This document shows positions 1 to 60,645 of a stretch of DNA of 60,645 nt, one piece after another (the first letter of the stretch is position 1; each line of letters opens with the position of its first letter). A model generated the notes under the pieces. The model did not search any database. It was not told the origin of the DNA and saw nothing but the letters and a program-made list of their open reading frames with translations. Source of the stretch: Clostridia bacterium (lineage in GTDB: Bacteria > Bacillota > Clostridia > UBA1381); the NCBI GenBank assembly GCA_900751685.1, contig CAADSR010000257.1, positions 1 to 60,645 of the forward strand, written 5' to 3'. A program made the position numbers and the translations under genes.

Positions 1-1292
1 CGGCAGGGCGCACGATTATGACGACAGAGCCTAAATTTGTCCCGAATGAAGCGGTCACCATTTCACTGGGGGATAACGCGTCTCTGCGGGTGCGGATGAT
101 TGATTGTGTCGGCTATATCGTAAACAGCTCCCTGGGATATGTGGAGGACGACGCTCCGCGGATGGTGACGACCCCATGGTTTGACCAGCCGATTTCCTTC
201 CATGAGGCAGCGGAGATCGGGACAAAGAAGGTAATTACAGAGCATTCGACGATCGGTTTAGTCGTGACAACAGACGGAAGCATTACAGAGATTGAGCGCG
301 AGGATTATGTTTCCGCGGAAAACCGCGTTATTGATGAGCTTAAAGCGATCAATAAGCCATTTGTGGTACTGCTTAATTCCATCTCCCCCAATGCCCAGGA
401 GACACAGGCACTGCGGGCAGACCTGGAAGCGCAGCATGGTGTGCCGGTCATTGCCGTGAACTGCGCGGAACTGGATGCAACGGACATCCACCGCATTATT
501 GAAACGGTATTGTTTGAGTTCCCGCTCCGGGAAATCAATATCCATATTCCGGGCTGGGTGCAAAACCTGGCGGAGGATCACTGGCTGCGGCGCCAGATCT
601 ATGGGGCGGTTGCAGAGCAGGTCAAAGATGTCAATAAGATCCGTCATACAAGGACATTGATGGAGCGGATGGATGCGCTGGACTTTGTCAAACGCTCTGA
701 CATTGAAGGGATGGACCTGGGGCAGGGGAATGTGGTCATGGACCTGGCGCTCCCCGAAAAGCTGTTCTATAAGATCCTTGGTGAAATGTCCGGCTTTGAG
801 ATCGATGATGAGGAAAAGCTCATTAATTTAATGAAGGAACTGGCTCACACGAAAGCGGAATATGACAAGGTGTCCTTTGCGCTCCACCAGGTGCGGGAAT
901 GCGGCTATGGTATTGTATCGCCAGGAACAGAGGAGCTGACCTTGGATGAGCCGAAGATCGTAAAACAAGGCGGGCGCTTTGGGGTGAAGCTGAAAGCATC
1001 CGCGCCGTCTATCCATATGATCAAAGCGGATATCGAGACAGAAGTCAGCCCGATCGTAGGGACAGAGAAGCAAAGTGAAGAGCTAGTCCACTATTTATTA
1101 GAAGAGTTTGAAAATGACCCGAAAAAGATCTGGGAGTCCAATATCTTTGGAAAATCCCTTTATGAGCTGGTCAATGAAGGCCTGCATAACAAGCTTTCGA
1201 GGATGCCGGATGAGGCGCGGTTCAAATTGCAGGAGACCCTCCAGCGTATCATCAATGAAGGCAGCGGCGGCCTGATTTGTATTATTCTATAG
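1..1292 (+). CDS. spoIVA: Stage IV sporulation protein A (SpoIVA), 5' end outside window
   Basis: Frame is open to the window edge. The 424+ aa end in ...RIINEGSGGLICIIL and read as the SpoIVA middle/C-terminal region. The Walker A N-terminus lies upstream of the window. Confidence 0.85.
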   Translation, partial: AGRTIMTTEPKFVPNEAVTISLGDNASLRVRMIDCVGYIVNSSLGYVEDDAPRMVTTPWFDQPISFHEAAEIGTKKVITEHSTIGLVVTTDGSITEIEREDYVSAENRVIDELKAINKPFVVLLNSISPNAQETQALRADLEAQHGVPVIAVNCAELDATDIHRIIETVLFEFPLREINIHIPGWVQNLAEDHWLRRQIYGAVAEQVKDVNKIRHTRTLMERMDALDFVKRSDIEGMDLGQGNVVMDLALPEKLFYKILGEMSGFEIDDEEKLINLMKELAHTKAEYDKVSFALHQVRECGYGIVSPGTEELTLDEPKIVKQGGRFGVKLKASAPSIHMIKADIETEVSPIVGTEKQSEELVHYLLEEFENDPKKIWESNIFGKSLYELVNEGLHNKLSRMPDEARFKLQETLQRIINEGSGGLICIIL

Positions 1293-1302
1293 GGCGGAGA
1301 GG

Positions 1303-2016
1303 ATGAGGCAGATGCTCAAACGTTCCGTATGGATCTTCGCGTTGATGGCAGTTTGCCTGCTTTGCAGCTGCAGCCCGGCGGAGAAAACGAAGATTGATGT
1401 GAACACCAAAGAATATGAAACGGATTATTTAAAAGTAACAGCCCAGACCATAGAATTTAAAGGGCTTTCAGATACAGCGTTTGAAACGCAGCTCAATGAC
1501 GAATACCAGACCCAGGTATACCAATGGATCGCGGATTTCGACAGTGAGGCGCAGGCGAACGCAGCCGCACAGCGGATGGGGGAGAAATATGTATTTGAGC
1601 TGACCCAGAATACCCGGTATAATAAAAATAATTTCGTGAGCATGGTCAGCGAAAGCTATTTGTTCACAGGGGGGGCCCACGGAAGCAGCGGATGGGTCAG
1701 TAAAAATATCGATGTGGCCGAAAATAAAGAGGTGACCCTAGCCGACCTCTTTACAGACCCAGAATACCAGACCCAGCTAAACCGCAAGCTGGCCGAGTGC
1801 GTAACAAAAAATCCACAGGAATACCAGGATCTATGGGAGCAGCCGGTCTTAGGGGAGGCGCAGCAAAAGGATTTTTATATTGAGGACGGCAAATTGGTGA
1901 TCTATTACCAGCCCTATGAGTTGTCTTATTATGCAAGAGGGGTCGTGGAATTTCCGATCAAGCTCGAAGAGGTGGAGAGCTATATGAATCCGCTCTACCG
2001 AAAATTAGCAATGTAA
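1303..2016 (+). CDS. DUF3298/DUF4163-type lipoprotein (RsiV/PdaC-like domain)
   Basis: Signal peptide with lipobox (LLCSCS). A GGAHG motif sits in an otherwise typical DUF3298 layout. The start lies 11 nt after the spoIVA stop. Confidence 0.6.
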   Translation: MRQMLKRSVWIFALMAVCLLCSCSPAEKTKIDVNTKEYETDYLKVTAQTIEFKGLSDTAFETQLNDEYQTQVYQWIADFDSEAQANAAAQRMGEKYVFELTQNTRYNKNNFVSMVSESYLFTGGAHGSSGWVSKNIDVAENKEVTLADLFTDPEYQTQLNRKLAECVTKNPQEYQDLWEQPVLGEAQQKDFYIEDGKLVIYYQPYELSYYARGVVEFPIKLEEVESYMNPLYRKLAM

Positions 2017-2026
2017 AGGGCAGGAA

Positions 2027-2060
2027 CTTTAAAAAAATCAGGAGAGTCTTATGGCTCTCT
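2027..2060 (+). terminator. Rho-independent terminator after the lipoprotein gene
   Basis: Stem ATCAGGAGAG/CTCTCTTGAT (one G-T pair) followed by a T-run. Confidence 0.6.
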
Positions 2061-2116
2061 TGATTTTTTAGTTTAATTATAATATACTTATAAAAAAGAA
2101 AAAAAGGAGAGTTCAC

Positions 2117-3613
2117 ATGGCGGCAATAGATTTTGAAATTAAGAAGCTGGTTTCTTATGGGATAGAGAAAGGGCTGATAGGGCCGGCGGACCGGATTTAC
2201 ACGGTGAACCGCATCTTAGAGGTGCTGGGGTTAGAGGAGTACGATGAGCCCCAGGAGGATTGCGGCAGGATTTGTTTGGAAGAAGTGCTTTCGGGGATAT
2301 TGGATTATGCCTGTGAAGCGGGATTAATAGAAGATAGTGTTGTTTACCGGGATTTATTGGATACTAAGGTCATGGGCTGCCTGACGCCGCGTCCCAGTGA
2401 AGTGACCGCACAGTTTGACGAAAAATACCGGCAGGACCCGAAGCAGGCGACAGACTGGTACTACCAGTTCAGCCAGGACACGGATTATATCCGTACATAC
2501 CGGGTAAGCAAAGATCTAAAATGGACATCAGACACAAAATACGGAGAGCTGGATATTACGATCAATTTGTCAAAGCCGGAGAAAGATCCAAAAGCTATTG
2601 CGGCGGCAAAGCTTGCAAAGCAAAGCGGGTATCCGAAGTGCCAGCTCTGTTATGAGAATGAAGGGTATGCCGGCAGGGTCAATCATCCCGCCCGCCAGAA
2701 CCACCGGATCATCCCGGTTACAATAGATCAAAACCGCTGGGGATTCCAATATTCCCCTTATGTTTATTATAACGAGCACTGCATTGTGTTTAACGGCAGC
2801 CATACCCCGATGCAGATCGACCGCAAAACATTCGTGAAGCTGTTTGACTTTGTAAAGCTGTTCCCTCATTATTTTATCGGTTCTAATGCAGACCTGCCGA
2901 TCGTAGGTGGGTCGATCCTTTCCCATGACCATTTTCAGGGCGGGTGTTATTCGTTTGCCATGGAAAAAGCGCCCATAGAACGGGAATTTTCGGTCAAAGG
3001 CTTTGAGGACGTGAAGGCTGGTATTGTCTGCTGGCCTATGTCTGTTATCCGTTTGTCCGGCGGGGATACCGGCCGCTTGATTGAGCTGGGAGACCATATT
3101 TTAAAGGCATGGCGTTCCTATACAGACGAAACGGCCTTTGTCTTTGCACAAAGCGGTGGGGAACCCCATAATACGATTACTCCGATCGCACGGTTCCGTG
3201 ATGGGAAATTTGAGCTGGACCTTGTGCTTCGTAATAATATTACAACAGAGCAGTATCCTATGGGCGTGTTCCATCCGCATCAGGAACTCCATCATATCAA
3301 AAAGGAGAATATCGGCCTGATTGAAGTGATGGGACTGGCTGTTTTGCCGGCGCGGTTGAAGCAGGAGCTGGCATTGTTGGAGGATAAGATTATCCGGGGA
3401 GAAGACCTGCGGGCAGATGAAGCCTGTGAGAAGCATGCGGATTGGGTAGAAGGCTTTTTACCCCAATATGATACCATTACAAAAGAAAATATAACCCAGA
3501 TCCTGCAAAAAGAAGTGGGCCTTGTGTTTGAACAGGTATTGGAGCATGCGGGCGTGTTTAAGCGGGACACGGCAGGACAGGAAGCCTTTGACCGTTTTAC
3601 GGCATCATTGTAA
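2117..3613 (+). CDS. galT: Galactose-1-phosphate uridylyltransferase (type 2, about 500 aa)
   Basis: 498 aa with the SHDHFQGG histidine motif. Length and sequence are typical of Firmicute GalT. SD AAGGAGAG lies upstream. Confidence 0.9.
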   Translation: MAAIDFEIKKLVSYGIEKGLIGPADRIYTVNRILEVLGLEEYDEPQEDCGRICLEEVLSGILDYACEAGLIEDSVVYRDLLDTKVMGCLTPRPSEVTAQFDEKYRQDPKQATDWYYQFSQDTDYIRTYRVSKDLKWTSDTKYGELDITINLSKPEKDPKAIAAAKLAKQSGYPKCQLCYENEGYAGRVNHPARQNHRIIPVTIDQNRWGFQYSPYVYYNEHCIVFNGSHTPMQIDRKTFVKLFDFVKLFPHYFIGSNADLPIVGGSILSHDHFQGGCYSFAMEKAPIEREFSVKGFEDVKAGIVCWPMSVIRLSGGDTGRLIELGDHILKAWRSYTDETAFVFAQSGGEPHNTITPIARFRDGKFELDLVLRNNITTEQYPMGVFHPHQELHHIKKENIGLIEVMGLAVLPARLKQELALLEDKIIRGEDLRADEACEKHADWVEGFLPQYDTITKENITQILQKEVGLVFEQVLEHAGVFKRDTAGQEAFDRFTASL

Positions 3614-3626
3614 AGAGGGGGATGGC

Positions 3627-4601
3627 ATGGAAGAACTGATTTCGGTTGTTGTGCCGGTTTATGGGACACAGCAATATCTGCCTTGCTGCGTAGATAGTAT
3701 TCTGTGCCAGACGTATTCTAATATAGAAGTGTTATTGATCGATGACGGTTCAACGGACGGTAGTGGGGAGCTTTGCGATGCTTATGCACGCAAAGACCCC
3801 CGGGTGCGTTCCGTACACCAGCAGAATGGGGGGCTTTCCGCAGCGCGCAATACCGGGATCCGGCTGGCTGAAGGGGCTTATATTGCATTTGTAGATTCCG
3901 ACGATATTATAGCGCCGGATTTTTTAAAGGTGTTGTACGATGCGGCAAATATGTACGGCTGTGAGATCAGCCAGTGCGCTTTTGTGCGCTTTAGGGATCA
4001 GATTCCCGAAACCTCTTATGAAGAACAAATCGTTTGCTATTCCGGCAGGGAAATGTGCGCCAATTTATATAATTCGCTTTATGTCCCGGCTGTCGTGGCA
4101 TGGAATAAGCTATACCGGAGAGAATTGTTCCAGGAGATCCTCTTCCCGGTGGGGATGCTCCATGAAGATGAAGGGACTACCTACCGGCTGTTTTACAAAG
4201 CAAATAAAGTGGTGCTCACGAATGCGCCGCTTTATTATTACCGCAGGAATGCCGGGGGGATCACGGGGAGCGGCTATCGTTTGAAACGGATGGACGCGGT
4301 ACAGCTTTGCAGGGAACGGATGGAGTTTTTTAAAGCGCATAAGGAGAAGGAGCTTTATATAAAATCGATGCTGCGGTATTGGGCGACCCTGACCCAGCAT
4401 TGGGCCCTTTGTAAGAAATATCTCCCCGGGGAAAAGCAAGCGTTAAAGGGGCTGTACAGGCAGATGTGGCAGGTTTATCCCCGGCTTTTTTTGTATGCCC
4501 CGCTCCGGAGAAAATTACGTTATGCTGGAGGGCTTTTATATCCCAAACACTATTTAAACTCTCTGGAGCAGGAAGCGGAAGGGGGATCTTATGAACCATA
4601 A
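3627..4601 (+). CDS. Family 2 glycosyltransferase
   Basis: N-terminus ISVVVPVYGTQQYLPCCVDSILCQTYSNIEVLLIDDGSTDGS matches the GT2 signature. The start is set at the ATG at 3627 behind the SD AGAGGGGGA, not at the track start 3522, which overlaps galT. Confidence 0.85.
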   Translation: MEELISVVVPVYGTQQYLPCCVDSILCQTYSNIEVLLIDDGSTDGSGELCDAYARKDPRVRSVHQQNGGLSAARNTGIRLAEGAYIAFVDSDDIIAPDFLKVLYDAANMYGCEISQCAFVRFRDQIPETSYEEQIVCYSGREMCANLYNSLYVPAVVAWNKLYRRELFQEILFPVGMLHEDEGTTYRLFYKANKVVLTNAPLYYYRRNAGGITGSGYRLKRMDAVQLCRERMEFFKAHKEKELYIKSMLRYWATLTQHWALCKKYLPGEKQALKGLYRQMWQVYPRLFLYAPLRRKLRYAGGLLYPKHYLNSLEQEAEGGSYEP

Positions 4602-6114
4602 ACGCCTGGCGGTCAATATTGTGGCTACCTTTGTCTCATTTGCAGTCAGCTTTGGCATCAGCTTTTTCCTGTCGCCTTATATTATTGAGCATGTGGGGAC
4701 GGCCGCCTATGGCTTTGTGTATCTGGCAAATAATTTTGTCAGCTATGCGTCCCTGCTTACCATTGCGCTCAATTCTATGTCTAGCAGGTTTATAACGATT
4801 GCGGTTCACCGCAAGGATATGGCGGGTGCAAATGCTTACTTTAATTCCGTGCTGATCTCCAATTGCTGCATGACCGCTGCCCTCATCCTGCCTGCTATAT
4901 TTGGCGTTCTTTTTTTGGAACACCTGATTCAAATCCCGGCAGAACTGATGCTGGACGTCAAGATATTATTTGCGGTTATTTTCTTTAATTTTATGGTCAC
5001 TTTGATCAGCACAACATTCAGTGTGGCGACATTTGCTAAAAACCGCCTGGATCTGGAATCCAAACGCAGTATTGAAGCAAACCTTTTACGGCTGGCAGTT
5101 ATTTTGATCCTGTTCCTTTTATTTGAGCCTCATGTGGCTTATGTAGGGATTGCAAGTATGGCTATGGCCTTGTATATCTTATTTACGAATATCCGGCTTA
5201 AAAGGAGGCTGCTGCCGGAGCTTCAGTTCGAGCCGGCGGCGTTTGACTGGCGCAAAGTAAGGGAGATCGCTGTTTCAGGGATTTGGAACACGGTCACGAG
5301 GATGGGCCAGCTTTTGCTGGAGGGCCTGGATCTGCTGATCACCAACCTTTTTATCAGCCCGTTTATGATGGGGGTGCTGGCGGCGGCGAAAACAGTACCC
5401 AATTTGGTAACGAATCTTGTTGGCACGATGGTGGGGGTATTCGTACCGAATTTTACGATGGAATATGCGAAAGGGGATATCAAGTCCCTGCTTGCCTCGG
5501 TAAAGCAATCCATGAAAATCATGGGTATCCTGGTGAATCTCCCGATTGCGGGGCTGATCGTATTTGGAGACCGTTTTTATCAGTTGTGGATGCCCGGACA
5601 GGATGCCCGGCAGCTGCAGATCTTATCGGTATTATCTATTGCCGGATTTATCATCAGCGGCGGGATCAATTGCATTTTTAACATTTTTACGGTGACAAAT
5701 AAATTGAAGCTAAATTCGATCCTACTGATTATTATTGGCGCATTGAATGCAATGATTGTAGTCGTGCTATTAAAGACCACGTCTCTTGGCGTCTATGCGG
5801 TGGCAGGTGTCAGTACCGTGATCAATACCCTTAAAAACCTGATTTTTGTTGTGCCTTATGGAGCAAGGTGCCTGGGGCTCAAATGGTATACCTTCTATGG
5901 GGAAGTAGGAAAATCTGTCGTTTCTACCCTGATCCTATGTGCAATCGGTTTTGTGGTGCGGCTAGCGCTGCCTTCCGGGACTTGGCTGATGCTGCTTGTG
6001 TCCGGGGGAACCATGGCTGTTTTGGGCCTGTGCGCAAACTTGTTTTTAATGCTGCGCCGGGAAGAGAGGAAAAGCTTGCTTCAAATAATAAGGAGAAAAA
6101 AGGGGGAAGAATAG
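4591..6114 (+). CDS. Polysaccharide flippase (MOP/Wzx-like, multi-TM)
   Basis: 507 aa that are hydrophobic throughout, with about 12-14 predicted TM segments. It overlaps the GT2 stop and sits between glycan genes. Confidence 0.7.
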   Translation: MNHKRLAVNIVATFVSFAVSFGISFFLSPYIIEHVGTAAYGFVYLANNFVSYASLLTIALNSMSSRFITIAVHRKDMAGANAYFNSVLISNCCMTAALILPAIFGVLFLEHLIQIPAELMLDVKILFAVIFFNFMVTLISTTFSVATFAKNRLDLESKRSIEANLLRLAVILILFLLFEPHVAYVGIASMAMALYILFTNIRLKRRLLPELQFEPAAFDWRKVREIAVSGIWNTVTRMGQLLLEGLDLLITNLFISPFMMGVLAAAKTVPNLVTNLVGTMVGVFVPNFTMEYAKGDIKSLLASVKQSMKIMGILVNLPIAGLIVFGDRFYQLWMPGQDARQLQILSVLSIAGFIISGGINCIFNIFTVTNKLKLNSILLIIIGALNAMIVVVLLKTTSLGVYAVAGVSTVINTLKNLIFVVPYGARCLGLKWYTFYGEVGKSVVSTLILCAIGFVVRLALPSGTWLMLLVSGGTMAVLGLCANLFLMLRREERKSLLQIIRRKKGEE

Positions 6115-7128
6115 ATGATTTTGGATTTTCTCAAAAAACAGAAACGGCGGATGATTTTTCTGCGTCAATATAATAGTAGGAAGCCGGGACGGATTCTTTC
6201 TTTAATGGAACAAACCTATAGCAATTTAGGTGATATGGCGATCGGCGCAGCGCAGAAGCGTTTTTTAGAACAGCATTTTCCTGACAGGGAAGTGTTTATG
6301 TATGACTCCTGTTATGAGCTTTTAAAACCCACGTACCAAAAAACAATCGCTCCTGAGGATATTTTGATTTTATGGGGCGGTGGGAATTTCGGCAGTGAAT
6401 ATCCGGAGCAAGAACAGATGCGCCGGCGTATTATTGAGGACTTTCCGAATAATAGGATTATTTCTTTCCCTCAAACGATTTATTTTGAAAAAACGCCGGA
6501 AGGGCAAAAGGAGCTTGTGCTTTCGCAAAAGGTTTACAGCCAGCATCCTGACCTTTACTTGATAGCCCGGGGAAAAGCTTCTTTTGAAACGATGCAGGAG
6601 GCATTTCCCCATAACCATATCTTATTGACGCCTGACATCGTTCTTTCCTGGCAGGATGAGAAGCCGCAAAAACAGCGCAACGGTATCCTTGTATGCCTGC
6701 GCTCTGACCGGGAGGGGATCTTGTCAGAGGCGCAGAAGCAAAAGCTGGTCAAGCAGTGCAGGCGTTGGGGAGGCGTCTCGATAACCGATATGCATGGGCC
6801 TGCTTATATCACGATGGAGCGGCGGGAGCGGGAAGTAGATCACAAAATGGATGAGTTCCGGCGGGCGAAGGTGGCAGTCACCGACCGGCTGCATGGAATG
6901 ATTTTTGCCGCAGTGACAGGAACGCCTTGTGTCGTGCTTCCCAATTATAATGGAAAGATCCAGTCGACCTACCGCTGGATCGAATCCTTACCCTATATCC
7001 GGCTGGTACAAACGCCGGAGGAAGTAGAGGATGCGATGGAGGGGCTGCTGCTCAGTCCAGCGCATAAGTATGATGTGTCCTTGCTGAAACCATATTACGA
7101 TTCTCTTTTGCAGCTTTTTATAAAATAA
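6115..7128 (+). CDS. Polysaccharide pyruvyl transferase family protein (CsaB-like)
   Basis: Motifs SNLGDMAIG, LWGGGNFG and TDRLHGMIFA are typical of the PS_pyruv_trans family. The start abuts the flippase stop. Confidence 0.7.
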   Translation: MILDFLKKQKRRMIFLRQYNSRKPGRILSLMEQTYSNLGDMAIGAAQKRFLEQHFPDREVFMYDSCYELLKPTYQKTIAPEDILILWGGGNFGSEYPEQEQMRRRIIEDFPNNRIISFPQTIYFEKTPEGQKELVLSQKVYSQHPDLYLIARGKASFETMQEAFPHNHILLTPDIVLSWQDEKPQKQRNGILVCLRSDREGILSEAQKQKLVKQCRRWGGVSITDMHGPAYITMERREREVDHKMDEFRRAKVAVTDRLHGMIFAAVTGTPCVVLPNYNGKIQSTYRWIESLPYIRLVQTPEEVEDAMEGLLLSPAHKYDVSLLKPYYDSLLQLFIK

Positions 7129-7328
7129 GGAGCATTTTATTTGTGGGAAAACCCCGTTAGTATAAAAGGTGTTTCAAGCTTTTTTGTTTAGTATCCTTGC
7201 AGGGCGTGGTAAAACTATGTAGTTTTCCCTCGAAAGCGATATAAAATACGATGTAAAAATAAACAAAATCATCCTTGAAAATTCTGCAAATTTGTATAAA
7301 ATTTAATGAATTTTTTAGCCCGAAAAGC

Positions 7329-7357
7329 TTGCCAAAACTATGAAAATCCTGTATAAT
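7329..7357 (+). promoter_or_regulatory. Sigma-A type promoter far upstream of rpsJ
   Basis: TTGCCA (7329-7334), a 17-nt spacer, then TATAAT (7352-7357). It lies about 325 nt upstream of the rpsJ ATG. Confidence 0.6.
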
Positions 7358-7684
7358 AGTAGCGTTGTGACACTTGACAAACGATGAAGCGGGAGGTTGC
7401 GGATCAGAGAATCCGGTTTTTCCGTGGAGAATGTCCGATTCAAGAAACCGGGCGGCAGGTCACGCTACAATATTTCTTTTTAAAAGGGCGTTTTTTGTAA
7501 GGGCGGCCTTTGCAGAGGGGATTTTGCGGCGAAAATTGACAGGACGATTAGCCCGAATTGCTGGGATCATGCAGTTTGGGTTTTTATTTAAGGGTGGTGC
7601 GAAACACCCGGCAGTGTGTGCAATTTTCTCCGGGCGCTGTCGTGCAGGAAACACAATACAAAGAAAAAACAAGGAGGGAAAAGT

Positions 7685-7999
7685 ATGGCAGCAAATCAAA
7701 AAATCAGAATCAAGCTGAAAGCTTATGACCATGCAATCCTGGATCAATCTGCCGAGAAAATCGTCGAGATTGCCAAGAGAACAGGTGCGAAGGTGTCGGG
7801 CCCGATCCCGCTTCCGACTGACAAAGAGATCATTACGATCTTGAGAGCGGTTCATAAGTACAAAGACTCTAGAGAACAGTTTGAAAGAAGAACTCATAAG
7901 AGACTGATTGATATCGTTGTTCCGGGTGCAAAAACCATGGAAGCGTTAATCAAGATCGACTTGCCGGCTGGCGTTGAAATCGACGTTATTCAAAAATAA
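7685..7999 (+). CDS. rpsJ: 30S ribosomal protein S10
   Basis: [16 protein letters not shown]... The SD AAGGAGGGA lies 5 nt upstream. The track ORF start 7616 is a spurious extension. Confidence 0.97.
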
Positions 8000-8144
8000 A
8001 CAACAGCAGGAAAGTCCGCCGGAACCCGATATAAATAAAACGGGGGCCGGAAACGAACAAAGCAGTAATCCCTTGGGATTATGATGCAGGTGCACGTTCC
8101 TATACGCTTTGTAGGAACCAATAACCGTTGAAGGAGGAGAAACA

Positions 8145-8774
8145 ATGAAAAAAGCGATTTTAGGTACCAAGGTTGGTATGACCCAGATCTTTAATGAAGA
8201 CGGCAAAGTCATCCCGGTAACTGTTGTACAAGCTGGCCCTTGCGTGGTCGTGCAAAAGAAAACAGCGGATAACGATGGCTATGAAGCAGTCCAGGTAGGG
8301 TTTGGTGAAGTGAAGGAAAAATCATTGAACAAACCGCAGAAGGGTCATTTTGCAAAAGCAGACACTGCTAATAAAAAGTATGTCAGAGAATTCCGTTTGG
8401 AAGATTGTGCATCCCTGAATGTAGGGGATGAGATCACAGCTGACGTTTTCGCAGCCGGTGAAAAAGTGGATGTGACCGGTATCAGCAAAGGTAAAGGATT
8501 TGCTGGCCCAATGAAGAGGTGGGGCTTACACAGAGGCCCGATGTCTCATGGTTCTGGTTACCACAGAGGATCTGGTTCAATGGGTGCTTGTTCAAACCCA
8601 GGCCGTGTTATGAAGGGAAAGAAACTTCCTGGACACATGGGTGTTGAAAAAGTTACAGTCCAAAACCTGGAAGTTGTTAAAGTTGACGCTGAAATGAACG
8701 TGATCCTGGTTAAGGGCGCAGTTCCGGGCAACAAGGGTGGACTTGTTACAATTAGAAACAGCGTGAAAGCATAA
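8145..8774 (+). CDS. rplC: 50S ribosomal protein L3
   Basis: [16 protein letters not shown]..., SD GAAGGAGGAG, conserved operon order. Confidence 0.97.
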
Positions 8775-8804
8775 TCGAGGTTTTTTGGAAAGGAGGAATA
8801 CACT

Positions 8805-9428
8805 ATGCCTACAGTGGCTTTATATAACATGGATGGTGCAAAAGTCGGCAGCGTTGAGCTGAGCGATACAATCTTTGCACAAGAAGTGAATAAAAAAGTA
8901 ATGCACCAGGTAGTGGTAAACTATTTGGCGAATCAAAGACAAGGCACACAAAACACAAAGACACGTACAGAGGTACGCGGCGGTGGTATCAAGCCTTGGA
9001 GACAAAAAGGTACAGGCCGTGCAAGACAAGGTTCTATCCGTGCTCCGCAATGGAAGGGCGGCGGCGTGGCTCTTGGCCCAAAACCAAGAGACTACCGTTA
9101 CAGCATCAACCGCAAGGTGAAACGTCTGGCGTTAAAGTCAGCGCTTTCTGCAAAAGCAGCAGCGGATGAGATCATTGTTGTAGAAGATTTGAAGATGGAT
9201 GAGATCAAGACTGCGAAAATGGCAGCAATGCTGAAAGCTTTGGGTGTTGATTCAAAAGCATTGATCGTTACGGCAGATGTTGATGCGAATGTCTACAAAT
9301 CAGCAAGGAACATCAAGAATGTTACACCGACTTATGTTGGGACATTAAACACTTATGAAGTTTTGAAACACGATAAATTTATTGTATCCAAAGATGCAAT
9401 CGCAAAAATTGAGGAGGTGCTTGTATAA
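8805..9428 (+). CDS. rplD: 50S ribosomal protein L4
   Basis: Typical L4 sequence ([26 protein letters not shown]). Confidence 0.97.
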
Positions 9429-9730
9429 TGAATTCTTATGATATTCTTAGAAGACCGATCATCTCCGAACGCAGCATGGAGCCATTCTACGACAGAGAAG
9501 GCAATGAAATTAAAAAATATCATTTCGAGGTTCCTGTAACGGCAAACAAGATCGAGATCAAAAAAGCCGTTGAAGAAGCTTTCGGCGTAAAGGTTGCAAG
9601 TGTAAATACGATGCACGTTTTAGGGAAAGTAAAGAGAATGGGCCGCAATGAAGGCCGCCGTGCTTCCTGGAAAAAAGCGATCGTAACATTGACAGCGGAC
9701 AGCAAGAGCATTGAGTTCTTTGAAGTATAA
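9428..9730 (+). CDS. rplW: 50S ribosomal protein L23
   Basis: 100 aa with a typical L23 sequence. The start overlaps the rplD stop. Confidence 0.95.
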   Translation: MNSYDILRRPIISERSMEPFYDREGNEIKKYHFEVPVTANKIEIKKAVEEAFGVKVASVNTMHVLGKVKRMGRNEGRRASWKKAIVTLTADSKSIEFFEV

Positions 9731-9774
9731 AATTGTCCCGATTTGAATTTTAAGAAGAAGGAGTGAACAGGATA

Positions 9775-10608
9775 ATGGCTATAAAAAAATATAATCCTAC
9801 TTCGCCTGCCAGAAGATTTATGACAGTTTCTGATTTCGCTGAAATCACAAAAAGTGAACCGGAACGTTCTTTGCTTACTTCATTAAAGAAGAACTCAGGC
9901 AGAAACTCATACGGTAGAATCACAGTTCGTCATAGAGGCGGCGGCAACAGAAGAAAATATAGAATCATTGATTTTAAGAGAACAAAAGATGGAATGCCTG
10001 CTACAGTCATCGGTATCGAATACGATCCGAACCGTACAGCGAACATTGCATTAATTCAATATGAAGACGGTGAAAAAGCATATATCCTTGCACCGCTTGG
10101 ATTGACAGACGGCGACGTTGTTGTGTCCGGCGAGGGCGCAGATATCAAACCGGGAAATGCTTTGTTTATCCGTGATATCCCAGTTGGTACACTGATCCAT
10201 AACATTGAACTTTACCCGGGCAAGGGCGGGCAATTGGTCCGTAGCGCCGGTAACAGTGCACAGCTGATGGCAAAAGAAGGAAAATACGGACAGGTGAGAC
10301 TTCCATCCGGCGAAGTACGTATGATCCGTTTGGAATGCAAAGCAACCATCGGTGAAGTTGGCAACCAGCAGCATGAGAACATTTCCATCGGTAAAGCCGG
10401 TAGAAAACGCCACATGGGTTGGAGACCGACGGTCCGCGGTGTTGTTATGAACCCGAACGACCATCCGCACGGCGGTGGTGAAGGTAAATCACCGATCGGG
10501 CGTCCGGCACCGGTAACACCTTGGGGCAAACCGGCACTGGGTTATAAGACAAGAAAGAAAAAGAATAAGACAGATAAGTTTATTGTTAAGAGAAGAAACT
10601 CGAAATAA
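9775..10608 (+). CDS. rplB: 50S ribosomal protein L2
   Basis: [14 protein letters not shown]... The ATG at 9775 lies behind the SD GAAGGAG. The track GTG at 9763 overlaps the SD. Confidence 0.97.
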
Positions 10609-10647
10609 TAGTTTTATTAGATTGGTTTCGAAAGGAGGAACAGTTAC

Positions 10648-10920
10648 ATGGGAAGATCACTAAAAAAGGGACCTTTTGTAGAAGAGCGTTTAATGGGAAG
10701 AATCGAAACAATGAACGCAGCAAATGAAAAGAAAGTTGTAAAGACTTGGTCAAGATCATCTACAATTTTCCCTGAAATGGTAGGTCACACAATTGCCGTT
10801 CATGACGGAAGAAAGCATGTTCCGGTATTTATCAGCGAGGACATGGTTGGCCACAAGTTGGGCGAGTTTGCACCAACAAGAACTTACAGAGGCCATGCCG
10901 GAGCAAAAACATCTAGATAA
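10648..10920 (+). CDS. rpsS: 30S ribosomal protein S19
   Basis: [11 protein letters not shown]... canonical S19. Confidence 0.97.
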
Positions 10921-10969
10921 TTTCTAATTTGATATAGAATTTCCGAAATTCGAAAGGAGGAATCCAGTG

Positions 10970-11308
10970 ATGGAAGCACGTGCAGTGTTAAAATATGCTC
11001 GTATTTCGCCGAGAAAAGTGAAGATTGTGCTTGATTTGATCAGAAACAAGCCGGCGAACGTTGCGATGGGGATTCTGCAAAACACACCAAAGGCAGCAAG
11101 TGAGTATCTGGTAAAGATCCTTGCATCTGCTGTTGCAAATGCAGAAAACAATCATGATATGGATAAAAGTAAATTATATGTTGCGGAATGTTATGCAACA
11201 CAAGGTCCTACATTGAAGAGAATCAGACCGAGAGCTCAGGGAAGAGCCTTTAAGATTTTGAAGAAAACCAGCCATATCACCTTAGTATTGAAGGAAATGG
11301 AAGATTAA
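10970..11308 (+). CDS. rplV: 50S ribosomal protein L22
   Basis: [16 protein letters not shown]... ATG at 10970 after the SD AAAGGAGG. Confidence 0.96.
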
Positions 11309-11327
11309 TCGAAAAAGGAGGTTAATT

Positions 11328-12077
11328 ATGGGACAAAAAGTCAATCCACACGGACTTAGAGTCGGTGTTATCAAAGATTGGGACTCAAAGTGGTTCGCAG
11401 GAAAGAAAGAATTCGGAGACCAATTGGTTGAAGATTATAATATCAGAAAGTTCATTAAGAAAGCTTGCTATGATGCCGGTGTTGCAAAGATCGGTATTGA
11501 AAGAAAGCAAAACAAGGTATATGTTACGATCCATGCTGCAAAGCCGGGTATCATCATCGGCCGCGGCGGAAGCGAGATCGATAAGCTCAAGGCAAAGTTG
11601 GAAAAGCAGACTGCGAAGAGCGTGAACTTAAATATCATGGAGGTACGCCAGCCGGATACCAATGCACAATTGGTTGCTGAGAACATTGCAGCGCAGCTGG
11701 AAAGACGTATTTCCTTCAGACGTGCTATGAAGCAGGTCATGGGCAGAGCAATGCGCCTTGGCATCAAGGGGATCAAAACAAGTGTTGCGGGCCGTGTAGG
11801 CGGTGCCGAAATCGCAAGAACAGAGCAGTATCATGAAGGTACAATTCCTCTGCAGACCTTGCGTGCCGATATCGATTATGGTTTTGCTGAAGCAAAAACA
11901 ACTTATGGTATCATCGGTGTAAAGGTATGGATCTATAAAGGTGAAGTACTCAATGACAGCAGAAGGGAATCTGCAGCTCCGGAGCGTCGTGAAAGAAGAA
12001 GACCAGATAATAATAGAAGAAACGACAACAGAAGACCGGACAATCGTGACAATAGAAGACCGAGAGGGGGCAAATAA
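11328..12077 (+). CDS. rpsC: 30S ribosomal protein S3 with an Arg/Asp/Asn-rich C-terminal repeat tail
   Basis: [13 protein letters not shown]... canonical S3 core. The roughly 38-aa tail [30 protein letters not shown] is extra. Confidence 0.96.
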
Positions 12078-12080
12078 ATC

Positions 12081-12503
12081 ATGTTGTTACCTAAGAGAGT
12101 AAAATACAGAAGAGTTATGCGTGGTAGAATGAAGGGTAAGGCAACACGCGGTAACGTTGTTAGCAACGGTGAGTTTGGCCTTCAATCCTTAGAACCAGCA
12201 TGGATCACTTCAAGACAAATCGAAGCTGCCCGTATCGCCATGACAAGATACACAAAAAGAGGCGGTAAGGTTTGGATCAAAATCTTCCCAGATAAACCGG
12301 TTACAAGAAAACCTGCTGAAACTCGAATGGGTTCTGGTAAAGGTAGCCCGGAGTACTGGGTAGCAGTTGTAAAGCCCGGCCGTGTTATGTTTGAGATCGG
12401 CGGCGTGAGTGAGGAAGTAGCACGCGAGGCACTGCGTCTTGCAATGCACAAACTGCCTGTAAAGTGTAAGTTCGTAAAGCGTGAAGCAGAGGATGGTGAA
12501 TAA
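12081..12503 (+). CDS. rplP: 50S ribosomal protein L16
   Basis: [11 protein letters not shown]... canonical L16. Confidence 0.97.
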
Positions 12504-12505
12504 GA

Positions 12506-12709
12506 ATGAAAGTAAATGAGCTTAGAGAGCTGTCAACAGCTGAATTAGAAGAAAAGCTGGCGGAAAGCAAACAAGAGCTTTTCAACTTGAGATTCCAAAA
12601 CGCTATTAACCAATTGGAAAATCCAAAGAGAATTAGTGACGTTAAGAAGACTATTGCTCGTATTATGACCATCATTCATGAAAGAGAATCACAAGATTCT
12701 GCAATCTAA
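12506..12709 (+). CDS. rpmC: 50S ribosomal protein L29
   Basis: [18 protein letters not shown]... canonical L29. Confidence 0.96.
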
Positions 12710-12762
12710 TGAAACAGGATCAACTCAGCGATAGAAGAGCTTGATGAAGGGAGGCTAAAGCC

Positions 12763-13020
12763 GTGGAAGAAAGAAACGGCCGAAAGGTTAAAATCGGTAG
12801 AGTAGTCAGCAGCAAGATGGATAAGACGATCGTTGTTGCGATTGAATATAATGTAAAGCACCCGCTGTATGGAAAAGTTGTAAAACGTACCTACAAGCTG
12901 AAAGCGCATGATGAAGAAAACACATGTGTAAAGGGTGATAAGGTAAAAGTGATGGAAACAAGACCTCTGTCTAAGGATAAGAGATGGAGACTGGTTGAAG
13001 TTGTAGAAAAAGCGAAATAA
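12763..13020 (+). CDS. rpsQ: 30S ribosomal protein S17
   Basis: GTG start behind the SD GGGAGG. ...[19 protein letters not shown]... canonical S17. Confidence 0.95.
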
Positions 13021-13049
13021 AAAACGTAGCCTGGAAGGAGGAAGTTTAA

Positions 13050-13418
13050 ATGATTCAACAACAATCACGCTTAAAAGTGGCTGACAACACAGGCGCTAAA
13101 GAAGTAATGTGTATCCGTGTCATAGGCGGTTCGAAGAAGAGATATGCAGCCGTTGGAGATGAAATCATTTGCAGTGTCAAGAAGGCAACACCGGGCGGCG
13201 TTGTTAAAAAAGGTGACGTTGTAAAGGCTGTAGTTGTAAGAACAGTAAAAGAATCGAAACGTCCTGACGGATCTTATATAAGATTTGACGAAAATGCAGC
13301 AGTTATCATCAAAGATGATAAGAATCCGAGAGGTACTCGTATTTTTGGCCCTGTTGCAAGAGAGCTCAGAGATAAAGAATACATGAAAATCTTATCATTG
13401 GCTCCCGAAGTGCTTTAA
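13050..13418 (+). CDS. rplN: 50S ribosomal protein L14
   Basis: [18 protein letters not shown]... canonical L14. Confidence 0.97.
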
Positions 13419-13432
13419 GGAGGTTAACAACG

Positions 13433-13756
13433 ATGAAGAAAATGCATGTGAAACGCGGCGATGTCGTTCAAGTCATTGCCGGTAAAGATAAAGGCAAGCA
13501 AGGTAAAGTCGTTACTGCAATACCAGAGGCTGGTAAAGTGATTGTAGAAGGCGTTGCCATGGTGAAAAAACACCAAAAAGCAAGAATGCAGGGTCAAGAG
13601 AGCGGCATCATCCATATGGAAGCACCGATCGATGCATCTAATGTAATGCGCGTATGCTCTAAGTGCGGAAAGCCTGCAAGAACAGGTGTCCAGGTCTTGG
13701 AAGATGGTTCCAAGGTAAGATACTGCAAAAAGTGTAAAGAAACATTCAACGACTAA
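13433..13756 (+). CDS. rplX: 50S ribosomal protein L24
   Basis: KOW motif VKRGDVVQVIAGKDKGKQGKV. SD AAGGAGG lies 9 nt upstream. Confidence 0.96.
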   Translation: MKKMHVKRGDVVQVIAGKDKGKQGKVVTAIPEAGKVIVEGVAMVKKHQKARMQGQESGIIHMEAPIDASNVMRVCSKCGKPARTGVQVLEDGSKVRYCKKCKETFND

Positions 13757-13782
13757 TTTTCGAGAGGAGGTAAATTCAAACT

Positions 13783-14322
13783 ATGACTAGAATGCAAGAG
13801 AAATATACCAAAGAGGTAGCACCGGCTCTGATGCAAAAGTTCGGTTATAAAAGTCCCATGCAAATACCAAAACTTGAAAAGATCGTTGTCAATATTGGTT
13901 TAGGTGAAGCAAGAGATAACCCTAAAGTAATCGAAGCTGCTTGCAATGACCTGTCACAGATCACAGGCCAAAAGCCGATTGTTACAAAAGCAAGAAAATC
14001 CGTTGCGAACTTCAAATTAAGAGAAGGTATGAACATTGGATGCAAGGTAACACTTCGTGCCAACAGAATGTATGAATTTTTAGATAGATTGTTTAATGTG
14101 GCGTTGCCGCGTGTACGTGACTTCAGAGGAATCAACGCAAACGCGTTCGACGGCAGAGGCAACTACGCATTAGGCCTTAAAGAACAGTTGATCTTCCCGG
14201 AAATCGATTATGATAAGATCGACAAAATCAGAGGAATGGATGTTGTTTTTGTAACAACAGCAAAAACAGATGAGGAAGCACGTGAGCTTTTAAGCTTGAT
14301 GGGTGCTCCGTTCGTTCGCTAA
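13783..14322 (+). CDS. rplE: 50S ribosomal protein L5
   Basis: 179 aa with a canonical L5 sequence. Confidence 0.97.
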
Positions 14323-14340
14323 GGCAAGGAGGGAAAGAGA

Positions 14341-14526
14341 ATGGCAAAAAAATCAATGGTCATAAAGCAGCAGAGAAAGCCGAAACACAGCACACAGGCT
14401 TACACCAGATGTAAGATCTGCGGCAGACCTCATGCATACCTTAGAAAATTTGGCATTTGCCGTATTTGTTTCAGAGAATTAGCTTATAAAGGCCAAATCC
14501 CTGGCGTACGCAAAGCTAGCTGGTAG
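14341..14526 (+). CDS. rpsN: 30S ribosomal protein S14, zinc-binding type Z (61 aa)
   Basis: CKICGRPH...CRICFRE CxxC pairs, 61 aa, located between rplE and rpsH. Confidence 0.96.
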
Positions 14527-14593
14527 AATTAAAAGAGAGACGTTAAGATAGAAATTCGTTTTCCCATGAGGATTTCGGAAGGAGGTAAATTTA

Positions 14594-14992
14594 ATGCAAA
14601 TAACTGATCCAATCGCAGACTTGCTTACAAGAATCAGAAATGCAAACTCTGCTAAACATGAAACAGTTGATGTTCCGGCTTCCAATATGAAAAAGGCAAT
14701 TATCGATATTTTAAGAGAAGAAGGCTACATTAAGAGCTATCAAGTAATTGAAGACGGAAAACAAGGTGTGATCCGTGTGACCTTGAAATATGGACCGAAC
14801 CACGAAAAGGTAATCAGTGGCTTGAAAAGAGTTTCCAAGCCGGGCCTTAGAATCTATGCCGGTGCAGAGGAAATGCCAAGAGTATTAAAAGGCCTTGGTA
14901 TTGCTGTTGTTTCCACATCCAATGGAATCATGACAGACAAACAAGCAAGAGCAGCCCATGTTGGCGGCGAAGTTTTGGCGTTTGTTTGGTAA
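14594..14992 (+). CDS. rpsH: 30S ribosomal protein S8
   Basis: [17 protein letters not shown]... canonical S8. Confidence 0.97.
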
Positions 14993-15060
14993 ACGGTTAG
15001 AAAAATAACTGAAAGCCTGCATGAAAGTGCAGAGGAAATTTAAGTTAGGAGGACATTATA

Positions 15061-15609
15061 ATGTCGAGAATTGGTAAGTTACCGATTACTGTCCCGGCTG
15101 GTGTTGATGTGAAAATCAGCGCAAATAATGAAGTGACTGTAAAGGGGAAAAACGGAACCCTGTCCCGTACACTTCATCCGGACATGATCATTAAAATGCA
15201 GGACGGCACAATCACTGTAGAGCGTCCTACAGAAAATAAAATGCATAAAGCGCTTCACGGCTTAACACGTACCCTGATCAATAATATGGTCGTTGGTGTA
15301 ACAGAAGGCTTTACAAAGGAACTGGAGATCAACGGTGTTGGTTACAGAGCGCAATTGCAAGGCAAAAAGCTTGTTTTGGGCCTTGGTTATTCCCATCCTG
15401 TAGAATACACTCCTGTAGAGGGGATCACAATCGAAGTTCCGGCGCCAAACAAAATCATTGTAAAAGGTGCAAACAAAGAAGTGGTCGGAGAAACCGCTGC
15501 GAAAATCCGCGAATTCAGACAGCCTGAGCCATATAAGGGCAAGGGGATCAAGTACGTGGATGAAGTAATCCGTCGTAAAGAAGGTAAAGCAGGGGCTAAG
15601 AAGAAATAA
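15061..15609 (+). CDS. rplF: 50S ribosomal protein L6
   Basis: [15 protein letters not shown]... canonical L6. Confidence 0.97.
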
Positions 15610-15626
15610 GAAAGGAGTGTTCTTAA

Positions 15627-15986
15627 ATGATTAAGAAGCAAAATGGTAATGCGCAAAGATTAAAACGTCATAGAAGAGTAAGAAAGAACATCTCCGGGAC
15701 AGCGGAGAGACCTCGTCTGAACGTATTTAGAAGTTTAAATCATATCTATGCACAAATCATTGATGACACCAACGGTGTTACTTTGGTTTCCGCATCCAGC
15801 ATGGAAAAAGACTTTAATGGTTATGGCGGGAATGTGGAAGCTGCAAAAGCAGTCGGCAAGAAGGTTGCTGAAAAGGCTGTAGCGGCAGGCATTAAATCTG
15901 TTGTATTTGACAGAGGCGGATATGTATATCATGGTAGAGTTGCCGCTCTTGCAGAAGGTGCAAGAGAAGGCGGTCTAGATTTCTAA
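15627..15986 (+). CDS. rplR: 50S ribosomal protein L18
   Basis: 119 aa ending ...[25 protein letters not shown]. Confidence 0.96.
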
Positions 15987-16005
15987 AAGAAGGAGGACGA
16001 GAAGA

Positions 16006-16509
16006 GTGGCTGAAAGAATAGATGCATCAGTACTTGATATAGAGGAAAAAGTTGTAGCAATTAACCGTGTTGCAAAGGTTGTAAAAGGCGGTAGAACTTT
16101 CAGATTCAGTGCTTTGGTAGTCGTAGGCGACGGGAATGGTCATGTTGGCTGCGGTATGGGTAAAGCAGCTGAAATCCCAGATGCGATCCGCAAAGGTATT
16201 GAAGATGCGAAAAAGAACATGATTACTGTTCCAATGGTTGGCACAACAATCCCCCACGAAGTCATCGGAATTTACGGTGCTGGCAAGGTATTGTTAAAGC
16301 CGGCTGCAGAAGGTACCGGGGTTATCGCCGGTGGCGCTGCAAGAGCGGTCTTGGAACTGGCAGGGATAAAAGATATCAGAACGAAGTGCTTGCGTTCAAA
16401 CAATAAGAAGAACGTAGTAGGTGCTACCATCCAGGGCCTTGCAGAGCTGAAGCAGGCAGAAGAGGTTGCAAGACTTCGCGGTAAGACTGTAGACCAAATC
16501 AAGGGTTAA
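16006..16509 (+). CDS. rpsE: 30S ribosomal protein S5
   Basis: GTG start after the SD AGGAGG. ...[24 protein letters not shown]... canonical S5. Confidence 0.96.
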
Positions 16510-16524
16510 TGAGGAGGCGCGAAA

Positions 16525-16704
16525 ATGGCTAAACTGCAAGTGAAATTAGTAAAAAGCACGATCGGCAGAAAGAAAGACCAGATCGCTACGGTTGAAGCTT
16601 TAGGACTAAAAAGAATCAGAGATGTTGTTGAGCACAATGACACGCCTCAAATCAGAGGTATGATCAACAAAGTGTCTCATCTGGTAGAAGTTGAAGAAAA
16701 CTAG
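16525..16704 (+). CDS. rpmD: 50S ribosomal protein L30 (59 aa, below ORF-track cutoff)
   Basis: Hand-translated as [68 protein letters not shown] lies upstream, and the gene sits at the expected position between rpsE and rplO. Confidence 0.93.
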
Positions 16705-16729
16705 TAGAAAAGACAAGGAGGTGTAGCAA

Positions 16730-17170
16730 ATGAGATTGGATGAACTACAACCTGCAGAAGGATCAAAGTTCGCGCCGAAGAGAGTCGGCAGAGGGATTGG
16801 TTCCGGTACAGGAAAGACTTCCGGTAAAGGTCATAAAGGACAAAATGCACGTTCAGGCGGTGGCGTAAGACCAGGTTTTGAAGGTGGACAGATGCCTCTT
16901 TACAGACGTTTGCCGAAACGTGGTTTTAAGAATATATTTGCAAAGCAGTATGTTACCATTAATGTAGAAACATTAGAAGTGTTTGAAGACGGCACAGAAG
17001 TAACAGCGGAGCTTTTGAAAGAAAAAGGTATTGTAAGCAAAACTCTTGATGGGATCAAGATCCTGGGCAGAGGTGAACTGACCAAAAAGCTTACAGTAAA
17101 AGTTGCAAAATACACAGAATCAGCCAAAGAAAAAATTGAAAAAGCAGGTGGAAAGGCTGAGGTGATGTAA
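16730..17170 (+). CDS. rplO: 50S ribosomal protein L15
   Basis: 146 aa with a Gly-rich N-terminus typical of L15. Confidence 0.96.
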
Positions 17171-17171
17171 A

Positions 17172-18503
17172 GTGTTCGAGACAATTAAAAACGCTTTTAA
17201 AATTCCAGATTTAAGGCGCAGAATTCTTTTCACACTGTTAATGCTGATTGTTTTCCGTTTTGGCGCACATATTCCAGTGCCTTACCTGAGCGCGGAAGCA
17301 ATGCAGGCTTTTTTAGGAAACGGCGGAACAGACTTATTCAGCCTGTTTGATGTGTTCACTGGTGGGGCATTCTCCAATGCGACCGTTATGGCGCTGGGTG
17401 TTTCTCCATACATTAACGCATCCATTATTATTCAATTATTAACGGTCGCGATCCCGTCGCTGGAACGCTTGGCGAAGGAAGGCGTGGAAGGCCGTAAGAA
17501 AATCAATAAGATTACACGTTATGTTGGTATTGTTCTGGCATTGATCCAAGGTGCGGGCCTGTATGTTACATTGTATAACATGGGGATCCAATCCGGCATG
17601 ACTACCATTGCAAATACCACAATGCTTGGCTTCTTTACGATCGTACTGACCTTTACGGCTGGTACAGCATTTATCGTATGGCTGGGTGAATTGATCACAG
17701 AAAAAGGCATCGGGAACGGTGTTTCCCTGATCATCTTTGCTGGTATCGTATCCAGGATCCCATCTGGTGCGATCACAATTTACCAGCAGTTCTTAGCAGC
17801 CGGCTTCAACATCAAAGGTGCTATCATCTCTTTGTTGATCTTGGTTGTTGCAATCGCTGCAATTGGATTTGTAGTATTGTTTGACAGTGCAGAACGCAGA
17901 ATCCCGGTACAGTACGCAAAGCGTGTTGTGGGCCGGAAGATGTATGGCGGGCAAAGCACAAACATTCCGATTAAGGTTGTTATGGGCGGCGTTATGCCGA
18001 TCATTTTTGCATCCAGTATCATGGCATTCCCGGCAACGATCGTACGTCTGGTAACAGGCGGCAATATGCCGACAGAAGGAATTAGCTATTATATCTTAGG
18101 GATGCTTTCAGCAGGCTATGGCCCGGCATGGACCAGTATTGTATATTCTTTATTATACTTCCTGCTCATTATCTTCTTTACTTACTTTTATTCTTCCATC
18201 CAATTCAATCCGATTGAGCTGGCGAATAATATGAAGAAGAGCGGCGGTTATATTCCTGGGATCCGTCCAGGGAAACCGACCAGTGATTTTATTGGCAAAG
18301 TATCAACAAAGCTGAATCTTGCAGGCGCGATCTTCTTAGGGATCATCGCGATCCTTCCGGTCATCCTGGGTGCGGTATTTAATATCCAGTCCATTCAAAT
18401 CGGAGGTACTTCCCTGTTAATCATGGAAGGTGTTGCATTAGAAGCAGTACGCCAAATCGAATCACAAATGACCATGCGTCATTATAAAGGCTTTTTAGAG
18501 TAA
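17172..18503 (+). CDS. secY: Preprotein translocase subunit SecY
   Basis: 443 aa, 10-TM pattern, conserved position after rplO, GTG start. Confidence 0.96.
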   Translation: MFETIKNAFKIPDLRRRILFTLLMLIVFRFGAHIPVPYLSAEAMQAFLGNGGTDLFSLFDVFTGGAFSNATVMALGVSPYINASIIIQLLTVAIPSLERLAKEGVEGRKKINKITRYVGIVLALIQGAGLYVTLYNMGIQSGMTTIANTTMLGFFTIVLTFTAGTAFIVWLGELITEKGIGNGVSLIIFAGIVSRIPSGAITIYQQFLAAGFNIKGAIISLLILVVAIAAIGFVVLFDSAERRIPVQYAKRVVGRKMYGGQSTNIPIKVVMGGVMPIIFASSIMAFPATIVRLVTGGNMPTEGISYYILGMLSAGYGPAWTSIVYSLLYFLLIIFFTYFYSSIQFNPIELANNMKKSGGYIPGIRPGKPTSDFIGKVSTKLNLAGAIFLGIIAILPVILGAVFNIQSIQIGGTSLLIMEGVALEAVRQIESQMTMRHYKGFLE

Positions 18504-18524
18504 GCAATGAAAGGCGGGCATCAT

Positions 18525-19169
18525 ATGAAATTAGTGTTAATGGGACCTCCGGGTGCCGGTAAAGGAACGCAGGGAGAGCTTCTGGCTAAAAAGCTGGATG
18601 TTCATACGATTTCTACGGGAGTTATGCTCCGGCCCGCCATTAAAGAAAACACGGAATTGGGAAAACTGGCTGGCCAGTATATCAATGATGGTAAGCTGGT
18701 TCCCGATGATGTGATGGTATCCATAGTAAAAGAGCGTTTGTCTGAACCGGATTGTGAGAAGGGATTCATCCTGGATGGATTCCCACGCACTGTAAAGCAG
18801 GCAGAAGCGCTGACAGCCTCAGGTGTTAAAATTGATAAGGTTTTATCCCTGGAGGTTGCAGATGAGGATATTATCTCAAGGCTCACCAGCCGGCGGGAAT
18901 GCTCCGGGTGCGGCGCACCTTATAACATTTTATCCAATCCCCCCAAAACGGAAGGGGTTTGTGATAAATGCGGAGGCAGCCTGATCCAGCGGGCAGATGA
19001 TAACCCGGAAACGATTTCAAACCGTTTGGAAGTTTATCATACGCAAACTGAGCCGATTAAAGAATATTATCAAAAGGCGGGGCTTTTAGTAATGGCCCAG
19101 GGTGAGCATGAGCTTGCAGATACGACTCGTAATGTAGACCATGCATTAGGAATCGAGGGGGCGCAATGA
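18525..19169 (+). CDS. adk: Adenylate kinase (zinc-lid type)
   Basis: MKLVLMGPPGAGKGTQ P-loop. The lid carries CSGCG...CDKCGG. Start set at the ATG at 18525. Confidence 0.96.
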   Translation: MKLVLMGPPGAGKGTQGELLAKKLDVHTISTGVMLRPAIKENTELGKLAGQYINDGKLVPDDVMVSIVKERLSEPDCEKGFILDGFPRTVKQAEALTASGVKIDKVLSLEVADEDIISRLTSRRECSGCGAPYNILSNPPKTEGVCDKCGGSLIQRADDNPETISNRLEVYHTQTEPIKEYYQKAGLLVMAQGEHELADTTRNVDHALGIEGAQ

Positions 19170-19912
19170 TTACAATTAAGTCCGCAACACAAATTGAAAA
19201 AATGCGGGAAGCCAATAGAATCACACGTGAAGCACTGGAGCTTCTGGAGAAACACGTGAAGCCTGGCATCTCGACAGCGCAGCTGGATAAGATCGCATAT
19301 GATTTTATCCTGTCCCAAGGCGCAAAACCGAATTTCCTTCATTACAACGGTTTTCCGGGCAGTATTTGCGCATCAGTCAATGATGAGGTAGTACACGGAA
19401 TCCCAAGTAAGAGCGTTGTGTTAAAGGAAGGCGATATCATCAGTATTGATATGGGCGCGGTGAAAAACGGCTATCACGGAGACGCTGCCAGAACGTATCC
19501 GGTCGGGAAAATTTCAGCCGAGGCACAAAACCTGATTGATGTAACCCGGCAAAGCTTTTTTGAAGGGATCAAATATGTGAAGCATGGTGCCAAATTAGGC
19601 GATGTTTCATCTGCCATACAGTCCTATGTGGAAGCGCACGGCTATTCCGTTGTCCGTGACCTGGTAGGCCACGGAATTGGAGAGGCGCTGCATGAAGAGC
19701 CGAATGTACCAAATTTTGGTCATCCGGGCCGCGGCGTAAAACTGGCTGCCGGTATGACGCTAGCCATTGAACCAATGGTCAATGCAGGAGACTGGAAGGT
19801 CTATGTAGAAGACGATGATTGGACCATTGTTACTGCAGATGGAAGCTTATCAGCCCACTATGAAAATACCATCGTGGTTACAAAAGAAGGTTATGAAATA
19901 TTAACCCTGTAG
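19166..19912 (+). CDS. map: Type I methionine aminopeptidase
   Basis: 248 aa with a typical MetAP sequence. The start overlaps the adk stop. Confidence 0.95.
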   Translation: MITIKSATQIEKMREANRITREALELLEKHVKPGISTAQLDKIAYDFILSQGAKPNFLHYNGFPGSICASVNDEVVHGIPSKSVVLKEGDIISIDMGAVKNGYHGDAARTYPVGKISAEAQNLIDVTRQSFFEGIKYVKHGAKLGDVSSAIQSYVEAHGYSVVRDLVGHGIGEALHEEPNVPNFGHPGRGVKLAAGMTLAIEPMVNAGDWKVYVEDDDWTIVTADGSLSAHYENTIVVTKEGYEILTL

Positions 19913-19924
19913 AGGTGACAAGAT

Positions 19925-20197
19925 ATGGAACTAGTAATGGGCACAGTGGTTCGCTCCAAAGCAGGCCGTGATAAGGGTGATTTGTTTGTGATCCTCCGGC
20001 TCGAAGGTGAATATGCCTATATTGCCAACGGTGAACTGAGAAAAGTGGACCAGCCAAAAAAGAAAAAGCTCAAGCACATTCAACGGACGAACTACGTTTC
20101 CGGATTCATTGCAGATAAGCTTGCAGCGGTCGGAAAGGTGACCAATTCGGAGGTGCGAAAGGCATTAGCGGAATATAGGGAGATAGAAGTTTCTTAG
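19925..20197 (+). CDS. KOW domain-containing RNA-binding protein (Clostridia-typical gene between map and infA)
   Basis: GTVVRSKAGRDKGDLFVIL KOW-like motif, in a conserved position. Confidence 0.7.
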   Translation: MELVMGTVVRSKAGRDKGDLFVILRLEGEYAYIANGELRKVDQPKKKKLKHIQRTNYVSGFIADKLAAVGKVTNSEVRKALAEYREIEVS

Positions 20198-20209
20198 GAG
20201 GTAAGTTCT

Positions 20210-20428
20210 TTGGCTAAGGAAGATGTATTAGAATTAGAGGGCACAGTGGTTGAAACCCTGCCCAACGCAATGTTTAAAGTAGAGCTTGAAAATGGGCACC
20301 AAGTTTTGGCACACATTTCAGGCAAGTTAAGAATGAATTTCATTAAGATTCTGCCGGGCGACCGGGTAACCCTGGAGATGAGCCCGTATGACTTGACTCG
20401 CGGCAGAATCACATGGAGATCCAAGTAA
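20210..20428 (+). CDS. infA: Translation initiation factor IF-1
   Basis: TTG start. [29 protein letters not shown]... canonical IF-1. Confidence 0.96.
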
Positions 20429-20433
20429 TATAG

Positions 20434-20559
<126 letters not shown>

Positions 20560-20672
20560 TCGGGAAATTTGTTTATGACTTGTTCAAGTGCGGCTGCCAC
20601 ACAGTGTGTGGGTCTTGAAGAGGTTATCATAAGGTTGTAAGTTTATGATAATTGATACATGGAGGTGTAAAA

Positions 20673-21041
20673 ATGGCAAGAATAGCAGGTGTTGACTTAC
20701 CAAGAGACAAAAGAGTAGAAGTTGGTCTTACCTATATATATGGCATCGGCCTGAAAAGTTCGCAAAAGATTTTGGCGCAGAACGGAATCAATCCGGATAC
20801 CAGAGTAAAAGATTTAACCGAGAGCGAAGTAAATAAGCTCAGAGAATCCATTGATGCTGATTTTACAGTGGAAGGCGATTTAAGACGTCAAATCGCATTG
20901 GATATCAAGCGTTTGATGGAAATCGGTTGTTACAGAGGGATCCGTCATAGAAAGGGTCTGCCGGTCCGTGGACAAAATACAAAAAATAACGCTCGTACCC
21001 GTAAAGGTCCTGCGAAGACAATGGCGAACAAAAAGAAATGA
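20673..21041 (+). CDS. rpsM: 30S ribosomal protein S13
   Basis: [14 protein letters not shown]... The ATG at 20673 lies behind the SD GGAGG. Confidence 0.96.
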
Positions 21042-21061
21042 TAAAGGAGGGACTCAACTAA

Positions 21062-21460
21062 ATGGCTAAAGTAGCAAAAAGAACTACACGAACAAGACGT
21101 CGTGATAGAAAAAATATCGAAAAGGGCGCGGCTCATATCCGTTCCACTTTTAACAATACAATTGTTACGATCACCGATACTGCCGGAAACGCAATTTCCT
21201 GGGCAAGCGCTGGCGGATTAGGCTTCAGAGGTTCCAGAAAGAGTACTCCGTTTGCTGCACAAACAGCTGCAGAAACAGCTGCAAAGGCAGCAATGGAACA
21301 TGGTATGAAGTCTGTTGAAGTTTATGTAAAAGGTCCTGGTGCAGGACGTGAAGCTGCGATCCGTGCATTGCAGGCAGCAGGTCTGGAAGTCAGCATGATC
21401 AAGGATGTTACTCCGATTCCTCATAACGGTTGTAGACCGCCGAAGAGAAGAAGAGTTTGA
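21062..21460 (+). CDS. rpsK: 30S ribosomal protein S11
   Basis: 132 aa with a canonical S11 sequence. Confidence 0.96.
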
Positions 21461-21498
21461 TGGATTGTATACATTGTATGTAAGGAGGAAACAACAGC

Positions 21499-22092
21499 AT
21501 GGCTAAAAATATGCAACCGGTACTCAAAAGATGTAGAACTTTAGGTATCGAGCCGTCGGTAATGGGCGTTGATAAAAGCTCGAATAAAAATCCGAAGCAA
21601 AGCAGAAAAAAGCAGAGCGAATATGGCCTGCAGCTGAATGAAAAGCAAAAAGTAAGATTCATCTACGGCGTATTGGAGAAGCAATTCAGAAAATACTATG
21701 TGATGGCAACAAAGAAACAGGGGATCACCGGTGAAAACCTGCTTCAACTTTTGGAATCCAGACTGGACAACGTTGTGTTCCGTTTAGGATTGGCAAATAC
21801 AAGACGTGAAGCAAGACAAATCGTAAACCATGGCCATATCCTGGTAAATGGTAAAAAGGTTGATATTGCTTCTTACCTGGTAAAACCGGGCGAAGTTATT
21901 TCTGTGAAGGAAAAAACAAAGAACTCTGATCATATGAAAGAAATCGTTGAAACGAACGCCTCCAGAGTGGTTCCGAAATGGTTAGACATGGACAAGAACA
22001 CACTTACAGGTAAAGTTATTTCTTTATCAGATAGAGATGACATTGACTTTGAAGTACAAGAGCACTTGATCGTCGAACTGTACTCTAAATAA
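21499..22092 (+). CDS. rpsD: 30S ribosomal protein S4
   Basis: 197 aa with a canonical S4 sequence. Confidence 0.96.
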
Positions 22093-22155
22093 TAGATACG
22101 TATTACCCTCGGTAAGTGGATATAGATATAGTATTGTTGTAAGGAGGGTTCTGAA

Positions 22156-23106
22156 ATGATAGAAATGGAAAAACCTAATATAGAGTGTGTAGACATGAGT
22201 GAGGACGGACAATACGGGAAATTTGTGGTGTCTCCTTTAGAGCGCGGGTATGGAACAACACTGGGGAACTCCTTGCGCCGGATCCTGCTTTCTTCGTTGC
22301 CGGGTGCCGCTGCAACATCAATTAAGATTGAAGGGGTACAGCACGAATTTTCTACTGTGCCTGGTGTAAAGGAGGATGTCACTGAAATCATCCTGAACAT
22401 CAAGAAGCTTGCGATCAAACTTCATTCGGATTTACCGAAAACAGTTTATATCGAAGCAAAAGGCGCTTGTGAAATCACTGCGGCAGATATCAAATGTGAT
22501 GCTGACGTGGAAATTTTCAATCCGGATCTCCATATTGCAACATTGAATGAAGATGCCAGACTGTATATGGAAATTACCTTATCCAAGGGCAGAGGTTATG
22601 TTTCGGCGGAGAAAAATAAGCAAAGCCTGCAGCCGGTGATCGGTGTGATCCCGGTGGATTCCATTTACACACCTGTCAAAAAGGTGAACTACACAGTAGA
22701 AAATACGCGTGTAGGCCAATATACAGACCGTGAGGAATTGACGGTCGAAGTTTGGACAAACGGAACCATCCAGCCGGATGAATCTGTTAGTTTGGCAGCA
22801 AAGATCATGAATGATTTACTTCGGTTGTTCGTAGACCTTTCCGACGATGCAAAGAACACGGAAGTCATCGTTGAAAAGGAAGAAAGCAAGAAAGAAAAAG
22901 TGCTTGAAATGACCATCGAAGAATTAGATTTATCGGTACGTTCGTATAACTGCTTGAAGCGTGCCGGAATCAATACAGTAGAAGACCTTATCAATAAATC
23001 GGAAGAGGATATGATGAAGGTCCGCAACCTGGGCAGAAAGTCGCTTGAAGAAGTTATAAACAAATTAAACGCTTTAAGTCTTTACTTGAAAAAAGAAGAA
23101 GATTAA
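22156..23106 (+). CDS. rpoA: DNA-directed RNA polymerase alpha subunit
   Basis: 316 aa. The C-terminal domain motif [16 protein letters not shown] is present. Confidence 0.97.
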
Positions 23107-23120
23107 TAGGAGGTATCGAT

Positions 23121-23465
23121 ATGCCGGGAACAAGAAAGTTAAATCTTCCTACCGATCAAAGAAAGGCGCTGCTTCGTAACTTGGTTACAAGCTTTTTGGA
23201 AAACGGTAGAATTGAAACAACTTTAACCAGAGCAAAAGAAACCAGAAGTATGGCCGAAAAAATGATTACTCTGGGCAAAACAAATACATTGCATTCTCGC
23301 CGTCAGGCTCTTGCTTATATCACAAAAGAAGATGTTGTGACAAAAGTATTTGAAGAAATTGCACCAAAGTACGCTGAAAGAAACGGCGGATACACAAGAA
23401 TCATCCAAATGGGCCCACGCCGCGGCGACGGTGCTCCAATGGCAATTCTTGAGTTGGTAGACTAA
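23121..23465 (+). CDS. rplQ: 50S ribosomal protein L17
   Basis: 114 aa with a canonical L17 sequence. Confidence 0.96.
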
Positions 23466-23504
23466 TTTTAAAATCAGGTGCGTATTTTACGCATTGCTAT
23501 AAAA

Positions 23505-23537
23505 AAGCAGGAACGCAGCGCGTCCCTGCTTTTTTGT
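23505..23537 (+). terminator. Rho-independent terminator ending the ribosomal super-operon
   Basis: GCAGGAACGC/GCGTCCCTGC stem followed by TTTTTTG. Confidence 0.8.
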
Positions 23538-23688
23538 TTCCAGACTTTATTGAAATAGTCTAAAAAGAGATCATAAAATATGTGCAATTTACGACTGGAT
23601 TAAAGGAAGAAAATAGATTAATATAATATTAAAAGTATAAATGTTTGTCAAAAAAGATTTTTGGATTTATTTAGAGAGGGGGATCACG

Positions 23689-24270
23689 ATGCTTGAAATT
23701 ATTTTATATGGGCTCATAGTACTAACTCTTATTCTTGTTGCTGCTAAGATAGACCTTACAAAAAACTGGAGGTATGCGGCTAGGGAGAATTTGAAAAAGG
23801 ATCTGTCTGCGATTGATTATTGCTTGAAAGGTTTGGAGAATGAGCCCATAGAGATCCAGACCCTGCGGGATATAGATATTCCCGATAAGATACAATTTTC
23901 GATGATAGATACTGTGTTAGTGCATGAAACCGGCGTTTATATCATTGACCCGGTAAAACATTTTTCACCTAAAAAAGTACAGCAGTATAAAGTGAGCCTG
24001 GATATATTAGCAGGGTTTTTAAAAGTAGAGGTAAAAAGCCTGACCCTCTTTATGGTATGCAGAGGTAAAAAATATGAAGTATCGGATTGGTATTATAATA
24101 TATCTTTAGTATCACCGGGAAATTTAAAGAAAACGCTCCTGAAACAAATGGAATCCAGAGAAAAGATGTATACCAGCGCTCAAATGGCAGAGCTATGTCA
24201 CCGCCTGTCCGCTTATGCAAACCGCAATAAAGATGCAGACAGGCTTGTGGACCCGATCCCAAGACTATAA
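23689..24270 (+). CDS. Membrane-anchored NERD-like (nuclease-related domain) protein
   Basis: N-terminal TM segment. The segment FSMIDTVLVHETGVYIIDPVKH resembles the NERD core. ATG at 23689 after the SD GAGGGGGA. The family call is by eye only. Confidence 0.4.
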   Translation: MLEIILYGLIVLTLILVAAKIDLTKNWRYAARENLKKDLSAIDYCLKGLENEPIEIQTLRDIDIPDKIQFSMIDTVLVHETGVYIIDPVKHFSPKKVQQYKVSLDILAGFLKVEVKSLTLFMVCRGKKYEVSDWYYNISLVSPGNLKKTLLKQMESREKMYTSAQMAELCHRLSAYANRNKDADRLVDPIPRL

Positions 24271-24325
24271 TCTTATGTTATTTTGAGGCATGCCGGAACC
24301 GGAAGATCAATAATTTTCAAGAGCA

Positions 24326-24365
24326 AAAAGCTTCCGTACATTAGAAAGGTGCGGAAGCTTTTTTG
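24326..24365 (+). terminator. Rho-independent terminator
   Basis: AAGCTTCCGTAC/GTGCGGAAGCTT stem followed by TTTTTG. Confidence 0.75.
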
Positions 24366-24425
24366 TATCCTTTTCAATACCATGATTTTCCTACGATTTT
24401 ATATACACTTTTTGGTTTTCCCCTA

Positions 24426-24454
24426 TTTCACTGCCCAGAAAATTGTGGTATAAT
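24426..24454 (+). promoter_or_regulatory. Promoter of the EIIC-EAL gene
   Basis: TTTCAC, 17-nt spacer, TATAAT, with TG at the extended -10 position (TGGTATAAT). Confidence 0.5.
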
Positions 24455-24498
24455 AATTTCATATCGGGATTTGAAATTGGGGAAAAGGAAGTGGTAGC

Positions 24499-26559
24499 TT
24501 GTATCAAAAATTGTTGGATTTCGTTTACCGATTGGAGGGGTATCCTGTTTTTGCGTCTATTAAACGGGCATTCCTTTTATTAGTGCCTGTAGTGCTTACC
24601 GGTTCGATCGCTGTGCTGATACAGAATTTTCCGAATGCCTTATTTCAGGATCTTTTAACCGGGGGGAGCCTTTTCAAGCTGCTGCAGTTCATACAGGACT
24701 CTACGTTGGGGTTTATCTCAGTGTATTTGCTTTTTGGGATTGCCTATTATTATGCAATGGAGCTGCTGCCTGAAAAGCCACAGCTACATATTCTTTCTGT
24801 ATTTAATGCTTTTGCATGCTTTATTGCATCCTTTGGCGGCATTAATGAGAGCCTGGGGCTGTCCTCTTTTGGGACAGTCGGCGTTTTTACCGCGATGCTT
24901 TGCGCTGTTTTAGCAACCCGTCTTTTTGTGTCTTTGAGCCGTTTTTTGATGAAACGGATGCATTATTATTCTGCCGGCGCGGATGACCAATACCGTATCT
25001 CAGTGACGGCAATCATCCCATTTTTTGCCTGTGTGCTTGTTTTTTCTATGGCAAATCTTTTATTAGTGCAGTTTACAGGGGTCAGTGATTTTAACTCATT
25101 GATCACCATTGGGTTTGAAAAGCTTTTTGAAGGTGTCCATCAAGAGCTCGCCGGAGGAGTTTTGTTTACTGGCCTTTTAAATTTATTATGGGTGTTTGGG
25201 ATCCATGGAGGAAATGCACTGGATACCGTGGCAAAAACGATTTTTGCTGATGGCCAAACACAAATTATCACAAAGTCGTTTCTTGATATTTTTGTTGTTA
25301 TGGGGGGCAGCGGGACAGCAATCTGCCTTTTGATAGCGCTGCTTTTTGTTTCACGGTCTAAAAACAACCGGACACTGGCTTACTATTCCGCCCCTATGGC
25401 TATATTTAATATTAATGAGATCCTGATTTATGGATTCCCAGTCATCTTGAATCCAGTGTTTGCATTGCCGTTTGTTTTGGTCCCGGTAGGGGCGCTATTG
25501 ATTTCCTATACGGCGGCAAAAACTGGCTTTTTACCGCCCGTAGTGCAGGACCTGCCTTGGACGTCACCCATTTTGGTCAGCGGGTATTTAGCGACCGGGT
25601 CGCTCCGGGGGACATTGGTCCAGCTTTTGACCATCTGTGTAGGTACAATGGCTTATATCCCCTTTATCCGTTTTTCAGAGCATCTGCAGCAGAAGCATAC
25701 AGCCAGTGCGTTGCAGGAGCTGGCCCAGCGGTTTCAGCAAGAGGCCGCAGAGGGGCAGGTTTCTTCTTATCTGAACCGCAAGGATAAGTTAGGGGTTTTA
25801 GCAAAGGATATGATACGCCAATTGCATAGTGATATGCAGAAAAAGCAGATCCCTTTATTTTATCAGCCTGAAATGGATGATGAGCATACCGTCAATGGAG
25901 CAGAAGCCCTTCTTCGATGGCAGTATCAGGGCAATATCGTCTATCCGCCGCTGATTATTGCGCTGGCAAAGGAGGACGGCTGCTTTGACCGTTTGACCCT
26001 GCAGATTTTATTGCAGGTCTGCCAGACCCTGGTTCAATTGAATGAGGAATTTCCGGGGTTAAAGGTATCTGCAAATATCCAGCCCCAGCAGCTGGATGAT
26101 AAAAATATGATCTGCGAGATCATTACCTTGTCGGATAGCTTCCAATGCGGGGGGCGTCTGATCCTTGAAGTGACCGAAGAAACAAGCCTTGTATTGTTTG
26201 AACATGTTGCCCAGCATATCCAGCTCTTGAATGAGCATGGGATCTTAACAGCGATCGACGATTTCAGTATGGGGCAGACCTCATTAAATTATCTTAAAGA
26301 CAGCCGGTTCCAGTTCGTAAAACTGGATGGGAGCTTAGTGCGTCAAATCATGGAGAATGAGCGCTGCCGTGAGATTATCCGGTCTATTATCACCCTTGGG
26401 GAACAACTGGGATTTGAAGTGGTTGCTGAATATGTTGAGAATGAACAGATTTACCGAATGCTGCAGGATTTGGGCTGTAAGCATTTTCAGGGCTACTATT
26501 TTTCAAAAGCCCTGCCCATCGAAGGATTTAAAGGCTATTGTTTAGCAAGGAAAAAATAA
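24499..26559 (+). CDS. PTS EIIC (lactose/cellobiose-type) domain fused to a C-terminal EAL c-di-GMP phosphodiesterase domain
   Basis: The N-terminal ~400 aa are multi-TM with EIIC hallmarks (...GSIAVLIQNFP, LLWVFGIHGGN). The C-terminus carries EAL motifs (EALLRW, LEVTEE, DDFSMGQTSL, VKLDGSLV, AEYVENE, QGYYFSKALP). Confidence 0.8.
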   Translation: MYQKLLDFVYRLEGYPVFASIKRAFLLLVPVVLTGSIAVLIQNFPNALFQDLLTGGSLFKLLQFIQDSTLGFISVYLLFGIAYYYAMELLPEKPQLHILSVFNAFACFIASFGGINESLGLSSFGTVGVFTAMLCAVLATRLFVSLSRFLMKRMHYYSAGADDQYRISVTAIIPFFACVLVFSMANLLLVQFTGVSDFNSLITIGFEKLFEGVHQELAGGVLFTGLLNLLWVFGIHGGNALDTVAKTIFADGQTQIITKSFLDIFVVMGGSGTAICLLIALLFVSRSKNNRTLAYYSAPMAIFNINEILIYGFPVILNPVFALPFVLVPVGALLISYTAAKTGFLPPVVQDLPWTSPILVSGYLATGSLRGTLVQLLTICVGTMAYIPFIRFSEHLQQKHTASALQELAQRFQQEAAEGQVSSYLNRKDKLGVLAKDMIRQLHSDMQKKQIPLFYQPEMDDEHTVNGAEALLRWQYQGNIVYPPLIIALAKEDGCFDRLTLQILLQVCQTLVQLNEEFPGLKVSANIQPQQLDDKNMICEIITLSDSFQCGGRLILEVTEETSLVLFEHVAQHIQLLNEHGILTAIDDFSMGQTSLNYLKDSRFQFVKLDGSLVRQIMENERCREIIRSIITLGEQLGFEVVAEYVENEQIYRMLQDLGCKHFQGYYFSKALPIEGFKGYCLARKK

Positions 26560-26571
26560 GGGGGCTATAAC

Positions 26572-29500
26572 ATGGAACTGACTGTGATCTCCGGCGCTTT
26601 GGGCGCTGGAAAAAGTACGCAATGTTTTTTACAAATGCAACAGTGCCATGCTGCTTATCCGGAAAGCCAGATGATCCTGGTGGTGCCCGACCAATACTCC
26701 TATTTGGCGGAGCGGAAGATGGTCGAATATTTCGGCGGCACTGGCTTGAACCAAATTGAGGTCATTACCTTCCGGCGGATGGTGAGCCGCTATTTGTCGA
26801 TACCATCCGGGCAGTATCTGACTCCAGCAGGAAAACAGATCCTGCTTTATGAGGCAGCGGGAGCGGCGCGGGAAGGGATGTTCGCAAAATCGGTCGGAAA
26901 ACCTGGCTTTATTGACACGCTTGGCTCTTTGATCTGTGAATTTAAGCGTTATCATGTTTCACCGGAACAGCTTATGGAAAAGGCTGAGACTGCTGCGAAT
27001 GGGATGCTGCAGCAAAAGCTCAGGACCCTTGCGGCCGTCTATCAGGAGTACAATGCGTTGTTTGAAGGGCGCTTTTTGGATAGCGAGGATGATCTTTCAA
27101 GAGTGGCGGAATATTTCCGCCAAAGCAGGGCTTTGCAGGACACGTTTCTCTGGGTCGATGAATTTGATGATTTCCTGCCCCAGCATTACCGTGTGCTTGA
27201 CGCCATGGTGCAAACATCTAGAGGTGTACATATTACCCTTCGCCAGGGGATGGAGACTACAGAGGGCACCTATGAGCGCCTGGAGCGCCTGGCACAGGAC
27301 AATGGTATTTTCTTGAAGGAAGAAAAGCTCGAGCAGCCTTATCAGTATGTAAGCTCCAAAGAGCTTCGGGAATATTATGAGAACAGGGAGGATCTTTCTT
27401 TCAGCCGGGAGGGAGAAACAAAGGACCTTTCCTTATTCCAGAGCAGGGATGTATATGGGGAAATCGAATATACCGCCAGTAAGATATTAGACCTGGTGCG
27501 GGAGGAAGGCTACCGGTTCCGGGAAATCGGTATTTTATGCGGTGACCTGCCCCGTTACCAGCAAATGATGGAGGCTGTTTTTGAAGAATATCAGATCCCT
27601 TATTTTACCGACCAAAAAATTGTCGTGACAGACCATCCCGTTGTGATGCTGCTGCTTTCCGTGTTTGACCTTCTGGAACAAAACTGGAGCTATGACACCG
27701 TGTTCCGCTATCTGCGGACAGGCTTTATTTATGAAAAAGCGGGGGACGGGACTGTGTGCCGCTTCCCGCTGGAGGATATCGACCGTCTGGAGAACTATGT
27801 GCTGGAAAAGGGGATCCGCTCAGGAAGCGCATGGCAGGCGGAGGAGGACTGGAAAGAAGACCATAAGGGCCTTTTTGACGCTGTCCTTTTTGAAGAGGAA
27901 CAGGAGCAAAGAGCGGCAGGGCGGAATACGGTGGACCAGATCCGGCGGAGGGCAGCCGCCCCCGTATTACGTTTTAAGCGGGCGACCCAGCGGCGAAAGC
28001 CTGTCCGTGATTTGGCGGAAGCACTGTTTGGCTTTTTAAATGACATTTTCCTTTACGAAGGATTGTCTGCTGAAATCAGGCAGATGGAAAAGCGGGGCTA
28101 TTTGAACGAGGCGGAGCAGTTCCGGCAGATCTGGAATTTGCTGATGCAGGTATTAGACCAGACTGTCGTTATTTTTGGAGAGAAGACCTGTACCCGGAAA
28201 GAATTTGGGGATTACATCCGTGCCGGGCTTTCCAAGGCTGAGATCAGGATCATCCCATCCGGCTTAGACCAGGTTAATGTAGGGACCATTGACCGGAGCA
28301 TTAGCGGCCATGTGCGTGCATTGTTCGTCGTGGGCGCTTATTATGGGGCTATGCCGGCAGAAATCACAACGGAGGGTATCTTATCCGACCGTGACCGGAA
28401 GCAGCTCCTGGAGCAGGGAATGGAGCTTGCGCCGGATACCCGGAAGCAGATGCGTACCCAGCAGGCAAAGCTACAGAAGGCAGTGGCGGCAGCGGCCGAA
28501 AAATTATATTTTAGCCATCCTCTCCAGGATACGAATGGGGAGCCCCTGCGTCCGGCACAGCTGCTGACCGATTTGCTGCGGATGTATCCAGAGCTGTCCT
28601 GCTCGGATAACCTACTCCCGCAGGGAGCAGGGCAGCCCCTGTACCTTTCTTCCCCGAAAGCGACCCTGCATCAGTTGTTTTTAAATTTGTCCCCGCGAAA
28701 GCATGGCGCACGGCATCCCCTTTGGGAGGCCGTATACCGGTGGTACGGAGGGCAGGAACAATGGCGCGGCAGCCTTCATCTATTGGAAACGGCAAAGGCT
28801 TTTGATGCGCGCAAGGCAGTATTATCCCCAGAGACCGCCCAGCAGCTGTATGGGGCAAAACGCCGTTACAGCGCCAGCCGTCTCCAGGAATTTTCCCAGT
28901 GCCCTTTTTGTTATTTTATCAAAAACGGCTTGAGGGCAAAAGAGCAGAAGGTATGGGAGATCCGTAGTGTGGATCTAGGCTCCTTGATCCATTGGGCCAT
29001 CCAGGAATATTGTATCCGGGTGGACAAGGACGCCCATACGGTGGAAGAAAAAAAGGAGCGGTGGCGGCAGCTGACCCAGCAGCAAAGCCATGCGCTGCTG
29101 GATCAGATCATGGAAGAGGTCCGGGAAAAGGTAGTAAATAGTGTCCACCGGGACCAGAGAAAATTGGAGCATATCCTGCTCCGGGTGCGCCGTACCTTAA
29201 AGCGTTCGGCGGAAACTGTGCGCCTGAGCCTGCAGCAGGGAGAATATGCGCCCGCAGGCTATGAAAAAAAATTTGATATGGAGATCGGCAGCGAGATCCA
29301 TGTCCAGGGCATCATCGACCGGGTGGATCTATTGGAAAAAGACCAGGATGCTAATTTAAGGATCATTGACTATAAGTCAGGAAATAAAAGCTTTGACCCC
29401 CTGGCAGTTTACAACGGGCTGGATATGCAGCTGATGGTCTATGCGCTGGCAGCGGTCGACCTTTATCAAAAAGGGGAGCTTCCGAAAGAGTACGAAGACT

Positions 29501-30048
29501 ACCATGCCCGTGTAACAGGGGTATTTTATAATAAGGTCCGGGACGATTTGCTCAGCTGCCGGCCCGGGGAAACAGGGATCGCGGAAAAAGGCCGGAAGGC
29601 CATGCGTCTGGATGGAATGGCTTTTGTGCGCTATGAAGGGGAAGAGGCCGATGTAAATGAGCTTTACGCCATGGACCACAGCCTGGCAGCCGGAAAGGAA
29701 AGCCCCTTTTTAAAATTAGCCCTGACTGCCAAAAAGGCGGTGAATAAACGCTCGTCCTCTATAGGAAGTGAGCAAAATGGACAGGATCTAATGGACCATG
29801 TGGGCCGCTATATCTTAGACACAGACCGTAAAATTAAGCAGGGGACGGTTGAGATCAAGCCTTACCGCTACGCAAAGCAGACGGGCTGTGAATACTGTGA
29901 TTATGCAGAGGTCTGCCTGTTTGACCGGGAGCGCTTGCAATACCGTGAGATCAAAGGGCAAAAGAAACAGGTTTGGGAAGAGTTAGCCAAAGAAAGGGAG
30001 GTGCGTGAACATGCCGAAATGGACGGAGGATCAGAAAAAAGCGATTGA
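26572..30048 (+). CDS. addB: ATP-dependent helicase/nuclease AddAB, subunit B
   Basis: 1158 aa with the N-terminal P-loop GALGAGKST. The C-terminal nuclease domain has Fe-S cysteines (CPFCYF ... CEYCDYAEVC). It is followed by addA. Confidence 0.9.
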   Translation: MELTVISGALGAGKSTQCFLQMQQCHAAYPESQMILVVPDQYSYLAERKMVEYFGGTGLNQIEVITFRRMVSRYLSIPSGQYLTPAGKQILLYEAAGAAREGMFAKSVGKPGFIDTLGSLICEFKRYHVSPEQLMEKAETAANGMLQQKLRTLAAVYQEYNALFEGRFLDSEDDLSRVAEYFRQSRALQDTFLWVDEFDDFLPQHYRVLDAMVQTSRGVHITLRQGMETTEGTYERLERLAQDNGIFLKEEKLEQPYQYVSSKELREYYENREDLSFSREGETKDLSLFQSRDVYGEIEYTASKILDLVREEGYRFREIGILCGDLPRYQQMMEAVFEEYQIPYFTDQKIVVTDHPVVMLLLSVFDLLEQNWSYDTVFRYLRTGFIYEKAGDGTVCRFPLEDIDRLENYVLEKGIRSGSAWQAEEDWKEDHKGLFDAVLFEEEQEQRAAGRNTVDQIRRRAAAPVLRFKRATQRRKPVRDLAEALFGFLNDIFLYEGLSAEIRQMEKRGYLNEAEQFRQIWNLLMQVLDQTVVIFGEKTCTRKEFGDYIRAGLSKAEIRIIPSGLDQVNVGTIDRSISGHVRALFVVGAYYGAMPAEITTEGILSDRDRKQLLEQGMELAPDTRKQMRTQQAKLQKAVAAAAEKLYFSHPLQDTNGEPLRPAQLLTDLLRMYPELSCSDNLLPQGAGQPLYLSSPKATLHQLFLNLSPRKHGARHPLWEAVYRWYGGQEQWRGSLHLLETAKAFDARKAVLSPETAQQLYGAKRRYSASRLQEFSQCPFCYFIKNGLRAKEQKVWEIRSVDLGSLIHWAIQEYCIRVDKDAHTVEEKKERWRQLTQQQSHALLDQIMEEVREKVVNSVHRDQRKLEHILLRVRRTLKRSAETVRLSLQQGEYAPAGYEKKFDMEIGSEIHVQGIIDRVDLLEKDQDANLRIIDYKSGNKSFDPLAVYNGLDMQLMVYALAAVDLYQKGELPKEYEDYHARVTGVFYNKVRDDLLSCRPGETGIAEKGRKAMRLDGMAFVRYEGEEADVNELYAMDHSLAAGKESPFLKLALTAKKAVNKRSSSIGSEQNGQDLMDHVGRYILDTDRKIKQGTVEIKPYRYAKQTGCEYCDYAEVCLFDRERLQYREIKGQKKQVWEELAKEREVREHAEMDGGSEKSD

Positions 30049-33000
30049 GCGGGACGGGAACATCCTGGTCAGTGCCGCCTCCGGTTCCGGGAAAACAGCT
30101 GTTTTGGTAGAACGCATCATCCAGAAATTGATTCCCGATGCGCAGGGGAATGCTACCGGCATCCAGGAATTACTGGTCGTGACCTTTACAAATGCCGCGG
30201 CGGCTGAAATGAAAGAAAAGATCATCCGTGCCCTGGCCTTGGCAATGAAAAAGGAAACAGACCAGGGACGGAAGAAATATTTGAAGGAGCAGCTCTCCCT
30301 TGCGGGAGGAGCTGAAATCTTGACCATTGATGCTTTTTGCCGGCGGGTGGTGCAAAACCATTTTCATCTTCTGGGGATCGATCCCGGTTTTGGGATCGCC
30401 GACCAGACAGAGATGGAATTGTTAAAAGAGGAAGTCCTGGAGGATTTGTTTGATACACTTTATGAGGCGCAAGATCCGGATTTTTTACAGCTTGCACAGC
30501 TGTATTGTTCCAACCGTGACGACCGGGCTCTGGCGCAAATGATCTTACAGATCCATAGTTTTATTTCCTCCCTGCCGGATCCAAAGGGCTGGCTGGAACA
30601 AAAAACACAGATGTTTGCCGGAGAATTTTCACAAAGCGTCTGGGAGCGGTTTGCCTTGCAGCAAAAGAGGGAGTATGGGGATAAAGCATGTGGTCTGCTT
30701 AAAGAGGCCCTGGAACATATGATGGAATATTCCATGTCCTACATCCCTCAGGATTGGGAAGCATTTCTAGACAATATCCCGGAGGATATTGCACAGGCGC
30801 TTCAGCAGGATTGGAGCTATGAATGCCCTTTATGGGAATTGGCAGCGGAGGAGTACCGCTTGTGCCATGCAGCCGCTCAAGCGGGACGGGAGGATACCAT
30901 TGAGCTTTTGAGCCAGATGACCTTCCTTCAATGCAGGAAATCCTTAAAGCGGAGCGCAGAATGGGTAGGGCGCTGGAATGAAGTGCAGCTCCTGCGCCAG
31001 CAGGCGAGAGATCTGATTCTGGAAGAGGTCGCCCCCCTGTTTCAAGAAAGCACAAGCACAATGCAGCATTTGTTCCGGCAGGAGCTGTATCCGGTCCTTT
31101 TTGCACTGGAAGGGCTGGTCTTACAATTTGACGAAGAATTTACAAAGCGTAAAACCCTGCGAAACCTATTAGAATTTTCGGATCTGGAACACTTGACACT
31201 GCAATTGTTTTTGGAGCAGCCGGATATTTGTGAAAGCTACCGGGAAAAATACAGTGAGATCCTGATGGACGAATATCAGGATACCAACGGCTTGCAGGAA
31301 GCTATTTTTTCCTGCATCAGCAAAGAGAAAATGTTTATGGTCGGGGATATGAAACAAAGCATTTACCGGTTCCGCGGCGGCGATCCTACCATTTTTAAGG
31401 AAAAGAGCCTCCGTTTCCAGCAGGGGATGCCGGGAGAGCACCGGATCGTGCTGTCCAGGAATTTCCGGAGCCGGGAAGAGGTGCTCCAAAGTGTAAACGA
31501 CTTGTTCGGCTGTGTTATGTCAGAAGAGGTCGGTGAACTGGAATACAGTGAAGACCAGTGGCTGTATCCGGGTGATTTGACCTATGAATCCAGGAATACG
31601 GTCTGCCACGGCTACCAGTCCGAATTTTATTTGCTCGAGACCCAGCCGGAAGAGAAGGAAGAAATCGATGAAGACTTAGATAAAACAAGGCTTGAGGCAA
31701 GGTTTGTAGCGGAAAAGATCCGGGAGATGATCCAAAGCGGCTACCGGGTGCGTGATGTAGAGACCGGGCAATACCGAAGAATGCAGTGCAGGGATGTCGT
31801 GATCCTCTCCAGCTCGGTAAAGTCAGTCAGCGCGGTCTATACCGAAGAGTTAAAGCGCAGCGGGATGGATGCCTTTGCAGAGATCTCGGACTATTTTGAG
31901 CAGAGTGAGATCCAATTGATGCTATCCTTAATCAAAATCATCCATAACCCATTGCAGGATATCCCGCTTTTGGGGGTGCTGCGCTCCCCCGTCTGCCGTT
32001 TGACCGAGGATCAGCTGGCGCGTATCCGGCTTCTTTCAGATGGTTCCTTTTATGATGCCCTGTGCCGGATGGCGGAGCTGGAGCCTGCAGGCACAGACCC
32101 TACTCCTGAGCTGTGCGCAGCATTTTTAGAGCGTCTGGGACGCTGGCGGGAGGACAGCAGGGATATGCCTGTGGATAAATTGATCTGGACGCTTTATGAA
32201 GAGACGGATTTCTATAATTTCATAGGGGCGCTCCGGGGCGGGGAACAAGCTCAGGCCAATCTGCGCCTTTTATTTGAACGGGCAAAGCAGTACGAAAGCT
32301 CTGGGTACCAGGGACTATTCAACTTTATCCGTTATATTGGGCGGCTGCAGCGGCAGAACAGCGACCTGGCAGGGGCGAAGCTGGTCGGGAAGCACCATGA
32401 TGTGGTCCGTATCATGACGATCCATAAAAGCAAAGGCCTGGAGTTTCCGGTCGTCTTTTTAGTGGGCGCCAGCAAACGGTTTGGGTCCGGCCCATCCGGT
32501 CAGCGGATGCTGCTCCATAAGGACTGGGGCTTTGGCTTGCAGTATATGAACCGGGAGGAAAGCTATGTGATGGATACCCTGAGCACCCAGTTTATCCGTA
32601 CGATGCAGCGCAGGGAAGAGTTGTCAGAGGAAATGCGCAAGCTCTATGTGGGGCTGACCCGTGCGAAGGAGAAGCTGATCGTGACCGCGTCCGTCCGCCT
32701 TGGAAAAGCGGAAGAGAAAAAAGAAAGCTGGCAGCAGCAGGTACAGGGGGGAAAGCTCCAAAAAGAAGCGGCCCGCAGTGCAACTGGATTTTGGGATTGG
32801 ATCGGCCCGGCGGCGTGGAGCCATCCGGAGAGCTGGCACATAGAAGTCCTTCCTTATCAAAATGCGGCAAATACACAGCTCACGCAAGAGGAGGAGGCTG
32901 TCAGCGAGGAAACTTACAAATTGACAGCACCGCTGATCGATCAAATATTGGGCTATCAATATCCCTACCGGCAATGCAGTATGCTGCCCTCGAAAATTTC

Positions 33001-33628
33001 GGTGACGGATCTAAAAAGGATCGAGCTGGCAAGCGAGCAGGAGCGCGCCATGTCTGCTTATGGGGCAGAGCCCCTGATCCCCAAACCGGCATTTCTGCAG
33101 GAGGAGCAGCGGCCCCGGGGGGCACAGCTTGGCACAGCATATCATACAGTCATGGCACAGGTATGTATGAAAGAAGAAATGACGGCGCAATATATAGAAG
33201 GAGAGATCCGGCGCATCGTGGAAGCGGGGATGCTTACAGAAGCAGAAGCCGCCGCCGTGGATGCCGGGAGGATCGCCTGCTTTTTTGCGTCAGAGCTGGG
33301 AAAACGGATGTTATCCGCGCCCCAGGTTTATAGGGAATGCCCGTTTGAAATAGAGATCCCCGCCTCCGCCAGCCATCCGGAGCTAACTGGAGCGGCAGGG
33401 GAAAGCGTCATTCTCCAGGGGGTCATTGACTGCTGCTTTGTGGAACAGGGCGGTATTGTGTTGATCGACTACAAAACCGACCAGGGAAAACCTCCGGGGC
33501 GGATCCTGGAGGATTATTCGGCTCAATTGCAGTGGTATCAAAAAGCCATTGAACAAATTACAAAAAAAACCGTAAAAGAATCATATTTATATTTATTTTC
33601 TGTCAATGATGTGGTACAATATGTTTGA
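30011..33628 (+). CDS. addA: ATP-dependent helicase/nuclease AddAB, subunit A
   Basis: UvrD-type helicase motifs (VSAASGSGKTAVL, DEYQDTN, MTIHKSKGLEFPVVF) plus a C-terminal RecB nuclease domain (GVIDCCF...IDYKTD). ATG at 30011 after the SD GGGAGG. Confidence 0.92.
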   Translation: MPKWTEDQKKAIERDGNILVSAASGSGKTAVLVERIIQKLIPDAQGNATGIQELLVVTFTNAAAAEMKEKIIRALALAMKKETDQGRKKYLKEQLSLAGGAEILTIDAFCRRVVQNHFHLLGIDPGFGIADQTEMELLKEEVLEDLFDTLYEAQDPDFLQLAQLYCSNRDDRALAQMILQIHSFISSLPDPKGWLEQKTQMFAGEFSQSVWERFALQQKREYGDKACGLLKEALEHMMEYSMSYIPQDWEAFLDNIPEDIAQALQQDWSYECPLWELAAEEYRLCHAAAQAGREDTIELLSQMTFLQCRKSLKRSAEWVGRWNEVQLLRQQARDLILEEVAPLFQESTSTMQHLFRQELYPVLFALEGLVLQFDEEFTKRKTLRNLLEFSDLEHLTLQLFLEQPDICESYREKYSEILMDEYQDTNGLQEAIFSCISKEKMFMVGDMKQSIYRFRGGDPTIFKEKSLRFQQGMPGEHRIVLSRNFRSREEVLQSVNDLFGCVMSEEVGELEYSEDQWLYPGDLTYESRNTVCHGYQSEFYLLETQPEEKEEIDEDLDKTRLEARFVAEKIREMIQSGYRVRDVETGQYRRMQCRDVVILSSSVKSVSAVYTEELKRSGMDAFAEISDYFEQSEIQLMLSLIKIIHNPLQDIPLLGVLRSPVCRLTEDQLARIRLLSDGSFYDALCRMAELEPAGTDPTPELCAAFLERLGRWREDSRDMPVDKLIWTLYEETDFYNFIGALRGGEQAQANLRLLFERAKQYESSGYQGLFNFIRYIGRLQRQNSDLAGAKLVGKHHDVVRIMTIHKSKGLEFPVVFLVGASKRFGSGPSGQRMLLHKDWGFGLQYMNREESYVMDTLSTQFIRTMQRREELSEEMRKLYVGLTRAKEKLIVTASVRLGKAEEKKESWQQQVQGGKLQKEAARSATGFWDWIGPAAWSHPESWHIEVLPYQNAANTQLTQEEEAVSEETYKLTAPLIDQILGYQYPYRQCSMLPSKISVTDLKRIELASEQERAMSAYGAEPLIPKPAFLQEEQRPRGAQLGTAYHTVMAQVCMKEEMTAQYIEGEIRRIVEAGMLTEAEAAAVDAGRIACFFASELGKRMLSAPQVYRECPFEIEIPASASHPELTGAAGESVILQGVIDCCFVEQGGIVLIDYKTDQGKPPGRILEDYSAQLQWYQKAIEQITKKTVKESYLYLFSVNDVVQYV

Positions 33629-33654
33629 GTCTAAAATTGAAGGTGGAGAAGTAA

Positions 33655-34143
33655 ATGTCACAGAGCCTGTACCATGCGAACCAACAAAGGGAAAAGAGAA
33701 AAAAAAGAATTATCATCACAGTCCTGCTGGCACTTTTAGTAATTGGTGTGGCAGTGATCATGTTTTTTATTGGCGATGGGCAGCAGGCGGAGCATGTCCA
33801 GGCAGTTGTCCAGGAGAACACCCAGCTGAAACTGCAATTAAAAGAAAAAGAGGACCGGATCACGGCGCTTGGAGAGGAGATCAGCAGGCTGAATACAGAA
33901 TTGGACCTGCGGCCGACTCCATCCCCCACGCCGGCAGTGCCGCCGAATAATACAGTTTCCGGAGGGCAGCCGGGGGCCAGCACAGCTCCTACAAAGAAGC
34001 CTTCCCCGCGCAGTAACGCAAAAGCGACCCCTACCCCTAAGGCAAAGGCTACGCCGAAAACCACCCCTAGAGCGACGGCAAAGGCCACTTCTCAGCCGAA
34101 AAAAACAGCGGCTCCTACGGCGGACACCAGGGGAGAAGAATAA
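33655..34143 (+). CDS. Membrane-anchored coiled-coil protein with a Pro/Thr/Lys-rich tail
   Basis: Basic N-terminus plus one TM segment, a heptad-like stretch (QLKLQLKEKEDRITALGEEISRLNTEL), then a low-complexity tail (PTPSPTP...KATPTPKAKATPKTTP). SD GGTGGAG. Confidence 0.5.
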   Translation: MSQSLYHANQQREKRKKRIIITVLLALLVIGVAVIMFFIGDGQQAEHVQAVVQENTQLKLQLKEKEDRITALGEEISRLNTELDLRPTPSPTPAVPPNNTVSGGQPGASTAPTKKPSPRSNAKATPTPKAKATPKTTPRATAKATSQPKKTAAPTADTRGEE

Positions 34144-34194
34144 CAGCTGCCTTTTTCACGCAGGAACTGGAGCATAGGGGCAAAAAAGAGAAGC

Positions 34195-34219
34195 AGGAGG
34201 AGGCATTCCTCCTCTATTT
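34195..34219 (+). terminator. Rho-independent terminator
   Basis: GGAGGAGG/CCTCCTCT stem, 4-nt loop, ATTTTG tail. Confidence 0.6.
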
Positions 34220-34282
34220 TGAGAGCTTAAAAGGCAGGATAAAAAAATCATGGATCTTTTGATCTTTTTGGCAAGAAAACGC

Positions 34283-34311
34283 TTGACAAGCAGATTTGTC
34301 CATGATATAAT
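34283..34311 (+). promoter_or_regulatory. Consensus sigma-A promoter of rpmG-secE-nusG
   Basis: TTGACA (34283-34288), 17-nt spacer, TATAAT (34306-34311). Confidence 0.75.
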
Positions 34312-34418
34312 ATGTCTGCTGATAAAAAGCTCTTTTTTTTATGCTTGATTTTTTTGCAGAAAAGGGCGGTTTGAAAAACAATTACGCTGATACATAGCGG
34401 CGGAATGGAGGATATAAG

Positions 34419-34568
34419 ATGAGAGTAAAAATCACATTAGCTTGTTCTGAATGCAAGCAAAGAAACTACAACACCATGAAGAACAAAAAGAACGATCCGG
34501 ACAGGCTGGAAATGAACAAATACTGCAAGTTCTGCAGAAAGCACACTCTTCATAAGGAAACTAAATAA
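34419..34568 (+). CDS. rpmG: 50S ribosomal protein L33 (49 aa, below ORF-track cutoff)
   Basis: Hand-translated as [56 protein letters not shown]. Expected position before secE. Confidence 0.93.
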
Positions 34569-34596
34569 GAAAACGTGAAAATAAGGATGTGTAATA

Positions 34597-34824
34597 ATGG
34601 CTGATACAACAAAGACGACAAAGCAGGGCTTTGGCAAGCGCATAAAGCGTTTCTTTACCGAAACGAAAGCAGAGCTCAAAAAAGTTACATGGCCGAGCAG
34701 GGAGCAGCTGATCCATAATACGCTGGTTATTTTGGTTTTCATTATTCTTGCCGCGATTGTCCTGTCTTTATTGGATGCTGCCTTTGGTGAACTATTCAAA
34801 TTAATAACGAAATTTTTCGCTTAG
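34597..34824 (+). CDS. secE: Preprotein translocase subunit SecE
   Basis: 75 aa with ...ETKAELKKVTWPSREQL and one TM segment. Position before nusG. Confidence 0.93.
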   Translation: MADTTKTTKQGFGKRIKRFFTETKAELKKVTWPSREQLIHNTLVILVFIILAAIVLSLLDAAFGELFKLITKFFA

Positions 34825-34839
34825 GAAGGAGAATGGTTT

Positions 34840-35364
34840 ATGGCCGAAGACGCAAAATGGTATGTAGCACATACGTATTCCGGGTATGAAAACAAGGTCA
34901 AGGCAAACATTGAAAAGTCCGTGGAAAACCGCGGGATGCAGGAGTTGATCCTCAATGTGGAAGTACCCATGGAAGACGTTATGGAGAAAAAAGGCGACGA
35001 AGAAAAGGTCGTAAAACGCAAAGTTTTCCCGGGATATGTTGTCATCAAAATGGTGATGAACGATGAAAGCTGGTATGTTGTCCGCAATACGCGGGGCGTA
35101 ACAGGGTTTGTTGGCCCGGGCTCAAAACCGGTCCCCCTCACCGATGAAGAAGTGGAACGGATGGGCGTGGAAAAGATCCGCATGGCTGAGATCGACTTTA
35201 CGGTCGGCGACTCGGTAACGATCAAGTCCGGCCCGATGGAAGGCTTCTCCGGCATTGTAGAGAGCATCGACACCGAGACCCGTAAGGTCTGTGTGAAGGT
35301 GTCCATGTTCGGGCGTGAAACACCGGTCGAGATTGATTATACGCAGATTGCGCATTTAGATTAA
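34840..35364 (+). CDS. nusG: Transcription termination/antitermination factor NusG
   Basis: KWYVAHTYSGYENKVK... NGN domain plus a C-terminal KOW domain. Confidence 0.96.
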   Translation: MAEDAKWYVAHTYSGYENKVKANIEKSVENRGMQELILNVEVPMEDVMEKKGDEEKVVKRKVFPGYVVIKMVMNDESWYVVRNTRGVTGFVGPGSKPVPLTDEEVERMGVEKIRMAEIDFTVGDSVTIKSGPMEGFSGIVESIDTETRKVCVKVSMFGRETPVEIDYTQIAHLD

Positions 35365-35490
35365 TTTTGCTTATAGGCGGGAATCCCGCTTGTAAATATC
35401 CCTCTGGTAACAGTGGGAGGGCGTATGCCCGTAATTACCACATTAGTAGCGCCTTTTTGTGCGCTATGGATTTTTAAGGAGGTGGCCGTT

Positions 35491-35916
35491 ATGGCTCAAA
35501 AAGTTGCAGGTTATATTAAATTACAAATTCCTGCCGGCAAAGCAACTCCGGCTCCACCAGTTGGTCCTGCTTTAGGTCAACATGGTGTAAACATTATGCA
35601 GTTTACGAAGGAATTTAATGAAAAGACAGCAAAGGACGCAGGACTTATTATCCCTGTCGTTATCACAGTATATGCTGACCGTTCCTTTACATTCGTTACC
35701 AAGACACCGCCGGCAGCCGTGCTGATCAAAAAAGCATGTAATCTGAAGAGCGGTTCAGGTGTTCCGAATAAGACAAAAGTCGCTACTATCAGCAAAGCTG
35801 ATTTACAAGCGATCGCAGAACAAAAAATGCCTGATTTGAATGCAGCATCTGTAGAAGCAGCAATGAGCATGATCGCAGGTACAGCAAGAAGCATGGGCGT
35901 TGAAATAGGCGACTAA
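35491..35916 (+). CDS. rplK: 50S ribosomal protein L11
   Basis: [41 protein letters not shown] at 35491 behind the SD AAGGAGG. Confidence 0.97.
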
Positions 35917-35973
35917 TTTGTATAAAGAACGTGGGAGAGGGAGACCTTGTCTGACCACAAAGGAGGATACGAA

Positions 35974-36663
35974 ATGTTTAGAGGTAAAAAATATCAAGAC
36001 AGCACAAAGCTTGTGGATAAAACAACATTATACGACACAGCAGATGCGATGGATCTGGTAACGAAAACAGCAAAAGCAAAGTTTGACGAGACGATCGAAG
36101 CGCACATCAAACTGGGTGTGGATTCCCGTCATGCAGACCAACAGGTCCGTGGCGCAATTGTATTGCCTCATGGGACCGGTAAAACATCCCGCGTATTAGT
36201 ATTCGCAAAAGGCGCAAAAGCAGAAGAAGCAACTGCTGCCGGCGCTGACTATGTAGGCGATGCTGATATGGTAGCGAAGATCCAAGGTGAAAACTGGTTT
36301 GATTTTGACGTTGTTGTTGCAACACCGGATATGATGGGTGTTGTTGGTAGATTAGGTAAAGTGTTGGGCCCGAAAGGCTTGATGCCGTCACCGAAGGCTG
36401 GCACCGTAACAATGGACGTTACAAAAGCTGTAAATGAGATCAAGGCTGGTAAGATTGAATACCGTTTGGATAAAACAAATATCATTCACTGCCCGATCGG
36501 AAAAGCTTCCTTCGGCGCGCAGAAGCTGCAGGAGAACTTTGATGCGTTGCTAGGTGCGATCGTAAAGGCAAAGCCGGCAGCTGCTAAGGGTCAATATCTG
36601 AGAAGCGTTGTTATTGCTTCTACAATGGGTCCTGGCATCAAAATCAATAGCGCAAAAATCTGA
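35974..36663 (+). CDS. rplA: 50S ribosomal protein L1
   Basis: [10 protein letters not shown]... ATG at 35974 behind the SD AGGAGG. Canonical L1 sequence. Confidence 0.96.
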
Positions 36664-36671
36664 TTTTTGGG

Positions 36672-36700
36672 TTGACAAGTTTTTTGACGTATGATATAAT
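36672..36700 (+). promoter_or_regulatory. Consensus sigma-A promoter of rplJL
   Basis: TTGACA (36672-36677), 17-nt spacer, TATAAT (36695-36700). Confidence 0.75.
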
Positions 36701-36706
36701 ATTATT

Positions 36707-36875
36707 CGTTGAATAAATCCGTAGACAGTAGGCAGCAGCTGCAGAAGTCCTACCGAGGGTGATTTAGTGATTTTTATGATTACTATGGCTCTTTGCGTCT
36801 ACGGCAAAGAGCCTTTTATTTTGGTTAAAAATAGAAGGCCGGGGCTTTCAGGCCCGTAGTATTTATAGGAGGTGA
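36707..36875 (+). ncRNA. Ribosomal protein L10 leader (autoregulatory 5' UTR) with attenuator hairpin
   Basis: About 170 nt of untranslated leader between the promoter and rplJ. It contains a GGCTCTTTGC/GCAAAGAGCC stem plus TTTTATTTT (36787-36822), as expected for the Firmicute L10-leader attenuation mechanism. Confidence 0.6.
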
Positions 36876-36884
36876 ATGAACAAA

Positions 36885-37481
36885 ATGCCAAGTGAAAAGA
36901 TTTTAAGTCAAAAACAGGCACAAGTGCAAGAGCTTGTTGAAGTATTGAAAAACGCGCAAACCGGTGTCCTTGTGGATTACAGAGGTTTGAATGTAGAAGA
37001 AGATACACAGCTCCGGAACAATTTAAGAGCAGCTGGTGTCAAGTATTTTGTTGTGAAAAACACATTGCTTCGCCTTGCAGCGAAGGAAACTGGTCTGGAT
37101 GCGTTGGATGAGATCCTGCACGGACCGACCGCTTTAGCAATTTCAGAGGAAGATGCTGTAGCTCCGGCAAAGGTGCTTTCTGATTTTGCAAAAGAAAACG
37201 ACAAATTAGAAATTAAGTCTGGTTTCATGGACGGAAACGTTATGTCCCTGGACGAAGTGAAAACTCTCGCAGCAACTCCATCTATGGATACATTGATTGC
37301 GAAAATCATGGGCAGCATGAACTCTTCGATCACAGACCTTACAAGATTGTTGTCTACAATCGCGCAGGGTGAGGATGAAATTTCTGAGCTAATCGCAAAG
37401 AAAAATGCAGAAGCTGCTCCAGCAGAAGCTCCTGTAGCGGAAGAAGCTGCACCGGCAGAAGAAGCTCCGGCAGCTGAATAA
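36885..37481 (+). CDS. rplJ: 50S ribosomal protein L10 (with Ala/Pro/Glu-rich C-terminal tail)
   Basis: Canonical L10 body. The start is either 36876 or 36885; 36885 has better SD spacing. Tail AEAAPAEAPVAEEAAPAEEAPAAE. Confidence 0.94.
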   Translation: MPSEKILSQKQAQVQELVEVLKNAQTGVLVDYRGLNVEEDTQLRNNLRAAGVKYFVVKNTLLRLAAKETGLDALDEILHGPTALAISEEDAVAPAKVLSDFAKENDKLEIKSGFMDGNVMSLDEVKTLAATPSMDTLIAKIMGSMNSSITDLTRLLSTIAQGEDEISELIAKKNAEAAPAEAPVAEEAAPAEEAPAAE

Positions 37482-37529
37482 GAAGAAACCCACAAAACTT
37501 AATTATAAAAGATAATGGAGGAAAAGAAA

Positions 37530-37901
37530 ATGGCAGATTTGAATGCAATCATTGATTCAATTAAGGAATTAAAATTGTTGGAAGTTGCAGAACTTGTTAA
37601 AATGATGGAAGAAGAATTCGGCGTTAGCGCAGCAGCTCCAGTTGTTGTAGCAGGCGGCGCAGATGCTGGTGCAGCAGGCGGCGCAGAAAAGACTGAATTT
37701 GACGTTGTATTGGCTGAAGCAGGTGCTTCTAAGCTGGGCGTTATCAAAGTTGTAAGAGAAATCACTGGCTTGGGCTTGAAAGAAGCAAAGGCTATGGTTG
37801 ACGGTGCACCGAACACATTGAAAGAAGCTGTTGCGAAAGACGAGGCTGAATCAATCAAAGCTAAGTTGGAAGAAGCAGGAGCAAAGGTAGAATTGAAATA
37901 A
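37530..37901 (+). CDS. rplL: 50S ribosomal protein L7/L12
   Basis: [24 protein letters not shown]... ending ...[16 protein letters not shown] lies 9 nt upstream. Confidence 0.97.
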
Positions 37902-37961
37902 TTTTACTCGGACCGATTTCGTTGAACATAAATTATTTCACAAAGCTGCAATGGAGGAACC

Positions 37962-38480
37962 ATGCTTGTTGATGTATCAGAAATTTTAAAAGAATATGGC
38001 GGAAAGATCCCGGTTTCAGGAGAGCTTCATTTAGAAGATACTGATTTTCTGGGAGAAGAATACCACTTTACAGCCCCTGTGTCCATTACGGGAGAAATCT
38101 CAAATAATGGGACATCCTTGATATTGCGTGCAAAATGCAGCGGTGAGGCCAGGGTACACTGTGCACGGTGTATGAAGCCATTGACAGTTCCAGTTTCGTT
38201 TGAAATTGACGAGACCCTTTTACAGGGCGATGCTGAAGATGAAGCAGAAGACGCTGATGTGATTCTATTTACAGGCCATCAAATTGATTTGGCTGATATT
38301 GCAGCAAATAGCTTCCTGATGAGTATTTCCGGAAAATTTTTGTGTAAGGAAGACTGCAAAGGGCTTTGCCCCCACTGCGGTGCAGACTTGAATCAAGAAG
38401 AATGCAGATGCAACCGGGAAGTCATTGATCCACGTTGGGCAGCTTTGGCAGAAATAATGGAATCCTCGGACGACCAGTAA
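37962..38480 (+). CDS. yceD: YceD/DUF177 family protein (23S rRNA accumulation protein-like)
   Basis: 172 aa with the C-terminal CKGLCPHCGADLN..CRC motif. The conserved pairing with rpmF immediately downstream supports the call. Confidence 0.8.
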   Translation: MLVDVSEILKEYGGKIPVSGELHLEDTDFLGEEYHFTAPVSITGEISNNGTSLILRAKCSGEARVHCARCMKPLTVPVSFEIDETLLQGDAEDEAEDADVILFTGHQIDLADIAANSFLMSISGKFLCKEDCKGLCPHCGADLNQEECRCNREVIDPRWAALAEIMESSDDQ

Positions 38481-38503
38481 GAATTATTTTGGAGGTGTAG
38501 AAA

Positions 38504-38683
38504 ATGGCAGTACCTAAGCGTAAAGTATCAAAAGCCAGAAGAGATAAAAGACGTGCAAATTGGAAGCTGACCGTACCTGGTATGGTAGAATGCCCACAAT
38601 GTCACGAATTTAAAATGCCTCATAGAGTTTGTAAAGCCTGTGGTTATTACAACGGAAAAGAAATCGTAAAGGTTGAGGACTAA
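38504..38683 (+). CDS. rpmF: 50S ribosomal protein L32 (59 aa, below ORF-track cutoff)
   Basis: Hand-translated as [66 protein letters not shown]. Confidence 0.93.
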
Positions 38684-38697
38684 TTGGCTGATTCTTT

Positions 38698-38733
38698 GCC
38701 GGAACAATCATTTTGATTGTTCCGGCTTTTTTT
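38698..38733. terminator. Terminator between convergent rpmF and the ABC-2 operon
   Basis: 13-bp perfect stem GCCGGAACAATCA/TGATTGTTCCGGC, 3-nt loop, T7 run on the + strand. Confidence 0.85.
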
Positions 38734-38735
38734 GT

Positions 38736-39515
38736 TTAAGAACCTGTGGACTTATAATGGTGTATGCCAATTTTCCAAAGGACCAGGCAGGGAATCAGGA
38801 ACAGGAATCCGAATAGGGGAGTAAAGCGGTAAAATGGGTTTGATGCCTGGCCAATCAAATATAGGAATGGATAATATTGAAATAATGCTAGGGGGACAAC
38901 AAAAGTAAAAAATTTTAAAATGCCCTCCCCATAGATCGAAAGAGGATATTGCCCAAATTCAAGGCCGCCGTTTGTAAAGATATTTATTACCTCCAGCCCT
39001 TCTGTCGTGAAAAAACAGATTGCTGCGGAAATAATAAATAACCCTGAGAATACAGCTGTTCCGGAAATAACCATTAAGACCAGCGTGAATATTTTGCCTG
39101 CTGTCCACAAAACCCCGCTGGTTGGGACCGCATAGCAAAAGACCACAATTGCCTGGAGCAGCCGGCCGACCCGGGAGAATTCTAGGCGGGAGGTCAGGAC
39201 CTGGAAAATCTCATTTCGTGGACGCACCATGATCCGGTCAAATTCCCCATTCCCAATCATGCCCGAAAATGAGTCAAATCCACGGGCAAAACATTCTGCT
39301 AAAGAAAAGGCCATGAGGACAGTTGCAAAACATAGCAGGACTTGGCTGAATGTAAACCCTTTTACGGTGTGAAACCGTTCCATCATAAAATAAACCGCTA
39401 AAAATGCAGAAAAAGAGGTTAAAAATTGCCCTGCCAGCGTTAGGAAAAAGGAAGTTTTGTATTGCATCTGGCTTTTTACATGGATAGTTAGATAGCGGAA
39501 ATATAATTTCATCAT
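38736..39515 (-). CDS. ABC-2 family transporter permease
   Basis: 259 aa, 6-TM pattern. Last gene of a three-gene operon with overlapping stop/start codons. Confidence 0.7.
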   Translation of the reverse strand: MMKLYFRYLTIHVKSQMQYKTSFFLTLAGQFLTSFSAFLAVYFMMERFHTVKGFTFSQVLLCFATVLMAFSLAECFARGFDSFSGMIGNGEFDRIMVRPRNEIFQVLTSRLEFSRVGRLLQAIVVFCYAVPTSGVLWTAGKIFTLVLMVISGTAVFSGLFIISAAICFFTTEGLEVINIFTNGGLEFGQYPLSIYGEGILKFFTFVVPLALFQYYPFLYLIGQASNPFYRFTPLFGFLFLIPCLVLWKIGIHHYKSTGS

Positions 39516-40318
39516 TATCCTCCTTGTACAATTACTTTTTTAAGCGCATAATCCATCCATAGCTTACCAACAAGCCCTAAGGCCAATAACCAAAAAAATT
39601 GCAGGCCAATGCTTTGTACCATTTCCATCCCTGCAATATTCCCGCTATAGATATGGAATGGCAGGTTCTGCATAGAAGCAAAAGGAGTCCAATTCAAAAC
39701 CTTACGAATCGTGTCCGGGAAAAAAGGTAAAGGAATTAATGCGCCGGACAAAAGCTCTGTCAGCGACACTGCAACTATTCGGATTCCCTGGGGGGAGAGC
39801 GTAAAGAACGTCGTAATATAAATAAGCATACTAAAAGATACAACAAGGCAAAGAGCCAATATCATTGTCAAGATAAATAGTAAAAATCCGGATAGACTGG
39901 CTGGCAGGGACAGCCCATAAGGGGATGGGAGCAAAAATGCTATAAATAGGATTGGCATACAGCGCAGTACAGCCTTTGAGACCCGGATGGCTGCATCCTT
40001 GATAAACCACATCGAATAAAGGTCCAGCGGCCTGGCTAATTCATAACTGATGTTCCCGCTTGTGATCGAAGCAAAGATCTCATTGTCAAAAAACCAGCTC
40101 ATAAATAAAGCAAGGAACGCCTGCTGCAGCCATATGTACGAGGAAAGCTGGGAAAAAACCATCGGAAACGATGTAGGGTCCGCTTGATAAAACGCCCGGA
40201 ACATTAAGATCTCCATCAGTCCCCAGAAAAACTGGGTGCAAATACCCGCGGCGGCAGCGGCACGGTATTGAAGGCCTGTGTTAAAACGGATTCTAAAAAA
40301 ACTTAAATACTTTTTCAT
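39515..40318 (-). CDS. ABC-2 family transporter permease
   Basis: 267 aa, multi-TM, overlapping both neighbouring genes. Confidence 0.7.
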   Translation of the reverse strand: MKKYLSFFRIRFNTGLQYRAAAAAGICTQFFWGLMEILMFRAFYQADPTSFPMVFSQLSSYIWLQQAFLALFMSWFFDNEIFASITSGNISYELARPLDLYSMWFIKDAAIRVSKAVLRCMPILFIAFLLPSPYGLSLPASLSGFLLFILTMILALCLVVSFSMLIYITTFFTLSPQGIRIVAVSLTELLSGALIPLPFFPDTIRKVLNWTPFASMQNLPFHIYSGNIAGMEMVQSIGLQFFWLLALGLVGKLWMDYALKKVIVQGG

Positions 40319-41289
40319 ATCTTGAACTCCTTATAAAGGGAGACGACCATATCTTCCGCAGAAGAGCCGGTGACCGATAGATCGAGAATATCGGCATTGC
40401 GGGACAAGGATTCAATTGCTTTGGAAACAGAAAGGACGGCAGTATCCACTTCAAAAACCGCATGGCCATCTAACTGCTCTAATAAGCGGAGCCCATTTGC
40501 TGTCATAAACGTACCATTTTGGTATTCTAATGTAATTTTTTTGATGCTTGAGTTTCTTTTCTTTAACTCTTCTAAAGAGCCGTCTAGTAAGATCTGCCCT
40601 TTTCCAATCAATAAAATACGCTCTGTCAGGGCTTCAATGTCTTGCATATCATGGGTCGTTAGGATCACAGTTGTTTTCTTTTCCCGGTTCAATTGCTTGA
40701 TAAAATCCCGCACTGCAATTTTCGAAACAGCATCAAGGCCGATGGTCGGCTCGTCTAAAAATAAGATCTGCGGTTCATGGAGCAGGGAAGCGGCGATCTC
40801 GCAGCGCATCCGCTGCCCAAGGCTTAACTGCCTTGCTGGTGTTTTCAAAAGCTCTGAAAGGTCTAACATCTGGACCAGCTGGTCCAGCGTCCGGCAGTAT
40901 GCGGCAGCATCGATCTCATAAATATCACGGATCAGCTCAAAAGAGTCCAGGACCGGTACATCCCACCAGAGCTGGGAGCGCTGGCCGAAAACGACCCCAA
41001 TCCGCCTTACGTGTTCTTTTCTGCTTTTCCAGGGGATCAGTCCGTTGATCCTGCATTCGCCGCTATCGGGCGTTAGAATGCCGCTCATGATCTTTATAGT
41101 GCTGCTTTTTCCGGCCCCGTTTGGTCCGATATAGCCCACCATCTCCCCATCATCAATTGTAAAGGAGATGTCACTGAGCGCATGTACAAGGGTATATTCC
41201 CGGCGGAACAAAGCCTTTGCTGCTTCACCAAACCCGCCCTTGCGCTTTGCAACCTTAAAGGTTTTGTGGATGTGTTTCAGTTCGATCAT
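40315..41289 (-). CDS. ABC transporter ATP-binding protein
   Basis: Walker A GPNGAGKSST, signature LSLGQRMR, Walker B ILFLDEPT. Start set at MIELKHIHKTF (41289) behind the SD AAGGAGGAG. Confidence 0.9.
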   Translation of the reverse strand: MIELKHIHKTFKVAKRKGGFGEAAKALFRREYTLVHALSDISFTIDDGEMVGYIGPNGAGKSSTIKIMSGILTPDSGECRINGLIPWKSRKEHVRRIGVVFGQRSQLWWDVPVLDSFELIRDIYEIDAAAYCRTLDQLVQMLDLSELLKTPARQLSLGQRMRCEIAASLLHEPQILFLDEPTIGLDAVSKIAVRDFIKQLNREKKTTVILTTHDMQDIEALTERILLIGKGQILLDGSLEELKKRNSSIKKITLEYQNGTFMTANGLRLLEQLDGHAVFEVDTAVLSVSKAIESLSRNADILDLSVTGSSAEDMVVSLYKEFKI

Positions 41290-41451
41290 AAATCTCCTCC
41301 TTACCTCTTTCTTTAGCAGTAGTTTTATTATATGGTTGATTCGACTATAAAACAAGGAAGATGATATTTTTTGCCATTTTCCTATTGACTTTTGGATAAT
41401 ACATATGATATTAGAATACCATGTTAGCCAAAAGTAGGAGGTGAATCATAT

Positions 41452-41619
41452 ATGGCTAAAATGGGATGTCCTACGGAGAGCCTTAAAGATGGACGAGTGA
41501 CGGCACGCGTCGATATGAAGGTTAAGAAAATTCTTGAGGATTATTGTGAGAAGCATCATATCAGCCAGGAGGAAGGTCTAAGACAGGCCATTTTAAGATT
41601 ACAAGAGGACACAAAATAG
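41452..41619 (+). CDS. Small ribbon-helix-helix-like protein (55 aa), divergent from the ABC operon
   Basis: Strong SD AGGAGG 7 nt before the ATG. GRVTARVDMKVKKILEDYCEKHHISQEEGLRQAILRL fits a beta-strand/helix/helix (CopG/Arc-like) pattern. Below the ORF-track cutoff. Confidence 0.45.
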   Translation: MAKMGCPTESLKDGRVTARVDMKVKKILEDYCEKHHISQEEGLRQAILRLQEDTK

Positions 41620-41756
41620 AAGGAAGGGTGCACCGCCTAGACAGCAAAAACACCCTTCCCATAACACCAATAAAAATACTAGTAAATCTATTATACCGCA
41701 CATTTTGTTGAAAATCAAGAAATGGAGGTATAATATTGATGGAAAATATTCTATAT

Positions 41757-41800
41757 AAAAAGCAGGCAAAACCGAAACAACAGTTTTGCCTGCTTTATTT
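41757..41800. terminator. Bidirectional terminator downstream of pdxT
   Basis: 12-bp stem AGCAGGCAAAAC/GTTTTGCCTGCT, flanked by an A-run on one side and a T-run on the other. Confidence 0.75.
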
Positions 41801-41802
41801 TA

Positions 41803-42369
41803 TCAAATCATTTCCGCAAAATAGCGGTGGAAACGAAAATCCTCTGTTAATTCGGGATGGAAGGAAGTGACCAGCATATTTTTCTCACGGGCTGCCACAA
41901 TATGACTGTCCACTGTGCAGAGGATGTCTACACCATCTCCTGCAGCTTCGATCCAGGGAGCCCGGATAAAGACCAGTGGATAGGGGAAGCCGCCAAGCCC
42001 GGGAAGTACCACGTCCTTATGAAAGCTGTCCAGCTGGGCGCCATAGGCATTCCTGCAGACCGTAATGTCCATTACATCAAGGTGGGGGGATTCCCCAACG
42101 ATTTCTTTTGCCAAAAGGATCATTCCCGCACAGGTGCCCCATACAGGCATGCCTTCTTTGATCCGTTGCCGCAGGGGGGCTGCAAGGCTAAAAATATTTA
42201 AAAGCCTTGAGATCGTTGTGCTTTCGCCACCGGGCAAAATCAGCCCGTCCACTTTTTCAAGGGCATCCAATTTGTTGACCGGAACTGCGTTTATGCCGCT
42301 TAATTGATGAAGGGCATGGAGATGCTCCTCTACAGAGCCCTGAAAGGATAAAACGCCAATGGTTTTCAT
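41803..42369 (-). CDS. pdxT: Pyridoxal 5'-phosphate synthase glutaminase subunit PdxT
   Basis: MKTIGVLSFQGSVEEH... with GGESTT and the catalytic WGTCAGMILL. Start at 42369. Confidence 0.93.
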   Translation of the reverse strand: MKTIGVLSFQGSVEEHLHALHQLSGINAVPVNKLDALEKVDGLILPGGESTTISRLLNIFSLAAPLRQRIKEGMPVWGTCAGMILLAKEIVGESPHLDVMDITVCRNAYGAQLDSFHKDVVLPGLGGFPYPLVFIRAPWIEAAGDGVDILCTVDSHIVAAREKNMLVTSFHPELTEDFRFHRYFAEMI

Positions 42370-42373
42370 TGGT

Positions 42374-43249
42374 TTACCAACCCCTTTGTGCCATCCGGTC
42401 TTCCGGTGCGATCTCATTCAGCTCAAGCCCCTTCATTGCTTCCCCGAGGCCTTCGCTGACTTCTGCAAGGATCTGCGGGTCATTGTAATAAGCAGTTGCT
42501 TTAACAATTGCCCGTGCCATGACCTCCGGATTGGAGGATTTAAAGATACCAGATCCTACAAATACGCCTTCTGCGCCTAATTGCATCATCAAAGAAGCGT
42601 CGGCCGGGGTAGCGATCCCGCCTGCTGCAAAGTTTACAACTGGCAGTTTCCCATTTTCAGCAACCCAGACAACTAAATCATAAGGAGCGCCGTTTTCTTT
42701 GGCAAAGGTCATCAGCTCGGCGCTATCCATGCTTGCCAAACGGCGGATCTCACTTTGCATCGTGCGCATATGCCGTACAGCCTCTACTACGTTTCCGGTC
42801 CCTGCTTCGCCCTTGGTACGGATCATTGCAGCACCTTCTCCGATACGGCGGAGCGCTTCCCCAATGTTGCGGGCGCCACAGACAAACGGCACGTCAAATT
42901 GAGCCTTGTCCAGATGATACGCGTCATCTGCTGGTGTCAATACTTCGCTTTCATCGATATAGTCGATTTTTAATGCCTGTAGTATTTGCGCTTCTGCCAA
43001 ATGGCCGATCCGTGCTTTTGCCATGACCGGGATCGAAACAGCCTCCTGGATCCCACGGATCATTTTAGGGTCGCTCATTCGTGCAACGCCCCCTTGCTTG
43101 CGGATATCTGAAGGGACGCGCTCTAAGGCCATTACTGCAACAGCACCGGCTTCTTCTGCGATTTTTGCCTGCTCTGGATTTGTAACATCCATGATAACGC
43201 CGCCTTTTAACATTTGCGCGAGGTTTTTGTTTAGTTCTAATTGACTCAT
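42374..43249 (-). CDS. pdxS: Pyridoxal 5'-phosphate synthase lyase subunit PdxS
   Basis: ...[41 protein letters not shown]... canonical PdxS. Start at 43249; the track extension is spurious. Confidence 0.96.
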
Positions 43250-43325
43250 GTGATTTCTTCCTTTCTCTGCTTGCCGCTTGACGGGCTTGACATTTTCTAT
43301 TATTCTGATTATAATTATAACACAG

Positions 43326-43349
43326 ATTGACATCATCTAAAGTGTCAAT
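43326..43349. promoter_or_regulatory. Inverted repeat in the pdxS/pdxR divergent control region (candidate PdxR operator)
   Basis: ATTGACA-N10-TGTCAAT. Further TTGAC(A/G) copies lie at about 43278 and 43287. Confidence 0.35.
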
Positions 43350-43376
43350 TTATATATTTTTTATGAGGTCAGATGA

Positions 43377-44750
43377 ATGAATAATCTTACGGTCACTTTT
43401 GATACAACAAGTAAAAGGCCTTTATATGAACAGCTCTATGCCCATATTGCTGAAGAAATAAAATGCCAGCATTTAAAGGAAGGGGAGCGCCTTCCCTCAA
43501 AAAAGTCCCTTTCCTCCCATTTGAAGGTCAGCCTGAACACGGTAGAGAGTGCATACCAAATGCTGGTGCAGGAAGGCTATGTCTATGCTGTGCCGCGCAG
43601 CGGGTTTTATGTGTGCAAAGTAGAGGCGGGAGCAGGAAGAAATGCAGAGCCTATTTTGGTAGAGGAAGAGCTGCGGGAAAAACCGGATTATAAAGTAGAT
43701 TTTAAAACAAATGCTGTGGATATTGAGTCTTTCCCTTATGCCACCTGGATCCGCCTTTCCAAAGGGATCATGTATGGGAATCCTGATCTACTGTCTGCCG
43801 GGGAAGCGCAGGGAGATTTGGTATTGCGGCAGAGCATTGTGAAGCATTTGAGGGAGCTGCGAGGGGTACGCTGTAGTCCTACCCAGGTCATTGTAGGCGC
43901 AGGAATGGAATATCTGCTGATGCTGTTGACAGAGATCTTAGGAGAAGGCAACCGTTTCGCTGTAGAAGATCCTGGCTACCGGAAAATAGAGAATGTTTTA
44001 AAAAACAGCGGGGGGGAAGTGCACTATATTCCTGTGGATCATCATGGGATGCAAACAAAGGCGCTTAAAAGGACAGATGCAAACATTGTTTATATCACGC
44101 CATCCCACCAGTTTCCAACCGGGGCGGTTATGCCTGTGGGGCGGCGGATGGAGCTGTTATCCTGGGCTGCCGGACAGGAGGGGCGTTATATCATTGAGGA
44201 TGATTATAATAGTGAATTTCATTTTAACGGGCGCCCGATTCCGGCAGTACAGGGGCTTGATTCCTGGAACAAGGTGATCTATCTAAGCACTTTTTCACGG
44301 ATCCTTGCACCCTCTATTCGGATCGCCTATATGGTACTCCCGCCCCAATTACTGCAAATTTACCGGCAGCGTTTTGGGGGATATTCGTCCACCGTACCGC
44401 GGTTTGACCAGCACACGTTAAGTAAGTTTATGGAGGAGGGGTATTTGGCCCGTCATTTAAACCGGGTCAAAGGGATCTATAAAAAACGAAGGGATACCCT
44501 TTTATCGATGCTGGGGCGTATTCAGGTAGAAGTGTCGGGAGAAAACGCAGGCCTGCACCTATTGATCCGTATGCCTTCGGCAGGGGCGGTGAAGTCGTTC
44601 TTAAAAACCGCTGATAAGCATAAAATAAAATTCTATTTGCTGGATGATTATTATTTTACACCACAAAAAAAGCCTGCAAATACATTGATCGCCGGATATG
44701 CGGGAGTCAATGAAGAACAGATCAAATGGGCGGCGAAATTGCTGATGTAG
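43377..44750 (+). CDS. pdxR: MocR/GntR-family regulator with PLP-dependent aminotransferase-like domain (PdxR-type)
   Basis: N-terminal GntR wHTH (PLYEQLYAHIAEEI...GERLPSKKSLSSHLKVSLNTV) plus a ~350-aa aminotransferase-fold domain. It is divergent from pdxST, the classical PdxR arrangement. Confidence 0.8.
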   Translation: MNNLTVTFDTTSKRPLYEQLYAHIAEEIKCQHLKEGERLPSKKSLSSHLKVSLNTVESAYQMLVQEGYVYAVPRSGFYVCKVEAGAGRNAEPILVEEELREKPDYKVDFKTNAVDIESFPYATWIRLSKGIMYGNPDLLSAGEAQGDLVLRQSIVKHLRELRGVRCSPTQVIVGAGMEYLLMLLTEILGEGNRFAVEDPGYRKIENVLKNSGGEVHYIPVDHHGMQTKALKRTDANIVYITPSHQFPTGAVMPVGRRMELLSWAAGQEGRYIIEDDYNSEFHFNGRPIPAVQGLDSWNKVIYLSTFSRILAPSIRIAYMVLPPQLLQIYRQRFGGYSSTVPRFDQHTLSKFMEEGYLARHLNRVKGIYKKRRDTLLSMLGRIQVEVSGENAGLHLLIRMPSAGAVKSFLKTADKHKIKFYLLDDYYFTPQKKPANTLIAGYAGVNEEQIKWAAKLLM

Positions 44751-44918
44751 TGGTCAGAGAGGTGATCCGGGTTAAAATTATGGAAACTTAAAAAGGACGG
44801 TTGAATCAAAGAAACGGATCAGAGCTAAAAATATCCTGATTGTTGTCTAATTTCAACCGTTCTTTTTGTGCGAATAGTCAAAATAAATGGTATACCAAAG
44901 CTGTTACAAGAAAAAAAT

Positions 44919-45434
44919 TTAAAGGACCGTGATATGCAGTGTACGCATACTATCCAAGGCCCGAAGGTTTGACTCTGGATCGGGGGCCGCTACGCAATGG
45001 CTGTCTACGAGGAGCTCGGCATCCGGGCATGCTGTTTTTGCCAATACTGCATTAGATAATATACAAATACTGCTGACCACACCGGCTAATTCAATTTGCT
45101 GATATGGGTTCTCCTGCAAATATTCAAATAAAGCACTGGAACCAAACGTATCTTTTTCAAAAAAACGTTTTCCTTCCAAAAGCCTAGCAGTTTGGCCATA
45201 GAGCTCCCAGCCTGCCGTGTTTTTAATACAATGAGGCACCGGGAGATGGCGCCCTTCTTCTGTTTCAAGATAAGACCGGCCGTGGGTGTCCATAGTATAG
45301 ACAATGTCTCCGGAAGTTTCATATTCCTTAATTTTGGCACAAATAGCAGGGTCTAACGCAGCAGCTTCGGGAAATCCCAAAGAGCCGTCAACAAAATCCT
45401 TTTGATAATCCACTATGATTAATAAACGTTTCAT
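44919..45434 (-). CDS. Isochorismatase-family cysteine hydrolase (nicotinamidase-like)
   Basis: MKRLLIIVDYQKDFVDGSLGF... and ...AGVVSSICILSNA (catalytic Cys context). Start at 45434. Confidence 0.8.
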   Translation of the reverse strand: MKRLLIIVDYQKDFVDGSLGFPEAAALDPAICAKIKEYETSGDIVYTMDTHGRSYLETEEGRHLPVPHCIKNTAGWELYGQTARLLEGKRFFEKDTFGSSALFEYLQENPYQQIELAGVVSSICILSNAVLAKTACPDAELLVDSHCVAAPDPESNLRALDSMRTLHITVL

Positions 45435-45571
45435 GCTTATCCATCCTTTCATCTGTTTGTATTATATCCCAAACGGGGGCCGATTGCAACTGTTTCACAA
45501 ATTGGCCATAATCCGCATATTATGTAAACATAGGCAGTGCCTATAATCTATAAAAGGAGTGGATTTTTAAT

Positions 45572-45796
45572 ATGTCAGATATTAATAAACCAAGTATGCC
45601 ATCGTGTCCACCGTGTCCTTCCTGTCCGGTCTATCCCTGCGGCTGCGTTGGGTATGCGTATGTTCCGGTTCAGGAATTAGATAAAACATATGATCCTATG
45701 ACAGCATTGAGACAGGGGACCATTTTCCCTGAGTTGGACTTGCCGATGTGCGAATATGGGAAGGTTTGTAAAGCAGGAGGTAGTCTCAATGAATAG
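45572..45796 (+). CDS. cotJA: Spore coat-associated protein CotJA
   Basis: 74 aa, Cys/Pro-rich N-terminus, conserved AYVPVQ...GTIFPELDLP motif. Confidence 0.85.
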   Translation: MSDINKPSMPSCPPCPSCPVYPCGCVGYAYVPVQELDKTYDPMTALRQGTIFPELDLPMCEYGKVCKAGGSLNE

Positions 45797-46040
45797 AACA
45801 GAGATGCTCAATGCATTACAAAGCTATAATTTTGCAGCATATGATATGTTGCTTTATTTGGATACCCATCCAAAGGATAAAAAAGCATTTGAAATGTTCC
45901 GTGACCTTGTAGAAAAAACACGCCGTATGAAACAGGATTTTGAAAACCAATTCGGCCCGCTGACCCCTTATTCCGCAGCGCGTTTTGAAGAATTTAATTG
46001 GTTAGATTCACCATGGCCATGGGAAAAGGAGGGCAATTAA
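45789..46040 (+). CDS. cotJB: Spore coat protein CotJB
   Basis: MNRTEMLNALQSYNFAAYDMLLYLDTHP... typical CotJB. It overlaps the cotJA stop. SD GGAGG. Confidence 0.85.
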   Translation: MNRTEMLNALQSYNFAAYDMLLYLDTHPKDKKAFEMFRDLVEKTRRMKQDFENQFGPLTPYSAARFEEFNWLDSPWPWEKEGN

Positions 46041-46042
46041 GC

Positions 46043-46153
46043 ATGTTTAGTTATAATAAATTTCTAGAATTTCCAATCCGGATCAAAAATCCAAACCCCA
46101 GATTGGCGAATATAGTAATAACACAATATGGAGGGCCAAATGGCAATTGCTAA
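46043..46153 (+). pseudogene. cotJC: 5' fragment of cotJC (Mn-catalase-family spore coat protein), interrupted by the mobile element
   Basis: Good SD (AGGAGGG). MFSYNKFLEFPIRIKNPNPRLANIVITQYGGPNG matches the CotJC N-terminus up to the conserved QYGG.DG. Resemblance then ends and a stop follows 2 codons later. A full CotJC is about 190 aa. Confidence 0.8.
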
Positions 46154-46171
46154 AATGAGGTCAAAGCGGCA

Positions 46172-47608
46172 TCATAAGCGGTATAGGATATCAAATTGCC
46201 GGCCGTCATCGCCTGTCTTGATGATGTCACCTATAAATTCCCTGGCGACCGTATTTTTTTGAACCGGCGAAAGGGAAGGGTCTTTTAAAGCCTCGATGGA
46301 CTGTGATATTTTTTCTTTTAGATTGTTTATTGTTGTTTCCCGGTCTTCTGTAGGCTGCATTTCCTGCTGTATCTGCTGGTTGACCTGGTCGATTTCTTTT
46401 TGAAGCTTTGCTTTGTTCTCCTTGTATTCTTCCAGAGTATCCACTCCATTTTCATATGCTTCTTTAACACGCCTCATACGGTTTTCAGCACGTTTGAGCT
46501 GGTCCTGGTATATTTTCATGTTCGGAGCGGAGGAAGGGTCTTTTTCGGGGATTTTTATGTCTATGCTCCCATTGATAAATCCCTCTAACTGGCTCAGTAT
46601 AAAAGCTTCTACCGTTTCAACTTTTATCCCGCCGTTGCCAGGGCAGGTGCCTTTGGAGCGGTTGTTGCAATATAAGTACCCGTTACAGTTTACGATGGGG
46701 CCGCCGCAGAGCCCGCAGTGGATCAGGCCGACAAGCCAATGGCTGATACTGTCTTTGGGTTTATACCATTTGCGGTAATGTTCCTTTTGTTCCTTCATGC
46801 GTTTTTGCACCTTCTCCCATGTATCCATATCAATGATCGCTTCATGCGACCCATCTTCAATGATGCTGTCCTCGTTATAATAATTCCGCCCGGTCTGCCC
46901 GGTAGGAGTCCAGCGGATCTTCCCGATATAAGCCGGATTGTTCAGCCAATACTCCACGGTCCGGTTCTCGATTTTATTTCCCCGGTGTGTCCGGACGCCC
47001 GCAGCATTCAAGTTTTTTGCGATCCGGAGCATACCGACGCCGGCGCTGTACCAGTCGAACACCTGCTTTATAATCCTGCTTTCTTCCTCTAAGGGCAGCA
47101 GCTGCTTCTCTTTCATCTGGTACCCAAAGGGAGCAATGGCCAAAGGCTCTCCCCGTTTGGCTTTTTCGGTCATGCCCCGTTTTACTTCTTCAGCCAGATT
47201 GATGCTGTAGTATTCATCCATGGCCTCGATCATGGCTTCAAACAGGATAGACATTTTGTCGTCCCCCAGGCTTTCACTGATGGAGATGACTTCAATGCCG
47301 AGCTGCTTCCGGAGCATGGACTTGTATACGATACTATCCTCCCGGTTCCGGGCAAACCGGCTGAACTTCCAAAGGAGGATCGCGTCAAAGGGCTTGGGCT
47401 TTAGTTTTGCGGTACCGATCATCCGGATAAAGCCGGCGCGCTTGTTTACCTTTTTCCCGCTGATCCCTTCATCCATAAAAATGTATTCTTCCGGGATAAT
47501 ATAGCCATTCCGTTTTGCATACTCCCGTATCGCTTTTATCTGGCTGTCAGGACTGTACTCGATCTGGTCATCCGTAGATACACGGATGTATGCAGCAGCT
47601 ATTTTCAT
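46172..47608 (-). CDS. Large serine recombinase (SpoIVCA/SprA/phiC31-type)
   Basis: N-terminal resolvase domain MKIAAAYIRVSTDDQ (catalytic Ser), recombinase domain, zinc ribbon (CGLCGG...C..........C), C-terminal coiled coil. Start at 47608 behind the SD AAGGAG. The stop lies about 20 bp from the cotJC junction. Confidence 0.9.
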   Translation of the reverse strand: MKIAAAYIRVSTDDQIEYSPDSQIKAIREYAKRNGYIIPEEYIFMDEGISGKKVNKRAGFIRMIGTAKLKPKPFDAILLWKFSRFARNREDSIVYKSMLRKQLGIEVISISESLGDDKMSILFEAMIEAMDEYYSINLAEEVKRGMTEKAKRGEPLAIAPFGYQMKEKQLLPLEEESRIIKQVFDWYSAGVGMLRIAKNLNAAGVRTHRGNKIENRTVEYWLNNPAYIGKIRWTPTGQTGRNYYNEDSIIEDGSHEAIIDMDTWEKVQKRMKEQKEHYRKWYKPKDSISHWLVGLIHCGLCGGPIVNCNGYLYCNNRSKGTCPGNGGIKVETVEAFILSQLEGFINGSIDIKIPEKDPSSAPNMKIYQDQLKRAENRMRRVKEAYENGVDTLEEYKENKAKLQKEIDQVNQQIQQEMQPTEDRETTINNLKEKISQSIEALKDPSLSPVQKNTVAREFIGDIIKTGDDGRQFDILYRL

Positions 47609-47753
47609 TATACGTTGCTCCTTAGTTTCAATTCTCACCCCTGTGTGAGGGGCGTCAATATGATTTTATTGTCATTTATGCAGGTCAAACTTGTATTAAA
47701 ACTCATTTTGTGGCAAACATTATTTTATTATGCTGTATAATGCATATAAAATT

Positions 47754-48629
47754 TTACTTTAGTATTTTTTGTTTCTCTTTTAAGAATTCTTCAGCAGTAA
47801 TAATATTATCATCCAATAAGTCCTTTAAAGAACGTAATGCATTTGATTTATCTAGCGTATTTATAGAAATATTTTTATTTTTTTCCTGTTCCATTTCTTC
47901 TATAAAACCAGCAGAAATAATACCAGTTGGTACAGCAACAAGCCCAATTCCCAGTAGTGCAATAATGGAACTAAACAGGCGGCCCCATCCTGTAATTGGA
48001 TAAATATCACCATAGCCAACGGTGGTAAAGGTAGCAATGGACCACCACAGTCCGGAAAAAGCATTCTTAAACACATCAGGCTGTACGGGGTTTTCCACAT
48101 TATACATTAATAAAGAAGAAATCACCATTAATATAAATACAACAATTAAAGAAGAAACCAATTGATTGGACTTTTGTTTTAGAACACCTCCTATGGTAGA
48201 GAGGGCAGAAGTATAACGGTTCACTTTTAATAAGTGGAAGACCCGTAGCAAACGCAGCATCCGGAGGACTTTTAAATCTATTGGCAGAACGAACGGAAGG
48301 TAAAATGGCAAAATAGAAATCAAGTCAACAAAAGCCATAAAGGAAAATATGTACCGGATCCGGGCACGTGTTGGAGATTTATCTGGATATAGATAATCAG
48401 CAGTCCAAACACGTAAGAAGTATTCAATTGTAAAAATAATAACAGATATCGTTTCAATAATAGAAAAAACAGATTTTGTATTTTCACTGATATTAAACGT
48501 AGTTGCAATCAAAAGACAGACATTAAATAAAATTAAGCAAAGTATAAACAAATCGAATATTTTACTTGAAATATCGTTATCTTCTGCAGCTTGAATAATT
48601 TCAAAAATCCGTCGTTTCAGTTTTTGCAT
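47754..48629 (-). CDS. 6-TM voltage-gated-type K+ channel with a C-terminal SHOCT-like domain
   Basis: Selectivity filter TTVGYGD. S4-like helix LRMLRLLRVFHLLK with a basic residue at every third position. C-terminus LRSLKDLLDDNIITAEEFLKEKQKILK resembles SHOCT. Start at 48629 behind the SD GGGGAG. Confidence 0.85.
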   Translation of the reverse strand: MQKLKRRIFEIIQAAEDNDISSKIFDLFILCLILFNVCLLIATTFNISENTKSVFSIIETISVIIFTIEYFLRVWTADYLYPDKSPTRARIRYIFSFMAFVDLISILPFYLPFVLPIDLKVLRMLRLLRVFHLLKVNRYTSALSTIGGVLKQKSNQLVSSLIVVFILMVISSLLMYNVENPVQPDVFKNAFSGLWWSIATFTTVGYGDIYPITGWGRLFSSIIALLGIGLVAVPTGIISAGFIEEMEQEKNKNISINTLDKSNALRSLKDLLDDNIITAEEFLKEKQKILK

Positions 48630-48645
48630 AAGAAACTCCCCTTTA

Positions 48646-49269
48646 TTATTTAACATATTTATTAATTTTATATGTTTTCTTATTATGTATCGGACAATAG
48701 TAGCTGTTGAACATGTGTCCGCTATTGCAGTCAGGCATTAAGCATTTGTGGTCTATACAGTAATTGCAGTGATCATTTGTACAGCGTTCATGGCAGCCAG
48801 TTTCTCTGCATTCGTGTATAAAGCAATAATAACTATTGATTTGTGCGGTATACTGACAATCAGGGATACTACAAAGACGTGTATTTCTAGGAGAAATATT
48901 ATTTTTAATTTGTGGATTAGTGTTTTGTTCTTGTTCTGGCAAACTGTCTTTGTTTGTTGATGGCTCTCCTTCTTCCAAACAGCGTCGTATAAATGCACGG
49001 CCATCCACACTGTTATCATCATTATCTTTATGAATTGTTCTATCCTCCCCACAAGATTTACATTTTGTATCCCGTGGAGCATTGACTTCCTCACAATTAG
49101 GACAAACCCAGCGTACTCCATTTGTAGAGTTAGTCGTAACGGTATTAGGCGATGCGTTGTATCTCATAGGGAAGATGTTTGAATTTAATGCATAATTTGC
49201 AATAATGATAACAGTACATAATAAGAATATTCCCGTAGCTATTCCGGCAATGAATTTTTTCATAAACAT
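48646..49269 (-). CDS. Membrane-anchored Cys-rich protein with zinc-ribbon and duplicated Cys/His motif
   Basis: N-terminal TM anchor. WVCPNCEEVNAPRDTKCKSCG is a RanBP2-like zinc ribbon. The C-terminal motif C-x2-PDC-x7/8-NSYYC-x-IH occurs twice. I recognise no family. Confidence 0.6.
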   Translation of the reverse strand: MFMKKFIAGIATGIFLLCTVIIIANYALNSNIFPMRYNASPNTVTTNSTNGVRWVCPNCEEVNAPRDTKCKSCGEDRTIHKDNDDNSVDGRAFIRRCLEEGEPSTNKDSLPEQEQNTNPQIKNNISPRNTRLCSIPDCQYTAQINSYYCFIHECRETGCHERCTNDHCNYCIDHKCLMPDCNSGHMFNSYYCPIHNKKTYKINKYVK

Positions 49270-49310
49270 AACCCCTTATCTGTAGGCTTTTTATTTATGG
49301 AGATTTGTAT

Positions 49311-50795
49311 TTACATAGATAAAGATTGCCGGTATTCTGTGGCTAACATTGTTTTGTTGAATTCTGCAGTTTTATCTATCTCCTGGACAAGAGTTTCTAA
49401 ATCATCAATATTGACATTAAAAAATTCTTTTCTTAAATTAACTTTGTTTGTTCTTTTATCATTGAGGCGATTATGTAACTCATTTTCCAGGTCTACAGCA
49501 TTTTCAGAAAAGATAAAGCTATGAACATCAAATGTAAAGGGAACAGATGCACTTCCTAGTTCCTTTATACGATCCATTGGATCCAGTCTTCTGGTCATGC
49601 CAATTTTAAAGATAGAATCACCAAAAGATCCTAGATTACTGATAACATAAACATAACCAGCTTTTCCATTTTGTAATTTAGTAATTTCTTCTTTTTTCTC
49701 TTCCACCAAAGATAGTTGTTGTTGAAGTTCCGCTATTTTACTTTGTAGGTCAAGAAGAAGAGTATCGTCAGTGCAACTTTTAATTTGCTGTTGAATTTCA
49801 TCAATTCGATTGATGTATTTTTTTTCTTCTGCTTCAACTTGCTTTTTTTGTTGTTCTAAAGCTTTACGTTCTTCTGCTTCTTGCCGCATTTGATCCCGTA
49901 ATGCTTGTTGTTCTGCACGTTCTTTTTCCTTCTTTATGTAATACTCATATTCTATCTGAATAGCTTTTTCAAATAGGAGTTCTATTTCAGAAATAAAGTT
50001 ATTCAAAGTTGGTGCAATAGACTGATTCCCATCAGAAGCAATTTGAATATATTTTCCAATCATATTTTTAAAGCTTTCCATACATTTATCAAAAGTCGTA
50101 AATTTTAATCCTGTGAGAATATTTTGTAATTCTGCACGTAAGGCAATTACCATCAATTGATAAATGGCACGGTTTGATTTTGTTGTATATCGTTTTTCAT
50201 ATCGTTTCAGTACATCTTCAATAATTTTATTATTTTCTCTATTCAGAGTTCTCAGTTCTTTGATATCCATGGAATGAAGTGGAAGCTCTAGAGAGGGGGT
50301 AAGTTGTTCTAGATCAGTTTCTTCCTCTGAAGTTAATTGTAAGATATTTGAAGGTGTTGTACTAATAAGAGAATAGTCATTTACAATAGTTTGAATTTTT
50401 TTATAAAGAGCTTTACAAATTTTTAATTTATTTTTACCTAGCTCAATTTTTAGTTGTTGGCTCTTATATTCTTTTTGAGCATCCTCAAATTGAAGTTTTG
50501 TCGCCTCACATTTTAGTCGGAATTCCTCTGTTTTATTTTTATAAGAATCTATGAGCTTATCTATTTCTAGTTGAGTTTTTTCTAATTCCGAGTCGCGTTC
50601 TGCAACAATAGAAGACTTCTTTTCATTAATCTGATCAATTTGAATTTTGGTGATTTCGAGTTCTTTCTTTAAATTTTCTAATGCCTGTTTGGTAGAGAGT
50701 ATATATTCTTCTACGTGTTTTAATTCATCTTGTTTTTTTTCAATATCCTTCTCGATATTAAACAAGATTTTTAAACGTTCCCAAAAATTAAACAT
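49311..50795 (-). CDS. DUF4041-like coiled-coil protein with C-terminal T5orf172/MUG113 (GIY-YIG superfamily) domain
   Basis: About 380 aa of Lys/Glu-rich coiled coil, then GYVYVISNLGSFGDSIFKIGMTRRLDPMDRIKELGSASVPFTFDVH...LENELHNRL, which is T5orf172-like. Start at 50795 behind the SD AGGAGG. Confidence 0.7.
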   Translation of the reverse strand: MFNFWERLKILFNIEKDIEKKQDELKHVEEYILSTKQALENLKKELEITKIQIDQINEKKSSIVAERDSELEKTQLEIDKLIDSYKNKTEEFRLKCEATKLQFEDAQKEYKSQQLKIELGKNKLKICKALYKKIQTIVNDYSLISTTPSNILQLTSEEETDLEQLTPSLELPLHSMDIKELRTLNRENNKIIEDVLKRYEKRYTTKSNRAIYQLMVIALRAELQNILTGLKFTTFDKCMESFKNMIGKYIQIASDGNQSIAPTLNNFISEIELLFEKAIQIEYEYYIKKEKERAEQQALRDQMRQEAEERKALEQQKKQVEAEEKKYINRIDEIQQQIKSCTDDTLLLDLQSKIAELQQQLSLVEEKKEEITKLQNGKAGYVYVISNLGSFGDSIFKIGMTRRLDPMDRIKELGSASVPFTFDVHSFIFSENAVDLENELHNRLNDKRTNKVNLRKEFFNVNIDDLETLVQEIDKTAEFNKTMLATEYRQSLSM

Positions 50796-50812
50796 GCCAT
50801 TCCTCCTAAATA

Positions 50813-50840
50813 TTGACAAAATTTTCTGTTGTGTTATAAT
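50813..50840 (+). promoter_or_regulatory. Near-consensus extended -10 promoter pointing rightward, against the flanking genes
   Basis: TTGACA (50813-50818), 16-nt spacer, TGTTATAAT (50832-50840). Confidence 0.6.
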
Positions 50841-50846
50841 ATTTAT

Positions 50847-50922
50847 AGGAGATAATTGGATGGATTTGATAATTGCTCCTAAGTCTACAGATACTTGCAC
50901 TATCTGTAGACTTTTTTATTTT
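50847..50922 (+). ncRNA. Candidate ~75-nt antisense sRNA between the lipoprotein and DUF4041 genes
   Basis: Predicted start about 6-7 nt after the -10 element. It ends in a 12-bp perfect hairpin AGTCTACAGATA/TATCTGTAGACT (50882-50912) plus TTTTTTATTTT on the + strand only. It contains the direct repeat GATAATTG twice. Confidence 0.5.
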
Positions 50923-51838
50923 AATAAAAGTCGGTTAGACTCATTTCAGCGGGTGAAGTGGTATCATCACCTTCAACAATTCCATAGAAGTTATAAGTGT
51001 CCCCAATATCAAACTTGTGGGGAATGGTAGAATATCTTGAATGAATCTCATACTCATTTTTATCATCATCTACTACAATAAAACTTTGACCTCCATAGGA
51101 GGGGGAGCTTGATAAAGTCATGGTTTTTACCCTACCATGTACGATGTTTTTCATTCCATTATTCATAATCCCATTCTTTGCTGTATCGTAATCCAGCTTA
51201 GAATATTCAGAACGTTCCTGTTCAGACATTTTGACGTTATCTTTGCAGATGACATAACAATAATAGTGAGGTTTGTTAAAAATATTATCATAATCACCTA
51301 CAGTGTATACATAAAAATCACCACTATCAAAAACATCACTGATGGAAACGGTGGAAAATGAATTAGAAAGCTTCTGGCTATTATTCTTAGCCGTTTCAAT
51401 ATCCATTGTTTCATCCGTTACCATAAAGGTAGCAGCAAAAACCTCTTTTAATAGAGAAACATTATCAGTATTAAATTCTATTGTCCAGTGCTTCTGATGA
51501 GGTCGGTCTGTATCTGCGAAAAAGCGGATGATATAGTCATTAATATTCAGTTTTATGGATTTATAATTATCAACTATAGAAACCATAGAATCAATAGTTG
51601 CAGACGAGTTTAGCTCTTTCAATGCAGAGACATATTTTTGATATGCCACAGCCATATATTCTGGAATAAGAGAGGTATTGTTAATAATATCTTTCATAAA
51701 ATACTTTGTTTGATTACCGGATCTTTCTGTATACAAAGTAGGGGTTAATGTGGGCGAAGGTGTTACATTAACAGAGCGATTGTTGCTGCATGAAGTAATT
51801 AACACACACACGATTAATAGTATAAATATTTTTTTCAT
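50921..51838 (-). CDS. Lipoprotein of unknown function
   Basis: MKKIFILLIVCVLITSCSNN lipobox. Start at 51838 behind the SD AAGGTGG, 20 nt after the ImmA-like stop. Confidence 0.65.
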   Translation of the reverse strand: MKKIFILLIVCVLITSCSNNRSVNVTPSPTLTPTLYTERSGNQTKYFMKDIINNTSLIPEYMAVAYQKYVSALKELNSSATIDSMVSIVDNYKSIKLNINDYIIRFFADTDRPHQKHWTIEFNTDNVSLLKEVFAATFMVTDETMDIETAKNNSQKLSNSFSTVSISDVFDSGDFYVYTVGDYDNIFNKPHYYCYVICKDNVKMSEQERSEYSKLDYDTAKNGIMNNGMKNIVHGRVKTMTLSSSPSYGGQSFIVVDDDKNEYEIHSRYSTIPHKFDIGDTYNFYGIVEGDDTTSPAEMSLTDFY

Positions 51839-51858
51839 TATTAGTTGCCACCTTAAAT

Positions 51859-52296
51859 TTATAAACATTGAATTCGTTTTTCGATAATTCTTTTATCTAT
51901 ACCGGTGATGCTGACAATTTGTTGCTTAGAAAATTGATTGTTAATATAATTTTTTAAATCAAAATCATCCAATAGCATATAACTGGCAAGTAAATTTGCT
52001 TCATTTTCATATTCGTTCGTTGCAATGTATGTATGCCTGTCTAAAAATATGCGATTCATTTTTGCGTGTAGAAAAGCATGGGAAAGCTCATGAGCCAGGG
52101 TTTGCAACCTGTCATGTGTATTTAATTTTTCATTCAAGTAAATAATTTTTATCCGTTTATAGTGCTGAAAGAATCCATGTGTTCCATTGGGGAGCGGTGT
52201 ATCTATAATAATAATATCCATTGCTTCAGCAAGCTCGTATGGATTTAAAGTTTTAAATCTATATTTTATTATTTTAGCTTTTTTGGCAATATCCAT
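51859..52296 (-). CDS. ImmA/IrrE-family metallopeptidase
   Basis: HEXXH motif in LAHELSHAFLH. 145 aa, immediately downstream of the XRE repressor gene. Confidence 0.8.
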   Translation of the reverse strand: MDIAKKAKIIKYRFKTLNPYELAEAMDIIIIDTPLPNGTHGFFQHYKRIKIIYLNEKLNTHDRLQTLAHELSHAFLHAKMNRIFLDRHTYIATNEYENEANLLASYMLLDDFDLKNYINNQFSKQQIVSITGIDKRIIEKRIQCL

Positions 52297-52310
52297 ATAT
52301 TTGTACCACC

Positions 52311-52718
52311 TTATTTTTTATATTTATTAGGTGTATATTTCTCCTTCGCTTTTTCTTTTGCCATAGCCAGTCCAATGCGCATAGCAGATTTTATTTGCTC
52401 TAATTCGTCCTTAGTAGCTGGGACACCATCAAACATTAACCCTTCCTGCTTTTCTAAGTCTGAAAACGTGTTTTCTAAAATAGTTTCAATTTCTCTTTCT
52501 TCTTTATTAATAGAATCTGCTGTAGTTTTGTCTGTACGCTCTAAAAGATAGTCAATAGAAACATCAAAAAAATCAGCTATTTTTTTGAGCATTTCATAAT
52601 CAGGTTGACGTTTGCCTGTTTCATATAAAGAAACAGAACTTTCTGCCACTCCTATTAACTCACCAAATTCTTTCATAGATAAGTCACGTTGGTGTCGCAA
52701 TTCTCTTAATCGAAACAT
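52311..52718 (-). CDS. XRE-family HTH repressor (CI/ImmR-like)
   Basis: LRELRHQRDLSMKEFGELIGVAESSVSLYETGKRQPDYEMLKKIADFFDVSIDYLL is a classic XRE HTH, followed by a C-terminal extension. Confidence 0.85.
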   Translation of the reverse strand: MFRLRELRHQRDLSMKEFGELIGVAESSVSLYETGKRQPDYEMLKKIADFFDVSIDYLLERTDKTTADSINKEEREIETILENTFSDLEKQEGLMFDGVPATKDELEQIKSAMRIGLAMAKEKAKEKYTPNKYKK

Positions 52719-52740
52719 TTGTATTCACCTCTTGAATACA

Positions 52741-52876
52741 TTGTACTCTTTGCAATACGCAAAGTAAATACAACTTTGCGAAATGTAAAGAAAAATAAAA
52801 AATATACTTGACAAATTGCAAAGGTAGTGTTATTATTTAAATATACTTGACGAAATGCAAAGGTGGTGAAAAGATG
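52741..52876. promoter_or_regulatory. Divergent-promoter genetic switch with four 17-bp operator-like sites
   Basis: Sites CTTTGC-N5-GCAAAG (52749-52765), CTTTGC-N5-GTAAAG (52775-52791), CTTGAC-N5-GCAAAG (52808-52824) and CTTGAC-N5-GCAAAG (52847-52863). Rightward promoter TTGACA-17-TATTAT (52809-52837). Leftward promoter TTTACT-17-TACAAT (52769-52741). Confidence 0.6.
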
Positions 52877-53083
52877 AGACAATGGTTAAAAGAGTTGCGC
52901 CTCACAAAAAAAACAACTCAACAGGAATTGGCTAATGAACTTGACGTATCGTTAAGCTATTACAATCAAATTGAAAATGGTGAGCGTCAGAAAAATTTAG
53001 ATTTATCATTGGCAGCAAAATTATCAGAATTATTTGAGATTCCTATTGAATGGATTATCCAGCAGGAAAGTAAATTAGCATAG
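52874..53083 (+). CDS. XRE-family HTH protein (Cro-like)
   Basis: MRQWLKELRLTKKTTQQELANELDVSLSYYNQIENGER. Divergent from the repressor gene. Start at 52874. Confidence 0.8.
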   Translation: MRQWLKELRLTKKTTQQELANELDVSLSYYNQIENGERQKNLDLSLAAKLSELFEIPIEWIIQQESKLA

Positions 53084-53157
53084 AAAAAAGAGGCATAATG
53101 AAAGCCAATCACAGACATCTTTTATACAACGATTACAACAGAAAGGTATAAATAACA

Positions 53158-53334
53158 ATGAAACATTCAATTATGTTTGAAGTGAAAGAGACGGGTAAAA
53201 CAATTGTGATTTGTTCCAAATGTTTTGATGAAGAAAAAGAATTAGATGTAGCAATACTTGATAATTCAACAAAAGGATATCACATGATAGATATTGACAT
53301 ATTGCAGCAGGAAGAAAGCAACAGGCGGCATTGA
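53158..53334 (+). CDS. Hypothetical small protein (58 aa)
   Basis: Open frame MKHSIMFEVKETGKTIVICSKCFDEEKELD... with a weak SD. Below the track cutoff. Confidence 0.25.
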   Translation: MKHSIMFEVKETGKTIVICSKCFDEEKELDVAILDNSTKGYHMIDIDILQQEESNRRH

Positions 53335-53356
53335 ATGATTCAATACCGCCAATGGA

Positions 53357-53585
53357 TTATAAAATATCCACATAAAGAAAGCAATCTACATCAAAATCAG
53401 CTCGGACAATATGAATATCACCATGATCTTCTAAATACTCAAGACACATTTTAAATATCTGATAGTTATTATCAAAATATGTTTTGTATTTTTTTAAAGA
53501 GTTCATTACACATAATACTCTGTGTTTCTTCCTGATGTAGTTTATGTAATATGTGGTTATACAATGATATTAAATTATCATTCAT
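53357..53585 (-). pseudogene. Small ORF split by a 1-nt frameshift in an A7 run
   Basis: Good SD (AAGGGGG) and ATG at 53585. 30 codons are followed by A7 (53489-53495), then 43 further codons are open in the adjacent frame to the stop at 53357. Six A residues would give one 75-aa ORF. Confidence 0.4.
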
Positions 53586-53661
53586 AAAAGTGCCCCCTTT
53601 CTATTGCTAGTATATCACAAATTAGCGACATGGTAAATAAATATAAAAGGGAGAATTTAAG

Positions 53662-53904
53662 ATGAACAAAGAAATCAATCAGATAAAAAAAGATCAGACA
53701 GTGATCTTATTTTGTATGTTAATGCAATTTTTAATGATGTTTTTTCAAACAGTAAAAATGAATGTGTTAATTACTAAAATTATGGTTTGGAATAGAGTTT
53801 TTATTGACTTTGAAAAGCAAGTTGCTACATTAATTATGCAGCTTAATAATTTTATCGGTTCACAAAATACAGTTTTGGAAGCAGTCAGCAAATTTATTAA
53901 TTAA
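53662..53904 (+). CDS. Hypothetical protein (80 aa)
   Basis: SD AAGGGAG upstream. AT-rich, with no recognisable motif. Confidence 0.4.
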   Translation: MNKEINQIKKDQTVILFCMLMQFLMMFFQTVKMNVLITKIMVWNRVFIDFEKQVATLIMQLNNFIGSQNTVLEAVSKFIN

Positions 53905-53968
53905 GTCCTTTTGTGTTGCATAGGACAAATTTTAGAATACATAAGTTATAGGATGGAGGTGTAATAGC

Positions 53969-54199
53969 ATGGGGAAGAAAGCAAAAAGTAATGAATTGCG
54001 GGGAGGTGCGTATTTCCAGATTTCAGATAAGATAGATGAAAATGCAGCTACATATCGGGATAGGATAGCCCCATCATTAATCACGGCGGAGGAATACTTT
54101 GCAACTGTAGAGCCGCAGGAAGAATGGCAAAAGCGTTGTGAGGAGCGCGCCCTGTCAGGCTATTACGGTGTCCCGGTGGAGGTCACTATTGTGAAATAG
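53969..54199 (+). CDS. Hypothetical protein (76 aa)
   Basis: SD GGAGG upstream, followed by a terminator. Confidence 0.5.
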   Translation: MGKKAKSNELRGGAYFQISDKIDENAATYRDRIAPSLITAEEYFATVEPQEEWQKRCEERALSGYYGVPVEVTIVK

Positions 54200-54210
54200 T
54201 AATCAAAAAG

Positions 54211-54234
54211 AGCAGGCTTTATCTGCCTGCTTTT
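54211..54234 (+). terminator. Rho-independent terminator
   Basis: AGCAGGC/GCCTGCT stem followed by TTTTG. Confidence 0.6.
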
Positions 54235-54286
54235 GAGAATAAATTGGACAAGCATGACAAGTATAAATTTTAAGGAGGAAATAAAA

Positions 54287-54535
54287 ATGAAAGCAACAGG
54301 AATCGTGAGAAAAGTAGATGAACTTGGAAGAATCGTGTTACCTATGGAGCTGCGGAGAAGCTTCAATATTGAGGAAAAGGACGCTTTGGAAGTATATACG
54401 GAAGGTGAGAAGATCATCTTGAAAAAGTATGAGCCTGCATGTATCTTCTGCGGGGATTTAAACGATGTGTTCACCTTTGGCGGGAAAAACATTTGCCCAG
54501 AGTGTGCAAAGCGCATAGGGGGAATTACAAAATGA
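54287..54535 (+). CDS. AbrB/SpoVT-family DNA-binding protein with C-terminal zinc-ribbon-like Cys pairs
   Basis: MKATGIVRKVDELGRIVLPMELRRSFNIEEKDALEVY is a swapped-hairpin AbrB domain. The C-terminus has CIFCG...CPEC. SD AAGGAGG. Confidence 0.85.
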   Translation: MKATGIVRKVDELGRIVLPMELRRSFNIEEKDALEVYTEGEKIILKKYEPACIFCGDLNDVFTFGGKNICPECAKRIGGITK

Positions 54536-54801
54536 ATGCAATTGCATTAAGATACTGGATCAAGTCTAAAAAAAGAAAGCGTCAAAAAATCAGTGTCAAG
54601 TGGTTATACATATGGACCGTAGTTCTAGGAGCGGCATCTATTCCTTGGGCGGCTTGGTCTGCGTACCAATGGAGAGGATACAAAGCAGTAGGCGGTGAGC
54701 TATTGATTCCGGCAGTGGCGCTGATGATCATGGTGTTTATCCAGCAAGTGATACGCATAAAAAAATCCGCACCGGCGGCAACCGATGCGGAAACAAGATA
54801 A
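54532..54801 (+). CDS. Small membrane protein (2 TM)
   Basis: ATGA overlap with the AbrB-like stop. Basic N-terminus, then two hydrophobic helices. Confidence 0.5.
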   Translation: MNAIALRYWIKSKKRKRQKISVKWLYIWTVVLGAASIPWAAWSAYQWRGYKAVGGELLIPAVALMIMVFIQQVIRIKKSAPAATDAETR

Positions 54802-54859
54802 ATACATTAAAAAAATATTTACAATACGATTATATTACAAATAGAGGGGAGTGTCAAGT

Positions 54860-54982
54860 ATGCCTTATTATACACAATGCCCCCAATGCGGAGCAAATTT
54901 GGATCCGGGTGAACGGTGTGAGGCCTGCAATCAAGAGCAGGAAACGGCACCAGAGACGAAGGATCACAAGAAGACCGCATAA
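54860..54982 (+). CDS. Small zinc-ribbon protein (40 aa)
   Basis: MPYYTQCPQCGANLDPGERCEACN... SD GAGGGGAG. Followed by two terminators. Below the track cutoff. Confidence 0.45.
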   Translation: MPYYTQCPQCGANLDPGERCEACNQEQETAPETKDHKKTA

Positions 54983-54985
54983 AAA

Positions 54986-55014
54986 GGAGCGGTTTAGAAA
55001 AACCGCTCCTTTTT
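54986..55014 (+). terminator. Rho-independent terminator (first of a tandem pair)
   Basis: 10-bp stem GGAGCGGTTT/AAACCGCTCC, loop AGAA, T-run. Confidence 0.8.
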
Positions 55015-55023
55015 GCACAAAAA

Positions 55024-55052
55024 AATAACAGCTTGGCCGAGCTGTTATTTTA
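55024..55052 (+). terminator. Rho-independent terminator (second of a tandem pair)
   Basis: 10-bp stem AATAACAGCT/AGCTGTTATT, loop TGGCCG, T-run. Confidence 0.7.
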
Positions 55053-55166
55053 ATAGGATGTAGATGTAATGATCTCTACAAATGCTAGTGTTATTATATC
55101 ACATCCGAAGAAAAAATACAAGTCAAATACAAAAGAAAAAAACCTTGATTTTCAGGGCTTTAGGGC

Positions 55167-55910
55167 TTGTTAAAGGAATTAAATCTAGTGACAGGGTGGG
55201 GTGATATATTGCCATACATAAAGCAAACTGTTAGAGCGGGAAATACGATATTTACATATAAGTATTTTAGTTTAAGATACGGACTAAGGAACATTGCCCG
55301 TGGGCCGAATGAGGGGAGATATACAGAGTACCAGAAAAAGATCAATGAGAATCTCCGGAATAAGAAGCTGATATGGTATTTGTGTGAGAACTTTTCAAAA
55401 GGGGACTGGTGGATCACACTGAACTACCGCAGAGGGGAAAGGCCAGAGGATATTATTCGTGCAGAGAGTAATCTCAAAAAAGTATTAGCAAAGCTACGGA
55501 GGCAATTAAAAAAGCAAGGAATAGCGTTTTCCTACATGGCTATGACAGAACAAGGCAAAAAAGGCGGGTTACATCATCATATCGTGATACGGAATAATTT
55601 TGACGTCGGAATGATAATCAAAAATAAGATGTGGCCCCATGGAAAGGTAATAATAGATGATATCTATACAGAGTCGTTATGTGATCTGGCGGATTATTTT
55701 GTAAAGGGAGATTCAAAGGAGAGTGAAAAGCGGTATACCAGGAGCAGGAACCTCCGGCCGCCTAAGATCAAGAAGACCGTAGTACCCGCAAAAGGATGGG
55801 CGAAAGCGCCAAAGCCAAAGAAGGGATACGACATAGCACATCAATATAATGGATTCCATGACTTTTCAGGATATCCATACCAGGAATATACGCAAGTTAG
55901 GAGATGTTGA
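55167..55910 (+). CDS. HUH-type rolling-circle replication initiator / relaxase-like protein
   Basis: Three ordered motifs: WWITLNY (motif 1), GLHHHIVI (HUH) and LADYFVKG (catalytic Tyr context). The start codon is uncertain (TTG at 55167 or GTG at 55188). Confidence 0.6.
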   Translation: MLKELNLVTGWGDILPYIKQTVRAGNTIFTYKYFSLRYGLRNIARGPNEGRYTEYQKKINENLRNKKLIWYLCENFSKGDWWITLNYRRGERPEDIIRAESNLKKVLAKLRRQLKKQGIAFSYMAMTEQGKKGGLHHHIVIRNNFDVGMIIKNKMWPHGKVIIDDIYTESLCDLADYFVKGDSKESEKRYTRSRNLRPPKIKKTVVPAKGWAKAPKPKKGYDIAHQYNGFHDFSGYPYQEYTQVRRC

Positions 55911-55912
55911 AG

Positions 55913-56095
55913 ATGAATGAGTATTATGAGTGCGCCGGGTGTGAACGGGAAAAGCTTCCTTGTGTCATCCGGATCTGTGGGAATGGAAAGAATGCAACAG
56001 AAGCGGATAGAAGGGCATATGAGAAGTGTATCATGCTAAACAGAGTGAACCAATGTAAAACAGGAGGTAAAAATGAATCGAATGTCGGTAGATGA
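55913..56095 (+). CDS. Hypothetical Cys-rich small protein
   Basis: MNEYYECAGCEREKLPCVIRICG... It overlaps both neighbouring genes in operon fashion. Confidence 0.4.
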   Translation: MNEYYECAGCEREKLPCVIRICGNGKNATEADRRAYEKCIMLNRVNQCKTGGKNESNVGR

Positions 56096-56669
56096 ATATA
56101 GGAGGATCGCAGACGATGGAGCGGTCGCATTGCGGAACCGCTGCTCCAACGATAGGGGAAAATTGTTTGAGGACCTTCTTGTTAGAGGGTGCCGGTTCTA
56201 TGAAATACATAAACAAGCGAAAATAGGAAAAGTGTATGAGCCGTATGTTTGCACCAGAATCCTGAAGGGTGGAAGGTTTGAGGGAAGGTTCATAGGCCGG
56301 GCGGAGCCGGACTTTAAGGGAGTGCTGCGGGGCGGACAAGCAATCGCTTTTGAAGCAAAGTCGACCCAGAAAAGCCGGATTCAGGGCAATGTATTAACAA
56401 ATGAACAGGTTGATTGGCTTACAGGCCAGCAGGAATTAGGCGCCCTGGCGTTTGTTGCAGTGAACATACAAGATAAGTTCTTCAGCCTGCCGCTGGATGT
56501 GTGGATCAATATGAAAAAGCTTTATGGAAAGAAGTATTTAATGCCGGCGGATATTGAAGAGTATGAAGTGGTCTATGACGGAGCGGTCCGTTTTTTAGAA
56601 TTTGTACATGGCGGGCTATTAAATAAACAAATGAAGGGAAGTAAAAATGATGTATCAGAAAATAATTGA
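56073..56669 (+). CDS. RecU-like Holliday junction resolvase
   Basis: PDFKGVLRGGQAIAFEAKST resembles the RecU catalytic core (D...G.....FEAK). 198 aa. Confidence 0.6.
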   Translation: MNRMSVDEYRRIADDGAVALRNRCSNDRGKLFEDLLVRGCRFYEIHKQAKIGKVYEPYVCTRILKGGRFEGRFIGRAEPDFKGVLRGGQAIAFEAKSTQKSRIQGNVLTNEQVDWLTGQQELGALAFVAVNIQDKFFSLPLDVWINMKKLYGKKYLMPADIEEYEVVYDGAVRFLEFVHGGLLNKQMKGSKNDVSENN

Positions 56670-56976
56670 TAGGTTTGAAAAGGAATGCGAAAAGGATCCG
56701 AAAGACTATATGATGCGCATCATATGTGATCATACTGTGGATAAATTAAAGGGAGCCCCGGAGGAGACGATGAAGAATATCCTTGAGCAGAAGTTAACAC
56801 TGGCCGGGGCGATTGAAAAAATGAAAGCCGAAGCAGAGAAACAGAAAAGCGGGAACTATGCAGTTTTAACTGATGAAGAGGGATTTGAGATAGTAGACCA
56901 ATATTTTGGTATTAAAGAGCTAAAGGATGATACAGAAGAAGATGGCCAGGCAGTATCTATCTTTGATTTGATTTAA
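56647..56976 (+). CDS. PcfK-like small acidic protein
   Basis: 109 aa. Its size, charge and position immediately upstream of a PcfJ-like gene fit the PcfK/PcfJ pairing. Sequence-level recognition is weak. Confidence 0.35.
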   Translation: MMYQKIIDRFEKECEKDPKDYMMRIICDHTVDKLKGAPEETMKNILEQKLTLAGAIEKMKAEAEKQKSGNYAVLTDEEGFEIVDQYFGIKELKDDTEEDGQAVSIFDLI

Positions 56977-56989
56977 AAGGAGCGGAATT

Positions 56990-59002
56990 ATGAAAGGAGA
57001 AAAAGAATTGTTGTCTCTTCCGGTCGCACCTGCTCCGGCGGTCATGATAATAGAGCCTCAATATAAAGAAATCCCATATTGGAATGGAACATATAAACAG
57101 GCATACACAACATACGGTTATTCCGCAGAGATCATAAGAGATAATATTCTGGCGGTGACGATATATAATTATTTGCGGCAGGCGGAATACCGTGTGTTTA
57201 TCGGGGATTATGACTATGTGAGTCAAAAATACGATAAAGAAAAAAACATATGGTGCAGGTCCACCGCCAAACTGGAAACGGTCTATTGTATGAATGGTTG
57301 GGGAAACAATGAGTTTGTGACCGATGAAAAGACCGTGCAGGCGGCCAAACAATGGCTGGGATGTTTGGCGGAGGAAACAAATAATCCAATCTATAAAATA
57401 GCAGCCTATCTGAATGATATAGGGAAAACAAAATTAAAAAGAAAGTATGATAAGATCCGCAAAAGCATTGATGATATGATGCTGCAGATCCGTCCCCTTT
57501 CGGCGGATTTTGAAAAATGGATCGAAAATGTGCCGATGAAGGGCAGCCGGTATATATTCTATCATTATTCAGGGCGCAAGGAGCAGGATGGATATTGTAC
57601 GCACTGTAACACAAAGGTAAAGGTAAAAGGCGCAAAGCATGAAGCAGCTGGGATCTGCCCTCACTGCCATAGCAAAATCATCTTCCTGTCCTATGGCAAG
57701 AGAAAAAGAGGGTTCACGGATAGCGCAAGCGCTGTATATATCCAGAAAGGGGATGATGATCTTATTTTCCGGCGGTTTTCGGTTGTGTGGGATTATGAAA
57801 TCAACAGCAGCGGAGCGGTCAACTGCAAAAAACACATCTATGAAACAAACAGAAGCTTTTATCTGCAGAATAAGCACTATGAATGGGGAGAGTTTAAAAA
57901 TACAGGGGAATATAGGTTTTGTGTTGGTGAATCAAGCTGGCCGGAAGAGTATTTCAATGCTTGTTCAGGATATATTTACAGCCGGAATTTGAAGCAGGTT
58001 TTTATAAGCATGAACCCTAACAAAAGCTATCTCAAATACATCCCCTATGGGACGCTATTAAAAAATATAGGCGATGTTCGGGCAAAAGAATTTTATGTTG
58101 CTTGCATGAGCTATCCGCAAATAGAGTACTTTGCAAAATTGAAGCTATATCATCTTGCAAGGCAGCTTATCAACGGTAATTATGATTTGATAAGATTCTG
58201 CCTTGAGAATCAGAAATTAAAAGAGATAGGCATTACAAAGCAGACCTTGCCTGATGTGCAGCGATATGATCTGGGATATGAAGAAATCAAGCTATATCAG
58301 GCTTGCAAAAAGTATGGCACGGGGATATTCGAGGAGCTTTTGCAAAAGCGGCGGAGTGGTAAAAGCAGAGAAGTGCAATGTATTATAAAGCTATTGTCCT
58401 ACTTATCCTATGAAAAGATCATGGAATATGTGGAAGAACAAAAAAAGAGCTTAGAGCATCCCTACGGGTTTGATAATACAACGCGTGTATTGGGAGATTG
58501 GTGTGACTATGTTGATAACTGCATTGCACTGGGATGGGATCTGAACGACACCAAAGTACTCAAGCCAAAGGATCTTGAGCAGCGGCATGACATTGCGGTG
58601 CAGTTAGTTGAAATGAAAGAAAATTCGGAGCAGCGGGAGAAGATCGTGCAAAAGTACTATGAGCATATTTATGACCTGTTCTATGAAAGCGGTGATTATG
58701 CGATTACCCTGCCCAGGAATATTCAGGATTTAAAATATGAGGGTGATATGCTCCACCACTGTGTTTACACCAACTATGCGTCAAGCGTTGCAAAGGGGCA
58801 AAGCATCATACTATTCGTCCGGAAGAAGGATCAGTTCTATAGGCCGCTGGCAACGGCTGAAATCGATCCGGAGACCTACAAGCTGATACAGCTAAGAGGA
58901 GAGAAGAACCATACTGTGTCGAAGGAAATTCAGAAATTTGTTGACGGGTACATTACAAAGATAAAGAAATTACAAGCAAAACAGAAAAGGAGTGCAGCAT
59001 AA
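56990..59002 (+). CDS. PcfJ-like protein
   Basis: 670 aa. The C-terminal LKYEGDMLHHCVYTNYASSVAKGQSIILFVRKK... resembles the conserved PcfJ core (EG..L.HCV..Y...G.S.I...R). Confidence 0.55.
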   Translation: MKGEKELLSLPVAPAPAVMIIEPQYKEIPYWNGTYKQAYTTYGYSAEIIRDNILAVTIYNYLRQAEYRVFIGDYDYVSQKYDKEKNIWCRSTAKLETVYCMNGWGNNEFVTDEKTVQAAKQWLGCLAEETNNPIYKIAAYLNDIGKTKLKRKYDKIRKSIDDMMLQIRPLSADFEKWIENVPMKGSRYIFYHYSGRKEQDGYCTHCNTKVKVKGAKHEAAGICPHCHSKIIFLSYGKRKRGFTDSASAVYIQKGDDDLIFRRFSVVWDYEINSSGAVNCKKHIYETNRSFYLQNKHYEWGEFKNTGEYRFCVGESSWPEEYFNACSGYIYSRNLKQVFISMNPNKSYLKYIPYGTLLKNIGDVRAKEFYVACMSYPQIEYFAKLKLYHLARQLINGNYDLIRFCLENQKLKEIGITKQTLPDVQRYDLGYEEIKLYQACKKYGTGIFEELLQKRRSGKSREVQCIIKLLSYLSYEKIMEYVEEQKKSLEHPYGFDNTTRVLGDWCDYVDNCIALGWDLNDTKVLKPKDLEQRHDIAVQLVEMKENSEQREKIVQKYYEHIYDLFYESGDYAITLPRNIQDLKYEGDMLHHCVYTNYASSVAKGQSIILFVRKKDQFYRPLATAEIDPETYKLIQLRGEKNHTVSKEIQKFVDGYITKIKKLQAKQKRSAA

Positions 59003-60033
59003 TGGGAAAAGAAATCATTGAAGCGGAGTATAGGGAAGTAAAAGAGAATCTGGAGATCCTCCAGGAGATCACAGCGGAGATAAAGTACATCACAGAGCAG
59101 CTCAACAGGACCCTGTTATCCGGCATTATTGAAATCGGGAAACGTTTCGACCGGGCAAAGTCCCTTGTCAAGCATGGGGAGTGGGGGAAATGGTGTGAGC
59201 AATATACGGGGTATAAGCAAAGCATGGCCGAGAATTATATCAAGGTGTATAAGGAATATGGAGCGGAACAATATTCTTTGTTCGGCGATTTGTCAAAATC
59301 CCAATCAATTGGGAATCTGGGAGTCACAAAGCTCCTGGAGCTGACAGCGCTTCCGCCGGATGAGCGGGAGCAATTCGTGGAAGAGAACCGAGTATCAGAG
59401 GATACCACGGTGAAAGAGCTTCAGGAATTGATCAAGCAGCAGAAGGAAAAGCTTCAAACGGCAGAAAAAAGTATCCGGGATAAAGAGCTGGAGTTAAGGA
59501 GCAGCATTGAAAGAAACGATCAAAGCATTCAGGAGAAACAGACCGAGATAGAGCGTTTGACAAAGGAACTGGAGCAAAGGGAGCAGGAGAAGCAGGAGCT
59601 GCCGGAAGATGAAATGTCAAGGATGATGGCAGAGGCAGATGAAAAGGCCCGGCAGGAGTTACATGATGAGATCAGCAGGGCTGTCAAGGAAAAGGAAGCG
59701 GCAGAGGCAGAAGCGGAGAAGCTCAAAAGTAAATATGAAAAGCTCAAAGAAAAGAACGGGAAGGCCCAGCAGGAGGTAGATGAGTTAAAACAAGCGGTCT
59801 CTGGGGTGCGGGAAGAAAAAGAAGAGCTTCAGTCACAGCTAGAGAAAATGAAAAAGGAATCGCTTTTAGGAGCCAACGAAAAGATCGTACAGCTGAACAT
59901 TTGTTTTGAAGATGCGCAGGACCGAATAAATAAGCTAAAGAAATCATTAAAAGCGGTAGAGGATACCCAGCAGTACGACAAGCTCCGGCCGGCCATTATA
60001 GAACAAATGAAAAAGCTTATAGCATCATTGTAA
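59002..60033 (+). CDS. DUF3102-like protein with long C-terminal coiled coil
   Basis: The N-terminal ...IIEIGKRFDRAKSLVKHGEWGKWCEQYTGYKQSMAENYIKVY matches the DUF3102 pattern. The remainder is Glu/Lys coiled coil. Confidence 0.55.
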   Translation: MGKEIIEAEYREVKENLEILQEITAEIKYITEQLNRTLLSGIIEIGKRFDRAKSLVKHGEWGKWCEQYTGYKQSMAENYIKVYKEYGAEQYSLFGDLSKSQSIGNLGVTKLLELTALPPDEREQFVEENRVSEDTTVKELQELIKQQKEKLQTAEKSIRDKELELRSSIERNDQSIQEKQTEIERLTKELEQREQEKQELPEDEMSRMMAEADEKARQELHDEISRAVKEKEAAEAEAEKLKSKYEKLKEKNGKAQQEVDELKQAVSGVREEKEELQSQLEKMKKESLLGANEKIVQLNICFEDAQDRINKLKKSLKAVEDTQQYDKLRPAIIEQMKKLIASL

Positions 60034-60100
60034 GGGAGATCTCTATTAAGGCTGTTAGCAAGAGGAGCGGTTATCATATATCGAAAGAGAGGGGATTTTC

Positions 60101-60301
60101 TTGAAGAATCCATGTTACCAAAACGGGGATTGTATTCAAAGAAGAGTGGGTTGTCATTCATGTTGTAAGGAATATTTATTATTTTTTGAGGAACAAAAGA
60201 AAAAGAAAGAGAAGCAATACAAGGAGAATGAAACCAGGAATACAGTTGAGTCATTGCATCTGAGCCGGAGAAGCCATCGGAAAAAGAAATATTGTGTATA
60301 A
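60101..60301 (+). CDS. Hypothetical Cys-rich small protein
   Basis: TTG start, CYQNGDC...CHSCC, basic tail. Coding status is uncertain. Confidence 0.3.
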   Translation: MKNPCYQNGDCIQRRVGCHSCCKEYLLFFEEQKKKKEKQYKENETRNTVESLHLSRRSHRKKKYCV

Positions 60302-60312
60302 AGGGGGAGAGT

Positions 60313-60645
60313 ATGAAGAAGGACCATATCAGGGATTATGCCACGGAAGCTTTTCGTTTTTATGCTTCAAAAAAGAAGGAGATGTCTATCACAGGCGACC
60401 TTGCTGCGGACCAGGATATATCCGCCGTGATAGCAACAATGAATGAGCTGAAAAGGGAAGAAGATTTTACCACTTTTGCAGTAGTGGAAAAAGTGTACTT
60501 TTCAGATCCGGATAAAAAGCTTAAAAGAGGAGACATTTCAGCGCGGGTGATAAAGGCCACAATGCTAGGAAATATCAGCGAAAGACAGGCTTACGCATCT
60601 CTTGAAAAGGCCCGGAAAATCTTTGCGAAAAAAAGAGGCCTCAGA
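60313..60645 (+). CDS. Putative HTH (sigma region-4-like) regulator, 3' end outside window
   Basis: SD AAGGGGGAG, then ATG at 60313. The frame is open to the window end. ...ISERQAYASLEKARKIFAKKRGL resembles a region 4.2-type HTH. Not in the ORF track because no stop is reached. Confidence 0.35.
   Translation, partial: MKKDHIRDYATEAFRFYASKKKEMSITGDLAADQDISAVIATMNELKREEDFTTFAVVEKVYFSDPDKKLKRGDISARVIKATMLGNISERQAYASLEKARKIFAKKRGLR

Follow-up and report, generated by a model that had tools for sequence, protein, structure and literature searches.

The window, which is the whole stretch of 60,645 nucleotides that was analysed, carries a cotJ operon whose third gene is broken. cotJA (45572-45796, + strand; PF11007, E 1.4e-14) and cotJB (45789-46040, + strand; PF12652, E 9.4e-27) are intact and overlap by 8 nt, and the 5' fragment of cotJC (46043-46153, + strand) starts 2 nt past the cotJB stop behind the Shine-Dalgarno sequence GGAGG. 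The product of this fragment, MFSYNKFLEFPIRIKNPNPRLANIVITQYGGPNGNC followed by a stop, matches positions 1-35 of PF05067 (E 3.6e-6) and is 43% identical to residues 1-35 of B. subtilis CotJC, for which an approximate query sequence was used. Host codons extend to 46143 (the first 33 codons) and are followed by two phage-derived codons and the stop; the DNA equals that of a conspecific strain whose cotJC is intact (locus L008) up to 46143 and is unrelated to it beyond that point, and the cotJB protein is identical to the one adjoining the intact gene in L008. The sequence search found no 3' part of cotJC within the window.

For the cotJ operon, a putative promoter of the sigma-K type, AC-N17-CATATTAT (45497-45523, + strand), was read from the sequence, and an AC-N16/17-CATATTAT(A) arrangement lies 5' of cotJA in many related loci as well. 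The sigma-K promoters of C. difficile have AC as the -35 and a CATA-type -10 element, and cotJ-like operons are sigma-K dependent in that species (PMC3789822). Together with the data from B. subtilis and from C. difficile, this sigma-K-type promoter suggests that the operon of the window is expressed in the mother cell, and the host, judged from the cotJ operon alone, would be a spore-former.

Convergent with cotJC lies a gene for a protein of 478 aa (46172-47608, - strand), the ORF of which begins, in window coordinates, 18 bp past the stop of the cotJC fragment. Three domains were identified in its product, namely a resolvase domain (PF00239, E 9.6e-28, residues 4-154) with the catalytic motif YIRVSTDDQ (AAAYIRVSTDDQ), a Recombinase domain (PF07508, E 6.5e-23) and a Zn_ribbon_recom domain (PF13408, E 4.7e-7), while residues 352-443 gave matches to coiled-coil-type families only; R9 and S11 are invariant in an alignment of 25 sequences. 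The att sites described below also fit this type of enzyme, being a short quasi-palindrome with a non-palindromic central dinucleotide and with no duplication past the shared core. By its domains, its Ser motif and the form of its att sites, the protein qualifies as a large serine recombinase (LSR) and as the predicted integrase. In the region upstream of the gene (47609-47753, - strand) no sporulation-type promoter was recognised, only weak sigma-70-like hexamers (TTGACC-17-AATCAT and TTGACG-16-GAGAAT) and a CCCCT/AGGGG hairpin; the recombinase genes sprA (PMC4191935) and CD1231 (PMC5025042) are both sigma-A driven. The initial annotation had described an intact, coupled cotJA and cotJB, a CotJC N-terminus with a good Shine-Dalgarno sequence in the ORF at 46043, an end of resemblance at about 46144 with a stop two codons on, an opposing 478-aa LSR 18 bp past that stop and more than 14 kb of mobile-element genes, and our analysis agrees with it in all of these points, the mobile-element genes running to the end of the window.

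Behind the LSR gene on the - strand are four cargo genes, encoding an ion-channel protein with a SHOCT domain (47754-48656), a zinc-ribbon protein (48646-49269), a T5orf172/MUG113 protein (49311-50900), these three assigned by Pfam, and a lipoprotein-like protein of 315 aa (50921-51868); in related elements only the ion-channel gene recurs, with one match (L089), and the other three have none. A lysogeny module follows on the same strand, consisting of an ImmA/IrrE-type metalloprotease (51859-52296; PF06114) and an XRE-family repressor (52311-52718; PF01381). The + strand then carries an early rightward promoter (TTGACA-17-TATTAT with a TG upstream) within the region 52808-53083, a Cro-like HTH gene (52847-53083) and the phage early/replication region (54233-60645) with genes for an AbrB/MazE-fold protein (54233-54535), a Rep-like protein (55167-55910), RecU (56073-56669), a PcfJ-like protein (56990-59002) and a DUF3102 protein (59002-60033), and the prophage runs on past the window end at 60645. 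On an identical contig the element beyond the window encodes a terminase GpA, a portal protein, an S78 protease, a capsid protein, a tape measure protein, a holin and an amidase. With lysogeny, replication, packaging, head, tail and lysis modules in an inventory that covers all of the element except about 9 kb in its middle, the element qualifies by gene content as a complete temperate tailed (Caudoviricetes) prophage, which is probably active.

Public contigs 99.995-100% identical to the window, NODE_69 among them, reach past the window to the far end of the element. On NODE_69 the 3' fragment of cotJC is present, and the genes downstream of it are those of the empty-site strain, that is, locus L008, where attB is unoccupied and cotJC intact. 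The distance from attL to attR is 42,873 bp, which gives an element of about 42.9 kb, and both junctions lie on one 87.7-kb contig. Joined in silico, the two halves form an intact, in-frame CotJC of 205 aa that is 1 aa off the intact allele; the 3' fragment differs from that allele at 5 of 517 nt (99.0% identical) and the flanking DNA is 96.3% identical. The rejoined CotJC corresponds to the 205-aa protein of L008, with a full-length PF05067 match and the metal motifs QYGG..GE and DIGTEE..H, and the L008 protein shares 85-89% identity with many CotJC proteins. When attL, attR and attB are compared, a 15-bp attL core emerges, TGGAGGGCCAAATGG (46129-46143), that is identical in attR, with an inferred crossover dinucleotide GG at 46133-46134, the first two bases of the Gly31 codon. 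This insertion codon, codon 31 of cotJC, lies inside the conserved metal-site motif QYGGP(N/D)GE. attB contains CAATATGGAGGGCCAAATGGAGAGCTTGG and the inferred attP contains ACCATTTGGAGGGCCAAATGGCAATTGC, the attP palindrome being centred on GG with matches at 17 of 20 arm positions. The comparison shows that integration was precise and that recombination between attL and attR would regenerate the full 205-aa cotJC and a palindromic attP. As read from these junctions, what the window shows is attL, the left junction of a complete prophage about 42.9 kb long that was set in the Gly31 codon by its own LSR. Scans of JGI metagenomes with a degenerate pattern of the four att forms and with the core plus phage arm gave 0 matches, even for the attL known from a JGI contig, so the scanned collection does not include these contigs and the zero counts carry no weight.

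The initial annotation had proposed that a 3' fragment of cotJC at the far end, an intact ORF of about 190 aa upon joining and a symmetric att site should be looked for, and all three were recovered, the ORF being somewhat longer (205 aa) and an empty attB being available in the conspecific strain. Its description of a skin/SPbeta-like element holds insofar as a sporulation gene is split and an LSR lies at the element's end; the element is not defective like skin but a complete, probably active prophage, and is therefore closer to SPbeta.

Among the 80 nearest relatives of the LSR in species-representative genomes, 71 adjoin a cotJC fragment in either orientation; these 71 comprise 47 + 24 loci from different species, the relatives being 50-77% identical to the LSR of the window, and the break falls at the same GGNGG of cotJC in every one of them. 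Relatives in IMG/VR occur in both integrated and free attP forms, and the free attP palindromes, found with relatives at 43-56% LSR identity, have GG or CC centres. A mini element of 3,656 bp keeps the LSR and a small ORF, flanked by two halves of cotJC that can be joined in frame. Identity between the LSR of the window and the listed known phage recombinases is below 30%. The closest integrase in GenBank phages, that of bajarodcaudo virus 3 (44% identity), has no QYGG-type attP 3' of its gene, and this phage therefore probably uses another target.

A second gene of interest lies between the Cro-like gene and the replication region and encodes a protein of 76 aa with a pI of 5.1 (53969-54199, + strand). 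If the generic XRE repressor is set aside, no other gene of the element recurs beside the nearest LSR relatives; this one does so in 7 loci, and the remaining matches are to 1-2 loci each. Its C-terminal motif, W-x-K/R-x-x-E-x-x-A-L-S-x-Y-Y, is also present, in some 43 further loci, in an ORF of 55-58 aa immediately 5' of the LSR; the mini element is one of these loci. PHROGs, Pfam and PDB sequence searches assigned the protein to no known family, no homology to SprB or CD1234 was found, and AlphaFold2 returned a poor model (pLDDT 57) from a 3-sequence alignment. We regard it as a candidate recombination directionality factor (RDF), named as such only from its co-occurrence with the LSR.

Upstream of this gene, motif recurrence identified a putative sigma-E-type promoter with a GGACAA (SpoIIID-like) box, GCATAGG-N15-CATAAGTT (53918-53947, + strand). 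The composite motif occurs once in the window, with 0.03 occurrences expected by chance; its other occurrences, at 10 loci, are all 5' of the homologous small gene and amid otherwise diverged DNA. The motif ATAGGACA-N-CATA has 11 independent occurrences in 1.04 Mb, each of them 5' of such a small ORF, and 9 of the 11 ORFs are recognisable homologues of the 76-aa candidate. Two TSS-mapped sigma-E promoters of another species, C. difficile, are similar to GCATAGGACAAATTTTAGAATACATAAGTT of the window, namely CD1884 (GAATAGGACAATTTTAAAGATACATAAAAT) and CD1234 (GTATAAGACAAGTTTATGAGTTTATATTTT), and from this resemblance the window promoter is classed as a putative sigma-E-type promoter; the GGACAA box could be bound by a protein other than SpoIIID. 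A subclade of LSRs at 52-56% identity has a different -35 element, and the promoter motif of that subclade is absent from the window. An intrinsic terminator (54205-54235, + strand; stem AGCAGGC/GCCTGCT and a T run) stands directly 3' of the 76-aa gene, which would therefore form a monocistronic unit.

Because a sigma-E-type promoter precedes the 76-aa gene and a sigma-K-type promoter the cotJ operon, we consider it rather likely, with some reserve, that the prophage is cut out in the sporulating mother cell and cotJC thereby restored, as in SPbeta and skin. In the proposed mechanism, the LSR would be made constitutively and the direction of recombination would be set by its small acidic partner, the candidate RDF. 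The gene of this partner could be transcribed by two routes, namely by read-through from the phage early operon upon induction via the ImmA/repressor switch, and from its own sigma-E/SpoIIID-type promoter as far as its own terminator; given that promoter, synthesis of the partner protein under sigma-E would be confined to the mother cell. There the prophage would be excised and cotJC rebuilt before sigma-K-driven transcription of cotJABC, and the forespore chromosome would retain the prophage.

An unlikely but serious alternative is that the element is an ordinary prophage for which cotJC is a conserved, dispensable safe-harbour attB, the gene being inactivated and the phage leaving upon SOS-type induction only, with no regulatory role. 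This account is favoured by the completeness of the phage, which has an ImmA/XRE switch and an early promoter, by relatives known as free attP genomes and by the coexistence of lysogens and non-lysogens within the species, where prophage-bearing and prophage-free strains stand side by side as with any prophage. Conserved coding motifs are moreover frequent phage targets that provide an attB in many hosts, and plain inactivation could be tolerated, since CotJC is not essential in B. subtilis and cotJC paralogues are present in C. difficile. It accounts less well for an LSR-associated small gene that is kept, with a sigma-E-type promoter and a private terminator, across elements otherwise sharing nothing, or for the non-phage 3.66-kb mini element that still has the LSR and the small ORF and whose cotJC halves are intact. 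The rearrangements reported in the literature consulted, those of sigK, spsM, spoVFB, spoVR and gerE, in each of which the element is excised in sporulation, also speak against it; excision of the yabG element is growth-phase dependent.

That the element has lost the ability to excise and cotJC has become a permanent pseudogene of the lineage is very improbable. The exact attB-side and attP patterns of this phage had 0 matches in IMG/VR, a single viral collection, which would suit such an immobile remnant, but the LSR ORF has kept its full length, its catalytic Ser motif and each of its three domains, every phage module is present, the attL and attR cores are identical, neither cotJC fragment has a frameshift or a stop, the 3' fragment is more conserved than its flanks, and the same prophage is present in strains about 0.9% apart (locus L007). 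That a host contig and a phage contig were wrongly joined in assembly is still far less credible, and we give it practically no weight: only the general risk of metagenome assemblies speaks for it, and against it stand an identical attL junction in independent ENA, JGI, NCBI and Logan assemblies, the matching attR on the same 87.7-kb contig and the same architecture in about 70 other species.

A wider proposal is plausible but tentative. In many uncultured gut Clostridia cotJC would be developmentally rearranged; temperate phages and mini elements that together form a large, uncharacterised clade would hit the Gly-Gly codons of the metal-binding motif, with the orientation set by the polarity of the central dinucleotide and each element carrying a small RDF of a new family under a sigma-E/SpoIIID-type promoter; and at least two further recombinase families would act at two other cotJC hot spots (DIGT and TEE), so that some genomes would have cotJC in three pieces. 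The notion of a prophage as developmental switch, known from skin and SPbeta, would be widened to a structural coat gene and to abundant uncultured gut spore-formers, whose transmission between hosts is governed by sporulation. An attB/attP pair, an LSR clade whose target is strictly conserved, and a candidate RDF with a predicted mother-cell promoter are now defined, and the LSR, the att pair and the candidate RDF may be of use as recombinase tools. On the side of annotation, the cotJC 3' fragment of this element is a trap: in a deposited viral MAG it is listed as a 'Mn-containing catalase' encoded by the phage, but it is the terminal part of a host gene that was split and no auxiliary viral gene.

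The phenomenon itself is already known. The initial annotation did not name cotJC among the classic examples, yet interruption of cotJC by phage- or skin-like elements is listed by Abe et al. 2013 (via Kohm et al.) and, for Laceyella sacchari, by Galperin et al. 2022. In the parts of this literature that we found, these are survey notes on other lineages (Bacilli), in contrast to the Clostridia considered here, and they give no att sites, recombinase clade, RDF or promoter of cotJC elements; the element of the window is a new, well-documented example. The phage phi027 of C. difficile, considered as a precedent, adjoins a cotJC-like gene (cotG) and does not lie inside one.

By analogy, the design would be that of SPbeta (sprA/sprB) and of the C. 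difficile skin element (CD1231/CD1234). SPbeta, which splits spsM of B. subtilis and encodes SprA and SprB, is likewise an active full-size prophage in a mother-cell sporulation gene with the LSR at the element's end; its recombinase is sigma-A driven, and the SprB gene is expressed by two routes, read-through of an inducible phage operon and a short monocistronic RNA that starts at a mother-cell promoter of the gene itself (PMC4191935). The element of the window has the same layout, with the candidate RDF in the early operon under its own sigma-E-type promoter and terminator, but differs in its host class (Clostridia), in its target (cotJC) and in a candidate RDF unrelated to anything named, and its excision is predicted here. 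The skinCd element in sigK of C. difficile shares with our proposal a clostridial host, a constitutive LSR (CD1231) and a small acidic factor, CD1234, which has 72 aa, a pI of 5.5, a sigma-E promoter with a SpoIIID site and a TSS located 14 bp ahead of its start codon (PMC5025042); its promoter, GTATAAGACAAG...TATATTTT, resembles GCATAGGACAAA...CATAAGTT of the window, although no sequence similarity between the two factors is established. Whereas skinCd is a defective element of 14.6 kb in a regulatory gene essential for sporulation, the element of the window is a complete phage of 42.9 kb whose target, a structural coat gene, is probably dispensable. The yin element in yabG of C. botulinum is prophage-like, with a serine recombinase and a putative small RDF under a putative sporulation promoter (PMC10747680), and its target is, as in the window, a coat-related sporulation gene of a clostridial host; yin is confined to a single strain, whereas the LSR clade of the window and its target are common to dozens of species.

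The left junction of the element agreed to the base with the initial annotation, which had described cotJC as split and facing an opposing large serine recombinase, when examined by ORF calls, Pfam and tblastn. The cotJA (45572-45796, plus strand) and cotJB (45789-46040, plus strand) genes overlap by 8 nt and were confirmed by Pfam as CotJA and CotJB. They are followed by a 36-aa ORF (46043-46153, plus strand), which has GGAGG upstream, starts 2 nt past the cotJB stop and corresponds to positions 1-35 of the Mn-catalase/CotJC profile. A tblastn search with the CotJC sequence matched these 35 N-terminal residues only, and the rest of cotJC was not found in the window. The ORF of the 478-aa recombinase (46172-47608, minus strand), carrying Resolvase, Recombinase and Zn_ribbon_recom domains and the catalytic motif YIRVSTDDQ, ends 18 bp beyond the stop of the cotJC 5' fragment. 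The operon is preceded, in the window and in its relatives, by AC-N16/17-CATATTAT(A), a predicted promoter of the sigma-K type, which agrees with the sigma-K dependence of the cotJ-like operons of C. difficile.

Exact-protein look-ups with the recombinase, with CotJB and with a gene late in the window were used to find public contigs carrying the same locus. One of them, ena:ERZ1311309 NODE_69 (87,678 bp), is 99.995-100% identical to the window across 21.4 and 11.6 kb and can thus be taken to represent the same genome. An intact CotJC query found on it the 3' fragment that had been proposed to lie at the far end, a 163-aa C-terminal CotJC fragment (P0055), and the genes after it (HTH, MatE, GFO_IDH and HD) are those that follow intact cotJC in L008, a conspecific strain without the element and with 96.3% identity in the shared flank. 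L008 and the window are identical as far as 46143 and unrelated beyond. The core common to attL and attR is TGGAGGGCCAAATGG, the distance between the two cores is 42,873 bp, and joining of the two halves in silico, as had also been suggested, gave an in-frame 205-aa ORF differing by one residue from the intact allele. With 5 nucleotide differences in 517, the 3' fragment is more conserved than the flanks. The attP deduced from these sites, TTTAGTAATTACCATTTGGA[GG]GCCAAATGGCAATTGCTAAA, is symmetric at 17 of 20 arm positions, and its central GG (46133-46134) represents bases 1-2 of the Gly31 codon; this exact attP was not found in IMG/VR. Three Logan contigs from different runs (L010, L011 and L013) carry the empty-site (attB) sequence, each ending at the contig edge exactly 30 nt past the first core base, which is the k-1 overlap of a k=31 graph and the point at which the attB path joins that of attR. 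These ends give a hint that such samples contain empty as well as occupied sites, by strain mixture or excision alike. The cotJC 3' fragment and the candidate directionality factor of the element are also present in GenBank as viral-MAG proteins (P0129, DAW23800.1, and P0263), labelled 'Mn-containing catalase [Caudoviricetes sp.]' and 'OUT domain-containing protein', respectively; what is labelled a viral catalase is the terminal part of an interrupted host gene.

Inward from attL, the element was found to contain the recombinase, four cargo genes (an ion channel, a zinc-ribbon protein, T5orf172 and one unknown), an ImmA/IrrE protease alongside an XRE repressor, and an early region in which a strong divergent promoter and its Cro-like gene are accompanied by small early genes, Rep, RecU, a PcfJ-like gene and DUF3102. 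The NODE_69 continuation adds the large terminase, portal, S78 protease, capsid, tape measure, tail proteins, holin and amidase, and attR is preceded by a small number of reverse-strand genes, one of them for a ParE-like toxin. By gene content, read apart from about 9 kb in mid-element, this is a complete-looking temperate tailed phage. Reverse-strand cargo occurs at both prophage ends (window 47754-51868, minus strand, and L015 5178-9816) and may represent defence or host-modulating genes; it comprises a SHOCT-domain ion channel of the voltage-gated type, a T5orf172 protein containing a long coiled coil, an unknown protein of 1124 aa and a ParE-like toxin pair. An AbrB/MazE-fold protein (54233-54535, plus strand; …GIVRKVDELGRIVLPMELRR…) with a zinc-ribbon-like CxxC…CxxC at its C-terminus is classed by PHROGs as an antitoxin, and could alternatively be a transition-state-regulator mimic.

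Homologues of the recombinase were aligned and the best 80 loci, one genome per species, were fetched; they share 50-77% recombinase identity and come from uncultured Clostridia, Oscillospiraceae, Ca. Ornithomonoglobus, Ruminiclostridium, Lawsonibacter and C. methylpentosum. Among these best 80, 47 have the recombinase convergent with cotJA-cotJB-cotJC(1-~32), the same as in the window, 24 have the recombinase followed by co-directional cotJC(~28-end), and the other nine are mostly contig ends or hybrid sites. The host break in all resolved cases is ...CA(A/G)TA(T/C)GGNGG|. The recombinase-proximal arm is alike in convergent and co-directional loci and the polarity of the central dinucleotide is the sole difference, which accounts for the two insertion orientations; flipping this dinucleotide within an attP that is nearly palindromic thus seems to invert the direction in which the element integrates. 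A further 68 relatives (43-56% identity) were obtained from IMG/VR, among which 22 are integrated beside cotJC, at least 13 are free genomes in which the recombinase stop is directly followed by a clear palindromic attP (centre CC in 7 and GG in 6), and 16 are contig ends, the same phage group being recorded in both states, for example in L121 versus L119 and L140 versus L129. With integrated and free forms both present, the QYGG site of cotJC is, on these sequences, the attB used by temperate phages that are active and form a large family. Hybrid sites were also observed: L029 (~3783-3900) has, after the recombinase, a phage arm, GG, an arm and the 3' end of a second convergent recombinase, and L072 (~9383-9460) has a hybrid or attP-like site after the recombinase, which suggests tandem or nested elements at one attB.

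The same cotJC site in L064 (5821-9477) is occupied by a 3,656-bp non-phage mini element encoding only a recombinase, a 58-aa RDF-like ORF, a 100-aa ORF and two proteins of 215 aa (HTH) and 225 aa; when joined, the cotJC halves of this locus give an intact 189-aa protein in frame. At least two more insertion hot spots exist in cotJC, at the DIGT and TEE codons (second metal motif, approximately residues 60-65), with breaks after GATATAGGTA in L019, L021, L027, L037, L038 and L082 and after ACAGAAGAA in L083, L090, L095, L110, L115, L119 and L156. The 3.9-kb insert of L082 (9380-13808), lying between cotJC residues 29-62 and 54-199, encodes a distinct 515-aa serine recombinase (11212-12759) and has a 12-bp shared core, CCGATATAGGTA; the gene is therefore in three pieces, and L115 and L119 have a 38%-identical recombinase at the equivalent position. 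Many CotJC homologues leave the query after HFQRFGEA (~residue 176) with a short KLVI-type end or an ILTxSNRF… tail (P0045, P0072 and P0073, with 1111 member sequences, and P0074, P0078, P0091, P0107, P0118 and L082 13311-13802), which could be natural C-terminal variation or another junction.

When all window element ORFs were compared with the 80 loci, a 76-aa ORF (53969-54199, plus strand) recurred beside the closest relatives of the recombinase, in 7 loci; the others, the generic XRE repressor aside, had matches in 1-2 loci each. Its C-terminal motif, W-x-K/R-x-x-E-x-x-A-L-S-x-Y-Y, is also present in a 55-58-aa ORF that about 43 loci of the 52-56% subclade, the mini element included, carry immediately upstream of the recombinase. 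The protein has an acidic pI of 5.1, searches of Pfam, PHROG and PDB found no relative, its structure model was too poor in quality for use, and its family has just about 15 representatives among 1.8 billion proteins. An intrinsic terminator (54205-35) lies directly downstream, and a predicted sigma-E-type promoter, GCATAGGACAAATTTTAGAATACATAAGTT (53918-47), directly upstream, where a GGACAA box agrees with the consensus that SpoIIID recognises in B. subtilis. The composite motif ATAGGACA-N-[C/A]ATA occurs once in the window (0.03 expected by chance) and 11 times independently in 1.04 Mb of related loci, always ahead of such a small ORF, at 40-60 nt from its start (106 nt in L027 alone); 9 of the 11 ORFs are recognisable homologues of the candidate, the surrounding DNA is otherwise diverged, and IMG/VR loci add four cases. 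Since elements without another common gene are unlikely to share a phage-encoded regulator, this promoter is probably read by host factors. The sigma-E reading leans on C. difficile: the promoter closely matches the TSS-mapped sigma-E promoters of CD1884 (GAATAGGACAATTTTAAAGATACATAAAAT) and of the skin RDF gene CD1234 (GTATAAGACAAGTTTATGAGTTTATATTTT) (Saujet et al. 2013, Table S7), that of CD1884, a conserved hypothetical gene, being almost identical. In the 58-aa-ORF subclade, two terminators are followed by TTGTTATTT-N15-CATAAAAT, a near match to the C. difficile spoIIID promoter, TTGTTATAT-N16-CATATATA (Saujet et al. 2013, Table S7). Upstream of the recombinase gene the window has sigma-70-like hexamers only, and the 52-56% subclade has a canonical TTGATT-N17-TATAAT 120 nt upstream of the start (L031-L078 etc.). 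An inverted repeat, AAAAAGCGGC...GCCGTTTTTT, brackets the latter and could serve as operator or attenuator; the CD1231 promoter is likewise drawn with surrounding inverted repeats (PMC5025042).

These data establish that LSR-type integration into cotJC is precise, with the halves kept intact and a phage clade specialised on the site, and that it is, on paper, reversible. We consider it fairly probable that excision occurs in the mother cell, where a constitutive recombinase and a sigma-E-driven factor would rebuild cotJC in a host that is presumably able to sporulate. The 76-aa protein would act as the directionality factor of the recombinase, being made upon lytic induction by repressor cleavage and early-operon read-through, and in the mother cell from its own sigma-E/SpoIIID-type promoter; cotJC would be rebuilt ahead of sigma-K transcription of the operon, and the prophage would be retained in the spore. 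Plain lysogeny, in which the phage would occupy the same attB without developmental excision, seems rather unlikely, and the small remaining probability falls jointly to an immobile remnant or an artefact. An artefact of assembly is excluded because this attL recurs in ENA, JGI, NCBI and Logan assemblies made independently; among its carriers are a strain with 99.1% identity to the window and a variant prophage whose recombinase is 90% identical.

Restoration of sporulation genes by LSR-mediated excision is well established for sigK, spsM, spoVFB, spoVR, gerE and yabG. The initial annotation did not count cotJC among the classic examples; it has in fact already been named as a frequent integration target in the preprint of Kohm et al., with reference to Abe et al. 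2013, and a skin-like element in cotJC of Laceyella sacchari is recorded in the Galperin et al. preprint. In the searchable literature we found no paper with att sites, recombinase clade, directionality factor or experiments for cotJC elements, and the window feature is therefore regarded as an unusually well-supported new instance of a known phenomenon; what it adds to the survey notes found is how broad the clade is, together with the small-protein family and the predicted sigma-E-type promoter of that family. The element is nearer to SPbeta than to skin, which is defective. In SPbeta, sprA is driven by sigma-A, and sprB is expressed by SOS read-through and from a private mother-cell promoter giving a 0.2-kb transcript; this demonstrated logic is the same as that proposed here for the cotJC element, and the same holds for CD1231 and CD1234 of skinCd.

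Follow-up and report, generated by a model that had tools for sequence, protein, structure and literature searches.

A SNIPE/PD-λ-1 homologue and three further cargo genes, a probable moron mosaic in the lysogeny module of a Clostridia prophage

The four leftward genes located between the repressor genes and the large serine recombinase of a Clostridia prophage appear to be a mosaic of independently acquired cargo genes (morons) residing in the lysogeny module. We assign this reading a probability of roughly 0.8, because those genes that have homologues occur singly elsewhere and because DNA similarity ends at gene borders. The first-pass annotation had proposed one undescribed four-gene sensor-plus-effector defence system; its fallback, that the genes might be independent morons, is favoured by their separate occurrence. 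The features discussed below lie in a window of 60,645 nucleotides, i.e., the whole stretch of DNA that was analysed:

46172-47608, minus strand: large serine recombinase (integrase) at the left end of the prophage (Pfam Resolvase, Recombinase and Zn_ribbon_recom; phrog_95 integrase, 1.8e-105)
47754-48629, minus strand: predicted Kv-type six-TM K+ channel, 291 aa, with a C-terminal SHOCT tail (AAGGGGAG upstream; Pfam, PHROG, PDB)
48646-49263/49269, minus strand: orphan Cys-rich TM protein, 205 aa (AAGGGG upstream)
49311-50795, minus strand: predicted SNIPE/PD-λ-1 homologue, 494 aa (AGGAGG 6 nt upstream of the ATG; PADLOC, PHROG, Pfam)
50813-50922, plus strand: candidate antisense small-RNA unit inside the 125-nt gap (promoter, terminator, RNA folding)
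50921-51838, minus strand: putative lipoprotein, 305 aa (lipobox ITSC)
51859-52296, minus strand: ImmA/IrrE-type metalloprotease (Peptidase_M78), the repressor partner (Pfam Peptidase_M78, 3.3e-15; phrog_87 metallo-protease, 1.2e-23)
52311-52718, minus strand: XRE-family immunity repressor (Pfam HTH_3, 3.7e-16; phrog_8 transcriptional regulator, 8.6e-24)
52847-53083, plus strand: cro-like HTH gene, divergent from the XRE repressor

The element is a genuine tailed temperate phage, with genes for a GpA terminase, a portal, an S78 protease and a capsid further along the same contig, and the repressor-to-integrase setting described earlier is therefore right. The four minus-strand ORFs (47754-51838, starts chosen by ribosome-binding site) are separated, in leftward order, by gaps of 20 nt (ImmA to lipoprotein), 125 nt (lipoprotein to nuclease gene), 41 nt and 16 nt, which agrees with the four leftward genes, gaps of about 16-41 nt and single 125-nt gap given in the first-pass annotation; its gene calls and most of its domain calls are likewise borne out by the ORF listing and Pfam. 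The XRE repressor is the first gene of the leftward (lysogenic) string. The four genes lie downstream of, and are co-directional with, those for the repressor and ImmA, which makes expression in the lysogen most likely; co-transcription and lysogen expression are deduced from gene order and short gaps, and the intergenic gaps of the block contain no promoter-like site on the minus strand. The block is AT-rich, as had been stated, but this property is not limited to the four genes, since the ImmA, XRE and cro-like genes share its GC content of 30-34% (compare 48% in the recombinase and 41% in the replication genes).

Judged by sequence, the coiled-coil/T5orf172 gene is a homologue of a known single-gene anti-phage system, PD-λ-1, which acts as a single gene (Vassallo et al. 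2022, E. coli; PMC9519451) and is identical with SNIPE, a nuclease that is bound to the membrane and cleaves phage DNA as it is injected (Saxton et al. 2026; PMC13190303). In domain order, an N-terminal coiled coil is followed by a central PD-λ-1 region and a C-terminal T5orf172/GIY-YIG nuclease. The PADLOC PD-Lambda-1 model PDLC03976 matches the protein over its full length (E 2.2e-82, profile positions 29-472 of 491), phrog_1847 matches with 7e-93, and Pfam T5orf172 (2.9e-16) and MUG113 (1.3e-19) match the C-terminus. Of the DUF4041-like coiled coil and the T5orf172 domain proposed previously, the T5orf172 part stands; Pfam DUF4041 was undetected even at E<=1, and the assignment rests on the PADLOC model. 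The protein resembles E. coli SNIPE in its C-terminal nuclease (motifs GYVY...KIGMTRR...KEFF), full-length family HMM match, PD-λ-1-aligned central region and location in a mobile element. However, a coiled coil of approx. 190 aa takes the place of the N-terminal TM, the Pfam DUF4041 model does not score, and the ManYZ interaction described for λ cannot apply because the host is a Gram-positive anaerobe. Its closest relative (L006, 61% identical) is the sole gene between ImmA and the serine recombinase, in the order XRE-ImmA-SNIPE-recombinase, and two others (L007 and L008) are 52-53% identical. Neither the window protein (maximum 19-residue Kyte-Doolittle score, KD19, of -0.15 in the first 80 residues) nor L006 has a transmembrane segment, whereas L007 and L008 contain a hydrophobic segment. 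As E. coli SNIPE is toxic once its TM is removed (PMC13190303), the TM-less window homologue would need another route to the membrane. A neighbouring membrane protein could in principle bring it there.

The gene adjoining the recombinase encodes a predicted voltage-gated-type channel (Pfam Ion_trans 1.5e-36, Ion_trans_2 2.4e-16, SHOCT 1.5e-6; phrog_7872, 3.7e-59) that has its best matches in PDB among Kv7, Kv4 and Shaker (E 4e-30). Like KvAP/KvLm-type channels (Pfam Ion_trans), it has six TM segments, an S4 with Arg at every third position and a TTVGYGD selectivity filter, and it is 60-65% identical to the chromosomal channels widespread in Oscillospiraceae and their relatives, a very large family (6930 matches). 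Unlike prokaryotic Kv channels, it is phage-encoded, lies beside an integrase and has a SHOCT tail; in many chromosomal relatives the C-terminal motif is CPYCG instead. Ten further phage or prophage contexts have a homologue in the equivalent slot, always without the other three genes. Channels 57-86% identical lie between repressor and integrase in L003/L004, L029, L032/L033, L034, L124 and L127; in L054, one of this class directly follows the cro/repressor pair on a contig that ends before any integrase is visible; and the GenBank phages PLE2, JNU_P5 and Dulem virus 33 show weaker ion-channel matches at the same position (26-34% identity over 40-85% of the query). While the channels are 57-86% identical between elements, the adjacent recombinases are only 21-36% identical. 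The channel would share its expression from a prophage with λ RexAB and Hailong, two defence systems that use an ion channel as effector; the analogy is one of position, since rexAB is part of the same immunity operon as cI. In contrast to both, it is a canonical Kv-type channel of six TM segments that contains a voltage sensor of its own and has no PADLOC match, and no RexA-like or HalB-like (nucleotidyltransferase) partner adjoins it; Hailong has an IRK-type channel with pentapeptide repeats (PMC13586616). A literature search found no study on recurrent Kv-type channels in Firmicute lysogeny modules, and this recurrence remains of interest.

The lipoprotein has no Pfam, PHROG, NCBIfam or PADLOC match. 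Among 1.8e9 representatives it has 46 remote relatives, nearly all with a lipobox, and it is a member of a small unnamed family of approx. 300 aa that is sited directly after the repressor or directly before the integrase in other prophages. Three contexts illustrate this (XRE followed by the lipoprotein in L116, the lipoprotein followed by a serine recombinase in L118, and XRE, lipoprotein and, further on, a Tyr integrase in L119), and in all three the other window genes are absent. In the AF2 model built with an alignment (pLDDT 87.7), the C-terminal domain is predicted to be an OB fold, with weak fold matches to CcmE and IF1 (E ~1e-3, PDB) and to phage lipoproteins (BFVD). Ltp, a lysogeny-module lipoprotein expressed by the prophage, blocks DNA injection (PMC3952083). 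Like Ltp of TP-J34 and other temperate Streptococcus/Lactococcus phages, the window lipoprotein has its gene on the lysogenic strand, in the interval from repressor to integrase, and its relatives hold an equivalent slot in other prophages. However, Ltp has approx. 140 aa and HTH-like repeats and shares neither sequence nor fold similarity with the 305-aa protein and its predicted C-terminal OB fold.

The gap downstream of the lipoprotein gene contains, on the plus strand, a perfect extended -10 sigma-70 promoter (50813-50840, TTGACA-16-TGtTATAAT, 12 of 12 positions matched). The predicted small RNA of approx. 75 nt (~50847-50922) would end in an intrinsic terminator with a 13-bp stem (50881-50913) and a T-run, and folds into two hairpins (-24.5 kcal/mol, z = -5.9; none of 200 shuffles was as stable). 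No Rfam family matches it, and the candidate unit is present only in copies of this element.

The Cys-rich protein has an N-terminal TM anchor (residues 1-28), followed by one CPxC...CxxCG zinc ribbon and a C-terminal region rich in Cys and His, in which a pattern of roughly C-x4-C...YC-x-IH occurs three times. By the positive-inside rule, the Cys-rich part would be extracellular. Its zinc-ribbon matches are sub-threshold (Pfam E ~3e-4; PDB also below threshold), and no homologue was found among 5.8e9 proteins. The ORF is real, given that a stop-free stretch of at least 205 codons never arose in 5000 shuffles of its DNA. Public gene callers chose another frame of 109 aa, a length reached in 112 of 5000 shuffles, whereas the codon score mildly favours the 205-aa frame.

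When all four proteins were used in tblastn searches, the 23 IMG/VR loci with PD-λ-1 homologues contained no channel, lipoprotein or Cys-rich gene, and the 80 genome loci with channel homologues contained none of the other three genes; the lipoprotein (46 distant relatives) and the Cys-rich protein (no homologue) are so rare that, for these two, the lack of co-occurrence is weak evidence. None of the other prophages examined carries more than one of the four genes, and where elements resemble one another at the nucleotide level, they do so only within single coding regions. The proposed conserved cassette is thus not seen outside this element, and since the nuclease gene belongs to a described single-gene family, the idea of one new four-gene system is not supported. 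What survives of the defence claim is that at least one gene, the PD-λ-1/SNIPE family member, is anti-phage. PADLOC names no system with the four-gene combination, although it does recognize the nuclease gene as PD-Lambda-1.

It might still be argued that the genes constitute one abortive-infection system in which the nuclease or the zinc-finger protein is the sensor and the K+ channel the membrane effector, as they share a strand, short gaps free of minus-strand promoter-like sites, products acting at the envelope and a combination unnamed in PADLOC. The comparative data largely refute this reading, which we regard as highly improbable: co-occurrence is lacking in the SNIPE loci, the channel loci and the lysogeny modules of more than ten prophages, DNA similarity does not extend past gene borders, the nuclease family works alone (PMC9519451, PMC13190303) and stands alone in L006, and a plus-strand promoter and terminator lie between the lipoprotein and nuclease genes. 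Another reading is a 'split' SNIPE specific to this element, with a neighbouring membrane protein that tethers the TM-less homologue to the membrane or stops it from being active; the candidates are the Cys-rich anchored protein (41 nt downstream), the SHOCT tail of the channel and the lipoprotein. The homologue has no hydrophobic segment while L007 and L008 have one, membrane tethering prevents self-cleavage (PMC13190303), and the next gene encodes a single-pass membrane protein. A split SNIPE, too, is quite unlikely, as L006 is TM-less without such a neighbour, 34% of SNIPE homologues have no TM and presumably rely on their own N-terminal domains instead (PMC13190303), the Cys-rich domain is predicted to face away from the cytoplasmic nuclease, and for a protein without homologues linkage cannot be shown.

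The XRE and ImmA genes could, alternatively, be not the immunity pair of the phage but a CapH/CapP-like damage-responsive pair dedicated to switching on downstream defence genes, given their PADLOC matches (capH 5.9e-13, capP 1.1e-11). However, these models match any XRE/M78 pair, L006, PLE2 and other phages have the same pair ahead of their integrase, and the divergent cro-like gene followed by phage early and replication genes is a classical immunity switch, which makes this reading unlikely. A possibility with appreciably more weight, if still a tentative one, is that the channel gene, perhaps together with the lipoprotein gene, acts in lysogenic conversion and serves host physiology (K+ homeostasis, membrane potential, or osmotic or pH adaptation in the gut) rather than phage defence. 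The 60-65% identity to ordinary channels of chromosomal origin, which form a very large family, and the missing PADLOC match are consistent with it; moreover, 78 of the 80 genome loci have no integrase or divergent cro/repressor pair nearby, and one homologue (P0115) lies in a housekeeping context. On the other hand, the channel has repeatedly been captured into the interval where prophages keep exclusion and defence genes, and here it neighbours SNIPE; this circumstantially suggests a role in phage-phage conflict.

Within the mosaic reading, the block would most likely guard the lysogen against phages as they enter, with each gene acting singly, because all four products appear to be located or to act at the cell envelope, as the lipobox, the TM and the six TM segments indicate for the lipoprotein, the Cys-rich protein and the channel, respectively. 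By homology, the nuclease would cleave incoming siphovirus DNA at the membrane during injection, an activity shown for E. coli SNIPE. The lipoprotein, presumably on the outer face of the membrane, may block injection in the manner of Ltp-type superinfection-exclusion lipoproteins, as its position and family context suggest. The channel would conduct K+ in response to membrane voltage; the guess that we favour is a response to the depolarisation accompanying phage DNA entry, or a clamping of the membrane potential.

The prophage interrupts the sporulation gene cotJC of its Clostridia host, into which it was integrated by the large serine recombinase: the latter abuts a 5' fragment of cotJC (45998-46153, plus strand), with CotJA and CotJB called upstream. 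Sporulation-gene intervening prophages include skin in sigK, SPβ in spsM and the yin element in yabG. The window prophage resembles these elements in having a large serine recombinase and in interrupting a mother-cell sporulation gene, but differs from them in its target, cotJC.

The block of four genes lies in the lysogeny module of a genuine tailed prophage, whose terminase, portal, prohead protease and capsid genes are found further on in the same contig. The leftward run and its spacing, as described in the first-pass annotation, are borne out by the ORF listing, with gaps of 20, 125, 41 and 16 nt when the starts of the four genes are picked by ribosome-binding site.

Genes of the lysogeny module and its left flank (window coordinates)
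52311-52718, minus strand: XRE repressor (ORF listing)
51859-52296, minus strand: ImmA-type metalloprotease (ORF listing)
50921-51838, minus strand: lipoprotein (start by ribosome-binding site; lipobox ITSC)
49311-50795, minus strand: T5orf172 protein, the SNIPE/PD-λ-1 homologue (start by ribosome-binding site; PADLOC, Pfam)
48646-49263 (or 48646-49269), minus strand: Cys-rich anchored protein (start by ribosome-binding site)
47754-48629, minus strand: Kv-type channel (start by ribosome-binding site; Pfam)
46172-47608, minus strand: large serine recombinase (ORF listing)
45572-46153: cotJA, cotJB and the 5' part of cotJC, beside the recombinase at 46172-47608

The AT-richness for which the block had been singled out is real (30-36% GC), but it is not limited to the four genes; ImmA, XRE and the cro-like gene are equally low, and low GC is thus a trait of the entire lysogeny module.

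The four genes had been proposed to form an undescribed sensor-plus-effector defence system. This proposal is not sustained, because the genes do not recur together in unrelated genomes and because one of them, the SNIPE gene, has already been described. When all four proteins were compared by tblastn with the loci of SNIPE (23), of the channel (80) and of the lipoprotein, no locus contained two of the four, save copies of the same prophage. The channel, lipoprotein and Cys-rich genes were all missing from the 23 IMG/VR loci with SNIPE homologues, the other three genes were missing from the 80 channel genome loci, and DNA likeness between elements ends at gene borders. The comparison dissolves the proposed new system and spares cloning work on a four-gene cassette. 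The likeliest reading is that the block stacks functions that work independently of each other at the envelope and are expressed, probably from the repressor operon, in the lysogen. The repressor-integrase interval is read as a hotspot into which single genes were inserted one by one; all four products are predicted to reside in or at the membrane, and one of them is, by homology, an entry-stage defence. With this block, an uncultured gut Clostridia phage provides a clear instance of a prophage defence/moron hotspot.

Judging from its sequence, the second gene of the block is a member of an already described defence system, the PD-λ-1 family (now SNIPE), which was discovered as a single-gene defence (PMC9519451). 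By homology, the window protein would cut phage DNA while it is being injected and would protect against siphoviruses. The PADLOC model PD-Lambda-1 (PDLC03976) matches the protein with an E-value of 2.2e-82 over profile positions 29-472 of 491, and phrog_1847 agrees with this call (7e-93). The protein shares with SNIPE a C-terminal GIY-YIG nuclease domain (Pfam T5orf172 2.9e-16 and MUG113 1.3e-19, residues 415-508 of the 529-aa ORF), and the motifs GYVYVISN, KIGMTRR and KEFF are readable in its sequence. It differs from SNIPE in that it lacks a TM segment, with no 19-residue window above a hydropathy of -0.15 within the first 80 residues, and in that a scan of only its central 211 aa gives no Pfam DUF4041 match at E<=1. 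Among the domains assigned earlier, T5orf172 in this protein and Ion_trans and SHOCT in the channel are confirmed, whereas DUF4041 is not, as the Pfam model gives no score, and the zinc ribbon of the Cys-rich protein is seen only below threshold. An N-terminal amphipathic helix was considered as a membrane anchor and is not supported, since the hydrophobic moment of the N-terminal 14-mer is ordinary (0.32, rank 224/481); in the SNIPE relative from locus L006, the moment is 0.14.

TM-less homologues count as family members in the published survey, in which one TM segment was reported for 59% of homologues, two for 7% and none for 34% (PMC13190303). Among the relatives of the window protein, those from loci L007 and L008 have a TM segment, and the closest, that from L006, has none. 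The gene order in L006 is XRE-ImmA-SNIPE-serine recombinase, i.e., the same slot, with SNIPE alone between ImmA and the recombinase, and SNIPE homologues have no conserved neighbour across the 23 IMG/VR loci. This genomic context indicates that the SNIPE homologue works as a single gene. Being TM-less and from a Gram-positive host, the window homologue is relevant to the question of how variants of this kind get to the membrane.

No homologue of the Cys-rich protein was found among 5.8 billion proteins. The protein itself is missing from this collection because public gene callers took another frame; they annotate a 109-aa ORF (window 48753-49121, minus strand) and not the 205-aa Cys-rich protein (48646-49269, minus strand). 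In shuffling, the 205-aa ORF is beyond chance and the 109-aa ORF could be within it, and the length, ribosome-binding site, TM segment and zinc ribbon of the former argue that it is real. Searches of the PDB and Pfam gave, at most, marginal RanBP-type and sub-threshold zinc-ribbon matches, respectively.

The lipoprotein gene directly follows ImmA, and its product carries the lipobox ITSC. It has no match in Pfam (which holds no entry for the family) or PHROG, none in a PDB sequence search at E<=10, and an indexed homologue search returned itself alone. An exhaustive HMMER search yielded 46 remote relatives of about 300 aa, nearly all with a lipobox. The three relatives with readable contexts show the orders XRE, lipoprotein (L116), lipoprotein, serine recombinase (L118), and XRE, lipoprotein, further genes, Tyr integrase (L119), and none of the three has any of the other three genes. 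AF2 pLDDT was 43 from the single sequence and 87.7 with a 30-sequence alignment; the model (m27b1e36a59b7) predicts an alpha/beta fold for the N-terminal domain and an OB fold for the C-terminal one. Fold searches with this model found generic OB-fold proteins alone in the PDB, and matches in BFVD that include gut-virome phage lipoproteins. The window lipoprotein shares its location in the lysogeny module with Ltp, the superinfection-exclusion lipoprotein of phage TP-J34, but it resembles Ltp (tandem HTH-like repeats) in neither sequence nor fold. By positional analogy, the lipoprotein may have an exclusion role (PMC3952083).

The fourth gene encodes, to judge from domain matches and motifs, a channel of Kv-type six-TM architecture, predicted to be K+-selective and voltage-dependent. 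Pfam Ion_trans matches at 1.5e-36 over profile positions 2-240 of 241, together with Ion_trans_2 and SHOCT (1.5e-6); the TM segments are visible in hydropathy, the selectivity filter TTVGYGD is invariant in the channel alignment A1, S4 reads LRVLRMLRLLRVFHLLKVNRY, with Arg at every third residue, and the nearest solved structures in the PDB are Kv7, Kv4, Kv2 and Shaker. The family (PHROG 7872) is very large, with 6930 homologue matches. Prophage-like neighbours were present in 2/80 species-representative genome loci, and the homologue P0115 (63% identity) lies among housekeeping genes. An IMG/VR scan with the channel as lone query found nothing. In many unrelated Firmicute temperate phages, phage-borne homologues follow the repressor or precede the integrase, frequently with no gene in between, and the recombinases that flank prophage channels are 21-36% identical to each other.

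Phage-borne channel genes (in the repressor-integrase interval unless stated; L-numbers are comparison loci; the three named phages match more weakly, at 26-34% identity and partial coverage)
L003/L004: 86% identity
L124: 66% identity
L034: 63% identity
L029: 61% identity
L032/L033: 57% identity
L127: 57% identity
L054: 55-62% identity; cro/repressor pair upstream, contig stops before any integrase
Phage PLE2: NC_031036 22377-23156, ion-channel gene
Phage JNU_P5: MN830253 41428-42183, ion-channel gene
Dulem virus 33: PP511792 26754-27461, ion-channel gene

The repeated capture of predicted voltage-gated K+ channels into lysogeny modules is a reproducible pattern that extends to PLE2 and JNU_P5, two cultured phages of Lactobacillus; it is directly testable in Lactobacillus and is the part of the finding that deserves follow-up. 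A text search of the literature found no published study on prophage K+ channels. In the defence systems Hailong and RexAB, a channel is paired with a sensor gene (the nucleotidyltransferase HalB, or RexA), whereas the window channel has no nucleotidyltransferase or Rex-like neighbour according to Pfam and PADLOC. PADLOC, which named the nuclease gene, has no match for the channel itself, and no partner gene is kept beside its homologues in other phages. An anti-phage role of the channel may be inferred. We tentatively propose, at a probability of roughly one in five, that Kv-type channels in the repressor-integrase interval are an unrecognised, widespread single-gene prophage cargo of Firmicute temperate phages that acts in phage-phage conflict, for example, by sensing depolarisation, opening a K+ pore and blocking entry or aborting infection, and that in this prophage the channel is stacked with a TM-less SNIPE and two envelope proteins as a layered entry barrier.

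A Zn-ribbon partner kept upstream of the channel was rejected, as none is present in L032, L029, PLE2, JNU_P5 or Dulem virus 33; the zinc-ribbon cases near a channel are a 75-aa CxxC protein in L003, which pairs with a DUF4258 toxin-like gene, and a zinc-ribbon gene in a Halorubrum virus. The SHOCT tail was likewise rejected as a sign of a phage-borne channel, since channels with this tail are also encoded at Lachnospiraceae genome loci that have neither an integrase nor a repressor close by, and the tail is missing from some phage-borne channels. The short C-terminal tails in the family are of two kinds, a SHOCT domain or a terminal CPYCGxK[LI] half-zinc-ribbon, both of which occur on chromosomes and phages (alignment A1). 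The L003 pair (L003:9268-9824, just upstream of the 86%-identical channel; weak MqsA/YokU-like matches for the CxxC protein) looks like a toxin-antitoxin, another type of cargo in the channel slot.

Several other explanations may be set against that of stacked, independent functions. It is highly improbable that the four genes are a single system, which the comparative data contradict. A 'split SNIPE' peculiar to this element, with the TM-less nuclease tethered by an adjacent membrane protein, is improbable as well, although slightly less so: the L006 relative weakens it, the Cys-rich domain is predicted to lie outside the cell, and TM-less homologues reportedly carry their own targeting domains (PMC13190303). 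The XRE/ImmA genes match the PADLOC capH/capP models, and a capH/capP-like pair is marginally less improbable than a split SNIPE; however, the pair faces a cro-like gene and phage early genes and is, for this reason, read as the phage immunity switch. As for the channel, it may serve host K+ physiology only.

The 125-nt gap contains a candidate antisense RNA. At window 50813-50922 (plus strand), a perfect extended -10 sigma-70 promoter (12/12) is followed 40 nt on by a strong intrinsic terminator, and the predicted RNA of about 75 nt (~50847-50922, plus strand) has two hairpins (z = -5.9). This unit points towards the lipoprotein gene, in convergent orientation, and its RNA would be antisense to any transcript that reads through into the SNIPE gene. 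It is confined to copies of this prophage, and an Rfam scan of 45.5-55.5 kb gave chance-level matches at most, with no family for the RNA.

The left end of the prophage falls about 36 codons into cotJC, a spore-coat gene, and interrupts it. A second element, L029 (L029:11420-13448), also adjoins a cotJC fragment (the C-terminal 130 aa), a part that differs from that flanking the window prophage. Because two different prophages, with serine recombinases 22% identical, lie at cotJC fragments, this gene appears to be hit repeatedly by prophages of the sporulation-gene-intervening kind; a text search found no paper on cotJC-intervening elements. The early region of the window phage encodes an AbrB/SpoVT/MazE-fold protein (window 54233-54535, plus strand; PF04014, public gene calls), which is of note in a phage that occupies a sporulation gene.

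Follow-up and report, generated by a model that had tools for sequence, protein, structure and literature searches.

The gene at positions 47754–48629 of the window, by which we mean the whole analysed stretch of 60,645 nucleotides from a Clostridia bacterium (GCA_900751685.1 CAADSR010000257.1:1-60645), is predicted to encode an intact six-helix K+ channel subunit bearing a voltage sensor, and a tailed prophage carries it as a solitary cargo cassette (a "moron") in the variable slot that separates repressor from integrase. The gene is a new, rare-tailed member of a catalogued family of prophage-borne Kv channels and differs from the other phage-borne copies only by its rare swapped tail; the broader channel family also takes in ordinary chromosomal channels. 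The result for the window alone is modest, a clean rare-tailed example of a catalogued family. It raises the question of what the phage gains from a voltage-gated K+ conductance in its lysogen, for which we tentatively favour a role in defence against other phages.

The channel gene and its parts are the following:
47754–48629, minus strand: Kv-type K+ channel with a SHOCT tail, 291 aa (ORF, Pfam, PHROG and AlphaFold2)
47754–47756, minus strand: stop codon of the channel gene (read from the ORF)
47757–47894, minus strand: swapped C-terminal tail, residues 246–291, a polar linker followed by the two-helix hairpin of SHOCT (SHOCT match and break of homology with the channel of genome G021)
47760–47840, minus strand: SHOCT hairpin (Pfam)
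47895–48170, minus strand: pore module S5-P-S6, residues about 154–245 (Ion_trans_2 match)
48006–48026, minus strand: selectivity filter TTVGYGD, T202–D208 (invariant in 69 homologues)
48213–48572, minus strand: voltage-sensor domain S1–S4, residues about 20–139 (AlphaFold2 helices)
48213–48275, minus strand: S4 segment, within the voltage-sensor domain
48636–48643, minus strand: strong Shine-Dalgarno sequence AAGGGGAG, 6 nt 5' of the ATG at 48629 (read from the sequence)

A start at another in-frame ATG, at 48656, would make the protein 9 residues longer than the form that begins at 48629. Since the starts of the channel homologues align with the ATG at 48629 and the Shine-Dalgarno sequence points to the same codon, the coordinates given in the initial annotation are right. 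The Pfam search, which was run on the longer form of 300 aa, matched Ion_trans (PF00520) at 1.5e-36 over profile positions 2–240 of 241, and Ion_trans_2 at 2.4e-16. In the PHROGs database, residues 18–255 aligned with profile positions 8–227 of 254 of phrog_7872 (E 3.4e-59), which is labelled there as a phage protein family of unknown function. The nearest PDB sequences were KCNQ2/5, Kv4, Kv2 and Shaker channels, with E values down to 4e-30; the best matches among solved sequences were KCNQ2/5 and Kv4.2.

A single-chain AlphaFold2 model built on 69 homologues had a mean pLDDT of 88.8 and a six-helix layout, with S6 running as one helix to residue 273, and Foldseek matched this model to KCNQ, Kv4, Kv2 and Kv1 channels with a probability of 1.0 and TM-scores of about 0.6–0.7. 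Every third position of S4 (120/123/126/129/132/135/138) is occupied by K120, R123, R126, R129, H132, K135 and R138, so that one of the seven positions of the ladder carries His, not Arg or Lys. The counter-charges E69 in S2 and D102 in S3, like the filter, were invariant across the 69 aligned homologues. Because Pfam, the PDB sequence matches, AlphaFold2 and Foldseek agree, and since homologues keep the gating charges, the counter-charges and the filter, we identify the fold as that of a Kv channel. This bears out what had initially been read from the sequence, namely six hydrophobic segments of a Kv-type K+ channel, the canonical TTVGYGD filter and, apart from the one His, a basic residue at every third S4 position. 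The protein very probably assembles as a homotetramer into a K+ channel of the lysogen membrane.

The left end of the prophage and its lysogeny genes are arranged as follows:
46043–46153, plus strand: 5' fragment of cotJC, left prophage end (Mn_catalase model positions 1–35; cotJA and cotJB upstream)
46172–47638, minus strand: large serine recombinase, the prophage integrase (Pfam Resolvase, Recombinase and Zn_ribbon_recom)
47638–47652, minus strand: inverted repeat CCCCT-CACAC-AGGGG, in the 145-nt gap from the channel stop to the recombinase ATG (read from the sequence)
48646–49269, minus strand: membrane-anchored Cys-rich zinc-ribbon protein, 207 aa, directly upstream of the channel (weak zinc-ribbon matches)
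49311–50900, minus strand: full-length SNIPE/PD-Lambda-1 homologue, coiled coil plus T5orf172/GIY-YIG-type domain (PADLOC, Pfam MUG113 and T5orf172)
50921–51868, minus strand: lipoprotein-like protein, 315 aa (ORF with N-terminal signal and Cys)
51859–52296, minus strand: ImmA/IrrE metalloprotease (Pfam Peptidase_M78, 3.3e-15)
52311–52718, minus strand: XRE-family repressor, first gene of the leftward lysogeny string (Pfam HTH_3, 3.7e-16)

The rest of cotJC (Mn_catalase model positions 29–198) lies on another contig, C294, where it is preceded by phage genes for a head protease, tail sheath, tape measure, baseplate, fibre and endolysin; because of the split cotJC halves and these structural genes, we regard the element as a tailed prophage inserted in cotJC. 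Leftward from the repressor, and all on the minus strand, come XRE, ImmA, the lipoprotein-like protein, SNIPE, the Cys-rich protein, the channel and the serine integrase; from XRE to the channel, neighbouring genes overlap slightly or are at most 41 nt apart, and 145 nt then separate the channel from the integrase. Of the cargo genes, all on the strand of the repressor, the channel lies nearest the integrase, and GC is 0.32 across 47.7–54 kb versus 0.43–0.46 around it (0.29–0.34 at 48–54 kb versus 0.42–0.47); the initial annotation had likewise described the terminal cargo gene of a mobile element in an AT-rich accessory part. The true start of the recombinase is likely the ATG at 47608, since the alignment with the G021 recombinase begins at residue 11.

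No T-run follows the inverted repeat, no convincing terminator was seen between the repressor and the channel, and consensus scans for promoters and terminators returned sites no commoner than in shuffled sequence. PADLOC matched its PD-Lambda-1 profile to the product of 49311–50900 at 2.2e-82 (profile positions 29–472 of 491), and the 315-aa lipoprotein-like protein had no significant family match in Pfam or PADLOC. The zinc-ribbon membrane protein next to the channel was considered as its sensor partner and rejected, as tblastn found no homologue of it in 160 related loci. Because this protein does not recur, and because the channel is the sole gene between XRE and the integrase in some phages (loci L144–L147), the cassette is taken to work alone.

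A close homologue of the channel (E 1e-60 or better) was present in 5 of the 163 other species genomes of the host's family, and in 1 of the 73 high-quality ones. Relatives in the family had the following identities and surroundings:
G021, 85% identity: directly upstream of a large serine recombinase, beside thrC
G005, 63% identity: one gene from a serine recombinase
G017, 41% identity: two small genes from a serine recombinase, past which lies a terminase gene
G160, 60% identity: adjoining a holin-amidase pair
G003, 61% identity: a tyrosine integrase 1.8 kb away
G069, 64% identity: no such neighbour

The serine recombinases of G021 and the window are only 28% identical. Comparison of the two channel cores over 241 codons gave a pN of 0.094 and a pS of 0.81, and only the ratio pN/pS (0.12) is given for this pair because dS is saturated. 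With this ratio in two prophages that have unrelated integrases and insertion sites, the channel is kept by selection, and its core is under purifying selection.

The family of the channel core is large, with 6930 among 8000 scored candidates matching at E<=0.001 and the best of them 55–66% identical. A single-protein query of IMG/VR gave no relatives, and an alignment-based scan gave 82 (up to 64% identical). When Ser- and Tyr-recombinase HMMs built from the IMG/VR loci were run on all ORFs of these loci, 36 of 66 channel loci had an integrase of one or the other type downstream, on the channel's strand and no more than 3 kb away, a count that overstates the number of independent cases because IMG/VR is selected for viral content and holds near-duplicates. 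The integrase was the next gene (within 150 bp) in 19 loci, and an XRE gene often lay directly upstream of the channel. Among species-representative loci (from the best 80, 41–59% identity), 1 of 76 had an integrase within 3 kb; on unselected metagenome contigs that extend 2 kb or more past the channel gene, a same-strand downstream integrase was found in 5 of 42 loci (among the matches listed). Judged by the 10 recombinase genes of the host assembly (2.83 Mb), the background of integrase proximity is roughly 1%. These counts show the recurrence and geometry of the arrangement, not a rate.

Several named phages and contigs carry the gene in comparable strings: XRE, metalloprotease, channel and, further on, integrase in the cultured Lactobacillus phage PLE2; repressor, then channel and later an AbiD-like gene in JNU_P5; XRE, channel and, further on, integrase in Dulem virus 33; and XRE, ImmA, lipoprotein, channel and serine recombinase in the Enterococcus contig Efs 1-1-1. 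Listeria "phage" contigs that matched the pore and tail were set aside, as they had copper-resistance-like or MscL-like neighbours and no SHOCT tail. Greiner et al. 2018 list phage K+ channels, that of PLE2 included, without a role (PMC6163359). Mobile-element carriage, which the initial annotation had called unusual, is a recurrent feature of this family, as shown by the 36 integrase-adjacent IMG/VR loci of 66, the same slot in PLE2 and a PHROG of its own (phrog_7872). Kv channels are standard interchangeable cargo beside the integrase in temperate phages of gut and lactic-acid Firmicutes.

In a tree of 165 rows, Lachnospiraceae and Ruminococcus channels with one or two TrkA_C domains formed one well-supported chromosomal clade. 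The window's protein fell in a short-tailed clade, in which a few chromosomal rows are mixed among those of viral or prophage context. Deeper in the tree, a clade of tail-less channels of about 240 aa held sequences from viral contigs only, apart from the prophage-borne copy of G017; an integrase adjoins most members of this clade. The alternative of ordinary core-genome channels without a mobile link holds in part: it applies to the distant chromosomal relatives with TrkA_C or CPYCG tails and accords with the single integrase-proximal locus among the 76 species representatives (best 80), but not to the closest relatives, which are phage-borne.

Beyond the conserved core, the tail of the window's channel comprises 46 aa, near the roughly 50 aa initially counted after S6. 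SHOCT (PF09851) matched its last 27 residues with a score of 28.2 bits, the curated cut-off being 27 (E 1.5e-6, profile positions 2–28 of 28), and the match is best taken as real but marginal, 1.2 bits above the cut-off. In the AlphaFold2 model, the helix that ends at residue 273 is followed by a turn (274–278) and a last helix at 279–290 (pLDDT 86–94), a predicted SHOCT-like two-helix hairpin. The SHOCT tail proposed at the outset is upheld by the marginal profile match and the modelled hairpin; its action as an oligomerisation domain is a hypothesis that the only published test of SHOCT self-association, by SEC, did not support (PMC3581485). The combination of Ion_trans and SHOCT has been on record since 2013 (PMC3581485), and a later study predicted that SHOCT anchors at the inner leaflet (PMC11237479).

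The channels of the window and G021 are 85% identical as far as ...GFIEEME and unrelated from there on, in protein and DNA alike, and GC is 0.23 in the window's tail versus 0.35 in the channel core. The usual tail ending among close relatives is [YF]CPYCG[KH]K, half of a zinc knuckle, and the remaining tails are IAKIREILEKYDSKNL, other helices or none. SHOCT tails occur in 6 of the best 120 homologue clusters, and 4 of these 6, the window's protein and three others, reach the Pfam cut-off. In the other SHOCT-tailed channels (P0035, P0045, P0062, P0091 and P0100), Gly occupies the turn of the hairpin, where the window's tail has Asn. A word search of 5.8 billion proteins with the tail only as query found no close relative of it, and no donor of the tail was found in the host assembly. 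No SHOCT-tailed channel was present among 66 IMG/VR loci or 78 metagenome loci, and a degenerate DNA pattern for the SHOCT motif KLLDAGAIT hit 9 IMG/VR loci, none of them a channel. Some tblastn matches in Lachnospiraceae loci that seemed to reach the tail proved to be TrkA_C tails, not SHOCT.

On an IQ-TREE tree, the SHOCT label requires at least 4 changes, and a single SHOCT clade was rejected by an AU test (delta lnL 160, p 9.7e-7) under LG+G4 with 33 rows, in which the SHOCT group was named after the tree had been seen. Because tail types vary, at least four label changes are needed, the AU test rejects a single clade and PLE2 gp27 carries the same fusion, SHOCT appears to have been joined repeatedly to phage-borne K+ channels, and these comparisons indicate that it took the place of the CPYCG tail several separate times. 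One CxxC per subunit suggests zinc sites common to several subunits. We infer that the tails may be interchangeable cytoplasmic modules that aid the association of the four subunits or docking under the membrane, and so tune gating. The repeated exchange of CPYCG for SHOCT is a natural experiment on SHOCT attached to a tetrameric membrane protein.

Few membrane proteins are understood as well as voltage-sensor K+ channels. In prophages, they hold their slot in common with proven anti-phage genes. The window has the SNIPE/PD-Lambda-1 homologue two genes from the channel; SNIPE is a known anti-phage gene, the mechanism of which is described in PMC13190303. Among ten slot neighbours tested in related phages, those that matched defence or candidate-defence models were AbiD (twice), PD-Lambda-1, PDC-S19, a PDC-S48-like DEDDh exonuclease anchored in the membrane, and a Schlafen-type protein. 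By its predicted gene content, the channel slot appears to be a defence hotspot. The manipulation of host physiology or ion-flux effector role that the initial annotation suggested is a plausible hypothesis.

From this position and these neighbours, we consider it possible, as a tentative first choice over a role in K+ physiology, that the channel is expressed in the lysogen and acts against superinfecting phages, by exclusion or abortive infection. The channel would be produced in the lysogen membrane, expression in the lysogen being assumed; incoming phage DNA would perturb the membrane potential and K+ balance, and the voltage sensor, linked as it is to a K+ pore, could detect this perturbation and answer it by K+ flux. 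Exclusion or abortive infection would then need no separate sensor protein. A one-protein anti-phage device, in which the sensor detects a change of potential due to the entering phage genome or to early phage proteins, the K+ flux blocks DNA entry or aborts the infection and the tails (CPYCG zinc knuckle, SHOCT, plain helices or none) set assembly or threshold, is a more doubtful proposition. If true, it would amount to a widespread, undescribed class of prophage immunity in Firmicutes that uses the sensor-pore logic of excitable cells.

Several observations were counted against the defence reading. No PADLOC family matched the channel at E up to 0.01, and in the literature we came upon no link between Kv-type channels and phage defence. 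The link to defence genes is guilt by position, and such slots hold fitness genes too. The integrase arrangement was seen in only 5 of 42 loci on unselected metagenome contigs (among the matches listed), and, for the tail, the SHOCT self-association test was negative, the SHOCT match is marginal and the turn residue is Asn, not Gly. The abortive logic would also be less direct than that of RexB, because K+-selective opening on depolarisation would tend to repolarise the cell.

A contribution to the fitness of the host, as a factor of lysogenic conversion, seems to us somewhat unlikely. The channel would supply a K+ conductance otherwise lacking, serving K+ homeostasis, tolerance of acid or osmotic stress, or control of membrane potential in the gut, and the prophage would gain via host fitness only. 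The only PF07885 pore in the host assembly (82% complete) is the window's channel, no other K+ channel pore having been detected there, and close homologues were not found in 158 of the 163 other family species genomes, so that the phage would add a new capacity; the purifying selection on the core and the more distant relatives, ordinary chromosomal channels with ligand-sensing TrkA_C tails, also fit such a role. However, the host assembly already has at least two TrkH/KtrB-type uptake loci, the phage copies have lost the regulatory TrkA_C domains, many of them being bare 240-aa channels, and the slot otherwise holds mostly anti-phage genes.

We regard as improbable a function in the phage's own cycle, early or at induction, in which the channel would serve to depolarise or repolarise the cell, to reduce turgor, to set the time of holin triggering or to block co-infecting phages in the manner of Kcv. 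Holin triggering depends on membrane potential, and the channel lies beside a holin-endolysin cassette in G160, L102 and L106. Kcv, moreover, acts at entry and prevents multiple infection (PMC6163359). Against this, the gene lies on the repressor and integrase strand in most loci, not in early-lytic or late operons, it is sporadic among related phages and so not essential, and no virion association can be inferred. Least probable of all is a useless passenger, a host channel captured by imprecise recombination that stays only for a short time among the cargo: in its favour are the mosaic, AT-rich slot, the lack of a conserved partner for the channel and the reported identity of PLE2's channel with a host protein (PMC6163359), but the pN/pS of 0.12 with saturated synonymous sites in two prophage copies beside unrelated integrases (28% identity), the recurrence of the gene in phages of Clostridia, Lactobacillus and Enterococcus, and the deep clade of about 240-aa channels from viral contigs only, the G017 prophage copy aside, speak against it.

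As a protein, the window's channel resembles KvAP of Aeropyrum pernix and KvLm of Listeria monocytogenes in its six helices, S4 arginine ladder, S2/S3 counter-charges, TVGYGD filter and Pro-containing S6. It differs from both as prophage cargo with a SHOCT tail and without a T1 or RCK domain. KvAP and KvLm are chromosomal genes, and voltage-gated K+ currents have been measured for both.

Among viral and prophage systems, chlorovirus Kcv, implicated in the exclusion of further infection at entry (PMC6163359), is, as predicted for the window's channel, a virus-encoded, tetrameric K+ channel with a canonical filter; it is a two-helix minimal pore in the virion of a eukaryotic virus, whereas the window's channel has six helices and belongs to the lysogeny module of a bacterial prophage. 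RexAB of lambda and gp30/gp31 of the mycobacteriophage Sbash offer a repressor-adjacent prophage ion-channel protein for which a change of membrane potential on superinfection has been proposed (PMC6426596). RexB and Sbash gp31 are four-helix proteins with no K+ filter or voltage sensor, both of which the window's channel has, and they depend on a cytoplasmic partner, RexA or gp30, as their sensor, whereas the Kv cassette has no conserved partner. Hailong is a precedent for an ion-channel effector (PMC13586616).

The channels most like that of the window are those of other prophages. PLE2 gp27 (YP_009282368.1, "ion transporter"), catalogued as a phage K+ channel (PMC6163359), also combines Ion_trans, Ion_trans_2 and SHOCT (30 bits), and its slot is the same, with XRE, an ImmA-type metalloprotease, the channel and then an integrase, annotated without type, on one strand. 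The two proteins are only 26% identical over the pore and tail, however; the Ion_trans match of gp27 is weaker (1.5e-18), and four TM helices are reported for it versus six in the window's channel, and its SHOCT fusion probably arose separately from the window's. The prophage Kv channels of phrog_7872 and IMG/VR (such as L103 and L144–L147) have their core in common with the window's channel and occupy an identical slot, often after XRE and with a Ser or Tyr integrase as the next gene downstream; their tails are CPYCG, absent or other helices, whereas that of the window is SHOCT.

Comparison of the C-terminal regions of the homologous channel proteins revealed a conserved [YF]CPYCG[KH]K motif, preceded by a short acidic linker, in most members of the channel family among the matches listed (channel proteins P0002-P0120, IMG/VR loci L100-L128 and metagenome loci L186-L265). 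To our knowledge, this tail motif has not been described in these channels. Since the tail provides one CxxC per channel subunit, the cysteines are a candidate zinc site shared between subunits of the tetramer.

Two other groups of Kv channels had different C-termini. A deep clade of bare channels of about 240 aa lacks any tail (L130-L167; e.g. L144 9995-10729); among the matches listed, its members came only from IMG/VR contigs and one prophage (G017, another genome of the host's family), and in several of these loci no gene other than the channel separates the XRE repressor from the integrase. In a chromosomal sister clade from Lachnospiraceae and Ruminococcus (genome loci L023-L096), the channel carries one or two fused TrkA_C domains (e.g. 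L026 10001-11191 and L029 9974-10951), combining a voltage sensor and a ligand-sensing tail in one protein; no integrase was found near these channels among the matches listed.

The prophage interrupts the sporulation gene cotJC, whose two parts lie on separate contigs, and the gene is whole only once the prophage has been excised.
Window 45572-46153: region with the first 35 residues of cotJC (46043-46153), adjoining the recombinase
Host contig C294 21379-21846 (L266 19380-19847): remainder of cotJC, with the phage endolysin and a large RCC1-like gene immediately before it

Analysis of the regions beside the channel, in the window and in related loci, revealed the following features.
Window 47638-47652: GC-rich inverted repeat CCCCT-CACAC-AGGGG, in the AT-rich 145-nt gap from channel stop to integrase start
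L104 9238-10269: membrane-anchored DEDDh/RNase_T exonuclease of an IMG/VR phage, encoded in the interval that separates its channel from its serine integrase
L012 7533-9188 and L013 2460-3089: Cu_amine_oxidN1-domain proteins, adjoining the channel in G003 and G005, respectively, both of the host's family

No T-run follows the inverted repeat, which could be a regulator site. The exonuclease showed PADLOC matches to DEDDh (3.7e-36) and PDC-S48 (3.7e-29). The Cu_amine_oxidN1 domain is fused to a serpin in G003, and weak matches to it also lie alongside the channel in L152 and L171.

On the channel's strand, the SNIPE/PD-Lambda-1 homologue (49311-50900, reverse strand) is followed by a separate gene for a membrane-anchored Cys-rich zinc-ribbon protein (48646-49269). 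No N-terminal transmembrane helix is obvious in the homologue itself, in contrast to E. coli SNIPE, which carries one.
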